From an uncultured delta proteobacterium (GTDB lineage: Bacteria > Myxococcota_A > Polyangia > Polyangiales > Polyangiaceae), in the NCBI GenBank assembly GCA_963696385.1, contig CAVOKF010000003.1, positions 384,001 to 448,000 on the forward strand: a stretch of DNA of 64,000 nt, in the 5' to 3' direction. This document shows, in pieces, positions 1 through 64,000 of this stretch. Position 1 is the stretch's first letter. Each line of letters begins with the position of its first letter. The notes beneath the pieces are model-generated. The model did not search any database. It saw nothing but the letters and a program-made list of their open reading frames with translations, and was not told the origin of the DNA. Position numbers and translations under genes: made by a program.

Positions 1-1
1 G

Positions 2-811
2 CTGCATCACGCGTTGGAACACGTCGGGCCGCCTTCTGACGCATTCGTCAGCGGCTCACTCAACCTGATCGTGGGCCGATGCGCGCTGGCGCTGGGCGAC
101 GAGCCGGTCGCGCGAGCGGCGGTCGAGCGAGCGGCGCTGTCCGGCGATCGTCACGGCTGGGTATTTCCCGATCGCCGAGCGTCGCTCGCGCTCTGGCGTC
201 TCGCTCTCAAATGCGGAGACAGTCGAGTCGTTCGCTACGCAGAATGCACCATCGCACTCGCCCAGACGGATTCGACGGTCGACGCCCCCGCCCCGGCTCC
301 GCGGCGATCCTCGTCTGCGCCGATCGTCGCCGCGCCGTCGTCGGACGCACTGGACGGCCTGACGAGTGCGAACGAGGGTGAGCCCCTCATTTACGTGACG
401 ACGCCGCAAGGCGTGGCGCGCATTCCCATGCCCAATCTCGCGCGCGCCACCGCCGGCGCCACTCTGGTCGTCGATACACTGACGCATGCTCTGCGGGTCA
501 ACGACCGCGAAGTATCGCTCGAGCGTCGGCGTGCCCTCGAGCCGCTCGTCGTCCAACTGCTGCGGCGCGCGCGCGAGGGCCTGAGCGCGGACGAGATTTT
601 GCGCGCTGCAGGGGGCCCCGGACCCGAGAGCGCCGACGCCGAGCACCGGGTGCGCGTCCTCATTTCTCGCGTTCGTGACCTGCTCGGTGATCCTGCGGCC
701 ATCGAGCGGGTCCGAGACGCCGGAGAGCACGGCCGAACCCGGTACCGGCTCGCCGCCACTCTTCGCTTTGCACTCGTCGAGCCGCTGTTCAGCTCCGCCG
801 CACCCCACTGA
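2..811 (+). CDS. 5'-truncated transcriptional regulator: helical/TPR-like region plus C-terminal OmpR-like winged-helix DNA-binding domain
   Basis: Frame open from the window edge. C-terminus has a beta-hairpin (LVVDTLTHALRVNDREVSL), then EGLSADEILRA...RVRVLISRVRDLLG...TRYRL, typical of Trans_reg_C wHTH domains. Confidence 0.6.
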   Translation: MHHALEHVGPPSDAFVSGSLNLIVGRCALALGDEPVARAAVERAALSGDRHGWVFPDRRASLALWRLALKCGDSRVVRYAECTIALAQTDSTVDAPAPAPRRSSSAPIVAAPSSDALDGLTSANEGEPLIYVTTPQGVARIPMPNLARATAGATLVVDTLTHALRVNDREVSLERRRALEPLVVQLLRRAREGLSADEILRAAGGPGPESADAEHRVRVLISRVRDLLGDPAAIERVRDAGEHGRTRYRLAATLRFALVEPLFSSAAPH

Positions 812-915
812 GATCGAGTCGATTGCGAGCGGCCTCGTTTCGAAACGCCGCCTCCGCCCGCGACCGATTGCGAGTGGCCGGTCGTTCTAGCTCTTCCGCC
901 TCGAAGTGCACGCGG

Positions 916-1725
916 TCATTCATCCATGGCGTCGGTCCGTTCCAGCCGACCGAGGAGCCCCAGGGCCAGCAGAGCGATCGCCGCGCCGACCACCACCCAC
1001 CTGAGGGGGTACGTTATCTCTGCGGCGGGGTTGCGCCCCATCCAGATCGGAACGCCCTCGACGGCCCAAAACCCAAGATGCGCCGCCACTGCAGGCACGA
1101 CGCTGCCGGTCCGCTCTCGCACCCAGCCGAGAGCGAGGCCAAGAAGCAACGCGCTCGGCATGGCTCGCCAGTCGAGCGAAGAGCCGGCGAACAGCACCGC
1201 GGTCACCACGATCGTCAGCGTTGCGGGAGCGGAGCGCCGCAGCCGCCCGTACAAAAGGCCGCGGAAGAACAGCTCACGCGCCAGAGGAATGACCACAAAG
1301 ATCCCGACGACGAGCGCGGCCCGCGAAGACCGAGAGAGCAATCTCTCCATGTTCTCCAGAGCAGCGGGGTCGTCGTACGGCCACTTGCGCAGGATCCGAT
1401 CGTCGAGCGCAGAGAGAATCAGGCTCGATCCGGCACCCGCGACGGCCCCGATGACCGGGGCGAGCAGCGCGCAGGAGCGCAAGCCGAACGAGGTCCGCAC
1501 GGGAAGGTCGTGAGGCTGGAGGCCGATGATGGCCACCGCGACGATCGACGTCGCCAATACATCGCACGCCGTCAGATTAACGACATCGGTCAACCCCCCC
1601 GGCCGCAACGCTTCCGTCGTCGCCACACACACTTGCTCGAGGAGCGACAGCGCCATGGTCCACATGGCCGCTGCCAGCGGCGACATCGGTCGATCGCTCG
1701 ACCCCTTGACGCCGGAACGCTTCAT
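916..1725 (-). CDS. CPBP (CAAX/Abi) family intramembrane protein with degenerate catalytic motifs
   Basis: Multiple hydrophobic segments; RELFFRG, ERTGSVVPAVAAHLGFW. ATGA overlap with the nadB stop. Confidence 0.75.
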   Translation of the reverse strand: MKRSGVKGSSDRPMSPLAAAMWTMALSLLEQVCVATTEALRPGGLTDVVNLTACDVLATSIVAVAIIGLQPHDLPVRTSFGLRSCALLAPVIGAVAGAGSSLILSALDDRILRKWPYDDPAALENMERLLSRSSRAALVVGIFVVIPLARELFFRGLLYGRLRRSAPATLTIVVTAVLFAGSSLDWRAMPSALLLGLALGWVRERTGSVVPAVAAHLGFWAVEGVPIWMGRNPAAEITYPLRWVVVGAAIALLALGLLGRLERTDAMDE

Positions 1726-3335
1726 CGGCCGCGGAGGTGCGCCGGAACGCCGCGCTTGATCACCGTGTCACGCGCAAACTTCGGATCAAGCAAGGGAAAA
1801 TCAATCGTGAAGTGAAGGCCTCGGCTCTCTCGACGGCTCGCTGCGCACTCTACGATCAGTTGCGCAACGGTCGCGATGTTCCGAAGCTCGAGCAAGTCGC
1901 GCGTTACGAAATACTTCCAATAGTATTCGTTGATCTCTTCTTGCAGAAGCGCGATGCGGCGCGCCGCGCGCCGCAGGCGCGAACTCGATCGCACGATCCC
2001 CACGTAGTTCCACATCAAGCGCCTGAGCTCGTCCCAATTCTGCGTGATGACGACGGCCTCGTCGCTCGACACCGCGCCGCCGACTTCCCACTCGGGTACG
2101 TCGGGCCAGGGCCGCCCGCGGTCGAGCGAATCTTTCAGCGCCAGGGCCGCGCGATGCGCGAAAACGAGCCCCTCAAGCAGAGAATTGGAAGCCAGACGAT
2201 TCGCCCCATGGAGGCCCGTACACGCGCACTCGCCGATGGCCCACAAGCCGGGAATGGTCGTGCGGCCGTCGAGGTTGGTCGTCACACCTCCGCACATGAA
2301 ATGGGCCGCAGGCACGACGGGAATCGGCTGCGTCGTAATGTCAATGCCCCAGCGCAGGCACTCTTCGTAGATGTTCGGAAAACGCTCTTTGACAAGGCCC
2401 GGCGGCTTTTGGGTGATGTCGAGTAGGACGTGGTCGGCGCCACTCCTTTTCATTTCGTAGTCGATCGCGCGAGCCGTGATGTCGCGAGGCGCCAGATCGC
2501 CGCGAGTGTCGTAGTCTGTCATGAACGGCGTCCCGTCGAGCCGTCGGAGAACGGCACCCTCGCCGCGCATCGCCTCCGTGATGAGAAACCGCCGGGCTTG
2601 AGGGTGATAGAGACACGTCGGGTGGAATTGATAAAATTCCATGTTTGCGATTTCAGCGCCCGCGCGGTACGCCATCGCCACGCCATCGCCCGTGGCGACG
2701 TCCGGATTCGTCGTGTACACGTACACCTTGCCCGCCCCGCCCGTAGCGAGCACGACAGCGCGGGCCAGAATGGTGATCACGGTGCCGCTCGCCTCGTCGA
2801 GGACGTAAGCGCCCGCGCAGACCTCCGGACCGCCATACTTGGCGAGCGTGATGAGGTCGACGACCATGTGCGATTCGAGCATCCGGACACGCGGCGAGCG
2901 GCCTACGGCTTCGAGCAGCGCGCGCTCCACCTCACGGCCCGTCATGTCCGCGGCGTGGGCAACCCTGCGCGCGCTGTGGCCCCCCTCGAGGTGCAGGTCG
3001 AGATCGGCATCGTCCTTCGCCCGTTCGACTTTGTCGAAATGCGCGCCGATGTCGCGCAGCATTTGGATTCGCGCTGGCCCGTCCTTCACCGACACTTCGA
3101 CAGCGCGATCGTGGCAGAGGCCCGCTCCCGCGCGGACCGTATCCACGATGTGCGCTTCGAACGAATCGTCCGCGCTGAGGACGGCGGCGATTCCGCCCTG
3201 CGCGTACTTGGTGTTCGATTCGTCCGCGCTTCGCTTCGTGAGCACGAGGACGTCGCCATTCGACGAGGCCTCGAGAGCGAGAGACAAACCAGCCACGCCG
3301 CTGCCGACGACGAGATAGTCAACGCAGAGAGGCAT
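1722..3335 (-). CDS. nadB: L-aspartate oxidase
   Basis: VVGSGVAG FAD motif, YAQGGIAA, EGGHSARR, EFYQFHPT, LHGANRLASNSLLE, RESRGLH. ATG at 3335 chosen because the longer ORF overlaps etfB. Confidence 0.95.
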   Translation of the reverse strand: MPLCVDYLVVGSGVAGLSLALEASSNGDVLVLTKRSADESNTKYAQGGIAAVLSADDSFEAHIVDTVRAGAGLCHDRAVEVSVKDGPARIQMLRDIGAHFDKVERAKDDADLDLHLEGGHSARRVAHAADMTGREVERALLEAVGRSPRVRMLESHMVVDLITLAKYGGPEVCAGAYVLDEASGTVITILARAVVLATGGAGKVYVYTTNPDVATGDGVAMAYRAGAEIANMEFYQFHPTCLYHPQARRFLITEAMRGEGAVLRRLDGTPFMTDYDTRGDLAPRDITARAIDYEMKRSGADHVLLDITQKPPGLVKERFPNIYEECLRWGIDITTQPIPVVPAAHFMCGGVTTNLDGRTTIPGLWAIGECACTGLHGANRLASNSLLEGLVFAHRAALALKDSLDRGRPWPDVPEWEVGGAVSSDEAVVITQNWDELRRLMWNYVGIVRSSSRLRRAARRIALLQEEINEYYWKYFVTRDLLELRNIATVAQLIVECAASRRESRGLHFTIDFPLLDPKFARDTVIKRGVPAHLRGR

Positions 3336-3365
3336 CGAACCGACATTAGCGCTCTTCGCGCTCGG

Positions 3366-3394
3366 TTGACACGAGGACGCTCCGCTTCTATCGA
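3366..3394 (+). promoter_or_regulatory. Candidate sigma70-type promoter for etfBA
   Basis: Perfect TTGACA at 3366-3371, 17-nt spacer, weak -10 TATCGA at 3389-3394, in the nadB/etfB divergent gap. Confidence 0.35.
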
Positions 3395-3441
3395 GCTTCC
3401 CCCGAACGACCCTGAATCGCCGTTCACTCGGAGGAAGCGCC

Positions 3442-4269
3442 GTGAAGATTCTCGTCGCCGTCAAGCGGGTGGCCGACCCCGACCATCTCAACCGGATCAA
3501 GCTGTCGGCACGTGGAGAAATCGACACGGCGAGCCTCGAACACAAGGCGAGCCCTTACGACGAGTATGCGCTCGAGGCGGCACTCCGTTTGACGGAGAAC
3601 GGAGCGAATCCCAAACAGCGACAAGGCGAAGTCGTCGTCGTGACGTTCGGTCCGAAGAGCTCGGAGCCTATGCTTCGGGCGATGCTCGGCACAGGCGCCG
3701 ACCGGGCGATTCGGGTGGACGCCACCGACGAGGAGCTCGACGGAGATCTCGTCGCGCGCGGCCTGAAGGCTGTGGCACAGGCCGAGAAGCCGGATCTCGT
3801 GCTTTTGGGATACCAACAAGCCGAGCACGAATCGGGCGAAGTCGGGGCGATGCTCGCGCAACACCTCGGTTGGCCTCAGGCGACCTCCGCCGGCAGCATT
3901 CAGAGCGAGGACGACAAGGCGCTCGTGGTAGGAAGGGAGGTCGACGGGGTCACGGCGTTCGTGCGGGTGACTTTGCCCGGTGTGGTGACCGCCATCGACA
4001 AGATCGTGCATCCCAAGAGCGTTCAGTCGAAATTCACTCTTGCTACGCACGTCTACCCGGATGGCGTTCGATTCGCCGCTCTCATGGCGATCATGGCCGC
4101 GAAGAAAAAACCACTCGTCGAGATGAAGCTCCGCGACCTCGTCTCTGACTGCGCAGTCAAGGTGAGGTACACGGCGGTCGAGTTGCCCCCCGCCCGTGGC
4201 GCCGGGGTGAAAGTCAAAGATGTCCGCGAGCTCGTTACGAAACTCAAGACCGAAGCGAAGGTGGTGTGA
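3442..4269 (+). CDS. etfB: Electron transfer flavoprotein beta subunit
   Basis: MKILVAVKRV, PYDEYALEAALRL, GADRAIRV, LGWPQAT, REVDG, IMAAKKKP, LKTEAKVV. Confidence 0.93.
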   Translation: MKILVAVKRVADPDHLNRIKLSARGEIDTASLEHKASPYDEYALEAALRLTENGANPKQRQGEVVVVTFGPKSSEPMLRAMLGTGADRAIRVDATDEELDGDLVARGLKAVAQAEKPDLVLLGYQQAEHESGEVGAMLAQHLGWPQATSAGSIQSEDDKALVVGREVDGVTAFVRVTLPGVVTAIDKIVHPKSVQSKFTLATHVYPDGVRFAALMAIMAAKKKPLVEMKLRDLVSDCAVKVRYTAVELPPARGAGVKVKDVRELVTKLKTEAKVV

Positions 4270-5231
4270 TGACCGGCACTCTCGTCGTCGCAGAGCTCCA
4301 CAACGGAGACGTCCGCAACGCGACGTACAGCGCCATTGCGTTCGCAAGACAGTTGGGCCTACCGTTTGCGATCCTGGCGATGGGTGCGGACGTCGGCAAG
4401 GCCGCGCGCGGCCTCATCGGATTCGGAGCGCGGAAGGTCATCGTGGTCGACGACTCGAGCCTCCGAGATTACCTTTGCGAACGGTACGCTCCCACCGTCG
4501 CGACGATCGCGAAAGAAGGTGGCTGGGACACCATCGCGGTAACGGCGACCGCCTTCGGCAAGGACCTGGCCCCGCGCATCGCAGCGCGGATCGGCGCAGG
4601 GTACGCGCCCGACATCAACAAGGTCCGTGTGGACGGGGTGAACCGTCTCTACCGCCGACCGATGTACGCCGGCAACGCGTACGGCTGGCTCGAGATCGCA
4701 ACCGGCGTGCACGTCGTCAGCTTGCGCCAAACCGAGTTCGCCGCGGCCCAACCGTCGGGAGGCGCCAGCCCGATCGAGCAAATTCCCCGCGTTCCGGACG
4801 AGGCACCCGCGTCGCACATCGAGTTCGTGCGACTCGAGGCGGCGACGAGCGAACGGCCCGACCTCGGCGAAGCCCGAGTCGTCGTGTCCGGCGGGCGGGC
4901 ACTCAAGGAGCACTTCGCACAAGTCCTCGGACCTCTCGCCGACGCGCTGGGCGCGGCCATCGGGGCGAGTCGCGCTGCGTGCGATGCGGGCTATGCTCCG
5001 CCCGAGCTCCAGGTCGGGCAGACCGGGCGCACCGTCGCGCCGCAGCTCTACGTTGCGATCGGAATCTCCGGAGCGATCCAGCACATCGCTGGCATGAAGG
5101 GGTCGAAAGTGATCGTCGCCATCAACAAGGATCCCGACGCTCCCATCTTTCAGATCGCCGATTACGGTCTCGTTCAAGATCTGTTCATCGCCGTCCCGGA
5201 CCTCGTGGCTGAGTTGAAGGCCCAGAGCTGA
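4269..5231 (+). CDS. etfA: Electron transfer flavoprotein alpha subunit
   Basis: [53 protein letters not shown]. Coupled to etfB (alternative GTG at 4266). Confidence 0.95.
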
Positions 5232-5287
5232 CCGAGGCCCTTCGACCCACGCTCGCCTTCCGTGCGCGCCCGTTGTAATCGGGTTGG

Positions 5288-7147
5288 GTGAGCTATCTCG
5301 TCCTCGCCCGGAAGTACCGTCCCCAAACTTTCCACGATCTGGTCGGCCAGGAACACGTCAATCAAACGTTGGCCAACGCCATCGCCACGGGACGGGTGGC
5401 CCATGCGTTCCTTTTTACGGGGGTTCGCGGGGTGGGCAAGACGACGAGTGCCCGCCTTCTCGCCAAGTGCCTGAATTGCATCGGACTCGACGGGGCGGTC
5501 CGCGCGCCGACGGCGACGCCCTGCAACGTGTGCGCACCGTGCACGGAGATCACCGCCGGTCGCGACCTCGACGTTCAGGAAATCGACGGCGCGAGCTACA
5601 ACGGAGTCGACGAGGTTCGCCGGCTGCAGGAAGGAATGAGCTTTCGCCCGGCACGCGATCGATTCAAGATCTACATCGTCGACGAGGTGCACATGCTGTC
5701 GACAGCAGCGTGGAACGCATTTCTCAAGACGCTCGAGGAACCACCGCCGCACGTCAAATTCATCTTCGCAACGACCGAGGTGCACAAGATCCCGGGCACG
5801 ATCGTCTCCCGGTGTCAGCGCTACGACTTCAAGCTGATTCCGACCCAGGCGATCGCTTCACGCCTTCAGCAAGTGCTGGGGCTCGAGGCGATCGAGTCCG
5901 AGGCCGCCGCGATTCAGGTGCTCGCCCGCGAAGCCGCGGGATCGATGCGCGATGCGATGAGCCTTCTCGACCAAGTGATCGCCTTCAGCGGCACTCGCTT
6001 GACGAGCGACGACGTCACGCGTGTGCTTGGTGTCGCCGACCGCAAGATCCTTCACGAGCTGGCGACCGCTTTGACCACCGGTGACGCCGCGACGTGCATC
6101 GACGTGGTGCGACGAGTCGCCGAGCAGGGGTTCGATCTGGGGCACGTCGCAAAGGATGTTCTGCGCCATCTCCGCAATCTCGTCGTAGCCAAGGTCTGTG
6201 TCGCGCAGCCTTCGGGGCGCGCTTCGTTGCGCGAGCTGCTGGATCTCGCCGACGAGGAAGCTCGCGATGTCGTCGATCTTGCCGCGAAGGCAGAGACCGA
6301 CGACCTTTCGCGCCTTTTTCAAGGCTTCTCAAGGGCCTATGACGAGATCGCACGCAGCGGTCAGCCCCGAATGGCGCTCGAGATGGCCCTTGTTCGTTTG
6401 GCGAAGCGTCCCGCCCTCCTGCCCCTGGACGAACTGCTGGGACGCGTCGGCGATCTCGAACGCAGGCTGGGCGATTCACCCCCCCCCGGCGGTCCCGTTC
6501 CGCGGGGTGGCGGAGCCGGAGGCAGCCATCCCGGCGCTTCACGGGGCGCGCTCGCGCCCGCGTCCACCATCCCGTCGGCGTTGAGCCCCGACGCCAGACC
6601 GACGAGAACCCATGGATCGCTCGCGTTGGCCGAACCTCGCGGGGAGCCGGCGACGCGCTTGCCATCGCCCTCCCCCAGCCCGATGCCGGCCCCTCGGCCC
6701 GCCATCGACCCCCCCCCGCCGCTCGCGCACGTCCCCTCGGGCGACGCCGACGATTGGCGCCGAATCCTCCAGCGCGTGCGTGCCGTGCGACCTTCCGTCG
6801 CTTCCACGTTCGAACATGCCCTACCCGTCGAGGTCGGCCCCTCTCTCATCGTCGTCGGCTTCGACGCAAACGCATCGTTTCTGGCGGCTCGTGCGAGCGA
6901 AACCGAATTCATCGAGGCGATCCGCGCTGCTGCGCGCGACCACTTCGGTGCCCCTACCAACGTCGTGATCGAAGCCTCGCTCAAACCGCAGAATGCTCTG
7001 CGTTCGGTCGCCGCCGTCGACGCAGAATGCCGACGCGCGGCACTCGCCACGGCTCGCGCGGCCGTCGAGTCGCACCCCGTCGTCCGAGAGGCCATTCGCT
7101 TGTTCGACGCGCAACTCCGCGACGTGAAGCTACCTACGGTAGAATGA
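5288..7147 (+). CDS. dnaX: DNA polymerase III subunit gamma/tau
   Basis: YLVLARKYRPQTF, Walker A GVRGVGKT, Zn-binding Cys, DEVHML, LKTLEEPP, SRC; Pro-rich linker and C-terminal domain. Confidence 0.96.
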   Translation: MSYLVLARKYRPQTFHDLVGQEHVNQTLANAIATGRVAHAFLFTGVRGVGKTTSARLLAKCLNCIGLDGAVRAPTATPCNVCAPCTEITAGRDLDVQEIDGASYNGVDEVRRLQEGMSFRPARDRFKIYIVDEVHMLSTAAWNAFLKTLEEPPPHVKFIFATTEVHKIPGTIVSRCQRYDFKLIPTQAIASRLQQVLGLEAIESEAAAIQVLAREAAGSMRDAMSLLDQVIAFSGTRLTSDDVTRVLGVADRKILHELATALTTGDAATCIDVVRRVAEQGFDLGHVAKDVLRHLRNLVVAKVCVAQPSGRASLRELLDLADEEARDVVDLAAKAETDDLSRLFQGFSRAYDEIARSGQPRMALEMALVRLAKRPALLPLDELLGRVGDLERRLGDSPPPGGPVPRGGGAGGSHPGASRGALAPASTIPSALSPDARPTRTHGSLALAEPRGEPATRLPSPSPSPMPAPRPAIDPPPPLAHVPSGDADDWRRILQRVRAVRPSVASTFEHALPVEVGPSLIVVGFDANASFLAARASETEFIEAIRAAARDHFGAPTNVVIEASLKPQNALRSVAAVDAECRRAALATARAAVESHPVVREAIRLFDAQLRDVKLPTVE

Positions 7148-7164
7148 TACGGTAAGGAAGGGCC

Positions 7165-7485
7165 ATGCAATTTCGCGGCGGAATGAACGAGCTCATGCGC
7201 CAAGCCGCGCGCATGCAGCGCAAGATCGAGCAGGCAAAGAGCGAGATCAAGGAGCGAGAGATCACGATCGAGGGCGTCGGCGGCAAGGTGAAGATCGTGA
7301 TGACGCTCGGGCGCGCCCTCAAGCGAATCCAGATCGACAAGGAACTTTTGCAAACGGAAGAGGTCGAACTCGTTCTCGACGGTGTCTGCGCAGCGATCAA
7401 TCGCGCCATCGAGGAGGTCGACAAGCAGATGGAGGCCGAAGTCGACAAGGTGACCGGCGGCGTCAAGATTCCGGGGGTCGTCTGA
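7165..7485 (+). CDS. ybaB: YbaB/EbfC nucleoid-associated protein
   Basis: MNELMRQAARMQ...GGKVKI...VTGGVKIPG; conserved dnaX-ybaB-recR order. Confidence 0.92.
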   Translation: MQFRGGMNELMRQAARMQRKIEQAKSEIKEREITIEGVGGKVKIVMTLGRALKRIQIDKELLQTEEVELVLDGVCAAINRAIEEVDKQMEAEVDKVTGGVKIPGVV

Positions 7486-8084
7486 TCGACAAAGTCCGTC
7501 GCCTCGTCAAGCTGTTATCCCGACTTCCCGGCGTGGGAGAGAAGACGGCGCAGAGGTATGTGCTTTGGCTTCTTACGGCCGACTCGGCCGTCGCCCAATC
7601 CCTGGGCGAGGAGCTGATATCGTTGCGCGACGAACTCGGCCCCTGCCGGATTTGCGGCAATGTAGCCGAGATTCGCGAGGGCGAAGCGATCTGCAATGTG
7701 TGCGCGGATTCGAATCGGGACCCTCGCGTGCTGTGCGTCGTCGCACGTGTCCACGACCTGATGGCCATCGAGCGCGCTGGATCGATGCGGGGACGCTATT
7801 TCGTCCTCGGCAAGTTGCTCTCTCCTCTCGAAGGAGTGGGCCCGGACGACCTGCCTCTTCAGAGACTCATCCAGCGAATTCACGATGGGCAGGTCGCCGA
7901 GGTCATCGTAGCGACGCCCCCGAGCGTCGATGGGGAAGCGACGGCACTGCTGATCAAGCGCGAGATCGCGCCGTTCTCCGTGATGGTCACTCGTATCGCC
8001 AGCGGCGTCCCGCACGGCGGTGATCTCGAGTTCGCCGACCCCATCACGATGGGCCGCGCACTGGCCGGACGGCGCGCGCTCTAG
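7482..8084 (+). CDS. recR: Recombination mediator RecR (start uncertain; CTG at 7482 proposed)
   Basis: LSRLPGVGEKTAQR HhH motif, C4 zinc finger (CRIC...CNVC), TOPRIM (EVIVAT, DGEATA), RIASGVPHGGDLEFAD. Confidence 0.92.
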   Translation: MIDKVRRLVKLLSRLPGVGEKTAQRYVLWLLTADSAVAQSLGEELISLRDELGPCRICGNVAEIREGEAICNVCADSNRDPRVLCVVARVHDLMAIERAGSMRGRYFVLGKLLSPLEGVGPDDLPLQRLIQRIHDGQVAEVIVATPPSVDGEATALLIKREIAPFSVMVTRIASGVPHGGDLEFADPITMGRALAGRRAL

Positions 8085-8223
8085 ATCCAGACTCGACATT
8101 CCACGATGTTCCGGTCAGATAGGATTCACGCGACAGGTGGACTGAAGCAGCGTTGCCAGGCGCGGCAAGGATCCGTTGCTGCCAAGCCGCCTGCGCGGAG
8201 ACGAAAGCGATGGAGAACCCGCC

Positions 8224-8613
8224 ATGACTGACGCCATCACGACCGAGAACGCCCCGGCCGCCATCGGGCCCTACTCGCAAGCCATCCGGGCGGGCGATCT
8301 GGTGTTCCTCAGCGGCCAAATACCCATCGATCCCTCGAGCGGAACGATCGTAAGCAGTGACATCATCGCCCAGACGGATCGCGTCATGAAGAATCTGGCG
8401 GCCGTGCTGGCGGCGTCAGGATGCCGCTTGGCCGACGTCGTCCGCACGACGATCTACGTCGTCGACCTCGCGCACTTCGCGGCCGTGAACGAGACGTATG
8501 GGCGCTGGTTCGCGTCGCCCTATCCGGCGCGTGCGACCGTGCAGGTCGCGGCGCTGCCGCGTGGCGCCCTTGTCGAAATCGATGCCGTCGCCGTCATGCC
8601 AGTGCGGCGTTGA
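8224..8613 (+). CDS. ridA: RidA/YjgF family enamine deaminase
   Basis: APAAIGPYSQA, SGQIP, PARATVQV, LPRGALVEIDA; GGAGA upstream of the ATG. Confidence 0.92.
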   Translation: MTDAITTENAPAAIGPYSQAIRAGDLVFLSGQIPIDPSSGTIVSSDIIAQTDRVMKNLAAVLAASGCRLADVVRTTIYVVDLAHFAAVNETYGRWFASPYPARATVQVAALPRGALVEIDAVAVMPVRR

Positions 8614-9208
8614 GGCGGACTAGCGCACGCTCGAGCTCTCCGCGAGCGTCGCGGGCGCGCGGATCGATCGGCGGCCCGAGGGCTACGTCCACGCGAGTGA
8701 ACGGCCAGGCGACCGCGAAGCGGTCCCAGGACCCACGCAAGACAACGCCTGCGCGTACCGATCCGGCCATCGGAATCACGACCGCGCCCGTCGCCCGCGC
8801 CGCAACGATGGCTCCGGGCTTGACCACGCCCATCGGGCCCCTTGGTCCATCGACCGCAAAGGCTGCATCGATTCGCTCGCGGCGCATCGCCCTCACGAGT
8901 GCGGCGAGCCCCCGCACGGCTCCGCGCGAGCTCGAACCGCGCACGACGCGTAAGCCCTGCACACGCAGAGCGCTCGATTGAAGGGCTCCGTCGAGCGACC
9001 AACTGACGAGGACGACCGTGGGCTTTCTGCGCTTCCACGCAAGCAGGGGCCATTGGGTACCGTGCCAGAAGGCGAGCACCCACGGCCGATCGCCAACGCC
9101 TGCGAGCCCGGGATCCGCCGTCACGCGGACGCGTTGCGTCGATAGCCATAGGTACGCGACCACGCCGACGACCCAGCCAGCGAGACTGCGCACCCATCCG
9201 CCAATCAC
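8594..9208 (-). CDS. DUF374 / lysophospholipid acyltransferase-like protein
   Basis: AFWHG, LVSWSLDG, VRGSSSRG, VDGPRGP, SWDRF..PF. GTGA overlap with the TPR gene stop. Confidence 0.85.
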   Translation of the reverse strand: MIGGWVRSLAGWVVGVVAYLWLSTQRVRVTADPGLAGVGDRPWVLAFWHGTQWPLLAWKRRKPTVVLVSWSLDGALQSSALRVQGLRVVRGSSSRGAVRGLAALVRAMRRERIDAAFAVDGPRGPMGVVKPGAIVAARATGAVVIPMAGSVRAGVVLRGSWDRFAVAWPFTRVDVALGPPIDPRARDARGELERALVRLNAALA

Positions 9209-12200
9209 CGTTTCAGCTCCGTCAGCTTCGCGCGAGCGCGCTCGAGAGCGGGGTCGTTTTCGATCGCCCGCTCGAACATCTGAACCGCCTTCGCTCGATC
9301 TCCCTGTTTTGCGCTGATCTCGCCAAGGTAATAGAAGACCTCGCCCTTCGAGATGCCCGCACTCGGGTCCAGCCGCTGCAAGAGCAGAGCTCGGAACGTT
9401 TTTTGCGCGCGATCGAGGTCATTCGTCTCAAAGGCGAGGACCCCGAGGTCGCGGAGTACGCCGACCGATCCGCGATCGATTTTGAATGCCATGTCGAGCT
9501 GCGCCAGAGCGACGTCCGTATCTCCCAATTGGGCAAGCGCGCGGGCGAGACGATGGTGATAGAGGGCGAGCTCCTTGGTCCGCCGAGTGCCGAACGATGC
9601 GATGACCTTTTCAAGCACCTGCGCGGCCTCTCGACCTCGCTGGGCCGCGTTGTACGCGTCGCAGAGCACCAGCAGCAGCTGCCGATCGTGGGGAACGAGC
9701 TCGGTGGCGCGTTCGAGGATGGGAATCGCTCGCTCGGGGAGGTGAAGCCGCGTGAGATAAATATCCGCCGCCGCTTTGAGCAAATGGACCTGGTCTGCGA
9801 TCGCGGCAGGAACGTTCAGGCCGGGCGACGCGACCGACCCATCCGCGGCGCCCCTGGTGACCGGTTGGGACGCCGCGTGGTCGCTCGGGGAAGGCCGGAC
9901 GAGATCCGCGTCGCCTACGAGCAACTCGGCAAGATCCTGCCATTTACCGGCCTTCTCCCAGCGACTTCGGAGCATCGCGCGGAGGTTCGGGTTGGACGGG
10001 TCGAGTTTGAGCCCACGTTGAAGGGCGTCCTCGACCGCGCCGGCGTCGCCGGTCTTGTCTCGGGCCTCCGCCAGACGCAAGGCCCAGACGACACCGTTTT
10101 GGTCGGTCGCAAGGTCGAGCAGTTTGGAGAGCGCGGATCCTGCCCGCTCCCAATCGGCGCGCCGATCGGCAAGACGAGCCACTGCCTCCAAGGCGAGACG
10201 GTTGTTCGGATCGGTCGCGATGACCCGATCGTAGGACAGTTGCGCGGCCGAAATGTCGCCTAGGCGACGCTCCTGAACCTCCCCCAGGCGCACAAGCAGA
10301 GCCAGCTCCGACGGGGTGTCCTTGCGCTCCCGTGCTGCGTCGAGTTGCGCCTTGAGAAGGTCCGCGAGTTCGCTGTCGCGCGCAGTCAATTCGTACAGCT
10401 GCGAGAGCACGAGCACCGCGTCCTTGTGGGTCGGATCCTCTTCGAGGATCGCTCGGAGCGTTTCGATCGCATCTTCGGGCGCTCGGAAGCGAGAGGCTTG
10501 CAGACGGGCGAGCTCCAGTCGGAGATACGTCCTGTCCGACGTCGTCGTGGCCGCATCGATGAGCCGGAGCAACAGCCTTCCGAGGTCTCGATCCCGGCCC
10601 GCTTGCTCGTAGAGCTGGCGCAGCACCGTTGCGGCCTGGGCGTCGGACGGATCGGCGTCGAGGATCTCCTCGTAGAGCGTCGTCGCCCGACCGATGTCCT
10701 TGATCTTGTCTACCAGCACGCGCGCCGCTTGGTGCTTGAGTGCATGTGCGTCGGAATCCGTCGCCGAGGATCTCCGCTCGCTCGAGGAGCAGTTTGACGA
10801 CTTCAAGGTCGTCGCCGGCCTCTCCCCGGAGTTTGGTGAGTTCCTCAAGAGCCCACAAGTCGCGCTCGTCCTCGGCGATCAGGTCGCGCAACGTCGATTC
10901 CGCCAAGTCGCGATCGCCCACGGGAACCTCCGCGAGCGCCTTGGCCTCGCGGAGCAGGTCGCGCTTGATGGCCACATTGGTCTCCAGATGCGCCCGTGTC
11001 CGGAGCGTATGGACGAGCTCGCGTTCACGCCCTGGCGCGCGGCGAATGTCCTCGACGGCCCGCAATACGTCCAGGTTCTCGGGTTCAATCGCCAGCGCCT
11101 TGGCGTAGGCTTGCTCGGCGAGCTGGGCGTCGCCGAGCCTGTCCGTGCGCCATTGCGCGAGCCTGACCCAAAGCTCCATTCGCGTCGCCGCCGGAAGATC
11201 GTGAGCGCCGTCCAGCGCCGACGCCAGCGTCTCGGCCGCGCGCCCCCACGACGAGTTGGCCGTCGCAAGCCTCTCGAGCTCGCGCAGCGCGTCCTCCTCC
11301 GAAGGATCGCCGGAGACGGCGGCCTCTACGGCGCGCTGAGCACGCGCGCTGTCGCCGACCGTGTCTTCGAGCACACGAGCGAGATCCAAGCCGGCGCTCG
11401 TCCGAGCGCGCGTCGTCTGCGCGCGAGCGATACGCTTTTCGTAGAGCTTGGCGACGTCTTCGACCCGTGCGGTTGCTCGGTATACGACCTCGAGCGTATC
11501 GAACGCGTCATCGAACAGCGTGTCGTCTTGGAGCAGCGACACGACCGCCTCTTGGCTCGGCGCATGTGCAGGGACGCCTTCGAGCGCCTGCCGAAATGTC
11601 GCCAGCGCCTGGGCCTTTTCGCCGAAATCGCGCAGCTGCAGCGAACCCAAGCGGTAGGCGAGGTCTGCCTTGGTCACCGCGCCCGATTCGATCGCAATCC
11701 GTCGCTCGAGCACGTGGGCCAGCCGTTCCGTTTCACCGAGTCGGGTAAATAGCCGGTCCAAGGCGGCGAGCAGGGAGGCGTCGTCTCCCGTCCGCTCCAC
11801 CGCGGCGACGTACGCCTTCGCGGCGCGCTGAGGATCGTCGAGTTTGTCTTCGCTGACCCGACCTAGTCGCACGAACAAGTCGGCAGCGACAATCGCATCG
11901 AAAATCCCGCTCGCACGTTCTTGCAGCGCGTCGGCGTACCTCTGCCAGCCGAGGATCCCGGCACGGTCCGCGAGCCGCTCGATGTCGGCATGAAGCGTCG
12001 AGTCGCTCGGCTCCTCGGCCAGAGCTCGAATGAGCGCGGATTGCGCGCGATCCAGATCGCCCAACGACGACTCGGCCACGACCGCCAGGGCCCGCAACGT
12101 GCCGGCTCGCTCCTCGGGCTCCGTTTGCGCCAGAAGGCGAAGCGAGAGCACCGACGCGACCTCGGCATACCGGCCGGCGGCGCGCAACACCGGCTCGAGT

Positions 12201-15200
12201 GCGTCCGCGGCTTCCATGCGAAGGTCGTCACGCGACTCACCAATTCCACGAATCGCAGCCGCCGATTCTTCATCGAAACCTGCCTCGAGCACACCCCGAT
12301 AACTCTCCAAGGCAGATTGCGGATCTTGCAGCTCGACCGCATAGAGCGCTGCAATGCGCTTCTTGAGCGCACGGCGCGAGGCTTCATCGTTGGCACCGGC
12401 GACCTGCACTTTCAAATTTTCGAGCAGATCGGGCCACAACCGCTCCGCGGTGTAGAGCGCGTCCAAGCGGCGCAATACGTCCGCGTCACCCGGTCGCACG
12501 ACGAGCGCCTCGGTGAGGCACTCGATCGCCGCGCGGCGGTTCACCAAGTCGACCTCGTAACGGCTCGACGCGGTCACCAACAACTGGAACGCCAGGTCTT
12601 CGTCGCCCCCCGCGCAAAGGTCGACTCTACGGCGGTACAGATCGACCAGTCGGGAAGCGTCGTTTCGCTGCTCGTAAAGAGCGATGAGCTCGTCGATAGT
12701 CAGCGTGTTGGCGGGCTCCAACTCCAGCGCACGCTCGTACGCGGCGATCGCACCTTCGGCATCGTCCAACATATCGCGACGGGACTCGCCAATCCGGCGC
12801 CAGGTGGTCGCACGAGACTCGTCGTCGTCAAGAAGCTCCGTCTTCTTCGACAGGACCCGCACCAGCGCTTCCCAGTCGCTCAGCAGCGTCGCGAGCGCAT
12901 CCATCTCCTCGAGCGGCTGCAGATCCGTTTCGTCGAGCGCAAAGAGGCGCTCCCAGGCATCGAGCGCCCGCCGCGGATCGTCGCGACGGCGATCGTGCAA
13001 GTGCGCGAGCGCAGAGAGCAGCTCCCGTTTGGTAAGACCGTCCGCTCTGGCGATGGCGGCCTCGTACGCGAGCGCCAGATCGTCCCACCGGCGCGTCGTG
13101 ATACCGAGACGATCCAGCTGCCCACGCGCGTCGCCGTCCTCCGGACCGAGCGTCCACGCTTCACGGGTCGCATCGAACGCCTTTCGCAAATCGTTGCCTC
13201 GGTGCTCCCAAAGCGAAGCGTTTTCCAACCAGATGCCGATGCGCTCGGCGTCCTCGAACGTAATCGCGAGACGCTCCTCGTTGAGCGCGATCAAACGCCG
13301 CCAGTCGTCCGCACGCTCGTAAATCGGGCGCAAGATCTCGATGGCACGAGCCTTGTGCTGCGGGACGCGCAACAACGACTCGAGTTCGGCCACGGCCTCC
13401 GCGGTGAGCCCGGTATCTTGGGAGGGCGCGAGCTCGACGACAGCCTGTAGCTCGTCGAGTCCCGCGTACGGCTCATCGAGCCTGTGGACGAGCAGTCTCG
13501 CCAGGTCCATTCGAAAACGGGCTTCGTCTTCGGGAAATGCGCTCTGCTCGCCCCGGCGGCGCATCAGCTCGGCGAGCTCACGCCAACGTCCTCCGCGCTC
13601 GTACAGCGCCGACAACGCGTCAAGAACAGCCAGATCGGCGTCATCGACGTCGAGTGCAGCGCGGTAGGTCTCGATAGCGGCGGCCTCGTCATGAAGATCG
13701 GCCTGCTGAATCTGGGCAATCGTCTGCAGCGCTCGCAGCCGCTCCGCCGGATCGTTCTTGTAGTCGAGCGCCTCCCTGTGGAGCCTCACGCGCTCTGCGA
13801 AGCGACTCGCTTCGCGCAGAAGGCGATCGATGGCTGCGAAGCTTTCGGCGTCGGCCTCGGGATCGAACGCGTACGCGCGGCGGTAGAAGACGAGAGCGCG
13901 ATCGATGTCCTTCTGCGCTTCAAAGAGCTCACCCGTGCGCTTGGATAGCCGCGCGGTCGCCGGCTCGTCGGACGTAATCTTCTCGAGCTCGGAGGCGTAG
14001 ACCTCCGCCAGGCGCCCCTGAGCACCGGCCACCCGCGCGAGGCGCTCGAGTTCGACCCACGTGCTCTCGTCGGTCAGTTCTTCGCCGAGCAGCTGTGCGG
14101 TAGTCTCGAGCGCGGACCCGTAGTTCTCCTCCTGCTCTTCGTGCAGCTTCGACAACCTTCGCAGCAGTTGCCGGCGCTCGTACGCATCCTGGCTCACCGC
14201 GAGACGCGCCTCGAGTGTCGCCATCACCCGTCGCCAATCGAGGCGCGCCAGATACACCGGCTCAAGCATCGCGGCCGCCCGCGCGGAGTGCTCGCGTTGA
14301 CTCATCAGCGATTCGAGCGAGGCGACGGTGTGCGGGTGCTTGGGATCGATGTTCAGCGCCAGGGCGTACTCGTCGAAGGCGCGGTCGACGTCCAGCGTGC
14401 CGGTCTCGAGCACCTTGCCGAGAGCGTGGTGCAGCGCCGCCTTTCGCTCGTTCGACAGCCCAGGGGCTCCAATCTGTCGCTCATATAGCGAGACAAGCGA
14501 GCTCCACCGTCCCTCCCTCGCGTAGAGGCGATCGAGCGCCTCGATCGCCTCCGGATCGAGGCCGAGATCGAGAATTTGCTCGTAAACCGCTATGGCCGCG
14601 GGTGCGTCGCCGATCCTTTCGTCCGAGAGGTGCGCCTGCTTGAACAGCAGCCGCCGGCGATCCGCGTCGGTCGCGGCGAGACTCGCGCGACGCTTCACGA
14701 CATCGAGCAGCGCAGCATAGTCACCCGTTTCCTCGTAGAGCGCTTCCAGAGCCGCGAGCGCTCGGCCCTCGTCGCTCTGCAGATCGAGCGCGCGCGAGTA
14801 GTACCGCTTGGCCAGAGCCGTGTCTGCCATCCACTGGCGCGCGAGGTCCGCGATGCGGAGCGTGACTTCGAGCTGCAATCCGCCGTCGACGATGTCCTCC
14901 ACCGCCGACCGCAAAAGCTCGACCAGCTCGGCGTGCTTGTGCGTGGCCGAAGCGAGTCGCTCAGCGCGCTCGATCCATGCTGGAAGGTCCGGTTCGGCCA
15001 CGGCCTCGCGCAATCCCTGCGCGGCATACGAGAGCGCCCGCGCTGGGTCCCCCAGAGGCCCCTCGGCGACACTCACGGCTCGCGCAATGGTCGCCAATTT
15101 CTCGGTGATCGAATCGGCATACTCGGCTTCGATCTCGAGCACGCGGAGAAGTCGATCGTGCAGCCCATCGATCTCGTACAACGGGCGTAAGATCGCAGCG

Positions 15201-18200
15201 GCCTCGCGCCGCGCCGTCGGCTCGTCGAGCAACCCCTCGAGCGCGCTTCGACAACGCGGCTGAGACGGATCGAGCCCGAGGGCGCGGCGATACGCGTCAA
15301 TGGCCGACGTCGTGTCGCCCAGTTTGGATTGTCGCACCTCGCCGAGCCGCGCCAGGAGCACCAACTTGTCCGCTGGCCATTCGGCGAGCGCGAGGTCAGC
15401 CTCGAGCGTTTCGGCGAGATCGGACCAACGCTCGCCTTGCTGGTAAAGGCTCGCAAGCGCGGAGAGGGAGCCGCGATCGGCGCCAAACTCGTCGATCACG
15501 TCCCGGTAGGCTCCGATGGCCTTATCGGCGTCATTCAGCTTGTCTGCAAATGTCGTCGCGATCCGTACTTTAATCTCCCTCCGGGCGCTCTTGCCCTCGG
15601 TCTGCTGCTCGCGGGCGCACAGCACATCGACCAAATCCCGCCAGGCGTGGGTTCGCTCGTAGAGGCGATCGAGTGCAGAAAGCGCCTCCAGATCGGTCGG
15701 GGCCTCGTTCAACCGTGCCCGCCAGGCCTCGATCGCCCCGCGCGCATCGTCGAGCACCGTCTCGCACAGTTCGCCCAGCCGGCCACGAAGTTCGCGACGC
15801 ACTGTGGCGTCGTCTTCGAGCCCGACTTCGGCCCGAAGAATCTCGCAGAGCTGCCGGCTGTCGCCGCGAGCATAGATGCGCTCGAGAGCGCGGCACGCCG
15901 GCAACGCGATGGCCGCGTCGTCGGGCGCCAGCTGCAGAACTTCGCGGTACGTGCCCTCGGCTCTCGCCCCATCGTCGAGAGGGCCTTCGTAGATGCGCGC
16001 GACGTCCATGAGAATGTTCGCGCGCGGCAACGGCGAATGCGACATAGCGGCCGTCGCCGTGAGAACGCCGGCGGCCCGCTCGTGCGCGCCGGTTCGTCGA
16101 GCGATTTCGAGCATGCGCTGCCTGGCCAACGAGTCATCGGGGTCGAGCGGCAACAGGCGAGCGAACGTCTCGAGCGCCCCGACGTCGTCGCGCAACCGCT
16201 CATCGCGCAGCTGAGCCAACCGTCGCAGCAGTCCGCGTCTTTCATCGACGTCCGCCGCGAACTCGAGGTGAATTTCGAGAACGCGGACGAGGTCAGGCAC
16301 TTCGTCGCGGTTGGCATAAACCGCCTCCAGGACCACGGCGGCTCGCGCCCGCAGATCGGGGACGTCGAGGATTTTTTCGACCCACTGGCGCGCCTCGGCA
16401 TTGGCCGGGCGGTCGCGCAGAACGGCCTCCAGGTACGACAGCGCTCCGGCCGGATCGTTCAGACGCGTGTAGAGAAGGGTGCCGAGCCGTTGCTGCACGT
16501 CGAGACGGTCTTCGCCCCTTGCTCGATGCAGTCGTCGCTCGAGGAGCTCGGCCAACCGCGGCCACCTCTGCTCTGCGGCATACAGTGCGTCCAGCGACCG
16601 GATCGCCTGCTCGTGAGCCGGCTCGATCTCGGCGATCCTCTCGTAGTAGCCAATCGCCCTCGGACGGTCTCCGGTGATTTCTTCCGCCACAAGCGCCACT
16701 TCGGCCAAGAGTTCGACGCGGCGAGCGAGATCGGTCGCCGCGGCTATGGCGCGCTCGTACAGATCCCCCAGTTCCGGCCACAGCTCGCGGGTGGTCAGAA
16801 TCTGCTTGAGGCGTTGGAAAGCGCGCTCGTTTCCGGGCTGGCGCGCCAGCATTCTTTCGAGGTACGGACTGGCACGGTCCGTATCGTCGAGCTTCTCATC
16901 GAAGAGCGTCGCGACGCGCTCGGCCAGATCGAGTTCGACGGGCTCGGGCAGCCCCGTCGGACCTTCTGCGGGAACTGCGGCCACGATCGCGTCCACCAGC
17001 GCCTGGATGCGCCCGGTCCTCGCGGCGAGCCCCGCCAGCCGGTCCCACAAAGTCAGGTCCGCGGGAACCTCGTTCGCGGCTCGCGCGACGACGTCGAAAG
17101 CGGCGCCCGGATCGCTCAGTTTGCTTTCATGGACGTCCGCGAGACGGGCGTACAAGGCGAGCCGATCGTCGCGGGCTGCGGTTGTACCGATGAGCACCTC
17201 GAGCACATCGGCTTGCTGGCGGGGCGCACCGGTCTCTTCGTACACCCTCTCGAGGATCGCGGCAGAGCGGGCGCGCGTTTCCGGGATCACGAGCAGCCGT
17301 TCGACTACGGCGATGGCTCGCGGATCGTTCGGACACAGCTTTAGCGCACGCTCACACGCCGCAAGTGCGTCCGCGTTTCGGCGTAACGGATCGAGGTAAA
17401 GCTTTGCGAGTTCGATCTCGCGCGCGGCGCGCTCCGCGCCTTCGCGCTGATTGCGATCGACCTCGATGACCTCGGCCGCTCCCTGAGCGTCGCCTTGACC
17501 GCGGAGCAAGCGCGCGAGGGCCCGCAGCGCGCCGCCGTGATGAGGCAGGATCTGAAGCATTCGGCGGTACAAGACGATGGCCCGCTCCGGCGCCCCGAAC
17601 GCCTCCTCCTCGAGCATCGCCCACTCCGACAAGAGATCGATCTTGAGGGCCGTATTGGCACGCTCGACGCGCACTTCGAAGAGCCAGCGCAAATCGTCAC
17701 GCCGGTCGGATTCGCGCAAAATACGGTCCAGCGTCTGGACCGCAAGATCGTCCCCCTCGTCCTCTTCGACGAGCGATCGATACGTTTCGACGGCCTCGTC
17801 GATGCGCCCCATCTCGCGCGCGTAGACCTCCGCCAGCCTGGCACGGAGGGCTCGCCGTTCCTCGCTTCTCGCGTAGCCGTTGTCTTGGTCCCTCTTCTTT
17901 CTTCTCTTCGATCGCGGGGTACCCGCCGATGCGTCAAACGCCCGAAGGCGCGTCGAGACGGTATCGACGAAACCGGCCCACTCCCCTGCCCCACGCGCCG
18001 CTCGCTCGAAGGCTTCAAGGGCCTCTGGACGATCCGGCGCGAGTTCGTACGCTTGCCGCGCCCAGCCGAAGGCGGTCGCTCGGTCCTGCAGCTTCTCGCC
18101 CGTGACGTGCACCAATTTCTCGAGCCACGCAAGCTTCTGCCCCGTATCCGTCTCGTGCCCAAGGAGCACGGCATACAGAGTGGGCAGCCGTCCCCACTTT

Positions 18201-20600
18201 TCATCCTTCTCGTAAAGCGGCACCAATGCCGCCGCCGCACGCTCGTCGTTCGGTACGACGGACAGCACCCGCTCGTAGGCTCGAAACGCGCGCTCCGCGA
18301 CGTTGAGCTCGTCGACGTAAATCCTCGCGCACCGAAAGCTCAGATCCACCTTCAATGCCGCATCGTTCGTCTTGTCGGCCGCCCCGGACAGGACTTCAGC
18401 AAGCCCCTCCCAGTCGCCATTTTGGGCATACAGGTCCGTCAGCCCATCGTAGTCGCCGATGCCGAGATAGCTGTCGCGGAGCACGCGCAGCGCCTTGGCG
18501 TGCCCGGGCTGGATGGACAGGACGCGCCGCCAGGCGCTCATGGCCATCGGCGGGTCATGGAGGCGGTCGGCGTAAATCGAACCAAGCTTCTGCAGCACGG
18601 CGAGCCGCGTCGCCGGGTCGACCGCAAGCGCCGCCCGCCGCTCCAATGCCTCGGCCACGGTTGCGAAGTCCTTGTCACGCTCCGCCTGTTTCTCGAGCGC
18701 GTCGAGAGCGGCCGCCGATGCGGGCTCCTCTTCCAAAACACGCTTGTAGAGCGCCACCGCTTGCGAGCCGAGGTCGAGGCGCTCGGCCCCGAGCTTCGCC
18801 ATCTCCATCCAACGCTCTCGCCGTTCAGGCCCAGCGGGCATCGCCTCGGCCTGCTCGCGGAGCAGATCGTAGAGCGGCGCGTACGCGCGACGTTTCGCGT
18901 AGAGTTCCCGCAAGCGATCGATCGCTTCACGGTCCTTGGGGTCGAGCGCGTGCAGCTTCTCGTAGGCCTCGATCGCGTTCTGGACGTTGGAGAATTGATC
19001 GAGCCAGCGACGCGCGACCGTCCGCCAAAGTTCGCCCTTTATGGTCGGTTCGAGTTCCAGCTCCGCTTGTCGCGCCTGCGTGGCCAACAGATCGCGCCAC
19101 CGCTGTAAGGCTTCGTAGACGCGCGCGAGCTCGCGCACGCTCACCAGGTCGTTTGGCTCGAGCTGTACGATCTGTGTCAAAACGGTTACGAGCGCGGAGT
19201 CGCTCTTGATGTGGTCGCGATAGATGCCCGCGATCTCGCGCAACACGACGAGACGCCCGGCCGGATCGTCGGACCCGACACGCTCGAGTTCCTGCCGGAG
19301 GAGATCGGTCAGCGCGTTCCAGCTGACGGTCTGACGGTAAAGCCGCTTGAGCGCGTCACGCGCCTCCTTGTTCCGTGGGTCTTGCCGCAAGAGCGAGCGC
19401 CAGTGCTCAATGGCCTTTTGTGCGTTGGACCCCTCCTCCGCGAGCTTGGCCACCTCCGCCACCAGCGACGACCGCTCCGGCCCGTCGGGCAGCGCGCGCT
19501 GCGCGTCCGTCAGGATGGCCGCAAGGCGCGGGGTCTCGCCCCGCGCGGAGCACCAGTCGCGAAAGAACGACAACATGCCCGGGTGAGCCGGATCCAGCTT
19601 GCGTAGCTTCTCGAACCACGGCTCGGCCGCGTCGGGCCGGCCCCGCATCCGCCAGTGGACCATCGCAATCTGCAAGGTCGCGCCGAACTCCTCGTCCCTG
19701 CCGCGGAGCACGCCCGCGGCGAGTTGCTCCTCGTAAAGCGCCACGAGATGCTCCCATCGAGCGGCGGCCGTGAAGTAGTCTGCCAAAAACGTCGCCGCCT
19801 CGGCGTGACCTGGCGCCAGATCCAAGACTCTTTCGTAGGCGACTGCGGCGCGCTCGGGCGCGCGGAGCCTCTTGGCGTACAGACGACCAAGACGAACCCA
19901 CCCGGCGATCTTCTCCTCCTTTTGGGTGGCTTCGGTCGCGAAGCGCTCGAGCGCGCGCGCGAGTTCGTCCCAACGCTGCCCCTCCCTCAAGACCCGCTCG
20001 AGGAGCATCTCGGCACGGCGGTTCTTGGGGTCCAGAATCCAGCGCCTCGCTGAGGATCTGCACGATTCGAGCGTCGGATTGCCCGGCATCGGCGCCATCG
20101 CCTCGTCCAAAGCGATACGTCACCTCGGCCGCACCGACGAGCAATGAGCTTCGGAACATCGCATCGGCGGTGCGAGAGGCCTCCTGAATGTATCGGTCGA
20201 CGAGCTCGCGCCACTTTGCGCGCTTCGCCTGGCCTCGCTCCTTCGCGTCGACGACGTCCGCGTCGTTCGGACGAATCGCGAGCAGACGGTCGTACACCAC
20301 GGTCGCCTTGTCGCCGTCCAGAAGCTCCTCGTCGAGCACCCGCGCGAGCTCGCCGAGCAACTGCCCCTCGCGGGCCGTTCCCCGCGCCGCGTCCACCTCG
20401 ATCTGGAGCAAGCCGGCCACGGCTTCGTACTCGCGGCGCGCTTCGTGCGCGCGTCGCGCAGCTTCCAGCAACTGTGCCAGATCGTCGGTGCTCATACCGG
20501 CGTCGCCGCCCAACTCGGTACGCAGCTCTTTCCACGCTTGGCCGCTCTCCGCGTCCTCTTGCAGCAGACCGAGGGCGCTCTTGATGCTCTTCGCGCTCAT
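9205..20600 (-). CDS. Giant tetratricopeptide-repeat protein (about 3797 aa once two +1 frameshifts are removed), AgmK/GltI-like
   Basis: Continuous TPR pattern (A...Y...L..DP....A...L..LY) across ORFs 19407-20600, 9944-20110 and 9205-10848. Removing one A at 20036/20037 and one at 10755/10756 joins them. Size and composition resemble myxobacterial AgmK/GltI; orthology not proven. Confidence 0.8.
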
Positions 20601-20938
20601 CCATCACCTTGCGGAAATCTCTCGACGGCCCGGCGGCCGAACAATCGGCCGTGAGGCACACCAATGTCGACCGTGGCAGCGAAACCGCGCGAGATCCGGC
20701 GCGGAATTCGTTGCCAGAAGCGCTGCCATGCTACGGACCCCCAACCGCGATAGCAAGGGTCGGCGACGGCTTCGGGCGTTTCAGCGAACGGCCGGGGCAC
20801 GGCGGCCGGCGACGGTCGCCACGAGCTCTGCAGCTTGGCCCACCGTAGCCCCCCTCCGGCTTGTCTGCCCAGAGGCGACCGATTGCATGGACCGTGCGTT
20901 ATCCCCGACGCCCTTTCGTGATACCTCCCCGTACGCGG

Positions 20939-21649
20939 ATGAGCGCGTCCATCGCCGTGTCGCTTCGGAACATTTACGAGACTCTCGCGATCTCCGCCCC
21001 GACCGTGGTGGACGCGGTCCGTGGTCGCGTGTCGAAGGCCGTCTGCGATGAACGCCTCGAGCGGTGGTCGCGCGAGTGCCTGCGCCATGCGCACATCGAG
21101 CTCGACGTTTCGGGGCGGGAACGGATGGCCGTCGGCGAGACGTACCTCGTGATGAGCGACCACCAATCGCTTTACGACATTCCGGTCCTGTTTCAGGTGG
21201 TCGGTCCGAACGTCCGCATGATCACGAAAAAAGAGCTTTTTCGGGTGCCGATCTTCGGGGGAGCGCTCGAAGCCGCCGGCTTCATCGCGATCGACCGCAC
21301 GAACCGGAACGCGGCCATTCGTAGCTTGCAGCGTGCCTCCGACTTGCTGGCGAGCGGAACGCACGTTTGGATCGCGCCCGAAGGAACCCGCAGCCCCACC
21401 GGAGCGCTGCTGCCCTTCAAAAAGGGCGCATTCTACCTTGCTTTAGAGGCGGGACTTGCCATTTTGCCCGTTACGTTGCAAGGCACCCGCCGCGTCCTTC
21501 CCGCCCATGCATTCCGATCGCGCCCGGGTGCCCGAGTCCGCGTGACCATCCATGAACGGGTCGATCCCCGACCGTACGCCGCGCGGGGCAAGCCGGGGCG
21601 CGCCGAGCTCATGGCCCACGTTCGAGCCGTCTTGGAGAGCTCTCTTTGA
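20939..21649 (+). CDS. 1-acyl-sn-glycerol-3-phosphate acyltransferase (PlsC family)
   Basis: HQSLYD (HX4D), KKELF.VP, FIAIDR, PEGTRS, FKKGAF. Confidence 0.9.
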   Translation: MSASIAVSLRNIYETLAISAPTVVDAVRGRVSKAVCDERLERWSRECLRHAHIELDVSGRERMAVGETYLVMSDHQSLYDIPVLFQVVGPNVRMITKKELFRVPIFGGALEAAGFIAIDRTNRNAAIRSLQRASDLLASGTHVWIAPEGTRSPTGALLPFKKGAFYLALEAGLAILPVTLQGTRRVLPAHAFRSRPGARVRVTIHERVDPRPYAARGKPGRAELMAHVRAVLESSL

Positions 21650-22689
21650 GCGCCATGCCCGCCACCTCGCGATGGCCGGCGCCCAGCGCGACCTCGGCTC
21701 CGGGCTCCGGCCTTGCGATTCTCGTCAATGCGAACGCAAAGCGCGGCGGCCGCCGCGTCGCCGTGCAGATCGAACGCGCGCTTCCGGGCGCCAGCGTACG
21801 CCTGACCAAGTCGACCCAGGAAATCGACGCCTGGCTCCGGGTCCTGCCGCCTGTGCGCGGCGTGTTCGCGGCGGGCGGTGACGGTACGGCGATCGCGCTC
21901 GTGAACGCGCTGGCCCGAATCACGCCCGACCCCGTCCCGCTGCCCACCGTCGGCCTGCTGCCTCTCGGAACCGGCAACGGTTGGGCACACGCTCTCGGCG
22001 CTCCGAAGCTTCACCGGTGTCTCGATATCCTGGCGCGATCTCCGGCGGCGCTGCCGACCCACCGGTCGGGCTTGATCGACGTCGAAGGTACGCTCGCTCA
22101 CTTTGCGGGATCCGGTTGGGACGCGATGATCCTCGAAGACTACAAGCTTCAGCTGCAGCGGGTGCGAGGGCCCGGCCGGCGCCTCTCGAAGAGCGTATAC
22201 GGCTACATGTCGGCAGCCTTGCTTCGGACGATTCCCAAAGTGCTCATCCACGGAAACCCCCGTCTGACCATCGAAAACCTGGGTGAGGTCGTCTACGCAT
22301 TCGCACCGGATGGCCGCCCTCACAAGCTTGCCGTCGATCGGGGAGCCATCCTCTACGAGGGTCCCGTCGGCGTGTCGTCGGTCGGCACCTGTCCCGAATT
22401 CGGCTACCGATTCAAGGCCTTTCCGTTTGCCGAGCGGATCCCCGGGTTCATGAATGTCCGCGTGTTCGCCCGCGGCGTCGTCGGAGCGATTGCATCGATC
22501 GGTTCGCTGTGGCGCGGGGCCTATCCGCTGAGCGGCATGTACGACTGGCTCGCGACGCACGTGCGCATGACTTTTTCGCGCCCCATGCCCCTTCAGGTCG
22601 GAGGGGACGCCTGGGGCACCCGACGCGAGGTGGAATACCGAGCCGCGTCGCGCATCATCCGCATGGTCGACTGGCGTCGAATGAGTTAA
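21646..22689 (+). CDS. Diacylglycerol kinase family lipid kinase
   Basis: ILVNANA, AGGDGT, LPLGTGNG, QVGGD. Overlaps the acyltransferase stop (alternative ATG at 21655). Confidence 0.85.
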   Translation: MSAMPATSRWPAPSATSAPGSGLAILVNANAKRGGRRVAVQIERALPGASVRLTKSTQEIDAWLRVLPPVRGVFAAGGDGTAIALVNALARITPDPVPLPTVGLLPLGTGNGWAHALGAPKLHRCLDILARSPAALPTHRSGLIDVEGTLAHFAGSGWDAMILEDYKLQLQRVRGPGRRLSKSVYGYMSAALLRTIPKVLIHGNPRLTIENLGEVVYAFAPDGRPHKLAVDRGAILYEGPVGVSSVGTCPEFGYRFKAFPFAERIPGFMNVRVFARGVVGAIASIGSLWRGAYPLSGMYDWLATHVRMTFSRPMPLQVGGDAWGTRREVEYRAASRIIRMVDWRRMS

Positions 22690-22695
22690 CGCGGT

Positions 22696-24549
22696 TCATG
22701 CGGCGCTCGCGCTGGCGCCGGCGGCGCGGGCATCGCGGACATACAGGCGATCGATCGTGTCTTTGTATCTTTCAATCGCCTTTCGTCTCCTCAAGCTGAG
22801 CTTCGGCGTGAGCAGCCCGTTTTCCGTCGTGAACGCCTCGCCGATGAGCGCGAAGTCCCGGATCGCCTCGAACCCCTTGAACCCGGCGCCATACCTGTCG
22901 ATCTCTGCACGGAACAGCGCCCGCACCCTTTCGTCGGCGAGGAGCGGGTCGACTTCGGTCGGAAGCGGATCCGGACGCTCGTCCGCCCACCGCCGAAGCG
23001 CTGCGACGTTGGCAACGATGAGCGCCACGTTGTAGGGACGGTTGTCGCCGTACACCATCACGTTGGAGACGAGCGGACTCAGCTTGAGCTGTTCCTCAAG
23101 GGCCGTCGGCACCACGTACTTGCCATTCTCGAGCTTGTACTGCTCCTTGATGCGCCCGGTGATCGACAGGAATCCCTGTGCATCGAGACAGCCCATGTCG
23201 CCGGTGCGGAAGCCGCCGTCCGCCGTCAACACGGCGGCGGTCTCCTCCGGATGCTTGAAGTAGCCCTTCATCACGTTCGGACCGAACACGATGATCTCCC
23301 CTTCCGCAGACGAGGAGCTGCCCGATACGGCACCCTGCACCGCCTCGGGGTCGATGACCACGCGGACGCCGGGCAGGGCCCGCCCCACCGTGCCCATCTT
23401 GCGAAATCCCGGGTAGTTCGTCGACACCACGGGGCTCGTCTCGGTCAGGCCGTAGCCCTCGAACACGAGGATGCCCAACGTATCGATGAACTCCGCGACC
23501 TCGCGCGACAGTGCCGCGCCTCCCGCGGATGCGTACCGCAAGCGACCGCCGAACCTCGCGCGGACCTTGGCGAACACCAACCGTTCGGCGAGAAGCAGGA
23601 GAGCCCGTTCATGGATCTTCAGTTCGGCCCCGCTTCTCTTTCGGGCAGCCACCTCGAGCGCCCCCGAGACGAGCCGCCGCACGACGCTGGACTTCGAGGC
23701 GAGTTGCTGCTGAACCGCCGTATAAAGCTTATTGAAGACCGCCGGCACGCTAAAGAACAACGTCGGTCGAATTTCCGCGAGGTTGTCGAGAATCTTGTCG
23801 GGTCCCTCGCAAATCGCCATCGATGCCCCGGCGGAAAAGAGATGGTGAAGCTCGGCGGTCTGACCGAAGACGTGCGCCCAGGGCAAGAACGCGAGCGAGC
23901 GATCGCCGGCGTCGAGCTTCAACACCTCGTGGATCGCGGCCACGTTCGAGGCGATGTTGCCGTGCGTCAACATCACCCCCTTCGGATTGCCGGTCGTTCC
24001 ACTGGTGTAAATGAGTGTCGCCAGATCGCCCGAAGCGGGTTGGATCGCCGGCGCGGTCGATTCCGAATCCAACAAGGCGGAGTAGGTCGTCCACCGCGGA
24101 TCGTCGGGCTGCGAGCCCGCTTCGGCGTCGATGACGACGATGTGCCGGAGCCGCTCGATGGCCGCGAGCTGCCGCTTGGCCTTCTCGAGCGCCGCCGCAT
24201 TGGCGACGATGAGCGCCGTCGCCTCCGAGTCGCGCACGATGAACTCCCACTCGGCCGCGCTTTGCGCCTCGTACATCGGCACGAACACGGCGCCCAGACC
24301 GTAACACGCGTAGGCGCTGACGGCCCATTCGACCCGGTTATTCGAAACGATGGCCACAGACTGGCCGCGCCGGATCCCGAGCGACGCCAGTCCTGCTCTC
24401 AGCCGATCGACCGATCTGCCAAAATCGGCGTAGGTCATCCAGCTCCAGATCCCGCCGCGCTTGGTGCCGAAAAGGTCACGTGCCCCGTAGCGTCCGACCG
24501 AATGGTGGAAGATATCGACCAGTGTCGTGAAATCCGGCAACGAGCCCAT
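22696..24549 (-). CDS. Long-chain fatty acid--CoA ligase (AMP-binding)
   Basis: YTSGTTGNPKG, EGYGLTE, FRTGDMG, ITGRIKE, LTPKL. Confidence 0.92.
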   Translation of the reverse strand: MGSLPDFTTLVDIFHHSVGRYGARDLFGTKRGGIWSWMTYADFGRSVDRLRAGLASLGIRRGQSVAIVSNNRVEWAVSAYACYGLGAVFVPMYEAQSAAEWEFIVRDSEATALIVANAAALEKAKRQLAAIERLRHIVVIDAEAGSQPDDPRWTTYSALLDSESTAPAIQPASGDLATLIYTSGTTGNPKGVMLTHGNIASNVAAIHEVLKLDAGDRSLAFLPWAHVFGQTAELHHLFSAGASMAICEGPDKILDNLAEIRPTLFFSVPAVFNKLYTAVQQQLASKSSVVRRLVSGALEVAARKRSGAELKIHERALLLLAERLVFAKVRARFGGRLRYASAGGAALSREVAEFIDTLGILVFEGYGLTETSPVVSTNYPGFRKMGTVGRALPGVRVVIDPEAVQGAVSGSSSSAEGEIIVFGPNVMKGYFKHPEETAAVLTADGGFRTGDMGCLDAQGFLSITGRIKEQYKLENGKYVVPTALEEQLKLSPLVSNVMVYGDNRPYNVALIVANVAALRRWADERPDPLPTEVDPLLADERVRALFRAEIDRYGAGFKGFEAIRDFALIGEAFTTENGLLTPKLSLRRRKAIERYKDTIDRLYVRDARAAGASASAA

Positions 24550-24688
24550 GCTCGAGAGTAAACGGCACCGATGGATGCCTGGCAAGCGCTCGAGCCGGGA
24601 TCGAGCTCTGTCAAGGGCAACCCGACCCCCGTCGACTCCTTGCCTGGCGGGCAGGCGAGACGATCCCAACGCGCTATACGACTTTCCG

Positions 24689-26125
24689 GTGACCTTTCGG
24701 TTCGTCGTCCACACGTTCGGGTGCCAGATGAACGTGCACGACTCCGACCGCATGGCCGCGGTGCTTCGCGACGCCGGCGGCGTCGCGGTCGACCGAGCCG
24801 AGGATGCCGACCTCGTCGTCTTCAACACGTGCAGCGTCCGGGAGAAGGCGGAGCAAAAACTGCGCAGCGAAGTAGGCAAGATCGCTCCGCTGAAGCGCGC
24901 GCGCCCCGATCTGGTCCTCGCCGTCGCGGGCTGCGTCGCTCAGCAAGAGGGCGACGCGCTGCTGAGACGGATGCGCCAGATCGACCTGGTCCTCGGGCCC
25001 GACAACGTCCGCGATCTGCCTGCCCTCTTTCGGAATCGCATCGGCGGCTCCCCGCCGGTCGCGATCACCGAATTCGATACCGCTTCGCCCCGGTTCTTGA
25101 CGGCGGTGCCCCCGCCGGGCCGGGCCCCGGTCGTCGCGCTCGTGACGACCATGAAAGGCTGCGACGAGCGATGCAGCTTCTGCATCGTCCCCTTCACGCG
25201 GGGTCCCGAACGGTACCGACCGGCGCGCGACATCGTCGACGAGGTGCGTCGATTCGTCGACGCCGGATCGCGCGAGGTTCTGCTCCTCGGTCAGACCGTC
25301 GACAGCTTCCGCGATCCGGGCTTGCCGCCGCCCGAGAGCGACGACCCCGACGAGAGTCAGTTTCCGCACCTTCTGCGCCTGATCGCGCGCGACGTGCCCG
25401 CCCTGGCGCGGCTGCGCTACACGAGCCCGCATCCGCGGCACGCCACGGCGTCGCTCGCACGCGCCCACGCCGAGACCGACATCCTCGCGCGCCACGTCCA
25501 CCTGCCGGTGCAGTCGGGCAGCGACCGGGTCTTGCGACGCATGATCCGCCGCTACAGCCGTGCCGAGTACGTGGAACGTGCCGAACGGCTGATGCGCGCG
25601 CGACCGGGCATGACTCTGTCGACGGACGTCATCGTCGGGTTCCCCGGGGAGACGGAAGACGACTTCGCGCAAACGCTCACCCTCGTGAAACAGGTCGGCT
25701 TCGTCTCGCTCTTCGGCTTCAAGTATTCTCCGCGACCGCACACTCCGGCGATCCGTCTGGGCGACGACGTCCCCGAGGAAGCGAAGGCAGAGCGGCTCGC
25801 TCGCCTTTTCGAACTCGCCGACGCGATCGGATCGGCGCACCTCAAGTCCCTCGTCGGCACAAAACAGAGCGTTCTCGTCGAGGGAGCCGGCAAGGCCGAG
25901 AAGGGCGACCTTTCTCGCGACCGCGTGCAGGGCCGCACCGACCGGAACGAGATCGTTCACATCGACGTCGCCGGAGCGGCGGCGCTCGTCGGCACCCTGG
26001 TGGAGGTCGAGATCGTGCGCGCCAACCGCCATTCGCTGGTCGGCCTGCCGACCCATCCTCTCGCGCCCGTCCCGCCGAAACGCGCGGAGCCGGTGCGCCG
26101 CCTTCCTCTGCTGGTAGAAGTCTGA
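24689..26125 (+). CDS. miaB: tRNA-2-methylthio-N6-dimethylallyladenosine synthase
   Basis: TFGCQMNVHDS, NTCSVREKAE, radical-SAM CDERCSFC, HLPVQSGS, DVIVGFPGET, C-terminal TRAM domain. Confidence 0.95.
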   Translation: MTFRFVVHTFGCQMNVHDSDRMAAVLRDAGGVAVDRAEDADLVVFNTCSVREKAEQKLRSEVGKIAPLKRARPDLVLAVAGCVAQQEGDALLRRMRQIDLVLGPDNVRDLPALFRNRIGGSPPVAITEFDTASPRFLTAVPPPGRAPVVALVTTMKGCDERCSFCIVPFTRGPERYRPARDIVDEVRRFVDAGSREVLLLGQTVDSFRDPGLPPPESDDPDESQFPHLLRLIARDVPALARLRYTSPHPRHATASLARAHAETDILARHVHLPVQSGSDRVLRRMIRRYSRAEYVERAERLMRARPGMTLSTDVIVGFPGETEDDFAQTLTLVKQVGFVSLFGFKYSPRPHTPAIRLGDDVPEEAKAERLARLFELADAIGSAHLKSLVGTKQSVLVEGAGKAEKGDLSRDRVQGRTDRNEIVHIDVAGAAALVGTLVEVEIVRANRHSLVGLPTHPLAPVPPKRAEPVRRLPLLVEV

Positions 26126-26128
26126 GCG

Positions 26129-26656
26129 GTGGCGATCTACGAGCTTCGCGGCGTTCGACCGCATCTCGGCCCCCAGGTGCTCGTGTGCGAAAGCGCATCG
26201 GTCATCGGCGACGTCCACTTGGGAGACGCCGCGAGCATCTGGTTCGGTGCCGTCGTCCGGGGCGACTACGCGCCGATCCGCATCGGCGCCCGAACCAACG
26301 TGCAGGACAACGCCGTCGTTCACATCGTGAGCGAAAGCGGGCCCACGACGATCGGCGACGACGTGACGATTGGCCACGCCGCCGTCGTCCACGCCTGCAC
26401 GGTCGGACACCGCTGCCTCATCGGCATGGGAGCGATCGTGCTCGACGGCGCCGTCGTCGGCGACGATTCGTTCGTGGCGGCCGGCACGCTCGTCACGCCC
26501 AGGACCGTCCTCCCGCCGCGAAGCTTCGTCCTCGGGCGCCCGGGCAAGGTCTTACGTCGGACGACGGACGCCGAGATCGCAGGGATCGCGAAATCCGCGG
26601 TCGACTATGCGCGGTTCGCGGCGGACTTTCGAGCGGGCTGCTCGCGCGTCGGTTGA
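26129..26656 (+). CDS. Gamma carbonic anhydrase family protein
   Basis: Hexapeptide repeats, VVRGD, NVQDNAVVH, IGHAAVVHAC. Confidence 0.92.
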   Translation: MAIYELRGVRPHLGPQVLVCESASVIGDVHLGDAASIWFGAVVRGDYAPIRIGARTNVQDNAVVHIVSESGPTTIGDDVTIGHAAVVHACTVGHRCLIGMGAIVLDGAVVGDDSFVAAGTLVTPRTVLPPRSFVLGRPGKVLRRTTDAEIAGIAKSAVDYARFAADFRAGCSRVG

Positions 26657-26743
26657 AGGGGGTCGGAGAGCGACGGACGGCGGCGGGGGCGCGGCGAATC
26701 CGAAGCTGCCTTGGCTCGGGTCGGCGCCAGAGACTTGCCGTGT

Positions 26744-29695
26744 TCATTCGCCTCCGTCTTCGGGGGGCGAACTGCAAACACAATTGCCATTCCCGTCGCA
26801 CATCCCTGGGCAGTTGTTCGTCCCGGAGCACGACATTCCAGAGCCGATAGGCGTGTAGGAGCACCCGGTCGTGCCGCACGTCCCCGTGCTCGAATAGCAT
26901 GAGGAGGGAGGGCTGTTGCACGACGCGTCATTTGGCGTGTACGTGCACCCGGTCGCGCCGCACGTCCCCGTGCTCGAATAGCACGACGCGGGGGGGTTAT
27001 TGCACGACGCGTTATTGGCGGTGTACGTGCACCCGGTCGTGCCGCACGTCCCTGAATAGCACGATGCGGGGGGGCTATTGCACGACGCATTGTTCGGAGT
27101 GTACGTGCACCCAGTCGCGCCGCACGTCCCCGTGCTCGAATAGCACGACGCGGGGGGGTTATTGCACGACGCGTTATTGGCGGTGTACGTGCACCCGGTC
27201 GTGCCGCACGTCCCTGAATAGCACGATGCGGGGGGGCTATTGCACGACGCGTTATTCGGAGTGTACGTGCACCCGGTCGTGCCGCACGTCCCTGAATAGC
27301 ACGATGCGGGGGGGCTATTGCACGACGCATTGTTCGGAGTGTACGTGCACCCGGTCGCGCCGCACGTCCCCGTGCTCGAATAGCACGACGCGGGGGGGTT
27401 ATTGCACGACGCGTTATTGGCGGTGTACGTGCACCCGGTCGTGCCGCACGTCCCTGAATAGCACGATGCGGGGGGGCTATTGCACGACGCGTTATTGGCG
27501 GTGTACGTGCACCCGGTCTTGCCGCACGTCCCTGAATAGCACGATGCGGGGGGGCTATTGCACGACGCGTTATTGGCGGTGTACGTGCACCCGGTCGTGC
27601 CGCACGTCCCCGGGTTCGTATAGCACGATGCGGGGGGGCTATTGCACGACGCGTTATTGGCGGTGTACGTGCACCCGGTCGTGCCGCACGTCCCCGAATA
27701 GCACGATGCGGGCGGCGAGGCGCACGACGCATTGTTCGGAGTGTACGTGCACCCGGTCGTGCCGCACGTCCCCGGATTCGTATAGCACGATGCGGGCGGC
27801 GAGGCGCACGACGCATTGTTCGGAGTGTACGTGCAGGTGCCGTTCTCGCACGTTCCAGTGCTCTTATCGCATGCCACGGGTGGCGTGGTGCATGTCATGG
27901 CGGGGTACGAGCACTTGCCGCCGGTGCACGTCCCCGGGCCAGTCTCACACGTGCCCGGTGTGGTGCACGCGCTCGATGTACCGCCGGCCGCCGTGCAGCC
28001 CCCGCACGAGTCGGTCCCCGGCGCATTGCACGTCAGGGCATCGGTGCCATCGCACGCCCAGGTACCCGAACCGCACGTGGTCGTGCACGCGTCTCCCTTC
28101 GTGTGGCTAAGCGTCGTGCACCCCCCGCATTGGTTGAGAGCGGGCGCCACGCACTCGACGGTATCCGCGCCGTTGCACGTCCATGTTCCCGCGCAACCGT
28201 CCGCCCCGGTGCATCCCCCGCCTACCGTGTCCGGCAGCGTATTGCAGCCGCCGCATGCGTTTTGGGCCACGCAGGAGGTGGCCGAAGCGCAGCATTTACC
28301 CAGCGAACTCAAGCAGGAGGCGGCCGTGCACTCGCACGTGCCGTTGTCGCAGGCGAGCCCGTCCCCGCATCGATGGCACGTGCCCCCGTTGGCTCCGCAC
28401 GTGTCAATGCTCTGCGTCTCGCAGGTGGTCCCGTCGCAACAGCCATTCGGACAGGACGTCCCATCGCAGACGCACTGTCCGTCGCTGCAACGCTGGCCCG
28501 TACCGCAGGCGACGCACGCGGCCCCCCCCGTGCCGCATTGGCCGAGCGATTCGCTCTCAATGCACGAGGTGCCATCGCAGCAGCCGGAAGGGCACGACGT
28601 CGCGTTGCACACACACTTGCCGGCGCTGCATTCTTGGCCGGATCCGCATGTGGAGCAGGCGACCCCGCCGGTGCCGCAGGTGCCGTTGCCGGAGGTCTGG
28701 CAATTGTTATCCTTGTCGCAACAGCCGCTGGGGCAGCTCTTGGCGTCGCAGACACAACTGTCTTGCGCCGAGCACTCCTGGCCGGTGGCGCACTTTGCGC
28801 ACGCGACGCCGCTTGCGCCGCATTGCACGTTGCTCTCGGCCGTCACGCACGTGCCGTTGTTGCAGCACCCCGCGCAGCTCTTGCCGCCGCACAAGCACGC
28901 GCCAGCGCTGCACGCTTGGCCCTGATCGCACGCGCCGCAGACTTGGCCTCCAGAACCGCATGCCGCGTCGGGCGCTTGCGCGTCGAAGCCGATGCAGATC
29001 CCGTCGTTGCAGCAGCCGGGGCACGACCCGTTGCATAGACAGTTGCCGCTCGTCGTGTCGCAGCCCAGACCGGAGCCACACGCCGCGCAGGCGACGCCGC
29101 CCACGCCGCACATCGCGGGGGTTTGCGCCGCGTACGCGATGCACGTGTTTCCGTCGCAGCAGCCGTTCGGACACGATGCGAGGTCGCAGACGCAGCCCCC
29201 GTCGTCGCTGCACTCTTGCCCTGCGCCGCACGCCACGCAGGCCATCCCCGGAGCCCCGCAATTGGCCGTGGCCGAGGTCACGCAAACGCCGCCATCCGCG
29301 CAGCATCCCGTGCACGAAGCTCCGCAGGAGCAGACGCCGCCCGCGCAGCTCTGCCCGACGGGACAGTAGGCGCAGGCCCCCCCGTCCGTTCCGCATGCCG
29401 ATCCACCGGCGTCGCCCGTCTGGCAGACTCCGTTGGTGTCGCAGCAGCCCTGGGGACAGGTCGCGGAACCGCAGGGCGGTGGCCCCGCTTCCACGTCGGC
29501 GCGGACCTCATCGGCCGGAGCGTCGCCCGGCGGGACCACGTCCGGCATCGGGGTCGCATCCGTCATCGAAGAGTGCACGGACCCGTCGGGCGGCCCGGCA
29601 TCGCCCACCCCGAAATCGCCGAGCAGGCCAAGACAGCCCACGACGGCGAAGGACGCCATCGCGACCCAGAGAACGACCAGCAAACGATGTCGCAT
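26744..29695 (-). CDS. Cysteine-rich repeat lipoprotein (983 aa)
   Basis: Signal peptide with lipobox-like VVGC, Asp/Pro linker, then three types of Cys-rich repeat. Last gene of a kinase-PEGA-lipoprotein run. Confidence 0.8.
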   Translation of the reverse strand: MRHRLLVVLWVAMASFAVVGCLGLLGDFGVGDAGPPDGSVHSSMTDATPMPDVVPPGDAPADEVRADVEAGPPPCGSATCPQGCCDTNGVCQTGDAGGSACGTDGGACAYCPVGQSCAGGVCSCGASCTGCCADGGVCVTSATANCGAPGMACVACGAGQECSDDGGCVCDLASCPNGCCDGNTCIAYAAQTPAMCGVGGVACAACGSGLGCDTTSGNCLCNGSCPGCCNDGICIGFDAQAPDAACGSGGQVCGACDQGQACSAGACLCGGKSCAGCCNNGTCVTAESNVQCGASGVACAKCATGQECSAQDSCVCDAKSCPSGCCDKDNNCQTSGNGTCGTGGVACSTCGSGQECSAGKCVCNATSCPSGCCDGTSCIESESLGQCGTGGAACVACGTGQRCSDGQCVCDGTSCPNGCCDGTTCETQSIDTCGANGGTCHRCGDGLACDNGTCECTAASCLSSLGKCCASATSCVAQNACGGCNTLPDTVGGGCTGADGCAGTWTCNGADTVECVAPALNQCGGCTTLSHTKGDACTTTCGSGTWACDGTDALTCNAPGTDSCGGCTAAGGTSSACTTPGTCETGPGTCTGGKCSYPAMTCTTPPVACDKSTGTCENGTCTYTPNNASCASPPASCYTNPGTCGTTGCTYTPNNASCASPPASCYSGTCGTTGCTYTANNASCNSPPASCYTNPGTCGTTGCTYTANNASCNSPPASCYSGTCGKTGCTYTANNASCNSPPASCYSGTCGTTGCTYTANNASCNNPPASCYSSTGTCGATGCTYTPNNASCNSPPASCYSGTCGTTGCTYTPNNASCNSPPASCYSGTCGTTGCTYTANNASCNNPPASCYSSTGTCGATGCTYTPNNASCNSPPASCYSGTCGTTGCTYTANNASCNNPPASCYSSTGTCGATGCTYTPNDASCNSPPSSCYSSTGTCGTTGCSYTPIGSGMSCSGTNNCPGMCDGNGNCVCSSPPEDGGE
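26849..27820 (-). repeat. Intragenic tandem array of 12 units (6 x 78 nt and 6 x 84 nt) encoding NNASC[NA][SN]PPASCY(xx)xGTCGxTGCTYT[PA]
   Basis: Units counted in the translation and total 972 nt. Lines 27121/27361 and 27181/27421 are identical (240-nt period). Confidence 0.95.
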
Positions 29696-29744
29696 CAGAA
29701 AGTCCCCCTGCCCTTGGCAACCGGCGCGAGCCCTGCGCGTCGCA

Positions 29745-30710
29745 TCAGAACGTTCCGACCACGCCCACGTTCATCGGCCCTACATAGGCCGCGACCGGAC
29801 TCGACTTCGGAGCCGTGAGAACGAATGCGAGACCCGCCGCGGCGCCCGCGCCGCCGACGATCCAAGCGACCGTCGAAACGTTCGCGATCGTTCGGTACGT
29901 CGCGACGGCACCGCTCTCGTTCGAAGAGCAGACCCCGCTCTTGCTGCACGATCCGCCATTCATCAGCGATGCGTGCTTGGAAGCCGCGACGATCCCGGTG
30001 ACGGCCCCCGTGATCACTCCTGCCGCGCCCACGCCGAACGACACAATGGCGAGTGGCGTGGACGTGGACGTGGACGTGGCGGGCGTCGGCGACGCGGACT
30101 CGACGAGACCGCTCGCCGCGGCGCGAGCCTGCGGGAGTGGATCCATGGCGAGCGTCACCGTTTGCTCGCCCCCTTCGACGAGAACGAACGTGCTCTCGGC
30201 CGGCGCAAAGCCCGGAGCGGAGGCTTTGACCCAGTGTGCGCCGGGATCGCACGCACGGCGAACTCCGAGCGCCGCGACCGGGACCGCGATATCGTCGAGC
30301 GTCACCGTCGGCGACGTCGCTCCCCCCACTTGGATCGTGACCCACCCGAGCCGAGGCGCCAGAGCCGCCAGCTCCCGCTTCGATTCCTCGAGCGCTTTGG
30401 CAAATGCGGCGGGAGCATTGGGCGCCACCGGCTCGCGCAAGATGCGCTGATACGTCTCCTGCGCTTCGAGCAGGCGGCTCAGGCCGACCTGAGCGCGGGC
30501 CAAACCCAGAAGAAGCGTAGGCGCGTGAACGAGCGCTTCGGCGCGGGTGAACCGGTCGGCCGCGATGGCGTACTGGCCGTGCTGCTGCGCCTCGAACCCC
30601 TCGCGCGCGAGCGACCGCGCGGTCGCGCGGTCCGCATCCGATGGCTCCGCGAGGGCCGTGAAGGGGACCAGCCACACGATGGCAGCAACGAAAAGGAGGA
30701 GACGCTTCAT
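29745..30710 (-). CDS. Secreted TPR + PEGA-like protein with C-terminal hydrophobic segments
   Basis: Signal peptide MKRLLLFVAAIVWLVPFTALA; TPR (ARSLAREG...YAIAADRF...HAPTLLL); PEGA-like VTLDD...DPGAHWVKASAPG; two Gly/Ala-rich hydrophobic stretches; ends VGVVGTF. Confidence 0.8.
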   Translation of the reverse strand: MKRLLLFVAAIVWLVPFTALAEPSDADRATARSLAREGFEAQQHGQYAIAADRFTRAEALVHAPTLLLGLARAQVGLSRLLEAQETYQRILREPVAPNAPAAFAKALEESKRELAALAPRLGWVTIQVGGATSPTVTLDDIAVPVAALGVRRACDPGAHWVKASAPGFAPAESTFVLVEGGEQTVTLAMDPLPQARAAASGLVESASPTPATSTSTSTPLAIVSFGVGAAGVITGAVTGIVAASKHASLMNGGSCSKSGVCSSNESGAVATYRTIANVSTVAWIVGGAGAAAGLAFVLTAPKSSPVAAYVGPMNVGVVGTF

Positions 30711-30781
30711 GCCGGTAAACCCCCGAGCCCTACCCATACCGATTTTCTGAACAATCCAAAGAAAAGAAACTGACAGAGCGA

Positions 30782-32245
30782 CTAAATGCCAAAATCGACT
30801 TCGCCCGGAGCGGACGGCTTTGGACCCTGCTCTGGACGATTGGTCTTGTGAACGGGCACCCGTGTCGGTCCGGAGGAACGCGGCACAGACCCGGGCCTCT
30901 GACTCCATTCCGGCGGCGCAAGCGGGAGATCGCTCACGGAGGTCGTCGACTCGACGGGCGTCGCATCGAATTGCCGCCTCGACGAATCCGCGGCGGAGGC
31001 CGCCGGCGCGATCGCAGGCTTCAAGGACGCGCCCGACGCAGAAGGAGGACCGGGCCCGCTCGACACGGAACTGGGATTCACGGCGGCATTGCCCGTGGCG
31101 GGTGCTCCCGCGCGCGGATTGAAGAATCCGATGACGACCATGATGGCCATCGACCCCAAGACGGCCACCACGTAGCGCGATCGCATGAGTTGACGCGCGC
31201 CGAGAAGCGATTGGGTGAAGGGGGCCTGCGTCGTCGTGAGATGCGCCGGCTTGCGGCCGCGAAGGCGTGCGAGCGGCGGTTGGCTCGTCACGACCGGTGG
31301 GGTGGACGACTCGGGCGGCCGTCGTGCGCGCCACGTCTCGCGAGTGTCCGACGCGACACCGGGAATGGCGAGCGCGTCGCCCAGGGCCTCCGCGAGCTCG
31401 CGCGCGCTCGGAAACCGATCATCGGCATTGCGGGAAGCGGCGCGCGCCCACCAGATATCGAATTCAGGGGTCAGCCAGGGAGCCACCTTCGACGGCACGG
31501 GAATGGCCTCGTACATGATCTGGCCGAACAAGTCGCCGAGCGTCGGACTCTCGAAGGGCAACTGCCCGGTCAGACACTGGTAGGTGATCACGGCGAGCGA
31601 CCAGAGATCCGACCGGTGGTCGATTTCGCGGGTGCCGCGCGCCTGCTCCGGACTCATGTACGCGGGTGTTCCGACGAGCGACCCGGCTTGAGTCCCGGTC
31701 CCCTGCAACGAAAACGCGGCCGATTTCGCGACACCGAAGTCGAGGAGCTTGACGACTTCTTCGTCGTCGTCTTCCTGCGCGATGAAAATGTTCTCCGGCT
31801 TGATATCGCGGTGCACGAGACCGGCCAAATGGGCCTTGGCAAGGCCGCGTGCCACCTGGGAGACGATGCGATACGTCATCGTCGCATCGAGGTGCCCGAC
31901 CCGGCTCAATCTCGCGCAAAGATCTTCGCCCTGAAGATACTCCATGGCGATAAACGGCACGTCGTCGGCTACCGCGTAATCGAGAATACGAACGACATGA
32001 GGACTGTGAAGCTGCGCGATCGCCCGTGCTTCGAACTCAAAGCGCGTTCGGAAATTCGGGTCCGCCTGCGAATCGCTCGTCATGAACTTGACCGCACAGC
32101 GGACCTGCAGAGTAAGGTGGTCGGCAAGCCATACCGACCCCATGCTTCCGCGACCCAACTCGCGAACGAGTTTGAAGCGATTCGCGACAATACTGCCAAT
32201 GGTAGGTGTCACGCTCTCACTCGCGCCCCCGCGTGGCTCGCTCAA
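30782..32245 (-). CDS. Membrane-anchored Hanks-type Ser/Thr protein kinase
   Basis: GRGSMG, AVK, HRDIKPEN, DFG, GTPAYMSPEQ, DLWS; one TM; Pro/Ser-rich tail. Start is TTG 32245 or GTG 32212. Confidence 0.93.
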   Translation of the reverse strand: MSEPRGGASESVTPTIGSIVANRFKLVRELGRGSMGSVWLADHLTLQVRCAVKFMTSDSQADPNFRTRFEFEARAIAQLHSPHVVRILDYAVADDVPFIAMEYLQGEDLCARLSRVGHLDATMTYRIVSQVARGLAKAHLAGLVHRDIKPENIFIAQEDDDEEVVKLLDFGVAKSAAFSLQGTGTQAGSLVGTPAYMSPEQARGTREIDHRSDLWSLAVITYQCLTGQLPFESPTLGDLFGQIMYEAIPVPSKVAPWLTPEFDIWWARAASRNADDRFPSARELAEALGDALAIPGVASDTRETWRARRPPESSTPPVVTSQPPLARLRGRKPAHLTTTQAPFTQSLLGARQLMRSRYVVAVLGSMAIMVVIGFFNPRAGAPATGNAAVNPSSVSSGPGPPSASGASLKPAIAPAASAADSSRRQFDATPVESTTSVSDLPLAPPEWSQRPGSVPRSSGPTRVPVHKTNRPEQGPKPSAPGEVDFGI

Positions 32246-32681
32246 AAAATGCTACCAGAAGCCCTACCACGGGTAGGGTACTGGGTCCAGAGGTGGTCTC
32301 GCTCCGCATCGTCACCACGGGTGAGCACACGGTGTGCCCGCGCAGCTCAGCAGCTCGACCGCCTCCGGGAACCTCTGATTGTTCGGCGGGCCAACGCGCG
32401 CGCGCGCACCTCGCCCCAGGCGCGGATCGGACCGCGCCCGGCCCTTTCTTGGTGGTCACCCTCGGCCTCCGACTCGGCCTCGGACCGTAGCGGCCCGAGC
32501 GGGTCGAGTTCGTCGCCCCGCTCGGCGGCGCGAGCGGCGCCATGATCGGCGTGTCGCGGTCGATGCATGGGGACCCCAGCGTGGCGGCCCGCATCAGCTT
32601 TTTTTTCCCAGGATGGAAAAGCGGCCGATGCCCCCCCACGTGAGGATCGGCTGGGTGAAAGCCTTGGGGCCGCTGGACCGA

Positions 32682-33122
32682 TCAGGGCCCTTCGACGACG
32701 CGAAGCACAACGCGCGCCACACCGCGCGATCGAATCCCGATCTTGTCGGCCGCGGCACGCGAAAGATCGATAATTCGCTCCGGGTGCCCGAAGGGACCTC
32801 GGTCCGTGATTCGAACTCGGACCGACTGTCCGCTCTCGACGCAGGTCACCTCCACCCAGGTCCCGAATGCAAGGGTCCGGTGCGCGGCCGTCATTTGCCG
32901 TGGGTCGAACACTTCGCCGCTCGCCGTCCGCCGACCGGCGAGCCGGCCGCCGTACCAACTTGCGGTTCCGCGCTGAACCTCCAATCGCGGATTGAATCGC
33001 GGCGGCTCCGCGATGAATTCCTGGGGAGCCTCGCGAGCCGGAGGCTCCGCGTCGCGGTGCGCACACGCTCCGAGCGCCGTCAGGGTCCACCCTAAGGCGG
33101 CGACGAATCCGCGACGCCGCAT
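32682..33122 (-). CDS. rlpA: Septal ring lytic transglycosylase RlpA family lipoprotein (no SPOR domain)
   Basis: LGAC lipobox, GTASWYG, TASGE, TAAHRTL, DRGPF, IIDLS. Confidence 0.9.
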   Translation of the reverse strand: MRRRGFVAALGWTLTALGACAHRDAEPPAREAPQEFIAEPPRFNPRLEVQRGTASWYGGRLAGRRTASGEVFDPRQMTAAHRTLAFGTWVEVTCVESGQSVRVRITDRGPFGHPERIIDLSRAAADKIGIRSRGVARVVLRVVEGP

Positions 33123-33206
33123 CGGGCCGTACGTCTAGACGATCGGTCGAGGGATCGCGACACGCTCGCGGCCCCCCCGGGGGAGAAAGCCGTGCTCGCG
33201 CGGCAC

Positions 33207-35952
33207 CTAGTGGGCCTCGGCCCAACTCTTTCCCCAGCCCACGTCTACCACGAGCGGGACGGCGAGCTTGATGACGCCCGACATTCGCCCCCGAATGCGC
33301 TCGCCCGCCTCGGCCGCGTCGGCCTCCGGGACTTCGAACACGAGCTCGTCGTGCACGGTGAGCACCAAGGGCGTTCGCAGCGCTTGCTCACCGAGCCCAA
33401 GATCGACCATGGCGAGCTTCAGGATGTCCGCCGCCGTCCCCTGAATCGGTGTGTTTCGTGCCACACGCTCCGCCTCGAGCCGCAGCGCGCGATTGGCGGA
33501 GTGCAGGTTCGGCAAGAATCGGCGTCGTCCGAGCAGCGTGCGAACGGATTCGGCTTGGCGTGCCGCCTCGACGGTGTGATCCATGAACCTCGCCACGCCC
33601 GCATAGCGAGTGAAGTACGCGGCGATGAAGCGGGCGGCTTGCTCGCGAGCCACGCCGAGCTGTTTGGCGAGCGCACTGTCGCCCATGCCGTAAATCACGC
33701 CGAAGTTGATCGTTTTGGCCGCGCGCCGCTCGTCGGCCGTTACCCTGTCGCGCGCCTTGTCGAAAACGAGTGCGGCGGTGCGCACGTGAACGTCCTCGCC
33801 CGTCGCGAACGCATCGATAAGCTCGCTATCCTGCGCGAGGTGCGCCAGGACGCGCAGCTCGATCTGCGAGTAGTCGGCACTCAAGATGACGTGCCCCGGC
33901 GGCGCCACGAACGCCGCCCGAATGGCGCGGCCCACACCCGTTCGGATGGGGATGTTTTGCAGGTTTGGGTCGCTCGAAGACAGCCGACCCGTTGCGGCCA
34001 CTGCCTGATCGAAGCGCGTATGGATACGACCCGTGTTCGGGTCGACGCACTTCGGAAGCGCATCGATGTACGTCCCCTTCAGCTTGTCGAGCTCCCGAAA
34101 CGCGAGGATGCGCGACGGCAGCGCATGCGCATCGGCGAGAGCCTCCAGCGCGTCGGCGTCGGTCGATCGCCCCCCCTTCGGGGTGCGTTTCACGACCGGG
34201 AGCCTGAGCTCGTCAAAGAGGATTTTTTCCAATTGATCCCGCGAGCGGATCGCGAAGTCCCGGCCCGCCAGGGTCTTGCATTCACTTTCGAGATCCCGGA
34301 GCTTCTGCTCCACCGTGCGCCCGACGGCTTGCAGAGTCGCCACGTCCACGAGCACGCCCCGCAACTGCATCGCACAGAGGACACTCTCGAGCGGCATCTC
34401 GACATCCCGCATCCATCCGTCGAGTCCGTCGCCGGCGAGGCGCGACTCCATGCGCGCGCGGAGATCGAGTGCCATCTCCGCGCTTGCCGCCGCGAGGGGT
34501 GCGGCTCGTACCACGTCCAGCTCTTCGAACACGGCGCGAGAACCTCGCGACTTCGGCGAAGGTTCGTCGTACCGCGTCACCCGGACGCCGATTCTCTCTC
34601 GGCCAGATCGTTCAGACCGTTCGGCGCCTCGGGGTCCAGCAGGTACGCCGCGATCATCGTATCGAAGGCCGGGCCCCCGATCGTCACCCCGACACGCGCC
34701 AAAAGCGTCATGCAACGCTTGAGATCGTGACCCACCTTCGTGACACTCGCGTCCGCCAACAGCGGAGCCAGCCGCGGTCGAACGCACTGCCATTGGAGCT
34801 GAGTCGGGCATCCTAAGTACCGGTGCGCAAGCGGAATGTAGTGGCCACGACCTGCCTCGGTCGCGAGCGACACGCCCACGATCTCGGCTCGCGTAGCGGC
34901 CGGACCCGTCGCTTCGACGGCGATTCCGATCACGGCCTTGCGGCGCGCCTCGGCCACGACCGCTTCGAGCGACTCGATGTCGAGCACGCAGCCGTACACG
35001 CGTACGGCAGGCACCGCTTGAACGGCCGTCTTCGCCGGCGAACCTTCGCGCTCGCCGTCCGAGAGTTGATCAAGCTGGCCCAGCTGACGATGAAACTCCA
35101 GTTCGGTATACAGAGCACGCAGCGCGGCTATGTCCGCCCCGCCCCAAAGCAATTTCTTTGGTTCCAATCCAGAGGGGCGTCCACGTCGAGCGTCACGAGC
35201 TTGAGGGAGACGCGCGCGTCGGCCTCGTGCTGGCGCAAGCTCTCACGCAGCTTCGGCTTCGACACGTCATCGAGCGCGCCGAAGATGGCGTCGAAGGAAC
35301 CGAACTTCGCGAGAAGATCCGAAGCCGTCTTGGGTCCCACGCCGGGGACGCCCGGTACGTTGTCGCTCGTATCGCCGGTCAGCGCGAGAAAGTCACGCAC
35401 TCGACTGGGCGGCACCCCAAGCTTTTCGCGCACCTCCGCTGGACCGTAGACCCTGTCGCGCATCGAATCCCACAAGACGACTCGATCGTCGTCGTCGCGA
35501 ACGAGCTGCATCAGGTCCTTGTCGGCACTCACGATGACGACGCGCAGTCCTTCGGCCAACGCCCGTTTCGTCACGGCGCCGATGAGGTCGTCCGCTTCGA
35601 GCCCGTCCTTGCGGAAACACGCCGCGTCCCAAGCGTGCACGATTTGCTCGACGCGATTCATTTGCTGCGAGAGATCCGGCGGCGGTGCCGGACGTGTCGC
35701 CTTGTATCGAGCATCGACCTCGTGACGAAACGTCGGCCCTTTCGAATCCATGGCGACCGCAAGCCTGTGGGGCCGACGCTCGGTCACGATTTTTTGCAGC
35801 ATGTTCACCGTGCCGAGCACGGCATGGGTCGGCTCGCCGCGCGAGCTCGATAGGGGTGGCAGCGCGTGGTACGCGCGAAATACGTATCCGGAAATGTCGA
35901 CGAGATAGAGCGCGTCGGGCGCGCCGCGGTCGGGCAGCCTGGCCGCGCTCAT
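33207..35952 (-). CDS. polA: DNA polymerase I (about 915 aa; two single-base deletions near 35166 and 34592)
   Basis: 5'-3' exonuclease (YVFRAYHA, EADD, SADKD, GDTSDNVPGV), 3'-5' exonuclease-like domain, polymerase motifs (TGRLSS, DYSQIELR, KTINFG, VHDE) over three frames. Confidence 0.95.
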
Positions 35953-36114
35953 TCTCGGCTGCGATCCAAAGCGACGGCCCCGGCGCGAGCCAAGGCACGC
36001 GACCTCGCCATGCCGCCGGAGAACCCGACCCTCGACGCCTCGCAGAGCATGCGCTGGGCTTGTTAGCGGGCCGCATGAGACTCGTCTAATGTAGTGGCGC
36101 GGCGGCGCGCTTTG

Positions 36115-37536
36115 ATGAGCGATACGAACCTCCCCTTGCGCGGTCTGGTCGCTGGAAAGTACGAGCTGGTCCGTCTCATCGGTCGCGGCGGCATGGGGTA
36201 CGTCTGGGAGGGACGGCACGCGACTTTAGCGACGCGCGTGGCCATCAAGTTCGTCGACCCGGAGTACGCTGACAGCGCGGAGGCTCGCGCGCGTTTCGTG
36301 ACGGAGGCCCGCGCCGCGGCCACGATTCGGAGCAAATACGCCATTCAGATCTACGACCATGGGTTGACCGACGACGGGCGTCCGTACATCGTCATGGAAC
36401 TCTTGGCCGGGGAACCGCTCGATCGCCGACTGGAGCGGCTGGGTCGGCTGCCGCTAGGCGAGACGGCCCGACTGCTCGGGCAGGTCTGCCGAGCACTGCA
36501 GCGTGCGCACGACGCGGGCATCATTCACCGCGACCTCAAACCAGAGAACATATTTCTCGTCAGCTCCTCCGACGACGACGAGGAGATCGCGAAGGTTCTG
36601 GATTTCGGCATCGCCAAGTTCAAGGGCCTTCCGGGCGGACCGGCTGTGACGAGCAGCACAAGGACGGGAGCCGTGCTCGGTACCCCCTTCTACATGTCGC
36701 CGGAACAAGCGCGCGGGTTGCGCGACATCGACCACCGGACCGACCTTTGGTCGCTCGGCGTGATCGCGTACAAATGCGTCACCGGCATGTTGCCCTTCGA
36801 CGGCGAGAGCGTGGGGGACCTGCTGGTCAAAATCTGCACTGCCCCCCTTCCGGTTCCCTCTGTGACGCTGCCCGGACTGCCGGTCGGGTTCGACCGATGG
36901 TTCACGCGTGCACTCGAGCGCGAGCCCGGCCGGCGTTTCGGGTCGGCGTCGGAGCTCGCGGACGCCCTCGCCGCGACGGCGGGCATCACCGGGGCGGGCG
37001 CCCGCGCCCATCCGTCCGGCGCCCGTCCGATCGACGCGGTCGCGCCGGGGGAGTCGGCGTCGAGCGATGCCTACGAGGCTTCGGCGGCGGGCACTGGAAC
37101 GTCGGCGCCATTCATCGCCCCATCGACCGCGCCCGCGCGATCCACGCGCGCCAAGTGGATCGGTGTCGTCGCTTCGGGCGTGCTCGGGGGTACCGTCGGG
37201 GTCTTGGCCGTCGTGAGGGTCGTGTCGACGGCCCCATCGAGCCCCCAGAGAGTCGTCGAGTCGCCCATCCCCATTTCGCCGGCTTCGCCGGCACCCCCGG
37301 TCTCGGTCGGGCTCCCTCCCCCATCTGCGACCGCCGCGGGTCCCGTCGGTCCGAACCCGCCGTCGGTCCCGTCGCTCGCGACTGTCCGTACGCCGAGACC
37401 TCCGAGTGGGGCCGTCGTCCTCAAGCCCGTAGCGAGCGCGCCAACGGCGGCGTCGGCACGGCCGGCCCCTGCCCTCGCCTCGTCGTCTGCGGTGCCGGCA
37501 ACTTCCAAACCGATGACGGCGGATCCGGGGTATTGA
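36115..37536 (+). CDS. Membrane-anchored Hanks-type Ser/Thr protein kinase
   Basis: GRGGMG, VAIK, HRDLKPEN, DFG, GTPFYMSPEQ; one TM; Pro-rich tail ending DPGY. Confidence 0.94.
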   Translation: MSDTNLPLRGLVAGKYELVRLIGRGGMGYVWEGRHATLATRVAIKFVDPEYADSAEARARFVTEARAAATIRSKYAIQIYDHGLTDDGRPYIVMELLAGEPLDRRLERLGRLPLGETARLLGQVCRALQRAHDAGIIHRDLKPENIFLVSSSDDDEEIAKVLDFGIAKFKGLPGGPAVTSSTRTGAVLGTPFYMSPEQARGLRDIDHRTDLWSLGVIAYKCVTGMLPFDGESVGDLLVKICTAPLPVPSVTLPGLPVGFDRWFTRALEREPGRRFGSASELADALAATAGITGAGARAHPSGARPIDAVAPGESASSDAYEASAAGTGTSAPFIAPSTAPARSTRAKWIGVVASGVLGGTVGVLAVVRVVSTAPSSPQRVVESPIPISPASPAPPVSVGLPPPSATAAGPVGPNPPSVPSLATVRTPRPPSGAVVLKPVASAPTAASARPAPALASSSAVPATSKPMTADPGY

Positions 37537-37565
37537 CGTACCGATCGCCGGCCAAGGCCCTCCTC

Positions 37566-38882
37566 ATGCGAGTCCTTCCTTTCCTGGTCTCTGCGGCGGC
37601 CCTTGTCTGGAGCGGCGTGGCCGGCGCTCAGGTAAGCGACGCGGAACGCGCAGCCGCGCGGGAGTTGTTCAAGCAGGGCGACGAACTTCAACGAGCCGGA
37701 CGCTTCGCCGAAGCCCTCGACAAATTCGAACGCGCGCAGCAAGTGTTCGGCGCGCCCACCAACCAGCTTCGGGTCGCGGAATGCGACGCCGCCCTGGGGC
37801 GCCTGGTCGAGTCCGCGGAAGCGTATCGCGCGGTGGTGCGAACCGTGCTGCCGGTTGGGTCCCCCCCGGCGTTCCAAGCTGCGGTCGATCAGGCCAAGGC
37901 CGAGCTCGGACAGGTCGAACCGCGGGTACCGCGACTGACCGTCCAGGTGCAACCGACGGTCGACCGCGCCGAGCTGCGGATCGACGGCCAAACCGTCCCC
38001 TCGGCTCTGATCGGTGAACCGATGCCGCTCGATCCGGGCCGGCATCAAGTCGCGGTCAGCGCTCCGGGATACGCTCCGGCCGAACAGGTCATCGAGCTCA
38101 AGGAGCGCGAAAGCCAACCCGTTCGATTCGTACTCCGGTCGATGCCGACGGCGGCGCCGCCCCTGCCGCCACCGCCGCCCGCGCCCGCAAGCGCGCCGCC
38201 TCCGCCTCCACCGGCTCCGCCCTACGCTTCCGCCGCTTTAGTGCCGGCACCCCGTAGTGTCTCCGTCAATCGGCCGGTCTCGCGGCTCGGGCTCCTGTTG
38301 GGCGGTCACCTCGGCGGAGAAGTCTTGTCCGGCACCGTGCCGGTCGGGGCCGGGAAATCGGTCAACGCCGATGCGATCGCGTCGGCCGGCTTCGCATTCG
38401 GAGCGGACGCCGGCTTTCGCTTTGCGCGTCACTGGTTGGTGGGCGGCGTCGTCGAGCATGCGAGCCTCGGTCAAGGCAATCGCTCCGAACTCGGTTCCGG
38501 CGTCGCCGTGAGCTCCGACACGACGCTCGTCGGAGTCACCTTCGGTTTCATCGGCAATCCGGACTGGACGAGCTTTTATGGGGAGGTGGGCATTGCGAAT
38601 CGGTGGTTTCACTATCGGTCCACATGCCCCGGAGTCGGGGTAACGAGTTTCTGCGGTCCGATCGCGCCCGCGGACTACACGGACAGCAGCGCGGAATTCA
38701 CGCTGGGCGCAGGCGTCTGGATCCCAGGTGGCCGCTCGTTCCGGTTGCTCCCCAAGGCGACGCTGGGCTTAGGGGCGTTCAATCAGCCCGACCAAGACGC
38801 GGGCGCCGCCACGGCGACGAGCGCACCGTGGCACACGTTTTTCATGATTGGCATTGCGGGATTTTACAACCTGGACTTCTGA
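37566..38882 (+). CDS. Secreted TPR + PEGA protein with probable C-terminal outer-membrane beta-barrel
   Basis: Signal peptide; TPR (ARELFKQG...FAEALDKF); PEGA (LRIDG...LDPGRHQVAVSAPG); poly-Pro linker; alternating beta-strand pattern ending GFYNLDF. Confidence 0.8.
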   Translation: MRVLPFLVSAAALVWSGVAGAQVSDAERAAARELFKQGDELQRAGRFAEALDKFERAQQVFGAPTNQLRVAECDAALGRLVESAEAYRAVVRTVLPVGSPPAFQAAVDQAKAELGQVEPRVPRLTVQVQPTVDRAELRIDGQTVPSALIGEPMPLDPGRHQVAVSAPGYAPAEQVIELKERESQPVRFVLRSMPTAAPPLPPPPPAPASAPPPPPPAPPYASAALVPAPRSVSVNRPVSRLGLLLGGHLGGEVLSGTVPVGAGKSVNADAIASAGFAFGADAGFRFARHWLVGGVVEHASLGQGNRSELGSGVAVSSDTTLVGVTFGFIGNPDWTSFYGEVGIANRWFHYRSTCPGVGVTSFCGPIAPADYTDSSAEFTLGAGVWIPGGRSFRLLPKATLGLGAFNQPDQDAGAATATSAPWHTFFMIGIAGFYNLDF

Positions 38883-39120
38883 TGCACCGGTCGCCGCCTA
38901 CCCAGGTATCCCCCCCGATCGCGCAGTCGCCCGGCCCGCCCTTGCGGCACAACCCGCCATTTTGGCACAAGCGGCCGCCCGTGCCCCCCGAACGACAGGA
39001 CGCCCCCTCTGGACCGAAGACGCCTTGGACGTCGTCGACGGTGACTGCTTCTGGCCATAGCCTTAAGCGGCGTTCGCGTTTAGACTGGCGGTTGGCTCGT
39101 TTGGGGGTGAGAGACGATCA

Positions 39121-39489
39121 ATGACGAAGGCCGAGATCGTCCAGGCGCTCTACAGCAAAGTGGGTGGGTTCTCTCGCAAAGAGTCCGCCGAGCTCGTGGA
39201 CCTTGTCTTCGAGATGATGAAGGAGACACTTGGCCAGGGTGAGAAGCTGAAGGTGAGCGGCTTCGGCAACTTCGTCTTGCGCGACAAGCGGCAGCGACCG
39301 GGTCGGAACCCCCAGACCGGCCAACCGATCAACATCACCGAGCGACGTGTCCTCACGTTCAAGGCCAGCCAGATTTTGAAGCAAGCTCTGAACTTACGAA
39401 TCGACGCGGCCACCGCGAATGGCAGCGGCGCCGCGGCCACCGTCCTGGCCTCAAGCGGAGCCGCGGACGCGCTGGTGGCGAAGGATTGA
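39121..39489 (+). CDS. ihfA: Integration host factor alpha subunit
   Basis: MTKAEI, KVSGFGNF, RPGRNPQTG, VLTFKAS; followed by a MerR gene as is usual; extra Ala-rich tail. Confidence 0.92.
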   Translation: MTKAEIVQALYSKVGGFSRKESAELVDLVFEMMKETLGQGEKLKVSGFGNFVLRDKRQRPGRNPQTGQPINITERRVLTFKASQILKQALNLRIDAATANGSGAAATVLASSGAADALVAKD

Positions 39490-39510
39490 TCGAGGCACCG
39501 GGGCGGTCCA

Positions 39511-39936
39511 ATGGTGGCGACGAGTCCGGCAGCCCTTCCCACGAAGCCGTACTTCCGAATCGGCGAGGTCGCCGAGCTGGTTGGTGTCGAGCCTCACGTG
39601 CTCCGCTACTGGGAGCGCGAGTTTCGCGCGATTCGCCCGACGAAGAGCGCAAAGGGCCAGCGTGTGTATTCTCGGCGCGACGTCGAAAATCTCATGCGAG
39701 TCAGGGACCTTCTCTATCAAGAAGGTTTCACGATCGCGGGTGCGAAAAAACGGCTCGGCCGGGGCTCGCTGGATCTTCACACGCCCGAAGTGACGGCGCC
39801 GCCGCGGAGCATCGAACCGCCGCTGGCACGGTCCCACGAACCGCGTGCGGACCCCGACAAAGCGCGCGAGCAGCTGCTCGCGATGCGAGGCGACATCGAG
39901 GATTTTCTCGCCAAGCTCGGTCCGCCGACCCGCTGA
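39511..39936 (+). CDS. MerR family transcriptional regulator
   Basis: YFRIGEVAELVGVEPHVLRYWEREF...GQRVY...LLYQEGFTIAGAK. Confidence 0.92.
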   Translation: MVATSPAALPTKPYFRIGEVAELVGVEPHVLRYWEREFRAIRPTKSAKGQRVYSRRDVENLMRVRDLLYQEGFTIAGAKKRLGRGSLDLHTPEVTAPPRSIEPPLARSHEPRADPDKAREQLLAMRGDIEDFLAKLGPPTR

Positions 39937-39985
39937 TCTCACTTACGCTCGAGCCAAGAAGTGATTATAACGCGCGCCCTACCCC

Positions 39986-42169
39986 ATGCACAGGCGCCGC
40001 CGCTCGCACGCGCTGACTCTCCTGGCGCTCGTCGCGCCCCTATTTTCCGCGTCCGCCGTCCGCGCGCAAAGCACCGCGCGACCCGCGGCGGCTGCGGATT
40101 CGGCCGCCCCCACTGCCGCGCCATCGGCGAGTAGCCCTTCGCCGCAAAGGCCTCCGCTCATTACGCCCATCGCGGCGCCGACGGCCGCGAGCAGTCCGGC
40201 GGCACCGACGGCCGCGGCCGGTCCCGCGGCGGCGACGACGAGCCCGTCATCGCCTTCTTCGCTGGCGCCGGGCCGGCCGCCGACGGGGGTCATTAGCCCC
40301 GCACGCGACCAGCAGGACCTCGCCGCCCAGGGCGCCCAGCGACCGGACGCCGGCGAGCTCGCCGGAGGCGCCAAGCAGACCTTCAGCGACGATTGGTGGG
40401 GCCGGGCACGGCCGATCATCGAGTTTCACGGCTTCTTTCGCACACGCGCGGAGCTCTTTCAGAATTTCGGGCTCGGCCGACACAGCAGCAGTCTTCAGGG
40501 GAACGACCCGCAGTACCTTTGGCCGCAGCCGCTCGACAACTCCTACACGGTCATCAGCCCCGGGGGCGACGCCGGAGGATCGCGCAGCGTGAACGTGTGC
40601 GGCAACGCATCGCCGCCAACCGCCAATTGCTACGACAAGAGCGAGTCGAGCGCCAACATGCGTTTGCGGCTCGATCCGGAGATCGACATCTCGGACAACC
40701 TGAGGATCGTGACCGAGGTCGATCTTCTCGACAACGTCGTGCTCGGGTCCACCCCAAACTCCTACGCGACACAACCAGCGGGCTCGTCCACCACGGGAAC
40801 GAGCAACGCGCTGAAGACCCCGACGGGCTACCAGTCCGCCGGCTACAATGCGTACGCGCCCGTCGGGTTCTTCGCCACGACCCAAGGGCCGCCCACGGCA
40901 GGCGTCAACTCCACGACGAACTCGATCGACGTTCAGCGAGTCTGGGGCGAGTACATGACTCCCGTCGGACAGCTTCGCTTCGGGCGAATGCCAAGCCAGT
41001 GGGGTCTCGGCATGGTCGACAATGCCGGCGACGGCATCGACAGCGACTACCAAACCACCGTCGACCGAATCATGTTCGTCACCGGGATCAAGTCGATGGA
41101 TGTGTTCTTCGGCGGCGCGTGGGACTTCATTTCCACCGGTCCGACGGCGCTTCCCGGAGCCAGCACCTCGACCGTATGGGACGTTTACGGCGGGCAACCG
41201 TACAACACGTGCAACCGCTGCAACGTGGGCGAATGGGCCGCATGGGTTGCGCACCGCACCAACCCCGACCTCCAGCGATTGTCGCTGACGCGCGGCGACG
41301 TGGTGATCAACGGAGGACTCTACGCCAAGTTCCGTCGTCAAGACATCGACGTCGCCTCCGGAAGCGGCGAGATCCCGCAAACGGTCGACTCCACGAACCC
41401 GAACGACCTCGAGGCGCGCAAAGCCTGGGCGTTTACGCCGGACCTGTGGGTGCAGATGCTTTGGCGCAAATTGCGATTCGAGGCCGAGGCTGCGATGATC
41501 TGGGGCGAGATCGGGTCCCTTCCCGGTCTCGAAGAGGCCACGGTCGCCAACCCCGTCGACATTCGCGAGTTCGGCGTCGTCACGCAGACCGAGTACCGTG
41601 CGATCGACGACAAGCTCGATCTCCAATTCGGCTTCGGCTACGCGAGCGGCGATCCCTGGGCATACAACTCCGCGGGATCGGGCGTGCAAGGTCAAGGCGC
41701 ACTGCAACCAAACGGAGCCGGTGTGCAGGATGAGTTCAACAACGGACCGATGTCGACGTTCCGCTTTCATCCCGATTATCGCATCGATCTCATCTTTTTT
41801 CGCAACATCCTCACGCGGGTCGAAGGCGCGTACTACTTCCGCCCGAGCGTCGACTACGACTTCATTCGCCACTCGGACGGCGAGAAGATCGGCGGCGGCC
41901 TCGCGGCCATCTACAGCCGAGCCAGCGAGTTCGTCCAAACTCCCGGTCATCAGAGCGACCTCGGGATCGAGTTCGACGGCCAGCTCTACTACCAGTCGAA
42001 GGATGGGTCGCTCAACGACGACCCCAGCAAAATTGGCGGCTTCTACGCCATGCTGCAGTACGGCGTCTTCTTTCCCTTCGGTGGACTGGCCTATCTCGGC
42101 ACTCAGCCGTTCAACGCAAGCCTTTCCGCGGCACAAATCGCGCGTCTTTTCCTCGGCATCGTCTTCTGA
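39986..42169 (+). CDS. Outer-membrane beta-barrel protein, probably myxobacterial TIGR04551-like
   Basis: Signal peptide, Ala/Pro linker, HGFFRTR, ANMRLRLDP, LRFGRMPSQWGLG, FHPDYRIDLIFFR, terminal LGIVF. Confidence 0.7.
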   Translation: MHRRRRSHALTLLALVAPLFSASAVRAQSTARPAAAADSAAPTAAPSASSPSPQRPPLITPIAAPTAASSPAAPTAAAGPAAATTSPSSPSSLAPGRPPTGVISPARDQQDLAAQGAQRPDAGELAGGAKQTFSDDWWGRARPIIEFHGFFRTRAELFQNFGLGRHSSSLQGNDPQYLWPQPLDNSYTVISPGGDAGGSRSVNVCGNASPPTANCYDKSESSANMRLRLDPEIDISDNLRIVTEVDLLDNVVLGSTPNSYATQPAGSSTTGTSNALKTPTGYQSAGYNAYAPVGFFATTQGPPTAGVNSTTNSIDVQRVWGEYMTPVGQLRFGRMPSQWGLGMVDNAGDGIDSDYQTTVDRIMFVTGIKSMDVFFGGAWDFISTGPTALPGASTSTVWDVYGGQPYNTCNRCNVGEWAAWVAHRTNPDLQRLSLTRGDVVINGGLYAKFRRQDIDVASGSGEIPQTVDSTNPNDLEARKAWAFTPDLWVQMLWRKLRFEAEAAMIWGEIGSLPGLEEATVANPVDIREFGVVTQTEYRAIDDKLDLQFGFGYASGDPWAYNSAGSGVQGQGALQPNGAGVQDEFNNGPMSTFRFHPDYRIDLIFFRNILTRVEGAYYFRPSVDYDFIRHSDGEKIGGGLAAIYSRASEFVQTPGHQSDLGIEFDGQLYYQSKDGSLNDDPSKIGGFYAMLQYGVFFPFGGLAYLGTQPFNASLSAAQIARLFLGIVF

Positions 42170-42304
42170 CCCGACGGACGCTCGATCGCGCGCTATAAGA
42201 AGCGCATCGCGGGTGACACGAGGTGAATCGCCGGATGGATCGGCGAGCCACGGTGAGCTCGTCCGACGGGCGAGCCGTTCAATCACTTGGGGGCGGGAAG
42301 CGGA

Positions 42305-43654
42305 ATGGCGAAGATTCTCATCGTCGACGACCAGCGCAACATGCGCACGACACTCGCGATCATGCTGCGCGAAGCCGGCTACGAAGTCGACGAAGCCGCG
42401 GACGGCGAAGAAGGGACCGATCGAGGCGCGACGGGCGCTTACGATGTGGTGCTCACCGACTTGCGCATGGGCAACAAAGACGGGATCGACGTGTTGCGTT
42501 CGACCAAAGACGCTCACCCGCTTACGGAGGTGATCGTCATGACGGCGTACGGCACGATCGAGAGCGCCGTCGAAGCGATGCGCGTCGGCGCGTACGACTA
42601 CATTCAGAAACCGTTCACGGAGCAAGAGCTGCTCGTGAAGGTCACCAAAGCGGTGGACAACCGCCGCCTCGCGGGCGAAGTCACGTTTCTCGCCAGAGAG
42701 TTCAGGGACCGCTACAAGTTCGAAAACATCATCGGACAGTCGCGCGCTGTCCGCGAGGTACTCGGACGCATCGTACGGGTGGCGCCGACCGATGCCATCG
42801 TGCTCATCACGGGCGAGAGCGGAACCGGCAAAGAGCTCGTAGCGAAAGCGATTCACGCCAACAGCAAGCGCGGCGAGCGCCCCTTCGTGCCCGTCAACTG
42901 CGCAGCCATCACGGAGACGTTGCTCGAGAGCGAGCTGTTCGGTCATGCGAAGGGGTCGTTCACGGGCGCCGTCAGCGCCCGAAAAGGACTGTTCGAGGAA
43001 GCGGATGGAGGCACGTTTTTCTTCGACGAGATTGCCGAAACGCCCATTACGTTCCAGGCGAAGCTGTTGCGCGCGATCCAGGAGAACGAGGTGCGCCGGG
43101 TCGGCGAGAACAAGCCCATCCAGGTGAACGTTCGGGTCATCGCCGCCACCAACCAGGACCTTTTGACCGCCGTGGCCGAGAAGCGCTTCCGGCAGGACCT
43201 CTACTATCGGCTCAACGTCGCCCGCTTTCAATTGCCGCCGCTTCGCGAACGTCGCGAAGACATTCCCGATCTCGTGAATTTTTTTCTCGAGAAGTATGCG
43301 CGCAAGATGGGCGTCAGACCCCGGCTCCACGACAACGTCATGGACGCCCTGACGCCTTATGAATTTCCCGGCAACGTCCGCGAGCTCGAGCACATGATTG
43401 AACAAGCCGTGGCCCTGGTGCAGAACGGAGTCATCACGGCGGATGATCTTCTGCCGCCCGCGCCGAGCACCCCGCTCGCCCCATCCAACATGGGGGGCCG
43501 AGCGCTGGCCGTCGTCGTCGATTCCGCCGAGCGTGCCGCCATCGAGGGAGCCCTTCGCGAGAGCGACGGAAGCCGGGAACGAGCGGCCGATCTTTTGAAC
43601 ATCTCGCCTACGACTCTATGGCGAAAAATGACCCGACTGGGCATCACCTTCTAG
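42305..43654 (+). CDS. NtrC-family sigma54-dependent response regulator
   Basis: REC (VDD, TDLRM, KPF), GESGTGKE, ESELFGH..GSFTGA, FRQDLYYRL, FPGNVREL, Fis-type HTH. Confidence 0.95.
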   Translation: MAKILIVDDQRNMRTTLAIMLREAGYEVDEAADGEEGTDRGATGAYDVVLTDLRMGNKDGIDVLRSTKDAHPLTEVIVMTAYGTIESAVEAMRVGAYDYIQKPFTEQELLVKVTKAVDNRRLAGEVTFLAREFRDRYKFENIIGQSRAVREVLGRIVRVAPTDAIVLITGESGTGKELVAKAIHANSKRGERPFVPVNCAAITETLLESELFGHAKGSFTGAVSARKGLFEEADGGTFFFDEIAETPITFQAKLLRAIQENEVRRVGENKPIQVNVRVIAATNQDLLTAVAEKRFRQDLYYRLNVARFQLPPLRERREDIPDLVNFFLEKYARKMGVRPRLHDNVMDALTPYEFPGNVRELEHMIEQAVALVQNGVITADDLLPPAPSTPLAPSNMGGRALAVVVDSAERAAIEGALRESDGSRERAADLLNISPTTLWRKMTRLGITF

Positions 43655-43975
43655 GGTCCATTCCGCACGTCGTGCGCCAACACTACGTGCAGGCTTTTCC
43701 TGGATCGGCCACGAGCCAGCCGCAGGATGGGCTTTGCGGGTACGGGGCCGGCCCGGAAAGACAAGGCTCGTGGACGGTTTGGCTGCGCAGAAGCACGCCC
43801 GCAGATGGACCGGGGGGGCTTCCGAAGCGGACCCCTCGTTCACCAGCCGACTGACCCGAGCGGTCTGCGGATGTGCTCCAACCGCGTTCCTCGACCTTCT
43901 TTCGTTCACCCATGAAGTGTAGGGTGCAAAGATGAAACGTGATGGTTACATTGGGGACGCTGCTGGGGCGACAAG

Positions 43976-43992
43976 TCCGTGAATTTCACGGA
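43976..43992. promoter_or_regulatory. Perfect 17-bp palindrome TCCGTGAA-T-TTCACGGA, candidate operator
   Basis: 8-bp arms are exact reverse complements; lies 10 nt upstream of the -24 GG. Confidence 0.55.
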
Positions 43993-44001
43993 TGAGTCGC
44001 A

Positions 44002-44017
44002 CGGCATGCACGTTGCT
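44002..44017 (+). promoter_or_regulatory. Sigma54 (-24/-12) promoter CGGCATGCACGTTGCT
   Basis: GG at 44003-44004, 10 nt, GC at 44015-44016; close to YTGGCACG-N4-TTGCW; 70 nt upstream of ATG 44088. Confidence 0.7.
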
Positions 44018-44087
44018 TACGGCCGTACCGGGCACGGAGCGGGTGCCAAACCGTGGACCCCCGGCTCCGCGCCGAAGAATCCGGAAA

Positions 44088-44501
44088 ATGGGTGACCTCT
44101 TGACTCGCCTGCTAGTCGTCGAAGACGATGCCCGTCATGCCCGCGTCGTAGCCATCGGCCTGCGCATCGAGGGGTTTGACGTGGAGGTGACGGCCAACGC
44201 CGACGCGGCCATGCGCCTTCTGTCGACGGAACATTTCGATGTGGCGGTCATCGACCTGATGCTTCCGGGCACCAACGGAATCCAATTGGCTCGGCTGGTC
44301 CGCGAGCTTCATCCGGTGACGCGCGTCGTGCTCACGAGCGCGTACCATCTGAGCGAAAGGCAGCTCATTCGCGCCGATTGCGGTGCGGTCGGGTTCGTGC
44401 CCAAGCCATTCGACCTGAGCGAGCTCGCGCGCTTCCTCAAGAGCAAGTTACCGAATGGGGATCCCGACCGCCCTTTCGCAGCGCCGGGCGCGGCAGCCTA
44501 A
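44088..44501 (+). CDS. Single-domain response regulator (CheY-like)
   Basis: LLVVEDD, IDLMLP, LTSAY, PKPF; no output domain. Confidence 0.9.
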   Translation: MGDLLTRLLVVEDDARHARVVAIGLRIEGFDVEVTANADAAMRLLSTEHFDVAVIDLMLPGTNGIQLARLVRELHPVTRVVLTSAYHLSERQLIRADCGAVGFVPKPFDLSELARFLKSKLPNGDPDRPFAAPGAAA

Positions 44502-44572
44502 CGTAGAGCTTCCCGCGCGACCGGTTCACTTGACGGGTCGCGCCCGTGGCGCCTTGCTAACGCGCGAACCCG

Positions 44573-45679
44573 ATGCGCGTCGACGCGTTCCAGTACGAAC
44601 TGCCGCTCGAGTTGATCGCGCAGCATCCTGCGGAGGATCGCGAGCAGGCGCGACTCATGTTCGTACCCCCTGGGGAGGCTCCGGAGCACCGTCTCATCGC
44701 CGATTGGCCGGATCTCGTTCCGCCGATGGCGCTCGTGGTCCTCAACGACACCCGCGTCATCCCCGCGCGCCTCATCGGACGGAAAAAAGACACCGGTGGC
44801 CGCGTCGAGATCTTGCTCGTGCGGTTCAGCGAGGAGCGCGAAATTCTGGTCGGGCCTGGCGAAGCTCGCGTCGCGAAAGTCTGGGAAGCGCGCGGAAAGG
44901 CCGCCAAGCCACTCAAGCCGGGCACCGACGTCGAAGTCTTGCGGCGCGACGATGCGGCGCGGCCGGCGCTCATCGCCCGATTGCTCAGACGGGCCGACGA
45001 CGGGTTGCTCGAGGTCGCCCTTTGGGCCCCCGATGGCGCACCCTTTGACGATGCGCTCCGCTGTTGCGGACGCGTGCCGCTGCCCCCTTACATTCGTAGA
45101 GCGGAAGGGCCGGACGACGGGAACCGGTATCAGACGGTCTACGCGCGCTGCGATGGTGCCGTCGCGGCGCCCACAGCCGGTCTTCACGTCACGAACGCTT
45201 CCCTGAAGCGGCTCGCCGCACGAGGCTGCGAGGTCGCATGCATCACTTTGCATGTCGGTCTGGGGACGTTTCAGCCGGTGCGGGTCGACGACCTCGACCA
45301 GCACCCGATGCACTCGGAACGGTACGTCGTGCCCCGGTCGACGGCGGAAGCCATCGCCCGAGCCCGGAGCCGCGGTGCTCCGGTCTTCGCCGTGGGCACG
45401 ACTACGGCTCGCGCACTCGAGAGCGCGGCGGATTGGAGTCGGCCAGGCGGAGTTCGCGCCGCGATCGACGAGACGCGCTTGCTCATCCAACCGGGCTACG
45501 CGTGGCAGGTCGTCGATGGCCTGCTCACCAACTTTCACCTGCCCCGTTCGACGCTGCTCGCCCTCGTCTGCGCGTTCGCCGGGACCGCTCCCGTGCTCGA
45601 CGCCTACCGTCTCGCCGTCCGTGAGCGCTACCGGTTCTTCTCGTACGGCGACGCGATGCTCCTACGGAGGAGCAGGTGA
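44573..45679 (+). CDS. queA: S-adenosylmethionine:tRNA ribosyltransferase-isomerase
   Basis: LIAQHP, NDTRVIPARL, PLPPYI, YQTVYA, AAPTAGLH, LHVGLGTF, TNFHLP, RFFSYGD. Confidence 0.96.
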   Translation: MRVDAFQYELPLELIAQHPAEDREQARLMFVPPGEAPEHRLIADWPDLVPPMALVVLNDTRVIPARLIGRKKDTGGRVEILLVRFSEEREILVGPGEARVAKVWEARGKAAKPLKPGTDVEVLRRDDAARPALIARLLRRADDGLLEVALWAPDGAPFDDALRCCGRVPLPPYIRRAEGPDDGNRYQTVYARCDGAVAAPTAGLHVTNASLKRLAARGCEVACITLHVGLGTFQPVRVDDLDQHPMHSERYVVPRSTAEAIARARSRGAPVFAVGTTTARALESAADWSRPGGVRAAIDETRLLIQPGYAWQVVDGLLTNFHLPRSTLLALVCAFAGTAPVLDAYRLAVRERYRFFSYGDAMLLRRSR

Positions 45680-46839
45680 CTCCAACCACTGCGGGGTTCG
45701 GATTTCGGGTGCTCGCTGTCGACGGTCCGGCCCGACGCGCGGTGTTGCGAACCGCTCACGGGGTCGTCGACACGCCCGCCTTCATGCCGGTCGGTACCCA
45801 GGGAAGCGTCAAGACTCTGTCTCCCGACGAGGTCGCTTCAACCGGCGCGCGCATCGTGCTCGGCAACACTTACCACCTCATGCTCCGCCCCGGTGCCGAT
45901 ACGATTGCGACGCTCGGCGGACTTCACGCGTTCACTCGTTGGCCGCACACCATGCTGACCGATTCGGGGGGGTTTCAGGCGTACTCCCTCTCGACCTCGC
46001 CTCCGGGAGCCCGCGGGACGGCTCCGCTGGTCCGCGCCACCGAGGACGGGTTCGCCTTCAAGTCGCACATCGACGGTTCGGCTCACGCGCTCACCCCCGA
46101 GAGCGCGGTTGGCGTGCAAGCCCAGCTTGGCGCCGACATCCAGATGCCGCTCGATGTTTGCCCGCCGGGCGACGCATCCCGCGAGATCGTCGAGCAAGCG
46201 GTTGCCCGGACGACGCGTTGGGCCAAGCGGGCCCTTGCCGTCCCACGTCCACGTGGACAAGCGCTCTTCGGGATCGTCCAGGGCGGCTGCTTCGCGGACT
46301 TGCGCCGCGCGCACGCCGACGAGCTCGGGGCCTTGCCCTTCGACGGACTTGCGCTCGGCGGGTTCTCGGTCGGCGAATCGATCGACCAAATGCACGAGGC
46401 GGTCGGCGCCGTTGCATCCCGGCTCGACGCAGAGCGGCCCCGATATCTGATGGGGGTCGGCTCGCCTCGCGACCTCGTGCTGGCCATCGGCGCGGGCATC
46501 GACCTCTTCGACTGCGTCTTGCCGACGCGCAATGCGCGCAACGGCCAGGCGCTCACGCGCAACGGGCGGATCGTCGTGAAACAGGCGCGATGGCGGGACG
46601 ATCCGCGCCCAATTGACGAGCGCTGCGCTTGCGCCTGCTGCGCGGGAGGCTTTTCGCGCGGCTACCTCCGGCATCTGTACCTCGCACGCGAGATTCTCGT
46701 TTTGCGGCTTCTGTCGCTCCACAACCTTCATTGGTACGGCGAGCTCACGCGCGATGCGCGATCGGCCATCGAGAGCGGGCGGTATGTCGCGTGGTCCCAT
46801 AGGGTTCTGGCCGACCTGGCGGGCGACGGATCCGGGTGA
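45676..46839 (+). CDS. tgt: tRNA-guanine(34) transglycosylase
   Basis: FMPVGT, NTYHL, TDSGGFQ, GIVQGG, YLMGVG, DCVLPTRNAR, CxCxxC...H zinc site. Confidence 0.96.
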   Translation: MTPTTAGFGFRVLAVDGPARRAVLRTAHGVVDTPAFMPVGTQGSVKTLSPDEVASTGARIVLGNTYHLMLRPGADTIATLGGLHAFTRWPHTMLTDSGGFQAYSLSTSPPGARGTAPLVRATEDGFAFKSHIDGSAHALTPESAVGVQAQLGADIQMPLDVCPPGDASREIVEQAVARTTRWAKRALAVPRPRGQALFGIVQGGCFADLRRAHADELGALPFDGLALGGFSVGESIDQMHEAVGAVASRLDAERPRYLMGVGSPRDLVLAIGAGIDLFDCVLPTRNARNGQALTRNGRIVVKQARWRDDPRPIDERCACACCAGGFSRGYLRHLYLAREILVLRLLSLHNLHWYGELTRDARSAIESGRYVAWSHRVLADLAGDGSG

Positions 46840-46884
46840 CGGCAAACGTCGGCCCGCGTACCCTGGCTGAAGAGCTCGGGATTC

Positions 46885-48531
46885 ATGTCCAGCGACGAGA
46901 AGCGGCCGATCGGAAAGATACTTCTGCAGCGCAAACTCGTTTCGCAGAGTGAGCTCGACGCGTCTTTGCGAACCCAACGCACGTCGGACAAGCCTGCGCC
47001 CCTGGCCTCGCAGCTGGTCGAAGAAGGCAAGATCGACGAGGTCGAGGCACTCCGCGCGCTGTCGGAGCAACATGGCGTGCCCGGCATCGATCTCTCGCAG
47101 GTCGCCATCGTGCTCGATCAGTTGCACGTCGTGCCACGAGAGCTCGCCGAGACGCACCGCATTTTGCCGGTACTCGTCCGAGGTGACCGAATCTTTCTGG
47201 CGATGGGGGACCCTCACGGCAAGCGTGTCATCGATGAGCTCGAGTTCGTGACCGGCAAGAAGGTCTACGCCTACATCGCCATGCACACTACGCTGATGAA
47301 GACCATCGGCCTGGCTTACGATGCCAAGGAACGTGGGGAGCGTCACTACCTCGGGCCGCGCGTTCCGGACGAGACCCTCCGGCAGCTGGGGCTCGTTGCC
47401 GCGAGCCCGCAACGGGATCCGCCGGCCATGCCGCCGCCGCTGCCGAGCCCCGGTACCGCCGCCGGCAAACCCGCCGCGCCGCCCCGGCCCGGCGCGCCCG
47501 CGCCTGCGCCTGCGCCTTTAGCCAAGCCAGCGAAGCCTCCTCCGCTTCGTCCACCGCCTCCGTTGCCCGCGGCGTTGGCGGAACCGCCCAAGCCCCCCTT
47601 GGTCGTCGACGAGGCGGTCGCATCCGCTGCGGAAAGGTCCGAGCTGTCGACGGCGGAATTCGGCATCGTCGACGGCGAAGTTTCGAGCGTAAGCAATCTG
47701 CCCGAGGACATGCGGGCGGGCTCATCGCGAGCCGCTACGGCGACGGCGTTGGGATCGGGAGCGGGCAAGCTCATTCTCGTGGTCGACGACGAAGAGGAGA
47801 TTCGAAAGCTTCTCAAACGACTGCTCACCCAAAAAGGGCACCGCGTCATCGAGGCCGATCGAGGGTTGCTCGCGCTGCGACTCGTCAAGGATCACGTGCC
47901 GGACCTCATCCTGCTCGACGCGATGCTGCCGGAGCTGCACGGCTTCGACATCGCCCGACGCATCAAGGGAAGCGCCAAGTACGGCAGCATCCCGATCATC
48001 ATGATGAGCGCCGTGTACAGAGGCTGGCGCATCGCAGAAGACTTGAAGCAAAACTACGGAATCGAAGAATATCTGGAAAAGCCGTTTCGCATTTCGGACG
48101 TGCTCGAGATGGTTCAACGCTTGCTCACGCGCGTGCAAGGCGCCGCGGACGGGCGGGACCCGGAGTACCTCTCGGCTGAGGCGGAAAAGGCGCTGCGCGA
48201 CGGAGTGGCCGCGTACCAGGTCGGTCAGATCGACCAGGCCATCGAACATCTGAAGCATGGAGTGTCCATTGATCCGCTCGCCTACCGGCTCCGCTTTCAT
48301 TTGGCCCTTCTCTACGGAAAGAAGGGCCAGGTGTACGAGGGGATTCAGGAACTCGAACGCGCCGTGGATCTCAATCCACGGCATTTCGCGGCACTGAAGA
48401 ACCTTGCCGTCCTGTACGAGAAGGCGGGATTCAAGAACAAGGCCGTGGAAATGTGGGAGCGGTGCGTAGCGGCAGCTCCCGATGAGGGCACGCGAAAATC
48501 CATCCGCGAGCGCTTGCACCAGCTGATCTGA
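46885..48531 (+). CDS. MshEN/T2SSE_N + receiver + TPR signalling protein
   Basis: N-terminal PIGKILLQRKLVSQSELDASLRTQ...LAMGDP; Pro linker; REC (VDDE, LDAMLP, KPF); C-terminal TPRs. Confidence 0.85.
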   Translation: MSSDEKRPIGKILLQRKLVSQSELDASLRTQRTSDKPAPLASQLVEEGKIDEVEALRALSEQHGVPGIDLSQVAIVLDQLHVVPRELAETHRILPVLVRGDRIFLAMGDPHGKRVIDELEFVTGKKVYAYIAMHTTLMKTIGLAYDAKERGERHYLGPRVPDETLRQLGLVAASPQRDPPAMPPPLPSPGTAAGKPAAPPRPGAPAPAPAPLAKPAKPPPLRPPPPLPAALAEPPKPPLVVDEAVASAAERSELSTAEFGIVDGEVSSVSNLPEDMRAGSSRAATATALGSGAGKLILVVDDEEEIRKLLKRLLTQKGHRVIEADRGLLALRLVKDHVPDLILLDAMLPELHGFDIARRIKGSAKYGSIPIIMMSAVYRGWRIAEDLKQNYGIEEYLEKPFRISDVLEMVQRLLTRVQGAADGRDPEYLSAEAEKALRDGVAAYQVGQIDQAIEHLKHGVSIDPLAYRLRFHLALLYGKKGQVYEGIQELERAVDLNPRHFAALKNLAVLYEKAGFKNKAVEMWERCVAAAPDEGTRKSIRERLHQLI

Positions 48532-48587
48532 GCACTCGCGAATGCCACCCGTTCCCTGCTAACGTAGTGCGGTCGAGGACCGTCGGC

Positions 48588-50165
48588 GTGAAGTTCCTCT
48601 GCGATCAATGCAAGGCCAAGTACCAAATCGCCGACGAGAAGGTCGTCGGCAAGACGGTACGAATGAAGTGCCGCAAGTGTGGCCACCTGATCGAGGTGCG
48701 TGCCGCCGTCACTGAGTCCAGCGTCGCGAGTGTTCCTCCGGCTGGCCCGCCGTCGGCCAGTGGACGGCCTGCGTCGAGGCCGCCGAAGCCGGCCCCCCCT
48801 CGATCCACGTCGCTGACGGCAAGTTTCACTTCGGCACGGTCTGCCGCGCCGAAGCCTGACCGTCTTCCGGGCGCACTGGCGGGGGCCTTCAAGACGACGG
48901 TGCAGCGCGAGGAAGAGGTGTCGGCACCGTTCGACATGTCGGAGGTCTCGCCGAACGACGACTGGTACGTCGCCGTCAACGGCGTCCCCGTAGGACCCGT
49001 CCGCGTTGGCGAGATCCGTCGCAAGGCATCGCTGGGCGCCGTGAACGAGGACTCACTCGTCTGGCAGGAAGGATTGGACGAGTGGCGGCCCCTCCGTTCG
49101 TTTCCGGAGCTTGCTGCCATCGTTCGGCAGGCCGTGTTGGGAGCGCGCCCCTCGCTGCCGCCTCCACCGCCCGAGACACGCGGCAGTCATCCGCCTCCCG
49201 GGCGTCCTCTCTCTACGCGGCCGCCGGCACCGAGCGCCACGGCAAGGGCGGCCATGCTGCCGCGTGCCGCGCCGATCGGAGCTCCGCCTCGAAGCAACGT
49301 GGTTCCGATTACGTCGCGGTTGGCGACGGCCGAAAGGCTCGCCACGCCACTCCCGGGCCCCGCCAGCCCTGGACCGGGTGCCGCGTCCCCTCTCGCCGCC
49401 GAAAGGCACGCGGTCGCCGCGATCGCCCCCGATCCTTTCTCCTTTCCGGCCGCTCCGCCGAACGCACCGCTAGCCGTCTCGGGCGATAGCGCGGCATCGG
49501 TTCCTTCCTCCGCGGAGCGCAGCCGACGGGCCGTACCGTGGATGCCCATCGCGATGGTCGCCGCCGCGGGGGCCTTCGGTATCACGGCAGCCATCTCGAT
49601 TTTCCTGCGGCCTGCAACGCCCTCCCCGCAGCCGATGGCCGCCGCTCAGGCCCCCATCGCGACGGCCGCACCACCGACTGCACCCATCGCCCCGGCGGAA
49701 TCATCCGATCCGCCGACCATCGCTGCGCCTCCGACCAAAGCGCAAGTTGCGTGGACCGGCGCGCACGCCTCATCGAGCTCCAGCGCATCCAACGGGCGCT
49801 CTCTCGATCTGCACGGGCTGACGCAGAGCGCGCCCGTGGCACTCGGCGACGATCCGGGCATCGGCGCCGGAGCGGCCGCGGCGGGCCAGTGCCTCTCCCA
49901 AGGTCAAATTCTCCAGGTCATCGGTCAGCATCAGGTGGCCGTCCGCCGGCTGTGTTGGGACCGCAATCCGACCGCCAGACCCTCGGTCGGTATCGCCGTT
50001 TCGATGACGGTCGCGCCGGACGGCACGACGCAAAGCGTGTCCGCGTCCGGCGATGACACAGCGGTGGCCAAGTGCATCGAGAACGACATCCGAAGCAACT
50101 GGCGCTTCGGGAGCGTCGGCTGCTCGCAGCGGATCAGCATCCCGTTCAAGTTCGTCCGACAGTGA
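48588..50165 (+). CDS. Zinc-ribbon + GYF_2 + TM + TonB_C-like protein (GltJ/AgmX-like)
   Basis: CDQC.AKYQI.DEKV...CRKC, WYVAVNG..VGP...LVWQEGLDEW, TM, C-terminal C...VAKCI..WRF...PFKF domain. Confidence 0.8.
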   Translation: MKFLCDQCKAKYQIADEKVVGKTVRMKCRKCGHLIEVRAAVTESSVASVPPAGPPSASGRPASRPPKPAPPRSTSLTASFTSARSAAPKPDRLPGALAGAFKTTVQREEEVSAPFDMSEVSPNDDWYVAVNGVPVGPVRVGEIRRKASLGAVNEDSLVWQEGLDEWRPLRSFPELAAIVRQAVLGARPSLPPPPPETRGSHPPPGRPLSTRPPAPSATARAAMLPRAAPIGAPPRSNVVPITSRLATAERLATPLPGPASPGPGAASPLAAERHAVAAIAPDPFSFPAAPPNAPLAVSGDSAASVPSSAERSRRAVPWMPIAMVAAAGAFGITAAISIFLRPATPSPQPMAAAQAPIATAAPPTAPIAPAESSDPPTIAAPPTKAQVAWTGAHASSSSSASNGRSLDLHGLTQSAPVALGDDPGIGAGAAAAGQCLSQGQILQVIGQHQVAVRRLCWDRNPTARPSVGIAVSMTVAPDGTTQSVSASGDDTAVAKCIENDIRSNWRFGSVGCSQRISIPFKFVRQ

Positions 50166-50261
50166 TCTCCGGGCCAGTCAGCGGACGCCATCCACCAAGA
50201 CGACGGGCTAAAGGGATTCGGGTTCCTCGCGAACGTGTTCCTCGCTACAAGGAGACCCGAG

Positions 50262-51080
50262 ATGGACAAGACTCGTGTTCGGGTGTTCATGAGTCTCTGC
50301 ATGCCTGCGCTCGTCGCTTTCGCAGGGGCATGTCGATCGAGCACCACCGTTCCGGCCAACGCCCCGGCGACCACGGCGGCGGGAGCCGCCGCGGCTTACC
50401 CGGCGCCGCCGCCCGGCTACCCGGGGGCTTACCCCACGACGTCCTCGATCGGGGCTCCCGCATCCGTCGCATCGGGGTACGCACCTCAGCCTGGTTTGGC
50501 CCCGCTGCCGCCAACCGCCCCGCTACCGGGCTACCCTACCGCACAGCCCCCGCCAACGGCGACGGCCGCATCGAGTGCGTCTCCAGTCGCCTCTTCGGGG
50601 CCTCTCGCCCCGGCGGACCCGAACACGTTGCAGGCGATCTTGGCCGGAATCCAAGGCGCGCTGCAGGGAACGCTCGTACTGCCGGGATCGCTGCCGGCCG
50701 ACGGTACCGAGGCGGGGCTAAAGGCGCGGGCGCTTCGCTTGGCGCCGGGTATGCAGCCGGAAGGCGAGCAGCTCAAACAGAACCTGACCGAAGGCCAGCA
50801 CGCGGTGATGATCGTCACGCTGCAGGCGGGCAAGTGCTACTCCATTCTTGGATACTCGCCGCCGGGCGGGGTGAAGGACCTGGACCTCAACCTGCTCGCG
50901 CCGCCGTTTTTCTTGACCCTCGCCGGGCAGGACCTGACGCACAACAGCGCGCCATCGATCGGCGCCGCGCCGAACCCGATGTGCCCGGTCATCGCGTTCC
51001 CGTTGCAGTATAAGCTCGATGTCTTTGCCCGACTCGGATCCGGCCAAGTTGCCGTCCAGCTCTATTCCAAGGCGAAGTAA
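50262..51080 (+). CDS. Hypothetical lipoprotein with Pro/Tyr-rich linker and C-terminal beta-sandwich-like domain
   Basis: Lipobox AGAC; YP-rich stretch; LQAGKCY...DLDLNL...MCP...VAVQLYSK. Confidence 0.7.
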   Translation: MDKTRVRVFMSLCMPALVAFAGACRSSTTVPANAPATTAAGAAAAYPAPPPGYPGAYPTTSSIGAPASVASGYAPQPGLAPLPPTAPLPGYPTAQPPPTATAASSASPVASSGPLAPADPNTLQAILAGIQGALQGTLVLPGSLPADGTEAGLKARALRLAPGMQPEGEQLKQNLTEGQHAVMIVTLQAGKCYSILGYSPPGGVKDLDLNLLAPPFFLTLAGQDLTHNSAPSIGAAPNPMCPVIAFPLQYKLDVFARLGSGQVAVQLYSKAK

Positions 51081-51209
51081 AGTCGCCGACGGCAGGCGGC
51101 CGCTTTAGCGGCAATGCGACTCACGCGGGCCGAAACACCCGCGAGGGCCTCGGGGGGGCACGCCTCGCGCTATCGGCAACGTTGCGGGCACGGAGGCCGA
51201 CAGGGCGGA

Positions 51210-52135
51210 GTGACGGCTCTGCACGAAATCACGCGGCTCGAATCCAGCCTATCCCTCTCGCTTGCGCCGGGATTCCCGAGCGCCACCGTGCATTTTTTTT
51301 CGGGGCGGACGCCTGGAGGCCGAGCACGCGGTCGCCGTGGTGGGCGCCCGTAACGCGACCCGCGACGCAATTCGCTTCGCCGAAAGGCTTTGCGCTGGCC
51401 TGGTTCGGGCCGGCGCAGTCGTCGTGTCCGGGGGGGCGCTGGGCATCGACGCCGCCGCGCATCGAGCTGCGATCCATGCCGGTGGCCGGACATGGGTCAT
51501 CGCGGGGACGGGACCGGATAGGTGCTATCCATCGGATCACGCTGAACTTTTCGATACAATCGGCGCGGGCCCCGGCGCGATGGTCTGGCTGTTCGGGCCC
51601 GGTCCTCTTCCGCGCAGCTCATTTCTCACCCGAAATCGCGTCCTCGTCGCCCTCGCCGACGCGGTGGTCGTCGTTCAGGCAGGCCTTCCGTCCGGAGCGC
51701 TTCATGCGGCATCGTGGGCCCGACGGTTGCAGAAGCCGTTGTGGGTCGTCCCGGCCGCGCCCTGGTCGAAGGGGTTCGAGGGATCGATGCGCCTGCTCGG
51801 CGAGGGGGCAAAGCCCCTCACTTGGCCGGCCGAACTGCTCGCGTCGTTGAATCTGCAAGCCGTTGACGGGCTCGTGCATCCGGCCGAGGAAACGGGAAAC
51901 AATCGCGATCATCCCCGACACAAGCAAGCATTTTCATCCAATGAGATCCATATATTAGACGTCCTGTCGAATGTTTCACTTCACATCGACGCCATCGCGG
52001 CTCGGAGTGGCGAGTCGGCCTCAGCGGTCGCGGCGGCGCTCTTGACGCTGGTCTTGGAGAACGTAGTAGTAGAGTCCCCGCCCGGCTTCTTCCGCCGACG
52101 AGATTCCCGGGAACGGGTCCGGTTCGGCGGCCTAA
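51210..52135 (+). CDS. dprA: DNA processing protein DprA (about 307 aa after removing two extra bases)
   Basis: VAVVGAR, VSGGALGIDAAAH, RNRVL, SGAL, C-terminal wHTH. Deleting one A at 51241/2 restores the N-terminal DPAYPSRL; deleting one T at 52104/5 gives TAA at 52133-52135. Lies upstream of topA. Confidence 0.9.
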
Positions 52136-52153
52136 GTGAAGGAAAAGCTCCTG

Positions 52154-54602
52154 ATGGCAAAGACACTCGTGGTCGTGGAGTCGCCCGCGAAGGCCAAGAC
52201 CATCAAGAAATATCTGGGGGCCAACTTCGAGGTCGTCGCCTCCAAGGGTCACGTTAAGGATCTTCCCGAAAAAGCTGGGCGTCGACATCGAAAAGGGCTT
52301 CCAGGAGACCTACGAAGTCGTCCCCGGCAAGGAGAAGGTCCTCCAGGAGCTCAAAGTAGCCGCCCGGGGCGTGGACGAAGTCTTGCTTGCGACCGACCCC
52401 GACCGCGAGGGCGAGGCGATTGCCTGGCACATTGCAGAGGAGCTCAAGTCGAGCAAGAGATTGACCAAACGTGTCGAATTCCACGAAATCACGAAAAAGG
52501 GCGTCGAATACGGCGTCGCTCATCCGAGAGAGCTCGACAAGAACCTGTACGATGCCCAGCGCGCGCGTCGCGTCCTCGACCGAATCGTGGGCTACGACGT
52601 GTCCGCACTCGTGTGGAGCAAGCTCGCCTTCGGGCTGAGCGCGGGGCGTGTCCAAAGCGTTGCTTTGCGGCTCATCGTCGACCGAGAACGCGAAATCGAG
52701 GGATTCGTACCGGTCGAGTACTGGAACTGCGGCGCGGCGCTGGCGGCCGTCAACGGCGGCTCGAACGGGCACACGTTCGTCGCGCGACTCGCATCCCGTG
52801 GCGGGGACAAGATCGCCGTCAGCAACAGCGATGAAGCCGCCCGGGTACGAGCCGCTCTCGAGGTCGCGACCTACACCGTCTCGAAGGTGACGCGGAGCGA
52901 ACGCAAGCGCCACCCGCCCGCGCCGTACACCACGAGCAAGCTGCAGCAGGATGCAGTCAATCGGCTCGGTTTCGGGGCGAAGCGAACGATGCAAGTCGCG
53001 CAAGGGCTTTACGAGGGCGTCGACCTCGGCAAGGACGGCGGTCCCGTCGGCCTCATCACGTACATGCGCACCGACTCGACGCGGCTCTCGCCGGACGCGG
53101 TCAACGACGCCCGAGGCTTCGTCGCGGCGCGATACGGCGCAGCATGGGTTCCGGCGCAGCCGAACGTGTTCAAGTCCAAGAAGAACGCCCAGGACGCGCA
53201 CGAGGCCATCCGTCCGACGTCGCTCGAACTGCCGCCCGACGCGGTCCGTCGGCACCTCAAAGACGAGCAGTTCAAGTTGTACAAGCTCATCTGGGACCGC
53301 TTCGTGGCATCTCAAATGACACCGGCGGTCTACGACCAAACGAGCGCCGAAATCGACGCCGCGGCCCCCGAAGGCATTTCGGGAGGCGTCACCTACGGTC
53401 TGAGGGCGAGCGGCCGGGTGCTCAAGTTCAGCGGTTGGCTCGAAGCGTACGGCAAAGGCGAATCGACCACCAAGGCGGGATCGCTCGCCGGTGAAGGTGA
53501 GGGCGACGACGAAAGGGCGCAACGCACCAACGGCGAGGCCCGTGACGCAAAGGATCTTCTGACCGACGATGCCGAGGCGACCTTGCCCGAGTTGGCGGAA
53601 GGTCAAGTGCTTCGCTTGGTCACTCCGCCGGGGGTGATCGCGGAGCAGAAGTTCACGCAACCCCCGCCGCGATACTCCGAGGCGTCGCTCGTCCGTGAAC
53701 TCGAGGAGCGCGGTATCGGTCGACCGAGCACGTACGCCGAGATCATCAGCAAGGTGCAGGCGCGCGACTACGTGGAAAAAATCGACGGTGGGCGGTTTCA
53801 ACCAACGACGCTCGGGAAGTTCGTCGTCGACGGCCTCGTGAAAAGCGAGCTCGATTTCATGGACCCGGCGTTCACGTCGAACATGGAAGAAGAGCTCGAC
53901 GAAGTCGCTGCGGGTCACGAAGAGCGAGTCGACTTGTTGAAACGCTTCTACAAGCGCTTTCGCACCCAGCTCGATCTGAGCAAAAAAGGCAAGCGCTGGA
54001 ACCCGGAACCGGAGCCCACCGATCAGCGGTGCGACCTGGATGGCGGGGTCATGTTGAAGCGCTGGTCGCGCAACGGTTGGTTTCTGGGGTGCGAGAATTA
54101 TCCCGTGTGCAAAAGCACCCGCGATCTCGGCGCCGACGGGCTGCCCGCACAACCCCGCGCGACCGGCATCGACTGCGACAAATGCGGCAAACCGATGGTC
54201 ATCAAGAGCGGCCGTTTCGGCGAGTTCTTGTCGTGCACCGGCTACCCGGAATGCAAGAACGCGAAGCCTGTTCCCCTCGGAATCAAGTGCCCCAAATGTG
54301 GCGGCGACCTCATCGAGATTCGCCCCAAGAAGCGCGGGGGAAAGACCTTTTACGGCTGCTCGAACTACAGCGACGAATCCATCAAGTGCGACTTCAAGCT
54401 CTGGCAAAAGCCCCTCACCGAGCCGTGCCCGGACTGCGGAGCAACGTTTCTCCTGCTGGGCGGCACGCGGGCACGGCCCGCCATCGTGTGCGCGAACAAG
54501 GAGTGCGGATACAAGCGCCCGGTCGGCGAGCCCCCACCCAATGCATCGGCACCGATTGGCGGCATCCCGGACCACGAGCAGACGCCGAGTGCGACGGCCT
54601 GA
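52154..54602 (+). CDS. topA: DNA topoisomerase I (about 815 aa; one extra base near 52265)
   Basis: [33 protein letters not shown], catalytic [25 protein letters not shown]-terminal zinc ribbons. Confidence 0.95.
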
Positions 54603-54656
54603 AGGGGCCGACCGCGCAAGGTGCTCTTTCTCGAATGACGCCGAATCGTTGAGCGC

Positions 54657-54998
54657 ATGGTGACTCGGTTGGGGTCGCAAGACGCCTTCGACATCGCCGC
54701 GCGCGCCGTCGATGAAACGAGCGATGAGGCCTTCGATCGCACCGCGTTCGCTCTGCACGCGCTCGACCTGGTGAATCCGGGGCGATGGACTATCGCCATC
54801 TGCGAGGGAGCCGCGCATATGCGAGTCGAGACCGGCCCGATCTGGGGGCAGCGCAACCGGCGATGGGCCTTGCTCGCGGTCCCGCCGAAAGCCTCGAAGC
54901 GAGCCATTGCCCTCGCCGTGGCCGAAATGACGCAGTGTCCTGCCGCGTACGCGCTCGATGTGCTGATGGACGAAGCCTCACGGGCGGTGCTCGGATGA
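54657..54998 (+). CDS. Hypothetical protein (113 aa)
   Basis: Fills the topA-greB gap, protein-like composition, ATGA overlap with greB. Confidence 0.6.
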   Translation: MVTRLGSQDAFDIAARAVDETSDEAFDRTAFALHALDLVNPGRWTIAICEGAAHMRVETGPIWGQRNRRWALLAVPPKASKRAIALAVAEMTQCPAAYALDVLMDEASRAVLG

Positions 54999-55471
54999 GC
55001 GAGACATCCGGCGCTTACATCACGCGCGAAGGCGCCAAACGCCTCCAGGACGAGCTCGCGCGCCTGCTCGCTCACGATCGCGCCAAGATTGTAACGGAGG
55101 TCGCGGATGCAGCGGCCCAGGGGGATCGAAGCGAAAACGCCGAGTACATCTACGGCAAGAAGAAACTCCGCGAGATCGACCGTCGGATCCACTGGCTCAC
55201 CAAACGGCTGGAGACCATTACGGTCGTCGAGCCACGGGAGGTGGTCGCCGGAGTCGTGTTCTTCGGGGCCTACGTCGAGGTCCAGGATGAAAGCGGCGCG
55301 AGGACGACCTATCGGATCGTGGGCGAAGACGAGATCGACCTTGATCGCGGATGCGTGTCGTACAGGTCCCCGATCGGCCGAGCCGTGCTCCGACGCCGGA
55401 TCGGAGATGCCGTCCTTCTCGTTCGCCCGAGTGGACAAGTCGAACTCAGGATCGTTGCGGTGCGCTACTAA
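54995..55471 (+). CDS. greB: Transcription elongation factor GreB
   Basis: YITREG, AAAQGDRSENAEYIYGKKKLREIDRRI, VFFGA, IVGEDE, SPIGRA. Confidence 0.94.
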   Translation: MSETSGAYITREGAKRLQDELARLLAHDRAKIVTEVADAAAQGDRSENAEYIYGKKKLREIDRRIHWLTKRLETITVVEPREVVAGVVFFGAYVEVQDESGARTTYRIVGEDEIDLDRGCVSYRSPIGRAVLRRRIGDAVLLVRPSGQVELRIVAVRY

Positions 55472-55687
55472 CGCACATCTTGCATACCGACTCTGAAGTC
55501 CGCTGCACACGTGCAGCGGACCACGCCGCCAGGCGGCGTCGACGGGACTCCGACGGTTTCTACGGGCCGTTCCCGCATTTTCCTGCGGGAAAGGCTCGCC
55601 CGAGCGAAGCCGCCCCCGCGGCTTCTCGCTCTAGCGTCCTGCAATCGAGGCGATCCGAATGATTCCACGGATCTCGAAGACAGGACA

Positions 55688-57373
55688 CTAGCTCTTCTCG
55701 GCGAGAATGATGGTGCGAGGGGACTCATCGCCAAAGAACACCCCCGGCGTCTCTACACGACCACTCACTTCGCGAACTTTGAAGCCTTGTTCGTGAAGAA
55801 TTTTTCCGAGCTCGTGCAAGCTGTAGACTCGAATCGAGTATTCGATCTCGCGTGAACGGCCGTCATCGAGCATCACGGTTCGCTTCACCTTCAGGCGGCT
55901 CGTGATGAAGTCGACGTTCATTTCGTCCATGCACACGCAGCCGTCCCCTTCGAACCATGCAAGCGATGGCGCGTGTCGGATCAGAAAATCGCGGTTGACC
56001 ACGTCGAGAAGAAACCTGCCTCCGGCTTTGAGGGCTCGACCAATCCGCTCGACCACGTTGCAATTCTTGTCTTCCTCAAAGTATCCGAAACTCGTGCTCC
56101 AGCAGTAGACGCCATCGAACTGTTCCTCAAAAGCCATCTCGCGCATGTCGCCCTGCACGAAATTGAGTTTGGCTCCTCGTTCTTGGGCATCTTCGCCCGC
56201 TCGGGCAAGCATCGCGAGCGACAGGTCAAATCCGACCACCTCGTAGCCTCGACGAGCGAGTTCCGTAGCGTGACGGCCTGTGCCGCAAGCAAGATCCAAC
56301 AATGTGCCGTTGCGTTCCACTCCGAGACTCTCCTCGACGAATGTCACCTCGCGACCGATCTGCGCGTCGGTGACCTTTTCGGCGGCCCGCAAGTAGTCGT
56401 CGTTGAAGAGCTCCTCCCACCATAGCCTGGGCTTACGCCGCGCCCCCGAAGCATCGGTCTGCTGCGAGGGCATGCTCCCGACACGCGGCGGCACGATGAC
56501 GAGCGAAGGACGAAGTCCGCGCGAAAGTGGAGCCTTCGAAACGGGGACGAGGGCCGGCGGCGACGCAGCGCGAATGCGCATCGGCGCAACAGGCGACGCG
56601 GGGCCCGCGGGCAGCGTATCGAGCGCCACAACGTCCTCGGCGGCGACCTCGGGAACCTCACCGGGATCCGAGCGACGCCCTGCGTCGTCGGCGTAGGCCT
56701 CGAGGCCGTCGGCCGCGGAGTCCGCTAGGGGACGAGCCGCGGGGCCATCCTGTGCCGGGATCGGAGTCGGGGTCGGTGTCGGAATCGGCGTCGGAATGGG
56801 TGCCCCGGTTGCGGGCGGCAGCGGGGTCGAGGGTGGCGACAGGACGACGCGCGGCGTGAGTGGCAAGGCGAAATCGTCGTCGAACTGCACCTCGACCTCG
56901 TCGTCCGACTCCAGGTCGAGCGGTGCAATCATTCGGGGTGTCGTCGGCTCCGCATCCGGCACCCTGTCGGCCTGAAACCGCAGGTCGCTCGCTTCCGATC
57001 GATTCGGTGGGTCCTCCGGATCGGACGGGGGTGGTTCCGAAATCGTGATGATTCGCGTTGGGGTAACCTGCGGACGCGACGGATCGACGGCCGAAAACGT
57101 CGGCTCCGAAGGAGCCTGCGCGCGCGCGGCCCCTTCCGGCACGAGTTTGGGGCGCGAGATTTCGTCGTCCGGAATGCGCAGCGCATGCCGCCTTCGGCCC
57201 GATCCCGATTCGGACGACTCACGCGACGGCGGGCTGGACGCGCTAACGGCCGCCGCGCCGGAGCCGGACTCCGCATCGGCGGATCTCTCTGGGACCACCG
57301 GGCTCAAACTCTGAACGGTCGTCGCCCCCTCCACCGGCTGGGCCATCGGCACCGCTTGGCGGTCCTCGCCCAT
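55688..57373 (-). CDS. Class I SAM-dependent methyltransferase with long disordered N-terminus
   Basis: LDLACGTGRH, GFDLS, GDMR, TSFGYF, LKAGG in the C-terminal ~240 aa; N-terminal ~320 aa rich in Pro/Ser/Asp. Confidence 0.88.
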   Translation of the reverse strand: MGEDRQAVPMAQPVEGATTVQSLSPVVPERSADAESGSGAAAVSASSPPSRESSESGSGRRRHALRIPDDEISRPKLVPEGAARAQAPSEPTFSAVDPSRPQVTPTRIITISEPPPSDPEDPPNRSEASDLRFQADRVPDAEPTTPRMIAPLDLESDDEVEVQFDDDFALPLTPRVVLSPPSTPLPPATGAPIPTPIPTPTPTPIPAQDGPAARPLADSAADGLEAYADDAGRRSDPGEVPEVAAEDVVALDTLPAGPASPVAPMRIRAASPPALVPVSKAPLSRGLRPSLVIVPPRVGSMPSQQTDASGARRKPRLWWEELFNDDYLRAAEKVTDAQIGREVTFVEESLGVERNGTLLDLACGTGRHATELARRGYEVVGFDLSLAMLARAGEDAQERGAKLNFVQGDMREMAFEEQFDGVYCWSTSFGYFEEDKNCNVVERIGRALKAGGRFLLDVVNRDFLIRHAPSLAWFEGDGCVCMDEMNVDFITSRLKVKRTVMLDDGRSREIEYSIRVYSLHELGKILHEQGFKVREVSGRVETPGVFFGDESPRTIILAEKS

Positions 57374-57375
57374 CG

Positions 57376-58266
57376 TCAGGTCCCCTGCCCGTTCGGTGAT
57401 GCACGAAGACCTGCGGCTTGCAGGCCGGAACCGGATGCTCGAAGAAGCGCCTGTCCGTAGCGAATCGGCCCTTCGCTTGCGAGCCAAGCTCCGGCGGTCC
57501 CCTCCTCGACGAGGACGACGGCCGTCGACCCGAGGTGAAAGGCCCCAATCTCTTCGCCACGAGCGATCCGGATCGGAGGGTCTACAACGTGATCTCCGAA
57601 GGGCACGTCTCGAGCGTCCACGCCGATCACCGTGATGCGGCCGACGATCATGGCGACGACCAGGACGACCCCGACACGGCCGAGGCCTGCGTCAGCGTCG
57701 ATCTCGATGAGCACCCGGCGGTTGCGGCACAGTAGGTTGGCGACATGGCGCATCCCGACCGCGTTCACCGGGAAATAATCCCCCGGAATGGAACGGATAC
57801 GGCGGATCTCGCCCCCGACGGGCGCGTGCACACGATGGTAATCGCCAGGCGACAAGTACACGACGAAGCCGGCCCCAGCCGAGAAGCGCTTCGCTTCCTC
57901 GGCGTCGCCGACGAGTTCCTCGACCGAATAGGCTCGGCCCTTGACGACAAACTCGGATTGCGAGTCGATTCGGACCATGGACTCGATCCGCCCGTCGGCC
58001 GGACTGACCACCGTCTGCGGGTCGGGGGCGACCGGCCGCACGCCTTCGCGCAACTTTCGGGTGAAGAACGCATCAAAGCTCGGCCACGTGCCTGACCCGG
58101 CCGCCTCGTCGAGTGCCACATGGTAGGCGTGTGAGTAAAGACCCACAACTGCGCGCCCGATGACCGGCGACCACCGATGGTCCGCAAGACGGCCGAGCGC
58201 TTGACCGATGCGGGCGCGTGGAAGGACGCGCAGGATCTGGGCGGTGACATAGGTGGCGGCGCTCAT
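57376..58266 (-). CDS. psd: Phosphatidylserine decarboxylase proenzyme
   Basis: FFTRKL, SPADG, YLSPGDYHRVHAP, autocleavage motif LGST. Confidence 0.93.
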   Translation of the reverse strand: MSAATYVTAQILRVLPRARIGQALGRLADHRWSPVIGRAVVGLYSHAYHVALDEAAGSGTWPSFDAFFTRKLREGVRPVAPDPQTVVSPADGRIESMVRIDSQSEFVVKGRAYSVEELVGDAEEAKRFSAGAGFVVYLSPGDYHRVHAPVGGEIRRIRSIPGDYFPVNAVGMRHVANLLCRNRRVLIEIDADAGLGRVGVVLVVAMIVGRITVIGVDARDVPFGDHVVDPPIRIARGEEIGAFHLGSTAVVLVEEGTAGAWLASEGPIRYGQALLRASGSGLQAAGLRASPNGQGT

Positions 58267-58630
58267 CGGTGAGGGCGCCGGTCGCCCGCGAGGAGCGATG
58301 AGCGGCCCAGAGCCACGGGTTGGGTCTCGGTTGTGTTTTGGCAGCGGGCGACGCTGGGCGCCCCTCGGTAATCATGGTACGCGCGGCCATCGGGGCCGGT
58401 CAATCTCCTGGAATTTCGCCCGCTCGGTCGTGTGTTTTCCGTTTCCTTTGGTGCTGCGGATCGGTTCCGCGGTCGCGCGGCTACACGGCGTAAACGAACC
58501 CCCTAGCTTTGTCTTTTCCGGGCTCCGCCGGCTAGCCCCTCCCCCGACGCCGCCCCCGCGATCTCGTCAAGGGCCCATCCCGCAAGAACCCTTGCACTTA
58601 TTTTATTTGCGCGACTTGCGGAATGGACCG

Positions 58631-60247
58631 CTAGTCGCCTTCCGATTCGAACGGCGGCCCAGAAAAGGCGCGAGCCGCATCGCACAAGGAACCCGATGCA
58701 TCCGCGGAAACGACGGAGGTCGACGGATCGGCCCCCTCGCATACTGCCTCGGGATCGAGCGGATCCGCGGACAGCGCTTCGCCAAAGGCCGCACTCATCG
58801 AAGGTGCATTGCCCACTCGGCGCGCCCAGCGACCACGCAGGGCCCACCAGGGACCGAATGACGAACCGACGCGACGCACGTCGGCCACCAAGGGGCCAAC
58901 CTCGCCGGACCGGTTCGCCGCTTCGAGGGCACGGCCGCGAAGCCACGAGACGCTCGGGTCCATGGGCGAGCCCTCGGGGCCCTTCGAAGCGGCGACCGAT
59001 CGACTCGCTTCGATTCGGTCGAGCTCTTTCAGCGCGTCGTCGGCGTGGCCCCTTGAAAGAAGCAGCTCGGCGAGACGAACCCGCTCGCGAAGATCGCGAA
59101 GCGCCGCCGTGCTCTTCGCTTCGCCGCCGAGATCGAACAGCGGGGGCCATGGCGCGCGCGGGCGCGATGCCATCGCCGCGCGCCAACGGCCGTCCCACGT
59201 CTTGAGATCCGCTCCGCTCGCGGCAACGAGCGCCGCGTTCGGGTCCCTGCTATCTCGCACCGCCCGCAGGAGCTTGGGGAGAGCCCCGTCCCCTTCGCTG
59301 TCGACGTAAAATCGCACGAAACTCGTGACTTCGGCGAACGCGACCATCGCGGCGTCGGCGCTCGGGAGCATCGCGATGCTCGGTCCGAGCTTGTCGAACG
59401 CAACGGTCAAACCGCGATCCATGCCATGCTGGACGACGGTCTCCGGCGACGGCAGATCGTCGAACGGTCCCGCCTCGCGCCACCGGATCTCTTGTCGCTT
59501 CGCCACGCCTTCTTGCAGCCACAGGGGCGCTCGATCGCGTGTGATGCGCGTGACGGCCAGATGCGTGAGCTCGTGAGCGATGGTGTCGCGCCAGGGAAAG
59601 CCGTGACGCGTCGCGCGCGGGCTCAACAGCGTCACGCGTCCCCACTTCGCCACCGCGACGGTCCCGGTCGTTTTGGCACTCTCGTAGGGCAATCCCGTCA
59701 TGGCCGACAGAGACAGCAAATCCCGGACGACCACGACTCTCGTCGGGAGCGGCCAGTCGACCTGCAGATCGCGCGAGAGGGCATCGCGTACCTCCGCCAC
59801 GGTGTCGAACAGCAGCGGCGCCAGCGGCGCGTCGTTGTCGTCTTGCCACCGCACTTCGATTCCGCGCGCCTCGTCTCTCGAGGTCATCAGCGAGGCCGTC
59901 ACCCTCTGACAGCCCCGCGCGATGTCCGCCAGCGCTTCGCCATCTCCAATTCGTTGCACGTCCGAGCGTCCAAGGATCGCCGCTGCTCCGTCGCAATCGA
60001 GCTCGTAAAGCGCCAATCGTGCGCGCTCGAGCGCGAACCGGGGATCGTCGGTGATTCGCTGCAGGGCGCCAAGATCGCGACGCGCGTCGTCGAAGTCAAA
60101 GCCGACGATCAACAACTGCAAGCGCTGGGCGAGGTCGACTTGCGCCCGCGAAGGCCTCGCCGCAACGATCCCGAGCGCCCCGAAGAGCACCGCCGCGGTC
60201 CACGCTGTGAACCCTCGCAGTCTCGTGCCGGAACTTCGCGCGTTCAC
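58631..60247 (-). CDS. Secreted peptidase MA-like zinc metalloprotease with TPR-like regions
   Basis: Signal peptide, HELTH, PLWLQEGVA. GTGA overlap with the upstream gene. Confidence 0.82.
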   Translation of the reverse strand: MNARSSGTRLRGFTAWTAAVLFGALGIVAARPSRAQVDLAQRLQLLIVGFDFDDARRDLGALQRITDDPRFALERARLALYELDCDGAAAILGRSDVQRIGDGEALADIARGCQRVTASLMTSRDEARGIEVRWQDDNDAPLAPLLFDTVAEVRDALSRDLQVDWPLPTRVVVVRDLLSLSAMTGLPYESAKTTGTVAVAKWGRVTLLSPRATRHGFPWRDTIAHELTHLAVTRITRDRAPLWLQEGVAKRQEIRWREAGPFDDLPSPETVVQHGMDRGLTVAFDKLGPSIAMLPSADAAMVAFAEVTSFVRFYVDSEGDGALPKLLRAVRDSRDPNAALVAASGADLKTWDGRWRAAMASRPRAPWPPLFDLGGEAKSTAALRDLRERVRLAELLLSRGHADDALKELDRIEASRSVAASKGPEGSPMDPSVSWLRGRALEAANRSGEVGPLVADVRRVGSSFGPWWALRGRWARRVGNAPSMSAAFGEALSADPLDPEAVCEGADPSTSVVSADASGSLCDAARAFSGPPFESEGD

Positions 60248-63156
60248 CGCAGCAGACCCTCCGCGTAGCGCTGTACGGCATCCCTGAGGGCTCCCGTCGA
60301 GGGCTGTCCGAGCCCGCGCATGACCCGGCGCCGAAATTCTTCCGGGCCCTTATGTTCTCCCGCGTTCGGGATCGCGACCGCGTCCCGACTAGGGCCCTGC
60401 CCGTCTGCGTCATCGCCCGCAGAGCGTCCCGGGTCATCGTCGCCTTGAAGCTGCTGGTGCGCCGCCTCGAGGGCGCGCTGTGCTTGTCGCTGCAGGTCGA
60501 GACCCCTGTCGGCATCGCCCTTATGCAGTGCGCGGGCCGCGTCGCGCGCAGCCCGCTCGGCATCCTCAATCGACTCGACCGCTTGTTGCGGAAATGATGC
60601 CTGGCCGCGCCCCCGTTGTGCGAGCTCTCGCGCTTGGTCGGCGAGGCGTTCCTCCTCCTCGCCTCCTTGCTCGAGTCGATCGCGAGCCCGCTCGGAGGCG
60701 CGCCTGCGCAGCTCGACTCGCTGTCCTTCGGCCCACTGCACCTCCCCTTCCATCTTGGTGCGTGCCTCGTCCACCTCTCGCTGTCGTTCCCCATTCGGGT
60801 CCTCCAGCCAGCCTCTTCGCTGCAGCATTCGCTTGGCTTCGTCGAGCGAGCCCACGGCACTTCGCCCACTCTCGACCGCATCGTCCGCCCTTCCATCTTC
60901 GAGCGAGCGCGCCATCTGCTCGGCGAGATCGCGCGCCGCCGAGCCCTTGCTGGTCCACGAATCGCTGCCCATGCCAATGGCGGGCAGTCGCCGCGCTGCA
61001 TCGCGCACCGCCCGGGCGTGGCGCTTGGCCGAATCGCGCAGCTGCTTCATCTCCTCGTCGCTCATCGCGCCCGCGAGCGCCTGTTCGACCTTGTCGATTT
61101 CGCCGGCATGCTCTTGTGCGAGCCGCTCCAGCTCTTGAGCCGCGGCGTTGAAAGCTTGCTCGACGTCATCGGAGGGCGCACCGTCGTCGGCGGACGTATC
61201 GCGAATTCCACCCGATTCTCCACCGCCCCGGCCCCGGCCTCCGCGCGCATCGAACGAGGGATCGGGCTGTCTCAGCCTTGCCGCGAGATCGCGGGCGGCC
61301 AGTTCTGCATGCGCAAAATCGCGCTCGTCACGCGCGCGTTTCACGCGCGCGAGATCGGCGCCGACAATCTCTCCGAGGTCACGTCCCAGCGATCCTAGAC
61401 GTCGCAGGACCTCGCCGCCGGCAGAGAGCACGGCCGTCGCCGCGTCCAAGCGCGCGACGCCGCGCGAGCGGGCATCCGCGGCGTCGTTTTGCACCTGGCT
61501 GGCTCCGCGCGCAAGATCCTCCGCGACGTCGGCCAGCTCCTTGCTGGAGCTGCGCGCGTCGCGCATTCCGAGCCCTCGCACGATTGCATCCGTGACCAGC
61601 AGGTAACGCTCCGTGGCTTTGACGGTATCGGCCTCCGACGCGCTCGAAGGGTGGCGTAGCTCTGCATCCGCCGCGTCGCGCATCAGCTGTTGCTTCGCGA
61701 CGAGCATCGCGCGAACGTGCGCTGGAACACGAACGCCACCGAATGTCTCGGCCAACGAGTCCGTCAGCACTTGCTGGCTCTCAACCACCCTTGTCTGGCT
61801 CTCGATGGCGACCTCTTGACGCTCCTTCAGCGAGGGCCGGTCACCGTTTTCGATGCGCCATGCGAGTGTATCGACGAGTGAATCGCGCAACCGGCGAAGC
61901 ACGTCGAGAAGCCGGGCTTCTGGTTCCCCTATATCGGGCGGAATGACGGTAATCGCGTCGCTGGCGCCCCACTTGGGCCCGTTCAACGGGTCGTTGTCTT
62001 TCGCTTCGACGGTAACGGCCACCGGCGCGTGACTCTTCGCTAGGAAGCCGTCACGCAGCCGCAGCACGCTGCCACCTTTGAAGCTCGTCGTGTCGCCGTC
62101 CAGCCGCGCCAACACGCGCCGCTCTTCGCGCACGCCAGAGCGCAAGACAAGATGGATTTCGCGCAGCCCGTTGTCGTCGGTCACGCTGTAGCGGACGGCA
62201 ATGTCGTCGACGGCATCGATGAGCCTCATCTGTCTGGGGGCGCCCTCCAGTTCGACGGTGGGTGCACGGTCAGGAACGGAGTCGACCGCGAGCGCGCGAG
62301 ACTCGGCGATGACGACATCGCCAAAGCGCGCGACGACGCGCAGGCTGGCGCTCTGCGTCAGCAACCAGCGCGCAACGACCGCCCCCGATCCATCTTCGAC
62401 GAACGGCTCCTCGGACCTGCCGTCCGTCAACAGCAGCAACCTGCCCGGATGGGTCGGCAAGCCCCGCAGCGTCATCGCCGTGCCGTAGGGCAGAACGAGG
62501 GGAGTCGATGCGGGCTCGTGGACCTCGCTTCGGTGAAGGTACTCCGGAGGGCGTGCGTCGAGCTCGACGTCGTCGAGCCAACCCATACTCAGCGGCGCAA
62601 CGCCTCGTCGCGCGACGAGGACGTCGGCTCCCTCCAGCACCGACCACGCTCGCGCGAGCCCGATGCCGAGAACGCAAGCACCCGTGACGAACGCCGCCGC
62701 ACCCACTCGAGCGGCCGATCGCGATGCGTGCTCAATCACCTCTCGAGATGGAATCTGCGCCAGAGCGCGCTCTAGATGGACCCGGGCCAGCTCGGCGGAG
62801 GTGCCGTCCGAGCGCGCTTCACCGCGGGGCCCGAGCAGCGAGAGCGCACGCAGCACCCGATCGGCGCGCCCCCGGTCGATACGGCTTATCGGTCCGGAGA
62901 GAATGCGGGTCGGATCGCTCCGCCGCCGGCCTTCCACGAACCGCCACAGGAGGCTGAACGCCGCGCTCGCGACCATGGCCGCCGCGGCTGCGATCCGCCA
63001 CGGCGGCGTGCCATGGCGCGCACAGAGCAAGGCGAGGACGACCACCGAGGCGCTGAGGGCTACCGACAGCCCGCGGCGCGAGGCGGCCGTGACCGAACGC
63101 CGCGCTTCGGTGAGCTCGACGAGCGGAGCAATGAAGTCGGCCGCCACGCGATCCAT
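60244..63156 (-). CDS. DUF4175-like membrane-anchored coiled-coil protein
   Basis: N-terminal TMs, PPEY, DRAPTV, DDNGL, VEAKDND, long coiled coil, terminal FRRRV...VQRYAEGLLR. Confidence 0.72.
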   Translation of the reverse strand: MDRVAADFIAPLVELTEARRSVTAASRRGLSVALSASVVVLALLCARHGTPPWRIAAAAAMVASAAFSLLWRFVEGRRRSDPTRILSGPISRIDRGRADRVLRALSLLGPRGEARSDGTSAELARVHLERALAQIPSREVIEHASRSAARVGAAAFVTGACVLGIGLARAWSVLEGADVLVARRGVAPLSMGWLDDVELDARPPEYLHRSEVHEPASTPLVLPYGTAMTLRGLPTHPGRLLLLTDGRSEEPFVEDGSGAVVARWLLTQSASLRVVARFGDVVIAESRALAVDSVPDRAPTVELEGAPRQMRLIDAVDDIAVRYSVTDDNGLREIHLVLRSGVREERRVLARLDGDTTSFKGGSVLRLRDGFLAKSHAPVAVTVEAKDNDPLNGPKWGASDAITVIPPDIGEPEARLLDVLRRLRDSLVDTLAWRIENGDRPSLKERQEVAIESQTRVVESQQVLTDSLAETFGGVRVPAHVRAMLVAKQQLMRDAADAELRHPSSASEADTVKATERYLLVTDAIVRGLGMRDARSSSKELADVAEDLARGASQVQNDAADARSRGVARLDAATAVLSAGGEVLRRLGSLGRDLGEIVGADLARVKRARDERDFAHAELAARDLAARLRQPDPSFDARGGRGRGGGESGGIRDTSADDGAPSDDVEQAFNAAAQELERLAQEHAGEIDKVEQALAGAMSDEEMKQLRDSAKRHARAVRDAARRLPAIGMGSDSWTSKGSAARDLAEQMARSLEDGRADDAVESGRSAVGSLDEAKRMLQRRGWLEDPNGERQREVDEARTKMEGEVQWAEGQRVELRRRASERARDRLEQGGEEEERLADQARELAQRGRGQASFPQQAVESIEDAERAARDAARALHKGDADRGLDLQRQAQRALEAAHQQLQGDDDPGRSAGDDADGQGPSRDAVAIPNAGEHKGPEEFRRRVMRGLGQPSTGALRDAVQRYAEGLLR

Positions 63157-63176
63157 CGTAGCAAGAGCGGGCGTAC

Positions 63177-64000
63177 TCAGTACGTCGGGTCTGCAGTGCT
63201 GGACGAGTTCGGGACTGGAGGTGCCGGCGGCGGCGCTGGCCACGCCGGCAGCGTGCTCGGAAACCCGCTCGGTAGTGAGCTCGGGATGGCAGGAAAACCC
63301 GATGGCAGCGGCAATGCGGTCGGGAGAACGCTCGGGAACCCAGCAGGAAACGGAGGTAGCCCGTTCGGCAGCACCGATGGAAACGCGATAGGCGACGCCG
63401 GAGCCGAGACCCCCGCCGCCGACACGGCCGGCCGAGCGGGAGGCGTCGACCGCGACGGCGCTGCCGTGGCACGCGTTGGCGCCAGCACGGGCACATCGGT
63501 GCGGGTGAGTACCGGCGGCGCTTCGGTCGTCGGAACCGGAGGGGCGTTGGTCGGAACCGAATCGACCGCGGTAACTGGCGTGGGAGCACCGCCACCGGAG
63601 TTGGCCCCGCGGGTACCGATCCAGAGGGCGATCAGCCCGACGCCGAGCACCAGCGACAGCACCAGCAGCCCGGCCATGGCCGCGCGAGTGCGGTCCGGAT
63701 GCGCCATCCGAATCGGCGACGCCGCCATCTCCAGCGCTCCGGCATACGAGGACGGCGTCAGTGCCGTCGCGATCGGGGGAGCTCGGATGGTGTCGACGTG
63801 GGGCTCTGACTCGACGATACCGGCGGACGCGGTCTGACGACCGCCCCCGGTCGACGGCACCGCGATGCGCGCACCCGTCAGATCCACGGTCTTGCCCGGG
63901 TGTGCCCGACGCAGCAGCGACGACGATCCGGTCACGGAACGCCGTCCGAGCGCACTCTCGAGCGTTAGACGCATATCGGTCGCAGTCGGGAACCGAAGTT
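63177..64000 (-). CDS. C-terminal part of a probable membrane Ser/Thr kinase (5' end outside the window)
   Basis: Frame open to the edge with LRFPTATDMRLTL, matching the RFPSA/RFGSA kinase-domain ends of the other two kinases; TM; Pro-rich tail ending DPTY. Catalytic motifs not visible. Confidence 0.65.
   Translation of the reverse strand, partial: LRFPTATDMRLTLESALGRRSVTGSSSLLRRAHPGKTVDLTGARIAVPSTGGGRQTASAGIVESEPHVDTIRAPPIATALTPSSYAGALEMAASPIRMAHPDRTRAAMAGLLVLSLVLGVGLIALWIGTRGANSGGGAPTPVTAVDSVPTNAPPVPTTEAPPVLTRTDVPVLAPTRATAAPSRSTPPARPAVSAAGVSAPASPIAFPSVLPNGLPPFPAGFPSVLPTALPLPSGFPAIPSSLPSGFPSTLPAWPAPPPAPPVPNSSSTADPTY

Follow-up and report, generated by a model that had tools for sequence, protein, structure and literature searches.

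The window, a 64,000-nucleotide stretch of a genome of an uncultured member of the Polyangiaceae, contains two oppositely oriented cassettes in which a kinase gene is followed by a gene encoding a TPR-PEGA protein, here called the adaptor (Table 1). All five cassette ORFs lie at the positions and on the strands assigned to them in an earlier sequence-only reading, and rlpA and polA indeed sit between the two cassettes. That reading also presented the cassettes as a pair flanking rlpA–polA; this layout was seen elsewhere only in the closest relative (G003), and rlpA lies beside the P1 clade in G003 only. Conserved pairing was thereby ruled out; the pairing is lineage-specific and the layout probably incidental. 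The neighbors of the cassettes, assigned by Pfam/NCBIfam profile scans, are miaB, rlpA, polA, and ihfA, and the splitting of polA is due to two single-base deletions relative to G003. Cassette 2 is followed by ihfA and has no lipoprotein gene. In its genus orthologues, the K2–P2 pair occupies a core locus, polA–ihfA (polA in 8/8 and ihfA in 7/8 of the eight examined). No substrate gene was found in either cassette. Contigs from four metatranscriptomes bridge the K1–P1 junction in three runs and the P1–L1 junction in one, which does not amount to proof of a single transcript.

Table 1. Features of the two cassettes and the genes between them (positions in the window).
Feature	Position	Strand	Basis or remark
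L1, Cys-rich lipoprotein, 983 aa	26744..29695	-	Lipid Cys21
L1, 78-bp tandem array, 11.6 copies, 87% matches	26853..27796	-	Codes for 26–28-aa Cys repeats
L1, motif of C-x-x-L-L-G-D-F type	29612..29635	-	3′ of lipid Cys; predicted docking segment
P1, adaptor, TPR-PEGA	29745..30710	-	AF2, fold searches, conservation
K1, Hanks-type Ser/Thr kinase	30782..32245	-	ORF, Pfam Pkinase, catalytic motifs
K1, tail D-F-G-I	30785..30796	-	Immediately 5′ of stop; protein-level conservation
K1, single TM helix	about 31121-31174	-	
rlpA	32682..33122	-	Neighbor outside the system; TIGR00413 above cut-off
polA	33207..35952	-	Neighbor outside the system; three frames in the assembly
K2, Hanks-type kinase	36115..37536	+	One TM helix, linker, tail
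K2, tail D-P-G-Y	37522..37533	+	Immediately 5′ of stop
P2, adaptor, TPR-PEGA-barrel	37566..38882	+	AF2, Foldseek, Pfam

Judged by their sequences, K1 and K2 are Hanks-type Ser/Thr kinases: both score above the Pfam Pkinase cut-off and have intact GxGxMG, AxK, HRDxKPEN, and DFG motifs. Two longer motifs previously noted as shared, DDDEExxKxLDFG and MSPEQARGxRxIDHRxDLWSL, are confined to these two proteins (2/109 kinase ORFs) in a genome with some 110 eukaryote-like kinase ORFs. K1 and K2 share 48% identity in their kinase domains, and no alignment extends C-terminal of these. The absence of a folded sensor outside the membrane was borne out, as the one TM helix is followed by 112 (K1) or 107 (K2) residues rich in Pro, Ala, Ser, and Thr. 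The kinase–TM topology and the catalytic domain are like those of the Stk1/PknB PASTA kinases, but K1 and K2 lack PASTA or other folded sensor domains; Pfam gave no match to PASTA repeats, and the scores against NF033483 (Stk1/PknB), 254 and 251 bits, are far under the 450-bit cut-off, so that neither protein is a PASTA kinase.

The kinase–adaptor gene order is enriched, with a kinase directly 5′ of 18/41 TPR-PEGA genes of the genome, compared with 59/4,749 genes overall (1.2%), and the two cassettes are two of many paralogous cassettes. When all loci are pooled, 126/209 TPR-PEGA genes have a kinase directly upstream, and about 40% do not. All kinases with a partner gene downstream have a TM helix and a linker (22/22), whereas none of the 29 TM-less kinases has a partner. 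The periplasmic length is tightly held (median 104, 5–95% range 80–138, 126 kinases). The TPR-PEGA clade also occurs in the culturable genera Sorangium, Chondromyces, and Minicystis, and no description of such a cassette was found in the literature searched. Three FHA activators adjoin other cassettes of this genome and none adjoins these two; the FHA–sigma54 pattern count, a crude one, is 3/41 versus 1.3% at random.

The C termini of the cassette kinases consist of a nonconserved linker of ~105 aa and a conserved four-residue tail (DFGI, DPGY). The tail D-[FY]-G-[IF] is present on 48/51 kinases adjoining the P1-type TPR clade, and DPGY on 9/9 adjoining the barrel-type clade. Across 49 pairs, the linkers are 28% identical (27% when shuffled) and the kinase domains 56%; the tail is kept nonetheless. 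Every synonymous codon is in use for the tail, and because both codons and spacing vary, a DNA- or RNA-level cause of its conservation was ruled out. The same tails are borne by three kinase-less TM-linker proteins, one encoded directly 5′ of a TPR-PEGA gene and one carrying a PilZ domain; one of the three ends in DFGI and its orthologue in DFGM.

Tail class, a post hoc pattern of this analysis in a sample rich in kin, fits the TPR tree better than the kinase tree, with 13 changes needed on the former and 19 on the latter, against a minimum of 10 and a shuffled value of 59. At locus L133, the kinase domain comes from another clade, yet the tail is DFGI and the TPR belongs to the DFGI clade. 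Tail matching amounts to 9.5 versus 2.1 for the 14 kinase–partner pairs on opposite strands (0/20,000 shuffles) and to 8.1 versus 1.4 for the 23 unlinked pairs, 7 of which lack a tail match. The sequence-only reading proposed that the tail docks on the TPR of the partner. Strong indirect support for this idea comes from tail conservation, cosegregation with the TPR clades, the match between tails and TPRs that are unlinked, and a TPR fold of the peptide-binding kind (see below); the binding itself we infer from them, and we consider it probable that the kinase tail binds the TPR of its adaptor.

The two adaptors share 39% identity, confined to TPR and PEGA. P1 has a signal peptide, a domain of two TPR repeats plus a capping helix (residues 25–120), a PEGA-like β-sandwich (122–188), a linker, a long helical hairpin (217–299) with Cys255 and Cys261 at its tip, and a β-hairpin ending in G-x-F. 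The AF2 model has a pLDDT of 84, with values over 90 for the five helices of the TPR domain and under 50 for the last 20 residues. Fold-search matches are dominated by TPR and sandwich folds, and none is informative on the hairpin; in the Atlas, the C-terminal domain scores 0.95 to unnamed Myxococcota clusters and 0.79 to DUF5683, the latter a lead only. Among 71 sequences, the Cys pair, which lies beyond the first hydrophobic helix, is present in 92%, and the C-terminal Gly and Phe in 89% and 80%, respectively. The position of the Cys pair would suit exposure at the cell surface more than a cytoplasmic location, and a G-x-F-like C terminus resembles barrel-assembly signals. P2 has a signal peptide, TPR (25–117), PEGA (123–189), a Pro linker, and an eight-stranded OmpA-like β-barrel (242–437). 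In its model (pLDDT 87) the eight strands are long and the C terminus is aromatic, as in OmpA; the best Foldseek matches are OmpA (E 3.5e-7), and the Pfam match to OMP_b-brl is weak (E 0.003). Judged by this model, P2 very probably resides in the outer membrane; the same location is fairly likely for P1, which suggests a family of helical-hairpin outer-membrane anchors.

In fold searches the P1 TPR domain matches Tah1 (Z 13.9, rmsd 2.2, 91 aligned), and Hsp70/Hsp90 co-chaperone TPRs in general (Tah1, Hop, Sgt2, RPAP3) share this small C-terminal-peptide-binding fold (Z 11–14, rmsd about 2), although they are eukaryotic and cytosolic. Tah1/Hop-type TPRs have a Lys/Asn carboxylate clamp. This clamp is not kept as such in P1, which has Ala35, Phe39, and Gly69 there (consensus mapping of groove columns); Arg32 and Arg72 are candidate anion contacts. 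Arg32 is found in 39/47 TPRs with non-basic tails and Glu/Gln32 in 14/20 with basic tails; this apparent charge complementarity between tail and residue 32 was not supported by phylogenetically independent pairs, 0/3 of which went the same way. Ligand contacts of co-chaperone TPRs are described at repeat positions 2, 5, 6, 9, 12, and 13 (PMC1261162). Class-specific TPR positions fall on 4/12 of the published groove positions versus 8/59 elsewhere, which is not significant (p=0.11); the enrichment obtained with eight self-chosen positions (p=0.024) is not counted as evidence.

L1 combines a conserved N-terminal motif with a variable repeat body, its G003 orthologue being 697 aa long. Its lipobox was identified by pattern alone, its family has no match in Pfam or NCBIfam, and a Stig1-like Atlas lead scores only 0.80. 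A lipoprotein gene lies downstream of 106/184 hairpin-type adaptors (66/1,200 for control genes) and, among those adaptors that have no upstream kinase, of 40/74. For the long, barrel-containing forms the count is 0/15, by a strict rule and with many orthologues among the 15. The N-terminal motif C-x-x-hydrophobic-hydrophobic-G occurs in 84/103 cassette lipoproteins versus 14/257 lipoprotein candidates of the genome, and the bodies behind it are mutually unrelated, which suggests a docking motif. Motif class takes 7 changes on the TPR tree and 8 on the C-terminal tree, an equal fit. The earlier proposal that the lipoprotein is the surface receptor fits with a shared motif on interchangeable bodies, but cassette 2 has a barrel instead of a lipoprotein, and the receptor role remains putative.

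The logic of the cassettes resembles that of TagQR/RtkS–PpkA, although they are not members of that pathway. In PpkA signaling for type VI secretion (TagQRST in Pseudomonas aeruginosa, RtkS in Serratia marcescens), a nearby-encoded partner is described as controlling an inner-membrane Hanks kinase via its periplasmic part (PMC6082577), and in Pseudomonas the input is described as beginning at outer-membrane TagQ (PMC6082577, PMC10482370). In contrast, the cassette kinase offers just a linker and a four-residue tail, and the TPR-PEGA protein that partners it brings a membrane anchor of its own and has about 40 paralogues per genome. The partners have no Pfam or NCBIfam match indicating TagR/RtkS homology; the P1 model weakly matches chain D, either RtkS or PpkA, of the RtkS–PpkA crystal 9k1u (E 0.004). 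The two cassettes show no link to type VI secretion: no T6SS, fha, or pppA genes lie at either of them, and the sole TssC match of the genome is on another contig (C6). The Agl-Glt gliding complex of Myxococcus xanthus (GltJ/GltG, GltC, GltF, GltABH, CglB) likewise has inner-membrane proteins whose periplasmic arms are long and disordered; a predicted model places the C-terminal segment of GltF within a crevice of GltC, a TPR protein, and CglB, a surface lipoprotein, is described as docking on its outer-membrane partners via residues 4–9 (PMC11761067). This complex differs in being an adhesion machine that is driven by a motor and lacks a kinase, in which GltG and GltJ end in a folded TonB-like domain, and Pfam/NCBIfam profile scans detected no homology of the cassette proteins to it. 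In FecA–FecR–FecI signaling, the periplasmic N-terminal domain of an outer-membrane protein contacts the C terminus of an inner-membrane transducer. The cassettes would share this route, whereas their output is a kinase, and no TonB-dependent receptor, FecR anti-sigma, or ECF sigma factor was found among the 11 + 10 window proteins scanned.

The unstructured periplasmic arm of each kinase ends in a tail matched to the neighboring TPR-PEGA protein, and we propose that this tail probably binds in the TPR groove of the adaptor, for which an outer-membrane anchor is predicted. An event at the surface would then tug on the kinase or bring its copies together, and so switch it. The N-terminal motif of L1 may dock on the hairpin of P1, with L1 sensing an outside ligand or contact, a step we put forward tentatively, and the loops of the P2 barrel could sense directly. 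Adaptor clustering could drive dimerization and autophosphorylation of the kinase, as described for PknB/PpkA-type kinases (PMC10482370), and the likely readers would be FHA proteins. The tail and TPR classes would serve as an address code separating dozens of paralogues. Taken as a whole, this account of a tail-plugged kinase and an envelope adaptor relaying a surface event seems to us somewhat probable.

The tail–TPR evidence would fit equally well if the tail bound the TPR merely as a tether or stabilizer, such that the kinase is protected or positioned by its adaptor, or the tether reports outer-membrane integrity and spacing, and the lipoprotein reads no outside ligand. The fall in PpkA levels described upon loss of RtkS (PMC6082577), the narrow periplasmic length, and the residence of the lipoprotein-free cassette 2 at a core locus point the same way, but this leaves unexplained why paralogues of differing tail class number in the dozens and why lipoprotein bodies are swapped behind a single motif, and we consider this reading unlikely. 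A physical link between tail and TPR would be dispensable if joint gene duplication had produced the match; adjacency and co-inheritance are the rule among the pairs, and the test on independent pairs gave a null result. Since the match persists on opposite strands and through a kinase-domain swap, and a randomized linker precedes a tail that is nonetheless conserved, we regard this as highly improbable.

Two other readings concern the adaptor. Slam, the type XI translocon, combines a TPR with a 14-stranded barrel, and TPR-PEGA proteins could by similar logic export or display the downstream lipoproteins, with the kinase regulating or monitoring display. The pairing of TPR and outer-membrane domains in one protein, encoded beside a lipoprotein whose N-terminal motif is conserved, and lipoproteins persisting where the kinase is lacking, would agree with this; however, the most translocon-like form, the barrel, has only 8 strands in the P2 model and no downstream lipoprotein, P1 has a helical hairpin, and the TPR co-varies with the kinase tail, which makes an exporter improbable. 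Alternatively, P1 could be an inner-membrane co-receptor and L1 periplasmic, so that cassette 1 never reaches the cell surface. Two hydrophobic helices are the usual form of an inner-membrane anchor, and the end of P1 is poorly modeled. Against this, such an anchor would place the conserved Cys pair on the cytoplasmic side, the C terminus ends in G-x-F, resembling barrel-assembly signals, and the sister adaptor P2 has a true barrel at the same place; we judge this arrangement very unlikely.

Many of the kinases of this genome expose nothing but a disordered arm beyond the membrane, which leaves their inputs unexplained. Returning to the proposed relay, tail–TPR matching provides a rule for pairing orphan kinases with orphan adaptors genome-wide. 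More speculatively, there may be a modular plug-and-socket code across the myxobacterial periplasm, in which a dozen or more tails, each for one outer-membrane TPR clade, can be grafted onto kinases, PilZ proteins, and enzyme-less decoys, while a second short motif lets the adaptors hold surface lipoproteins that are interchangeable. If true, such a code would amount to a bacterial equivalent of two-part receptor kinases, wired combinatorially, and would provide the input so far missing for many kinases of myxobacteria that lack a sensor.

All five open reading frames (ORFs) of the two cassettes were found as described in the sequence-only reading. Both kinases, K1 in cassette 1 and K2 in cassette 2, are of the Hanks type and intact; each has a single transmembrane (TM) helix, followed by a low-complexity stretch of 112 residues in K1 and 107 in K2. 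They are close paralogues (48% identity across the kinase domain) and, among the 109 kinase ORFs of the genome, the only ones carrying the two motifs quoted in that reading. Homology between their TPR-PEGA proteins, the adaptors P1 and P2, is limited to the TPR and PEGA regions (39% identical), and the named organisms with homologues are Polyangiaceae. The proposed pairing of the cassettes around rlpA and polA does not constitute a unit: cassette 2 adjoins polA in 8/8 genus orthologues examined, and only in the closest relative, G003, is rlpA next to cassette 1. The polA gene of G003 is one open frame, 92% identical to the window polA, which by comparison lacks one base near 35152 and another near 34592; its frame breaks are probably assembly errors.

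Features of the window and of related loci (L numbers, fetched loci; C4–C8, contigs of the same genome)
Feature	Location	Strand	Description
K1	30782..32245	-	kinase, cassette 1
P1	29745..30710	-	TPR-PEGA adaptor, cassette 1
L1	26744..29695	-	Cys-rich lipoprotein, cassette 1
K2	36115..37536	+	kinase, cassette 2
P2	37566..38882	+	TPR-PEGA adaptor with C-terminal barrel, cassette 2
polA	33207-35952	-	split over three frames in this assembly
Genes 3' of cassette 2	39121-42169	+	ihfA, MerR-like gene, TIGR04551 protein; same in 7/8 genus orthologues
Giant protein	9944-20600	-	TPR-rich, ~3,500 aa; frameshifts near start and end appear to split it
GltJ-like protein	48567-50165; L225:916-2748	+; +	NF033761, below cut-off; end resembles, by eye, that of a kinase on C7
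Two-Cys-tail kinase class	C4:29875-32375		with similar cassettes, ends in a two-Cys tail of ~20 aa; two adaptors of such kinases miss ~33 residues of the TPR domain
L211 protein	L211:1189-1920 = C8:795689-796420	-	kinase-less membrane protein, linker, DFGI tail
L212 protein	L212:1393-3354 = C5:1182393-1184354	+	TM helix, linker, GGRx tail; directly 5' of a TPR-PEGA gene
L213 protein	L213:931-2607 = C7:1143431-1145107	+	PilZ/TIGR02266 domain, TM helix, linker, NPY-type tail as in some kinases
L217	C6:474217-483088		NPY-tail kinase, adaptor, FHA-sigma54 activator
T6SS sheath gene	C6:459512		~14 kb from L217
L064 fusion	L064:3527-6451	+	cassette lipoprotein continuing into an integrase/HTH frame

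The sequence-only reading had expected an enrichment of this gene order, which was indeed observed. Using a profile made from the genome's own paralogues, we found 41 full TPR-PEGA ORFs, 18 of which have a same-strand kinase directly upstream, compared with 59 of the 4,749 genes called by our own gene caller. Conversely, 22 of 110 kinase ORFs have a TPR or PEGA gene directly downstream, all of them within the 81 with a TM helix and none within the 29 without. To this set were added 100 loci from relatives, taken from the matches listed (leaving out this genome, G010, and TPR-less matches), and the best 80 of 117 GTDB loci, six of which duplicate earlier ones. The resulting set comprises 222 TPR-PEGA genes; upstream sequence of 1.5 kb or more was available for 209, and 126 of these have a kinase directly upstream (18/41 in this genome, 60/97 in relatives, and 48/71 in GTDB loci). 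P1 was matched in all 21 genomes of the relatives' search, a tally that includes the unpublished G010, which underlies no other result; at the phylum level, 62 of 121 genomes gave a match, and a kinase lies upstream in 13 of 29 loci (1.5-kb flank examined).

Of the kinases in the 128 non-duplicate pairs, 126 have a TM helix, with a median of 104 residues beyond it. The last 100 linker residues of K1 are 28% identical to those of 49 kinases of its class, which equals the shuffled value (27%); the kinase domains are 56% identical. The last four residues, or tail, are DFGI in K1 and DPGY in K2. All kinase partners of the TPR clade that holds P1 (51 rows, SH-aLRT 97) end in G-[IF]-stop, and 48/51 end in D-[FY]-G-[IF], a tail that ranges from this genus through Sorangium and Chondromyces. 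Kinases adjoining the P2 clade end in DPGY (9/9), and other TPR clades have different tails; 121 of 128 tails were assigned to 11 classes, by patterns picked after the tails had been viewed. Because the 52 tails show synonymous variation at all four codons, use all three stops, and lie 67 to 228 nt from the TPR domain, constraint acts on the tail peptide and its free end.

In FastTree trees of 115 pairs (nine partial kinases and four unclassified tails dropped), tail class changes 13 times on the TPR tree versus 19 times on the kinase-domain tree (minimum 10; 59 after shuffling); tail and kinase domain share one polypeptide. In L133, the kinase domain belongs to another clade, yet the tail is DFGI and the TPR domain is of the DFGI clade. 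Matching through co-inheritance alone is a rival explanation, since the tail-encoding gene end adjoins the TPR gene and linkage could produce this agreement. Therefore, we turned to adaptors for which the closest TM kinase lies elsewhere than immediately upstream, comparing its tail with the tails predicted from the best relatives of the adaptor's TPR domain. The 23 unlinked pairs, two of which have a kinase upstream after all across a wider gap, gave a mean score of 8.1 versus 1.4 when shuffled (0/3,000 shuffles); seven lacked a tail match. For the 14 opposite-strand pairs, the values were 9.5 and 2.1, and 10.1 and 2.2 after removal of two near kin (0/20,000 shuffles). Phylogenetically independent pairs gave no support for a charge match at TPR position 32, and enrichment of class-specific positions on published groove positions was not significant.

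The tail module is portable: three TM-linker proteins without a kinase domain bear such tails in this genome (L211–L213). The L212 protein belongs to no known family. The L211 protein has an orthologue in one of 30 genus genomes, G003 (78% identical, ending in DFGM); it is possibly a decoy, or it may pair with the orphan adaptor encoded on C4, a second P1-clade adaptor (72% identical) without a kinase. Some kinases may carry a folded end domain instead of a tail.

In the AF2 model of P1, a five-helix TPR domain and a β-sandwich are followed, after a linker, by two long helices that form a hairpin and by a terminal β-hairpin of poor model quality. The TPR domain matches peptide binders of the Tah1/Hop type (Z up to 14, although helical repeats score high easily). 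The front of the P2 model is as in P1, followed by an eight-stranded barrel best matching OmpA. The Cys pair of the loop is retained by 92% of 71 hairpin domains, which end in G-x-F. Assuming that the first hydrophobic helix passes from the periplasm through a membrane, the loop would lie in the cytoplasm (inner membrane) or outside (outer membrane); a disulfide would favor the outside. A complex in the inner membrane is a rival arrangement.

A lipoprotein gene lies 3' of 106/184 hairpin-type adaptors, 7/15 short forms, and 0/15 long forms (many of these being orthologues, with a looser lipoprotein pattern marking one), compared with 66/1,200 control genes. The motif C-x-x-hydrophobic-hydrophobic-G/D after the lipid Cys occurs in 84/103 cassette lipoproteins versus 14/257 genome candidates, several of the 14 being cassette members themselves; its GDF form occurs in 49 lipoproteins of five unrelated body families. 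A Pfam scan of 34 lipoproteins gave matches in nine (RCC1, Lcl, propellers, Calx-beta, and one integrase fusion) and none in the other 25. L1 contains a 78-bp array of 11.6 copies and is 983 aa long (697 aa in G003). A constant, putative docking end with a variable body looks like a receptor or adhesin repertoire. The L064 fusion suggests an insertion sequence.

Most likely, the kinase arm would span the periplasm and its C-terminus would plug into the TPR domain of an outer-membrane adaptor, which may sense through its barrel in cassette 2 and hold the lipoprotein with its hairpin in cassette 1. Clustering or tension would then alter kinase dimerization, with FHA-sigma54 activators as candidate readers; these adjoin three other cassettes of the genome and neither window cassette. 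Alternatively, the assembly may be a tether for stability or envelope integrity, or the adaptor an export factor. The trans-envelope signaling reading resembles TagQR/RtkS-PpkA in its way of working (PMC6082577, PMC10482370), but the cassettes fall outside the genomic definition of that pathway. The proposed contacts echo those predicted for the Glt complex (PMC11761067). Passages of PMC7159879 deal with other systems. A search of open full-text articles for PEGA and kinase in myxobacteria did not return the arrangement, although supplements or papers beyond these may list its gene order. Comparative evidence for a tail–TPR code is strong, the binding itself being putative, and the cassettes are a real, widespread, and apparently undescribed variant of trans-envelope kinase signaling.
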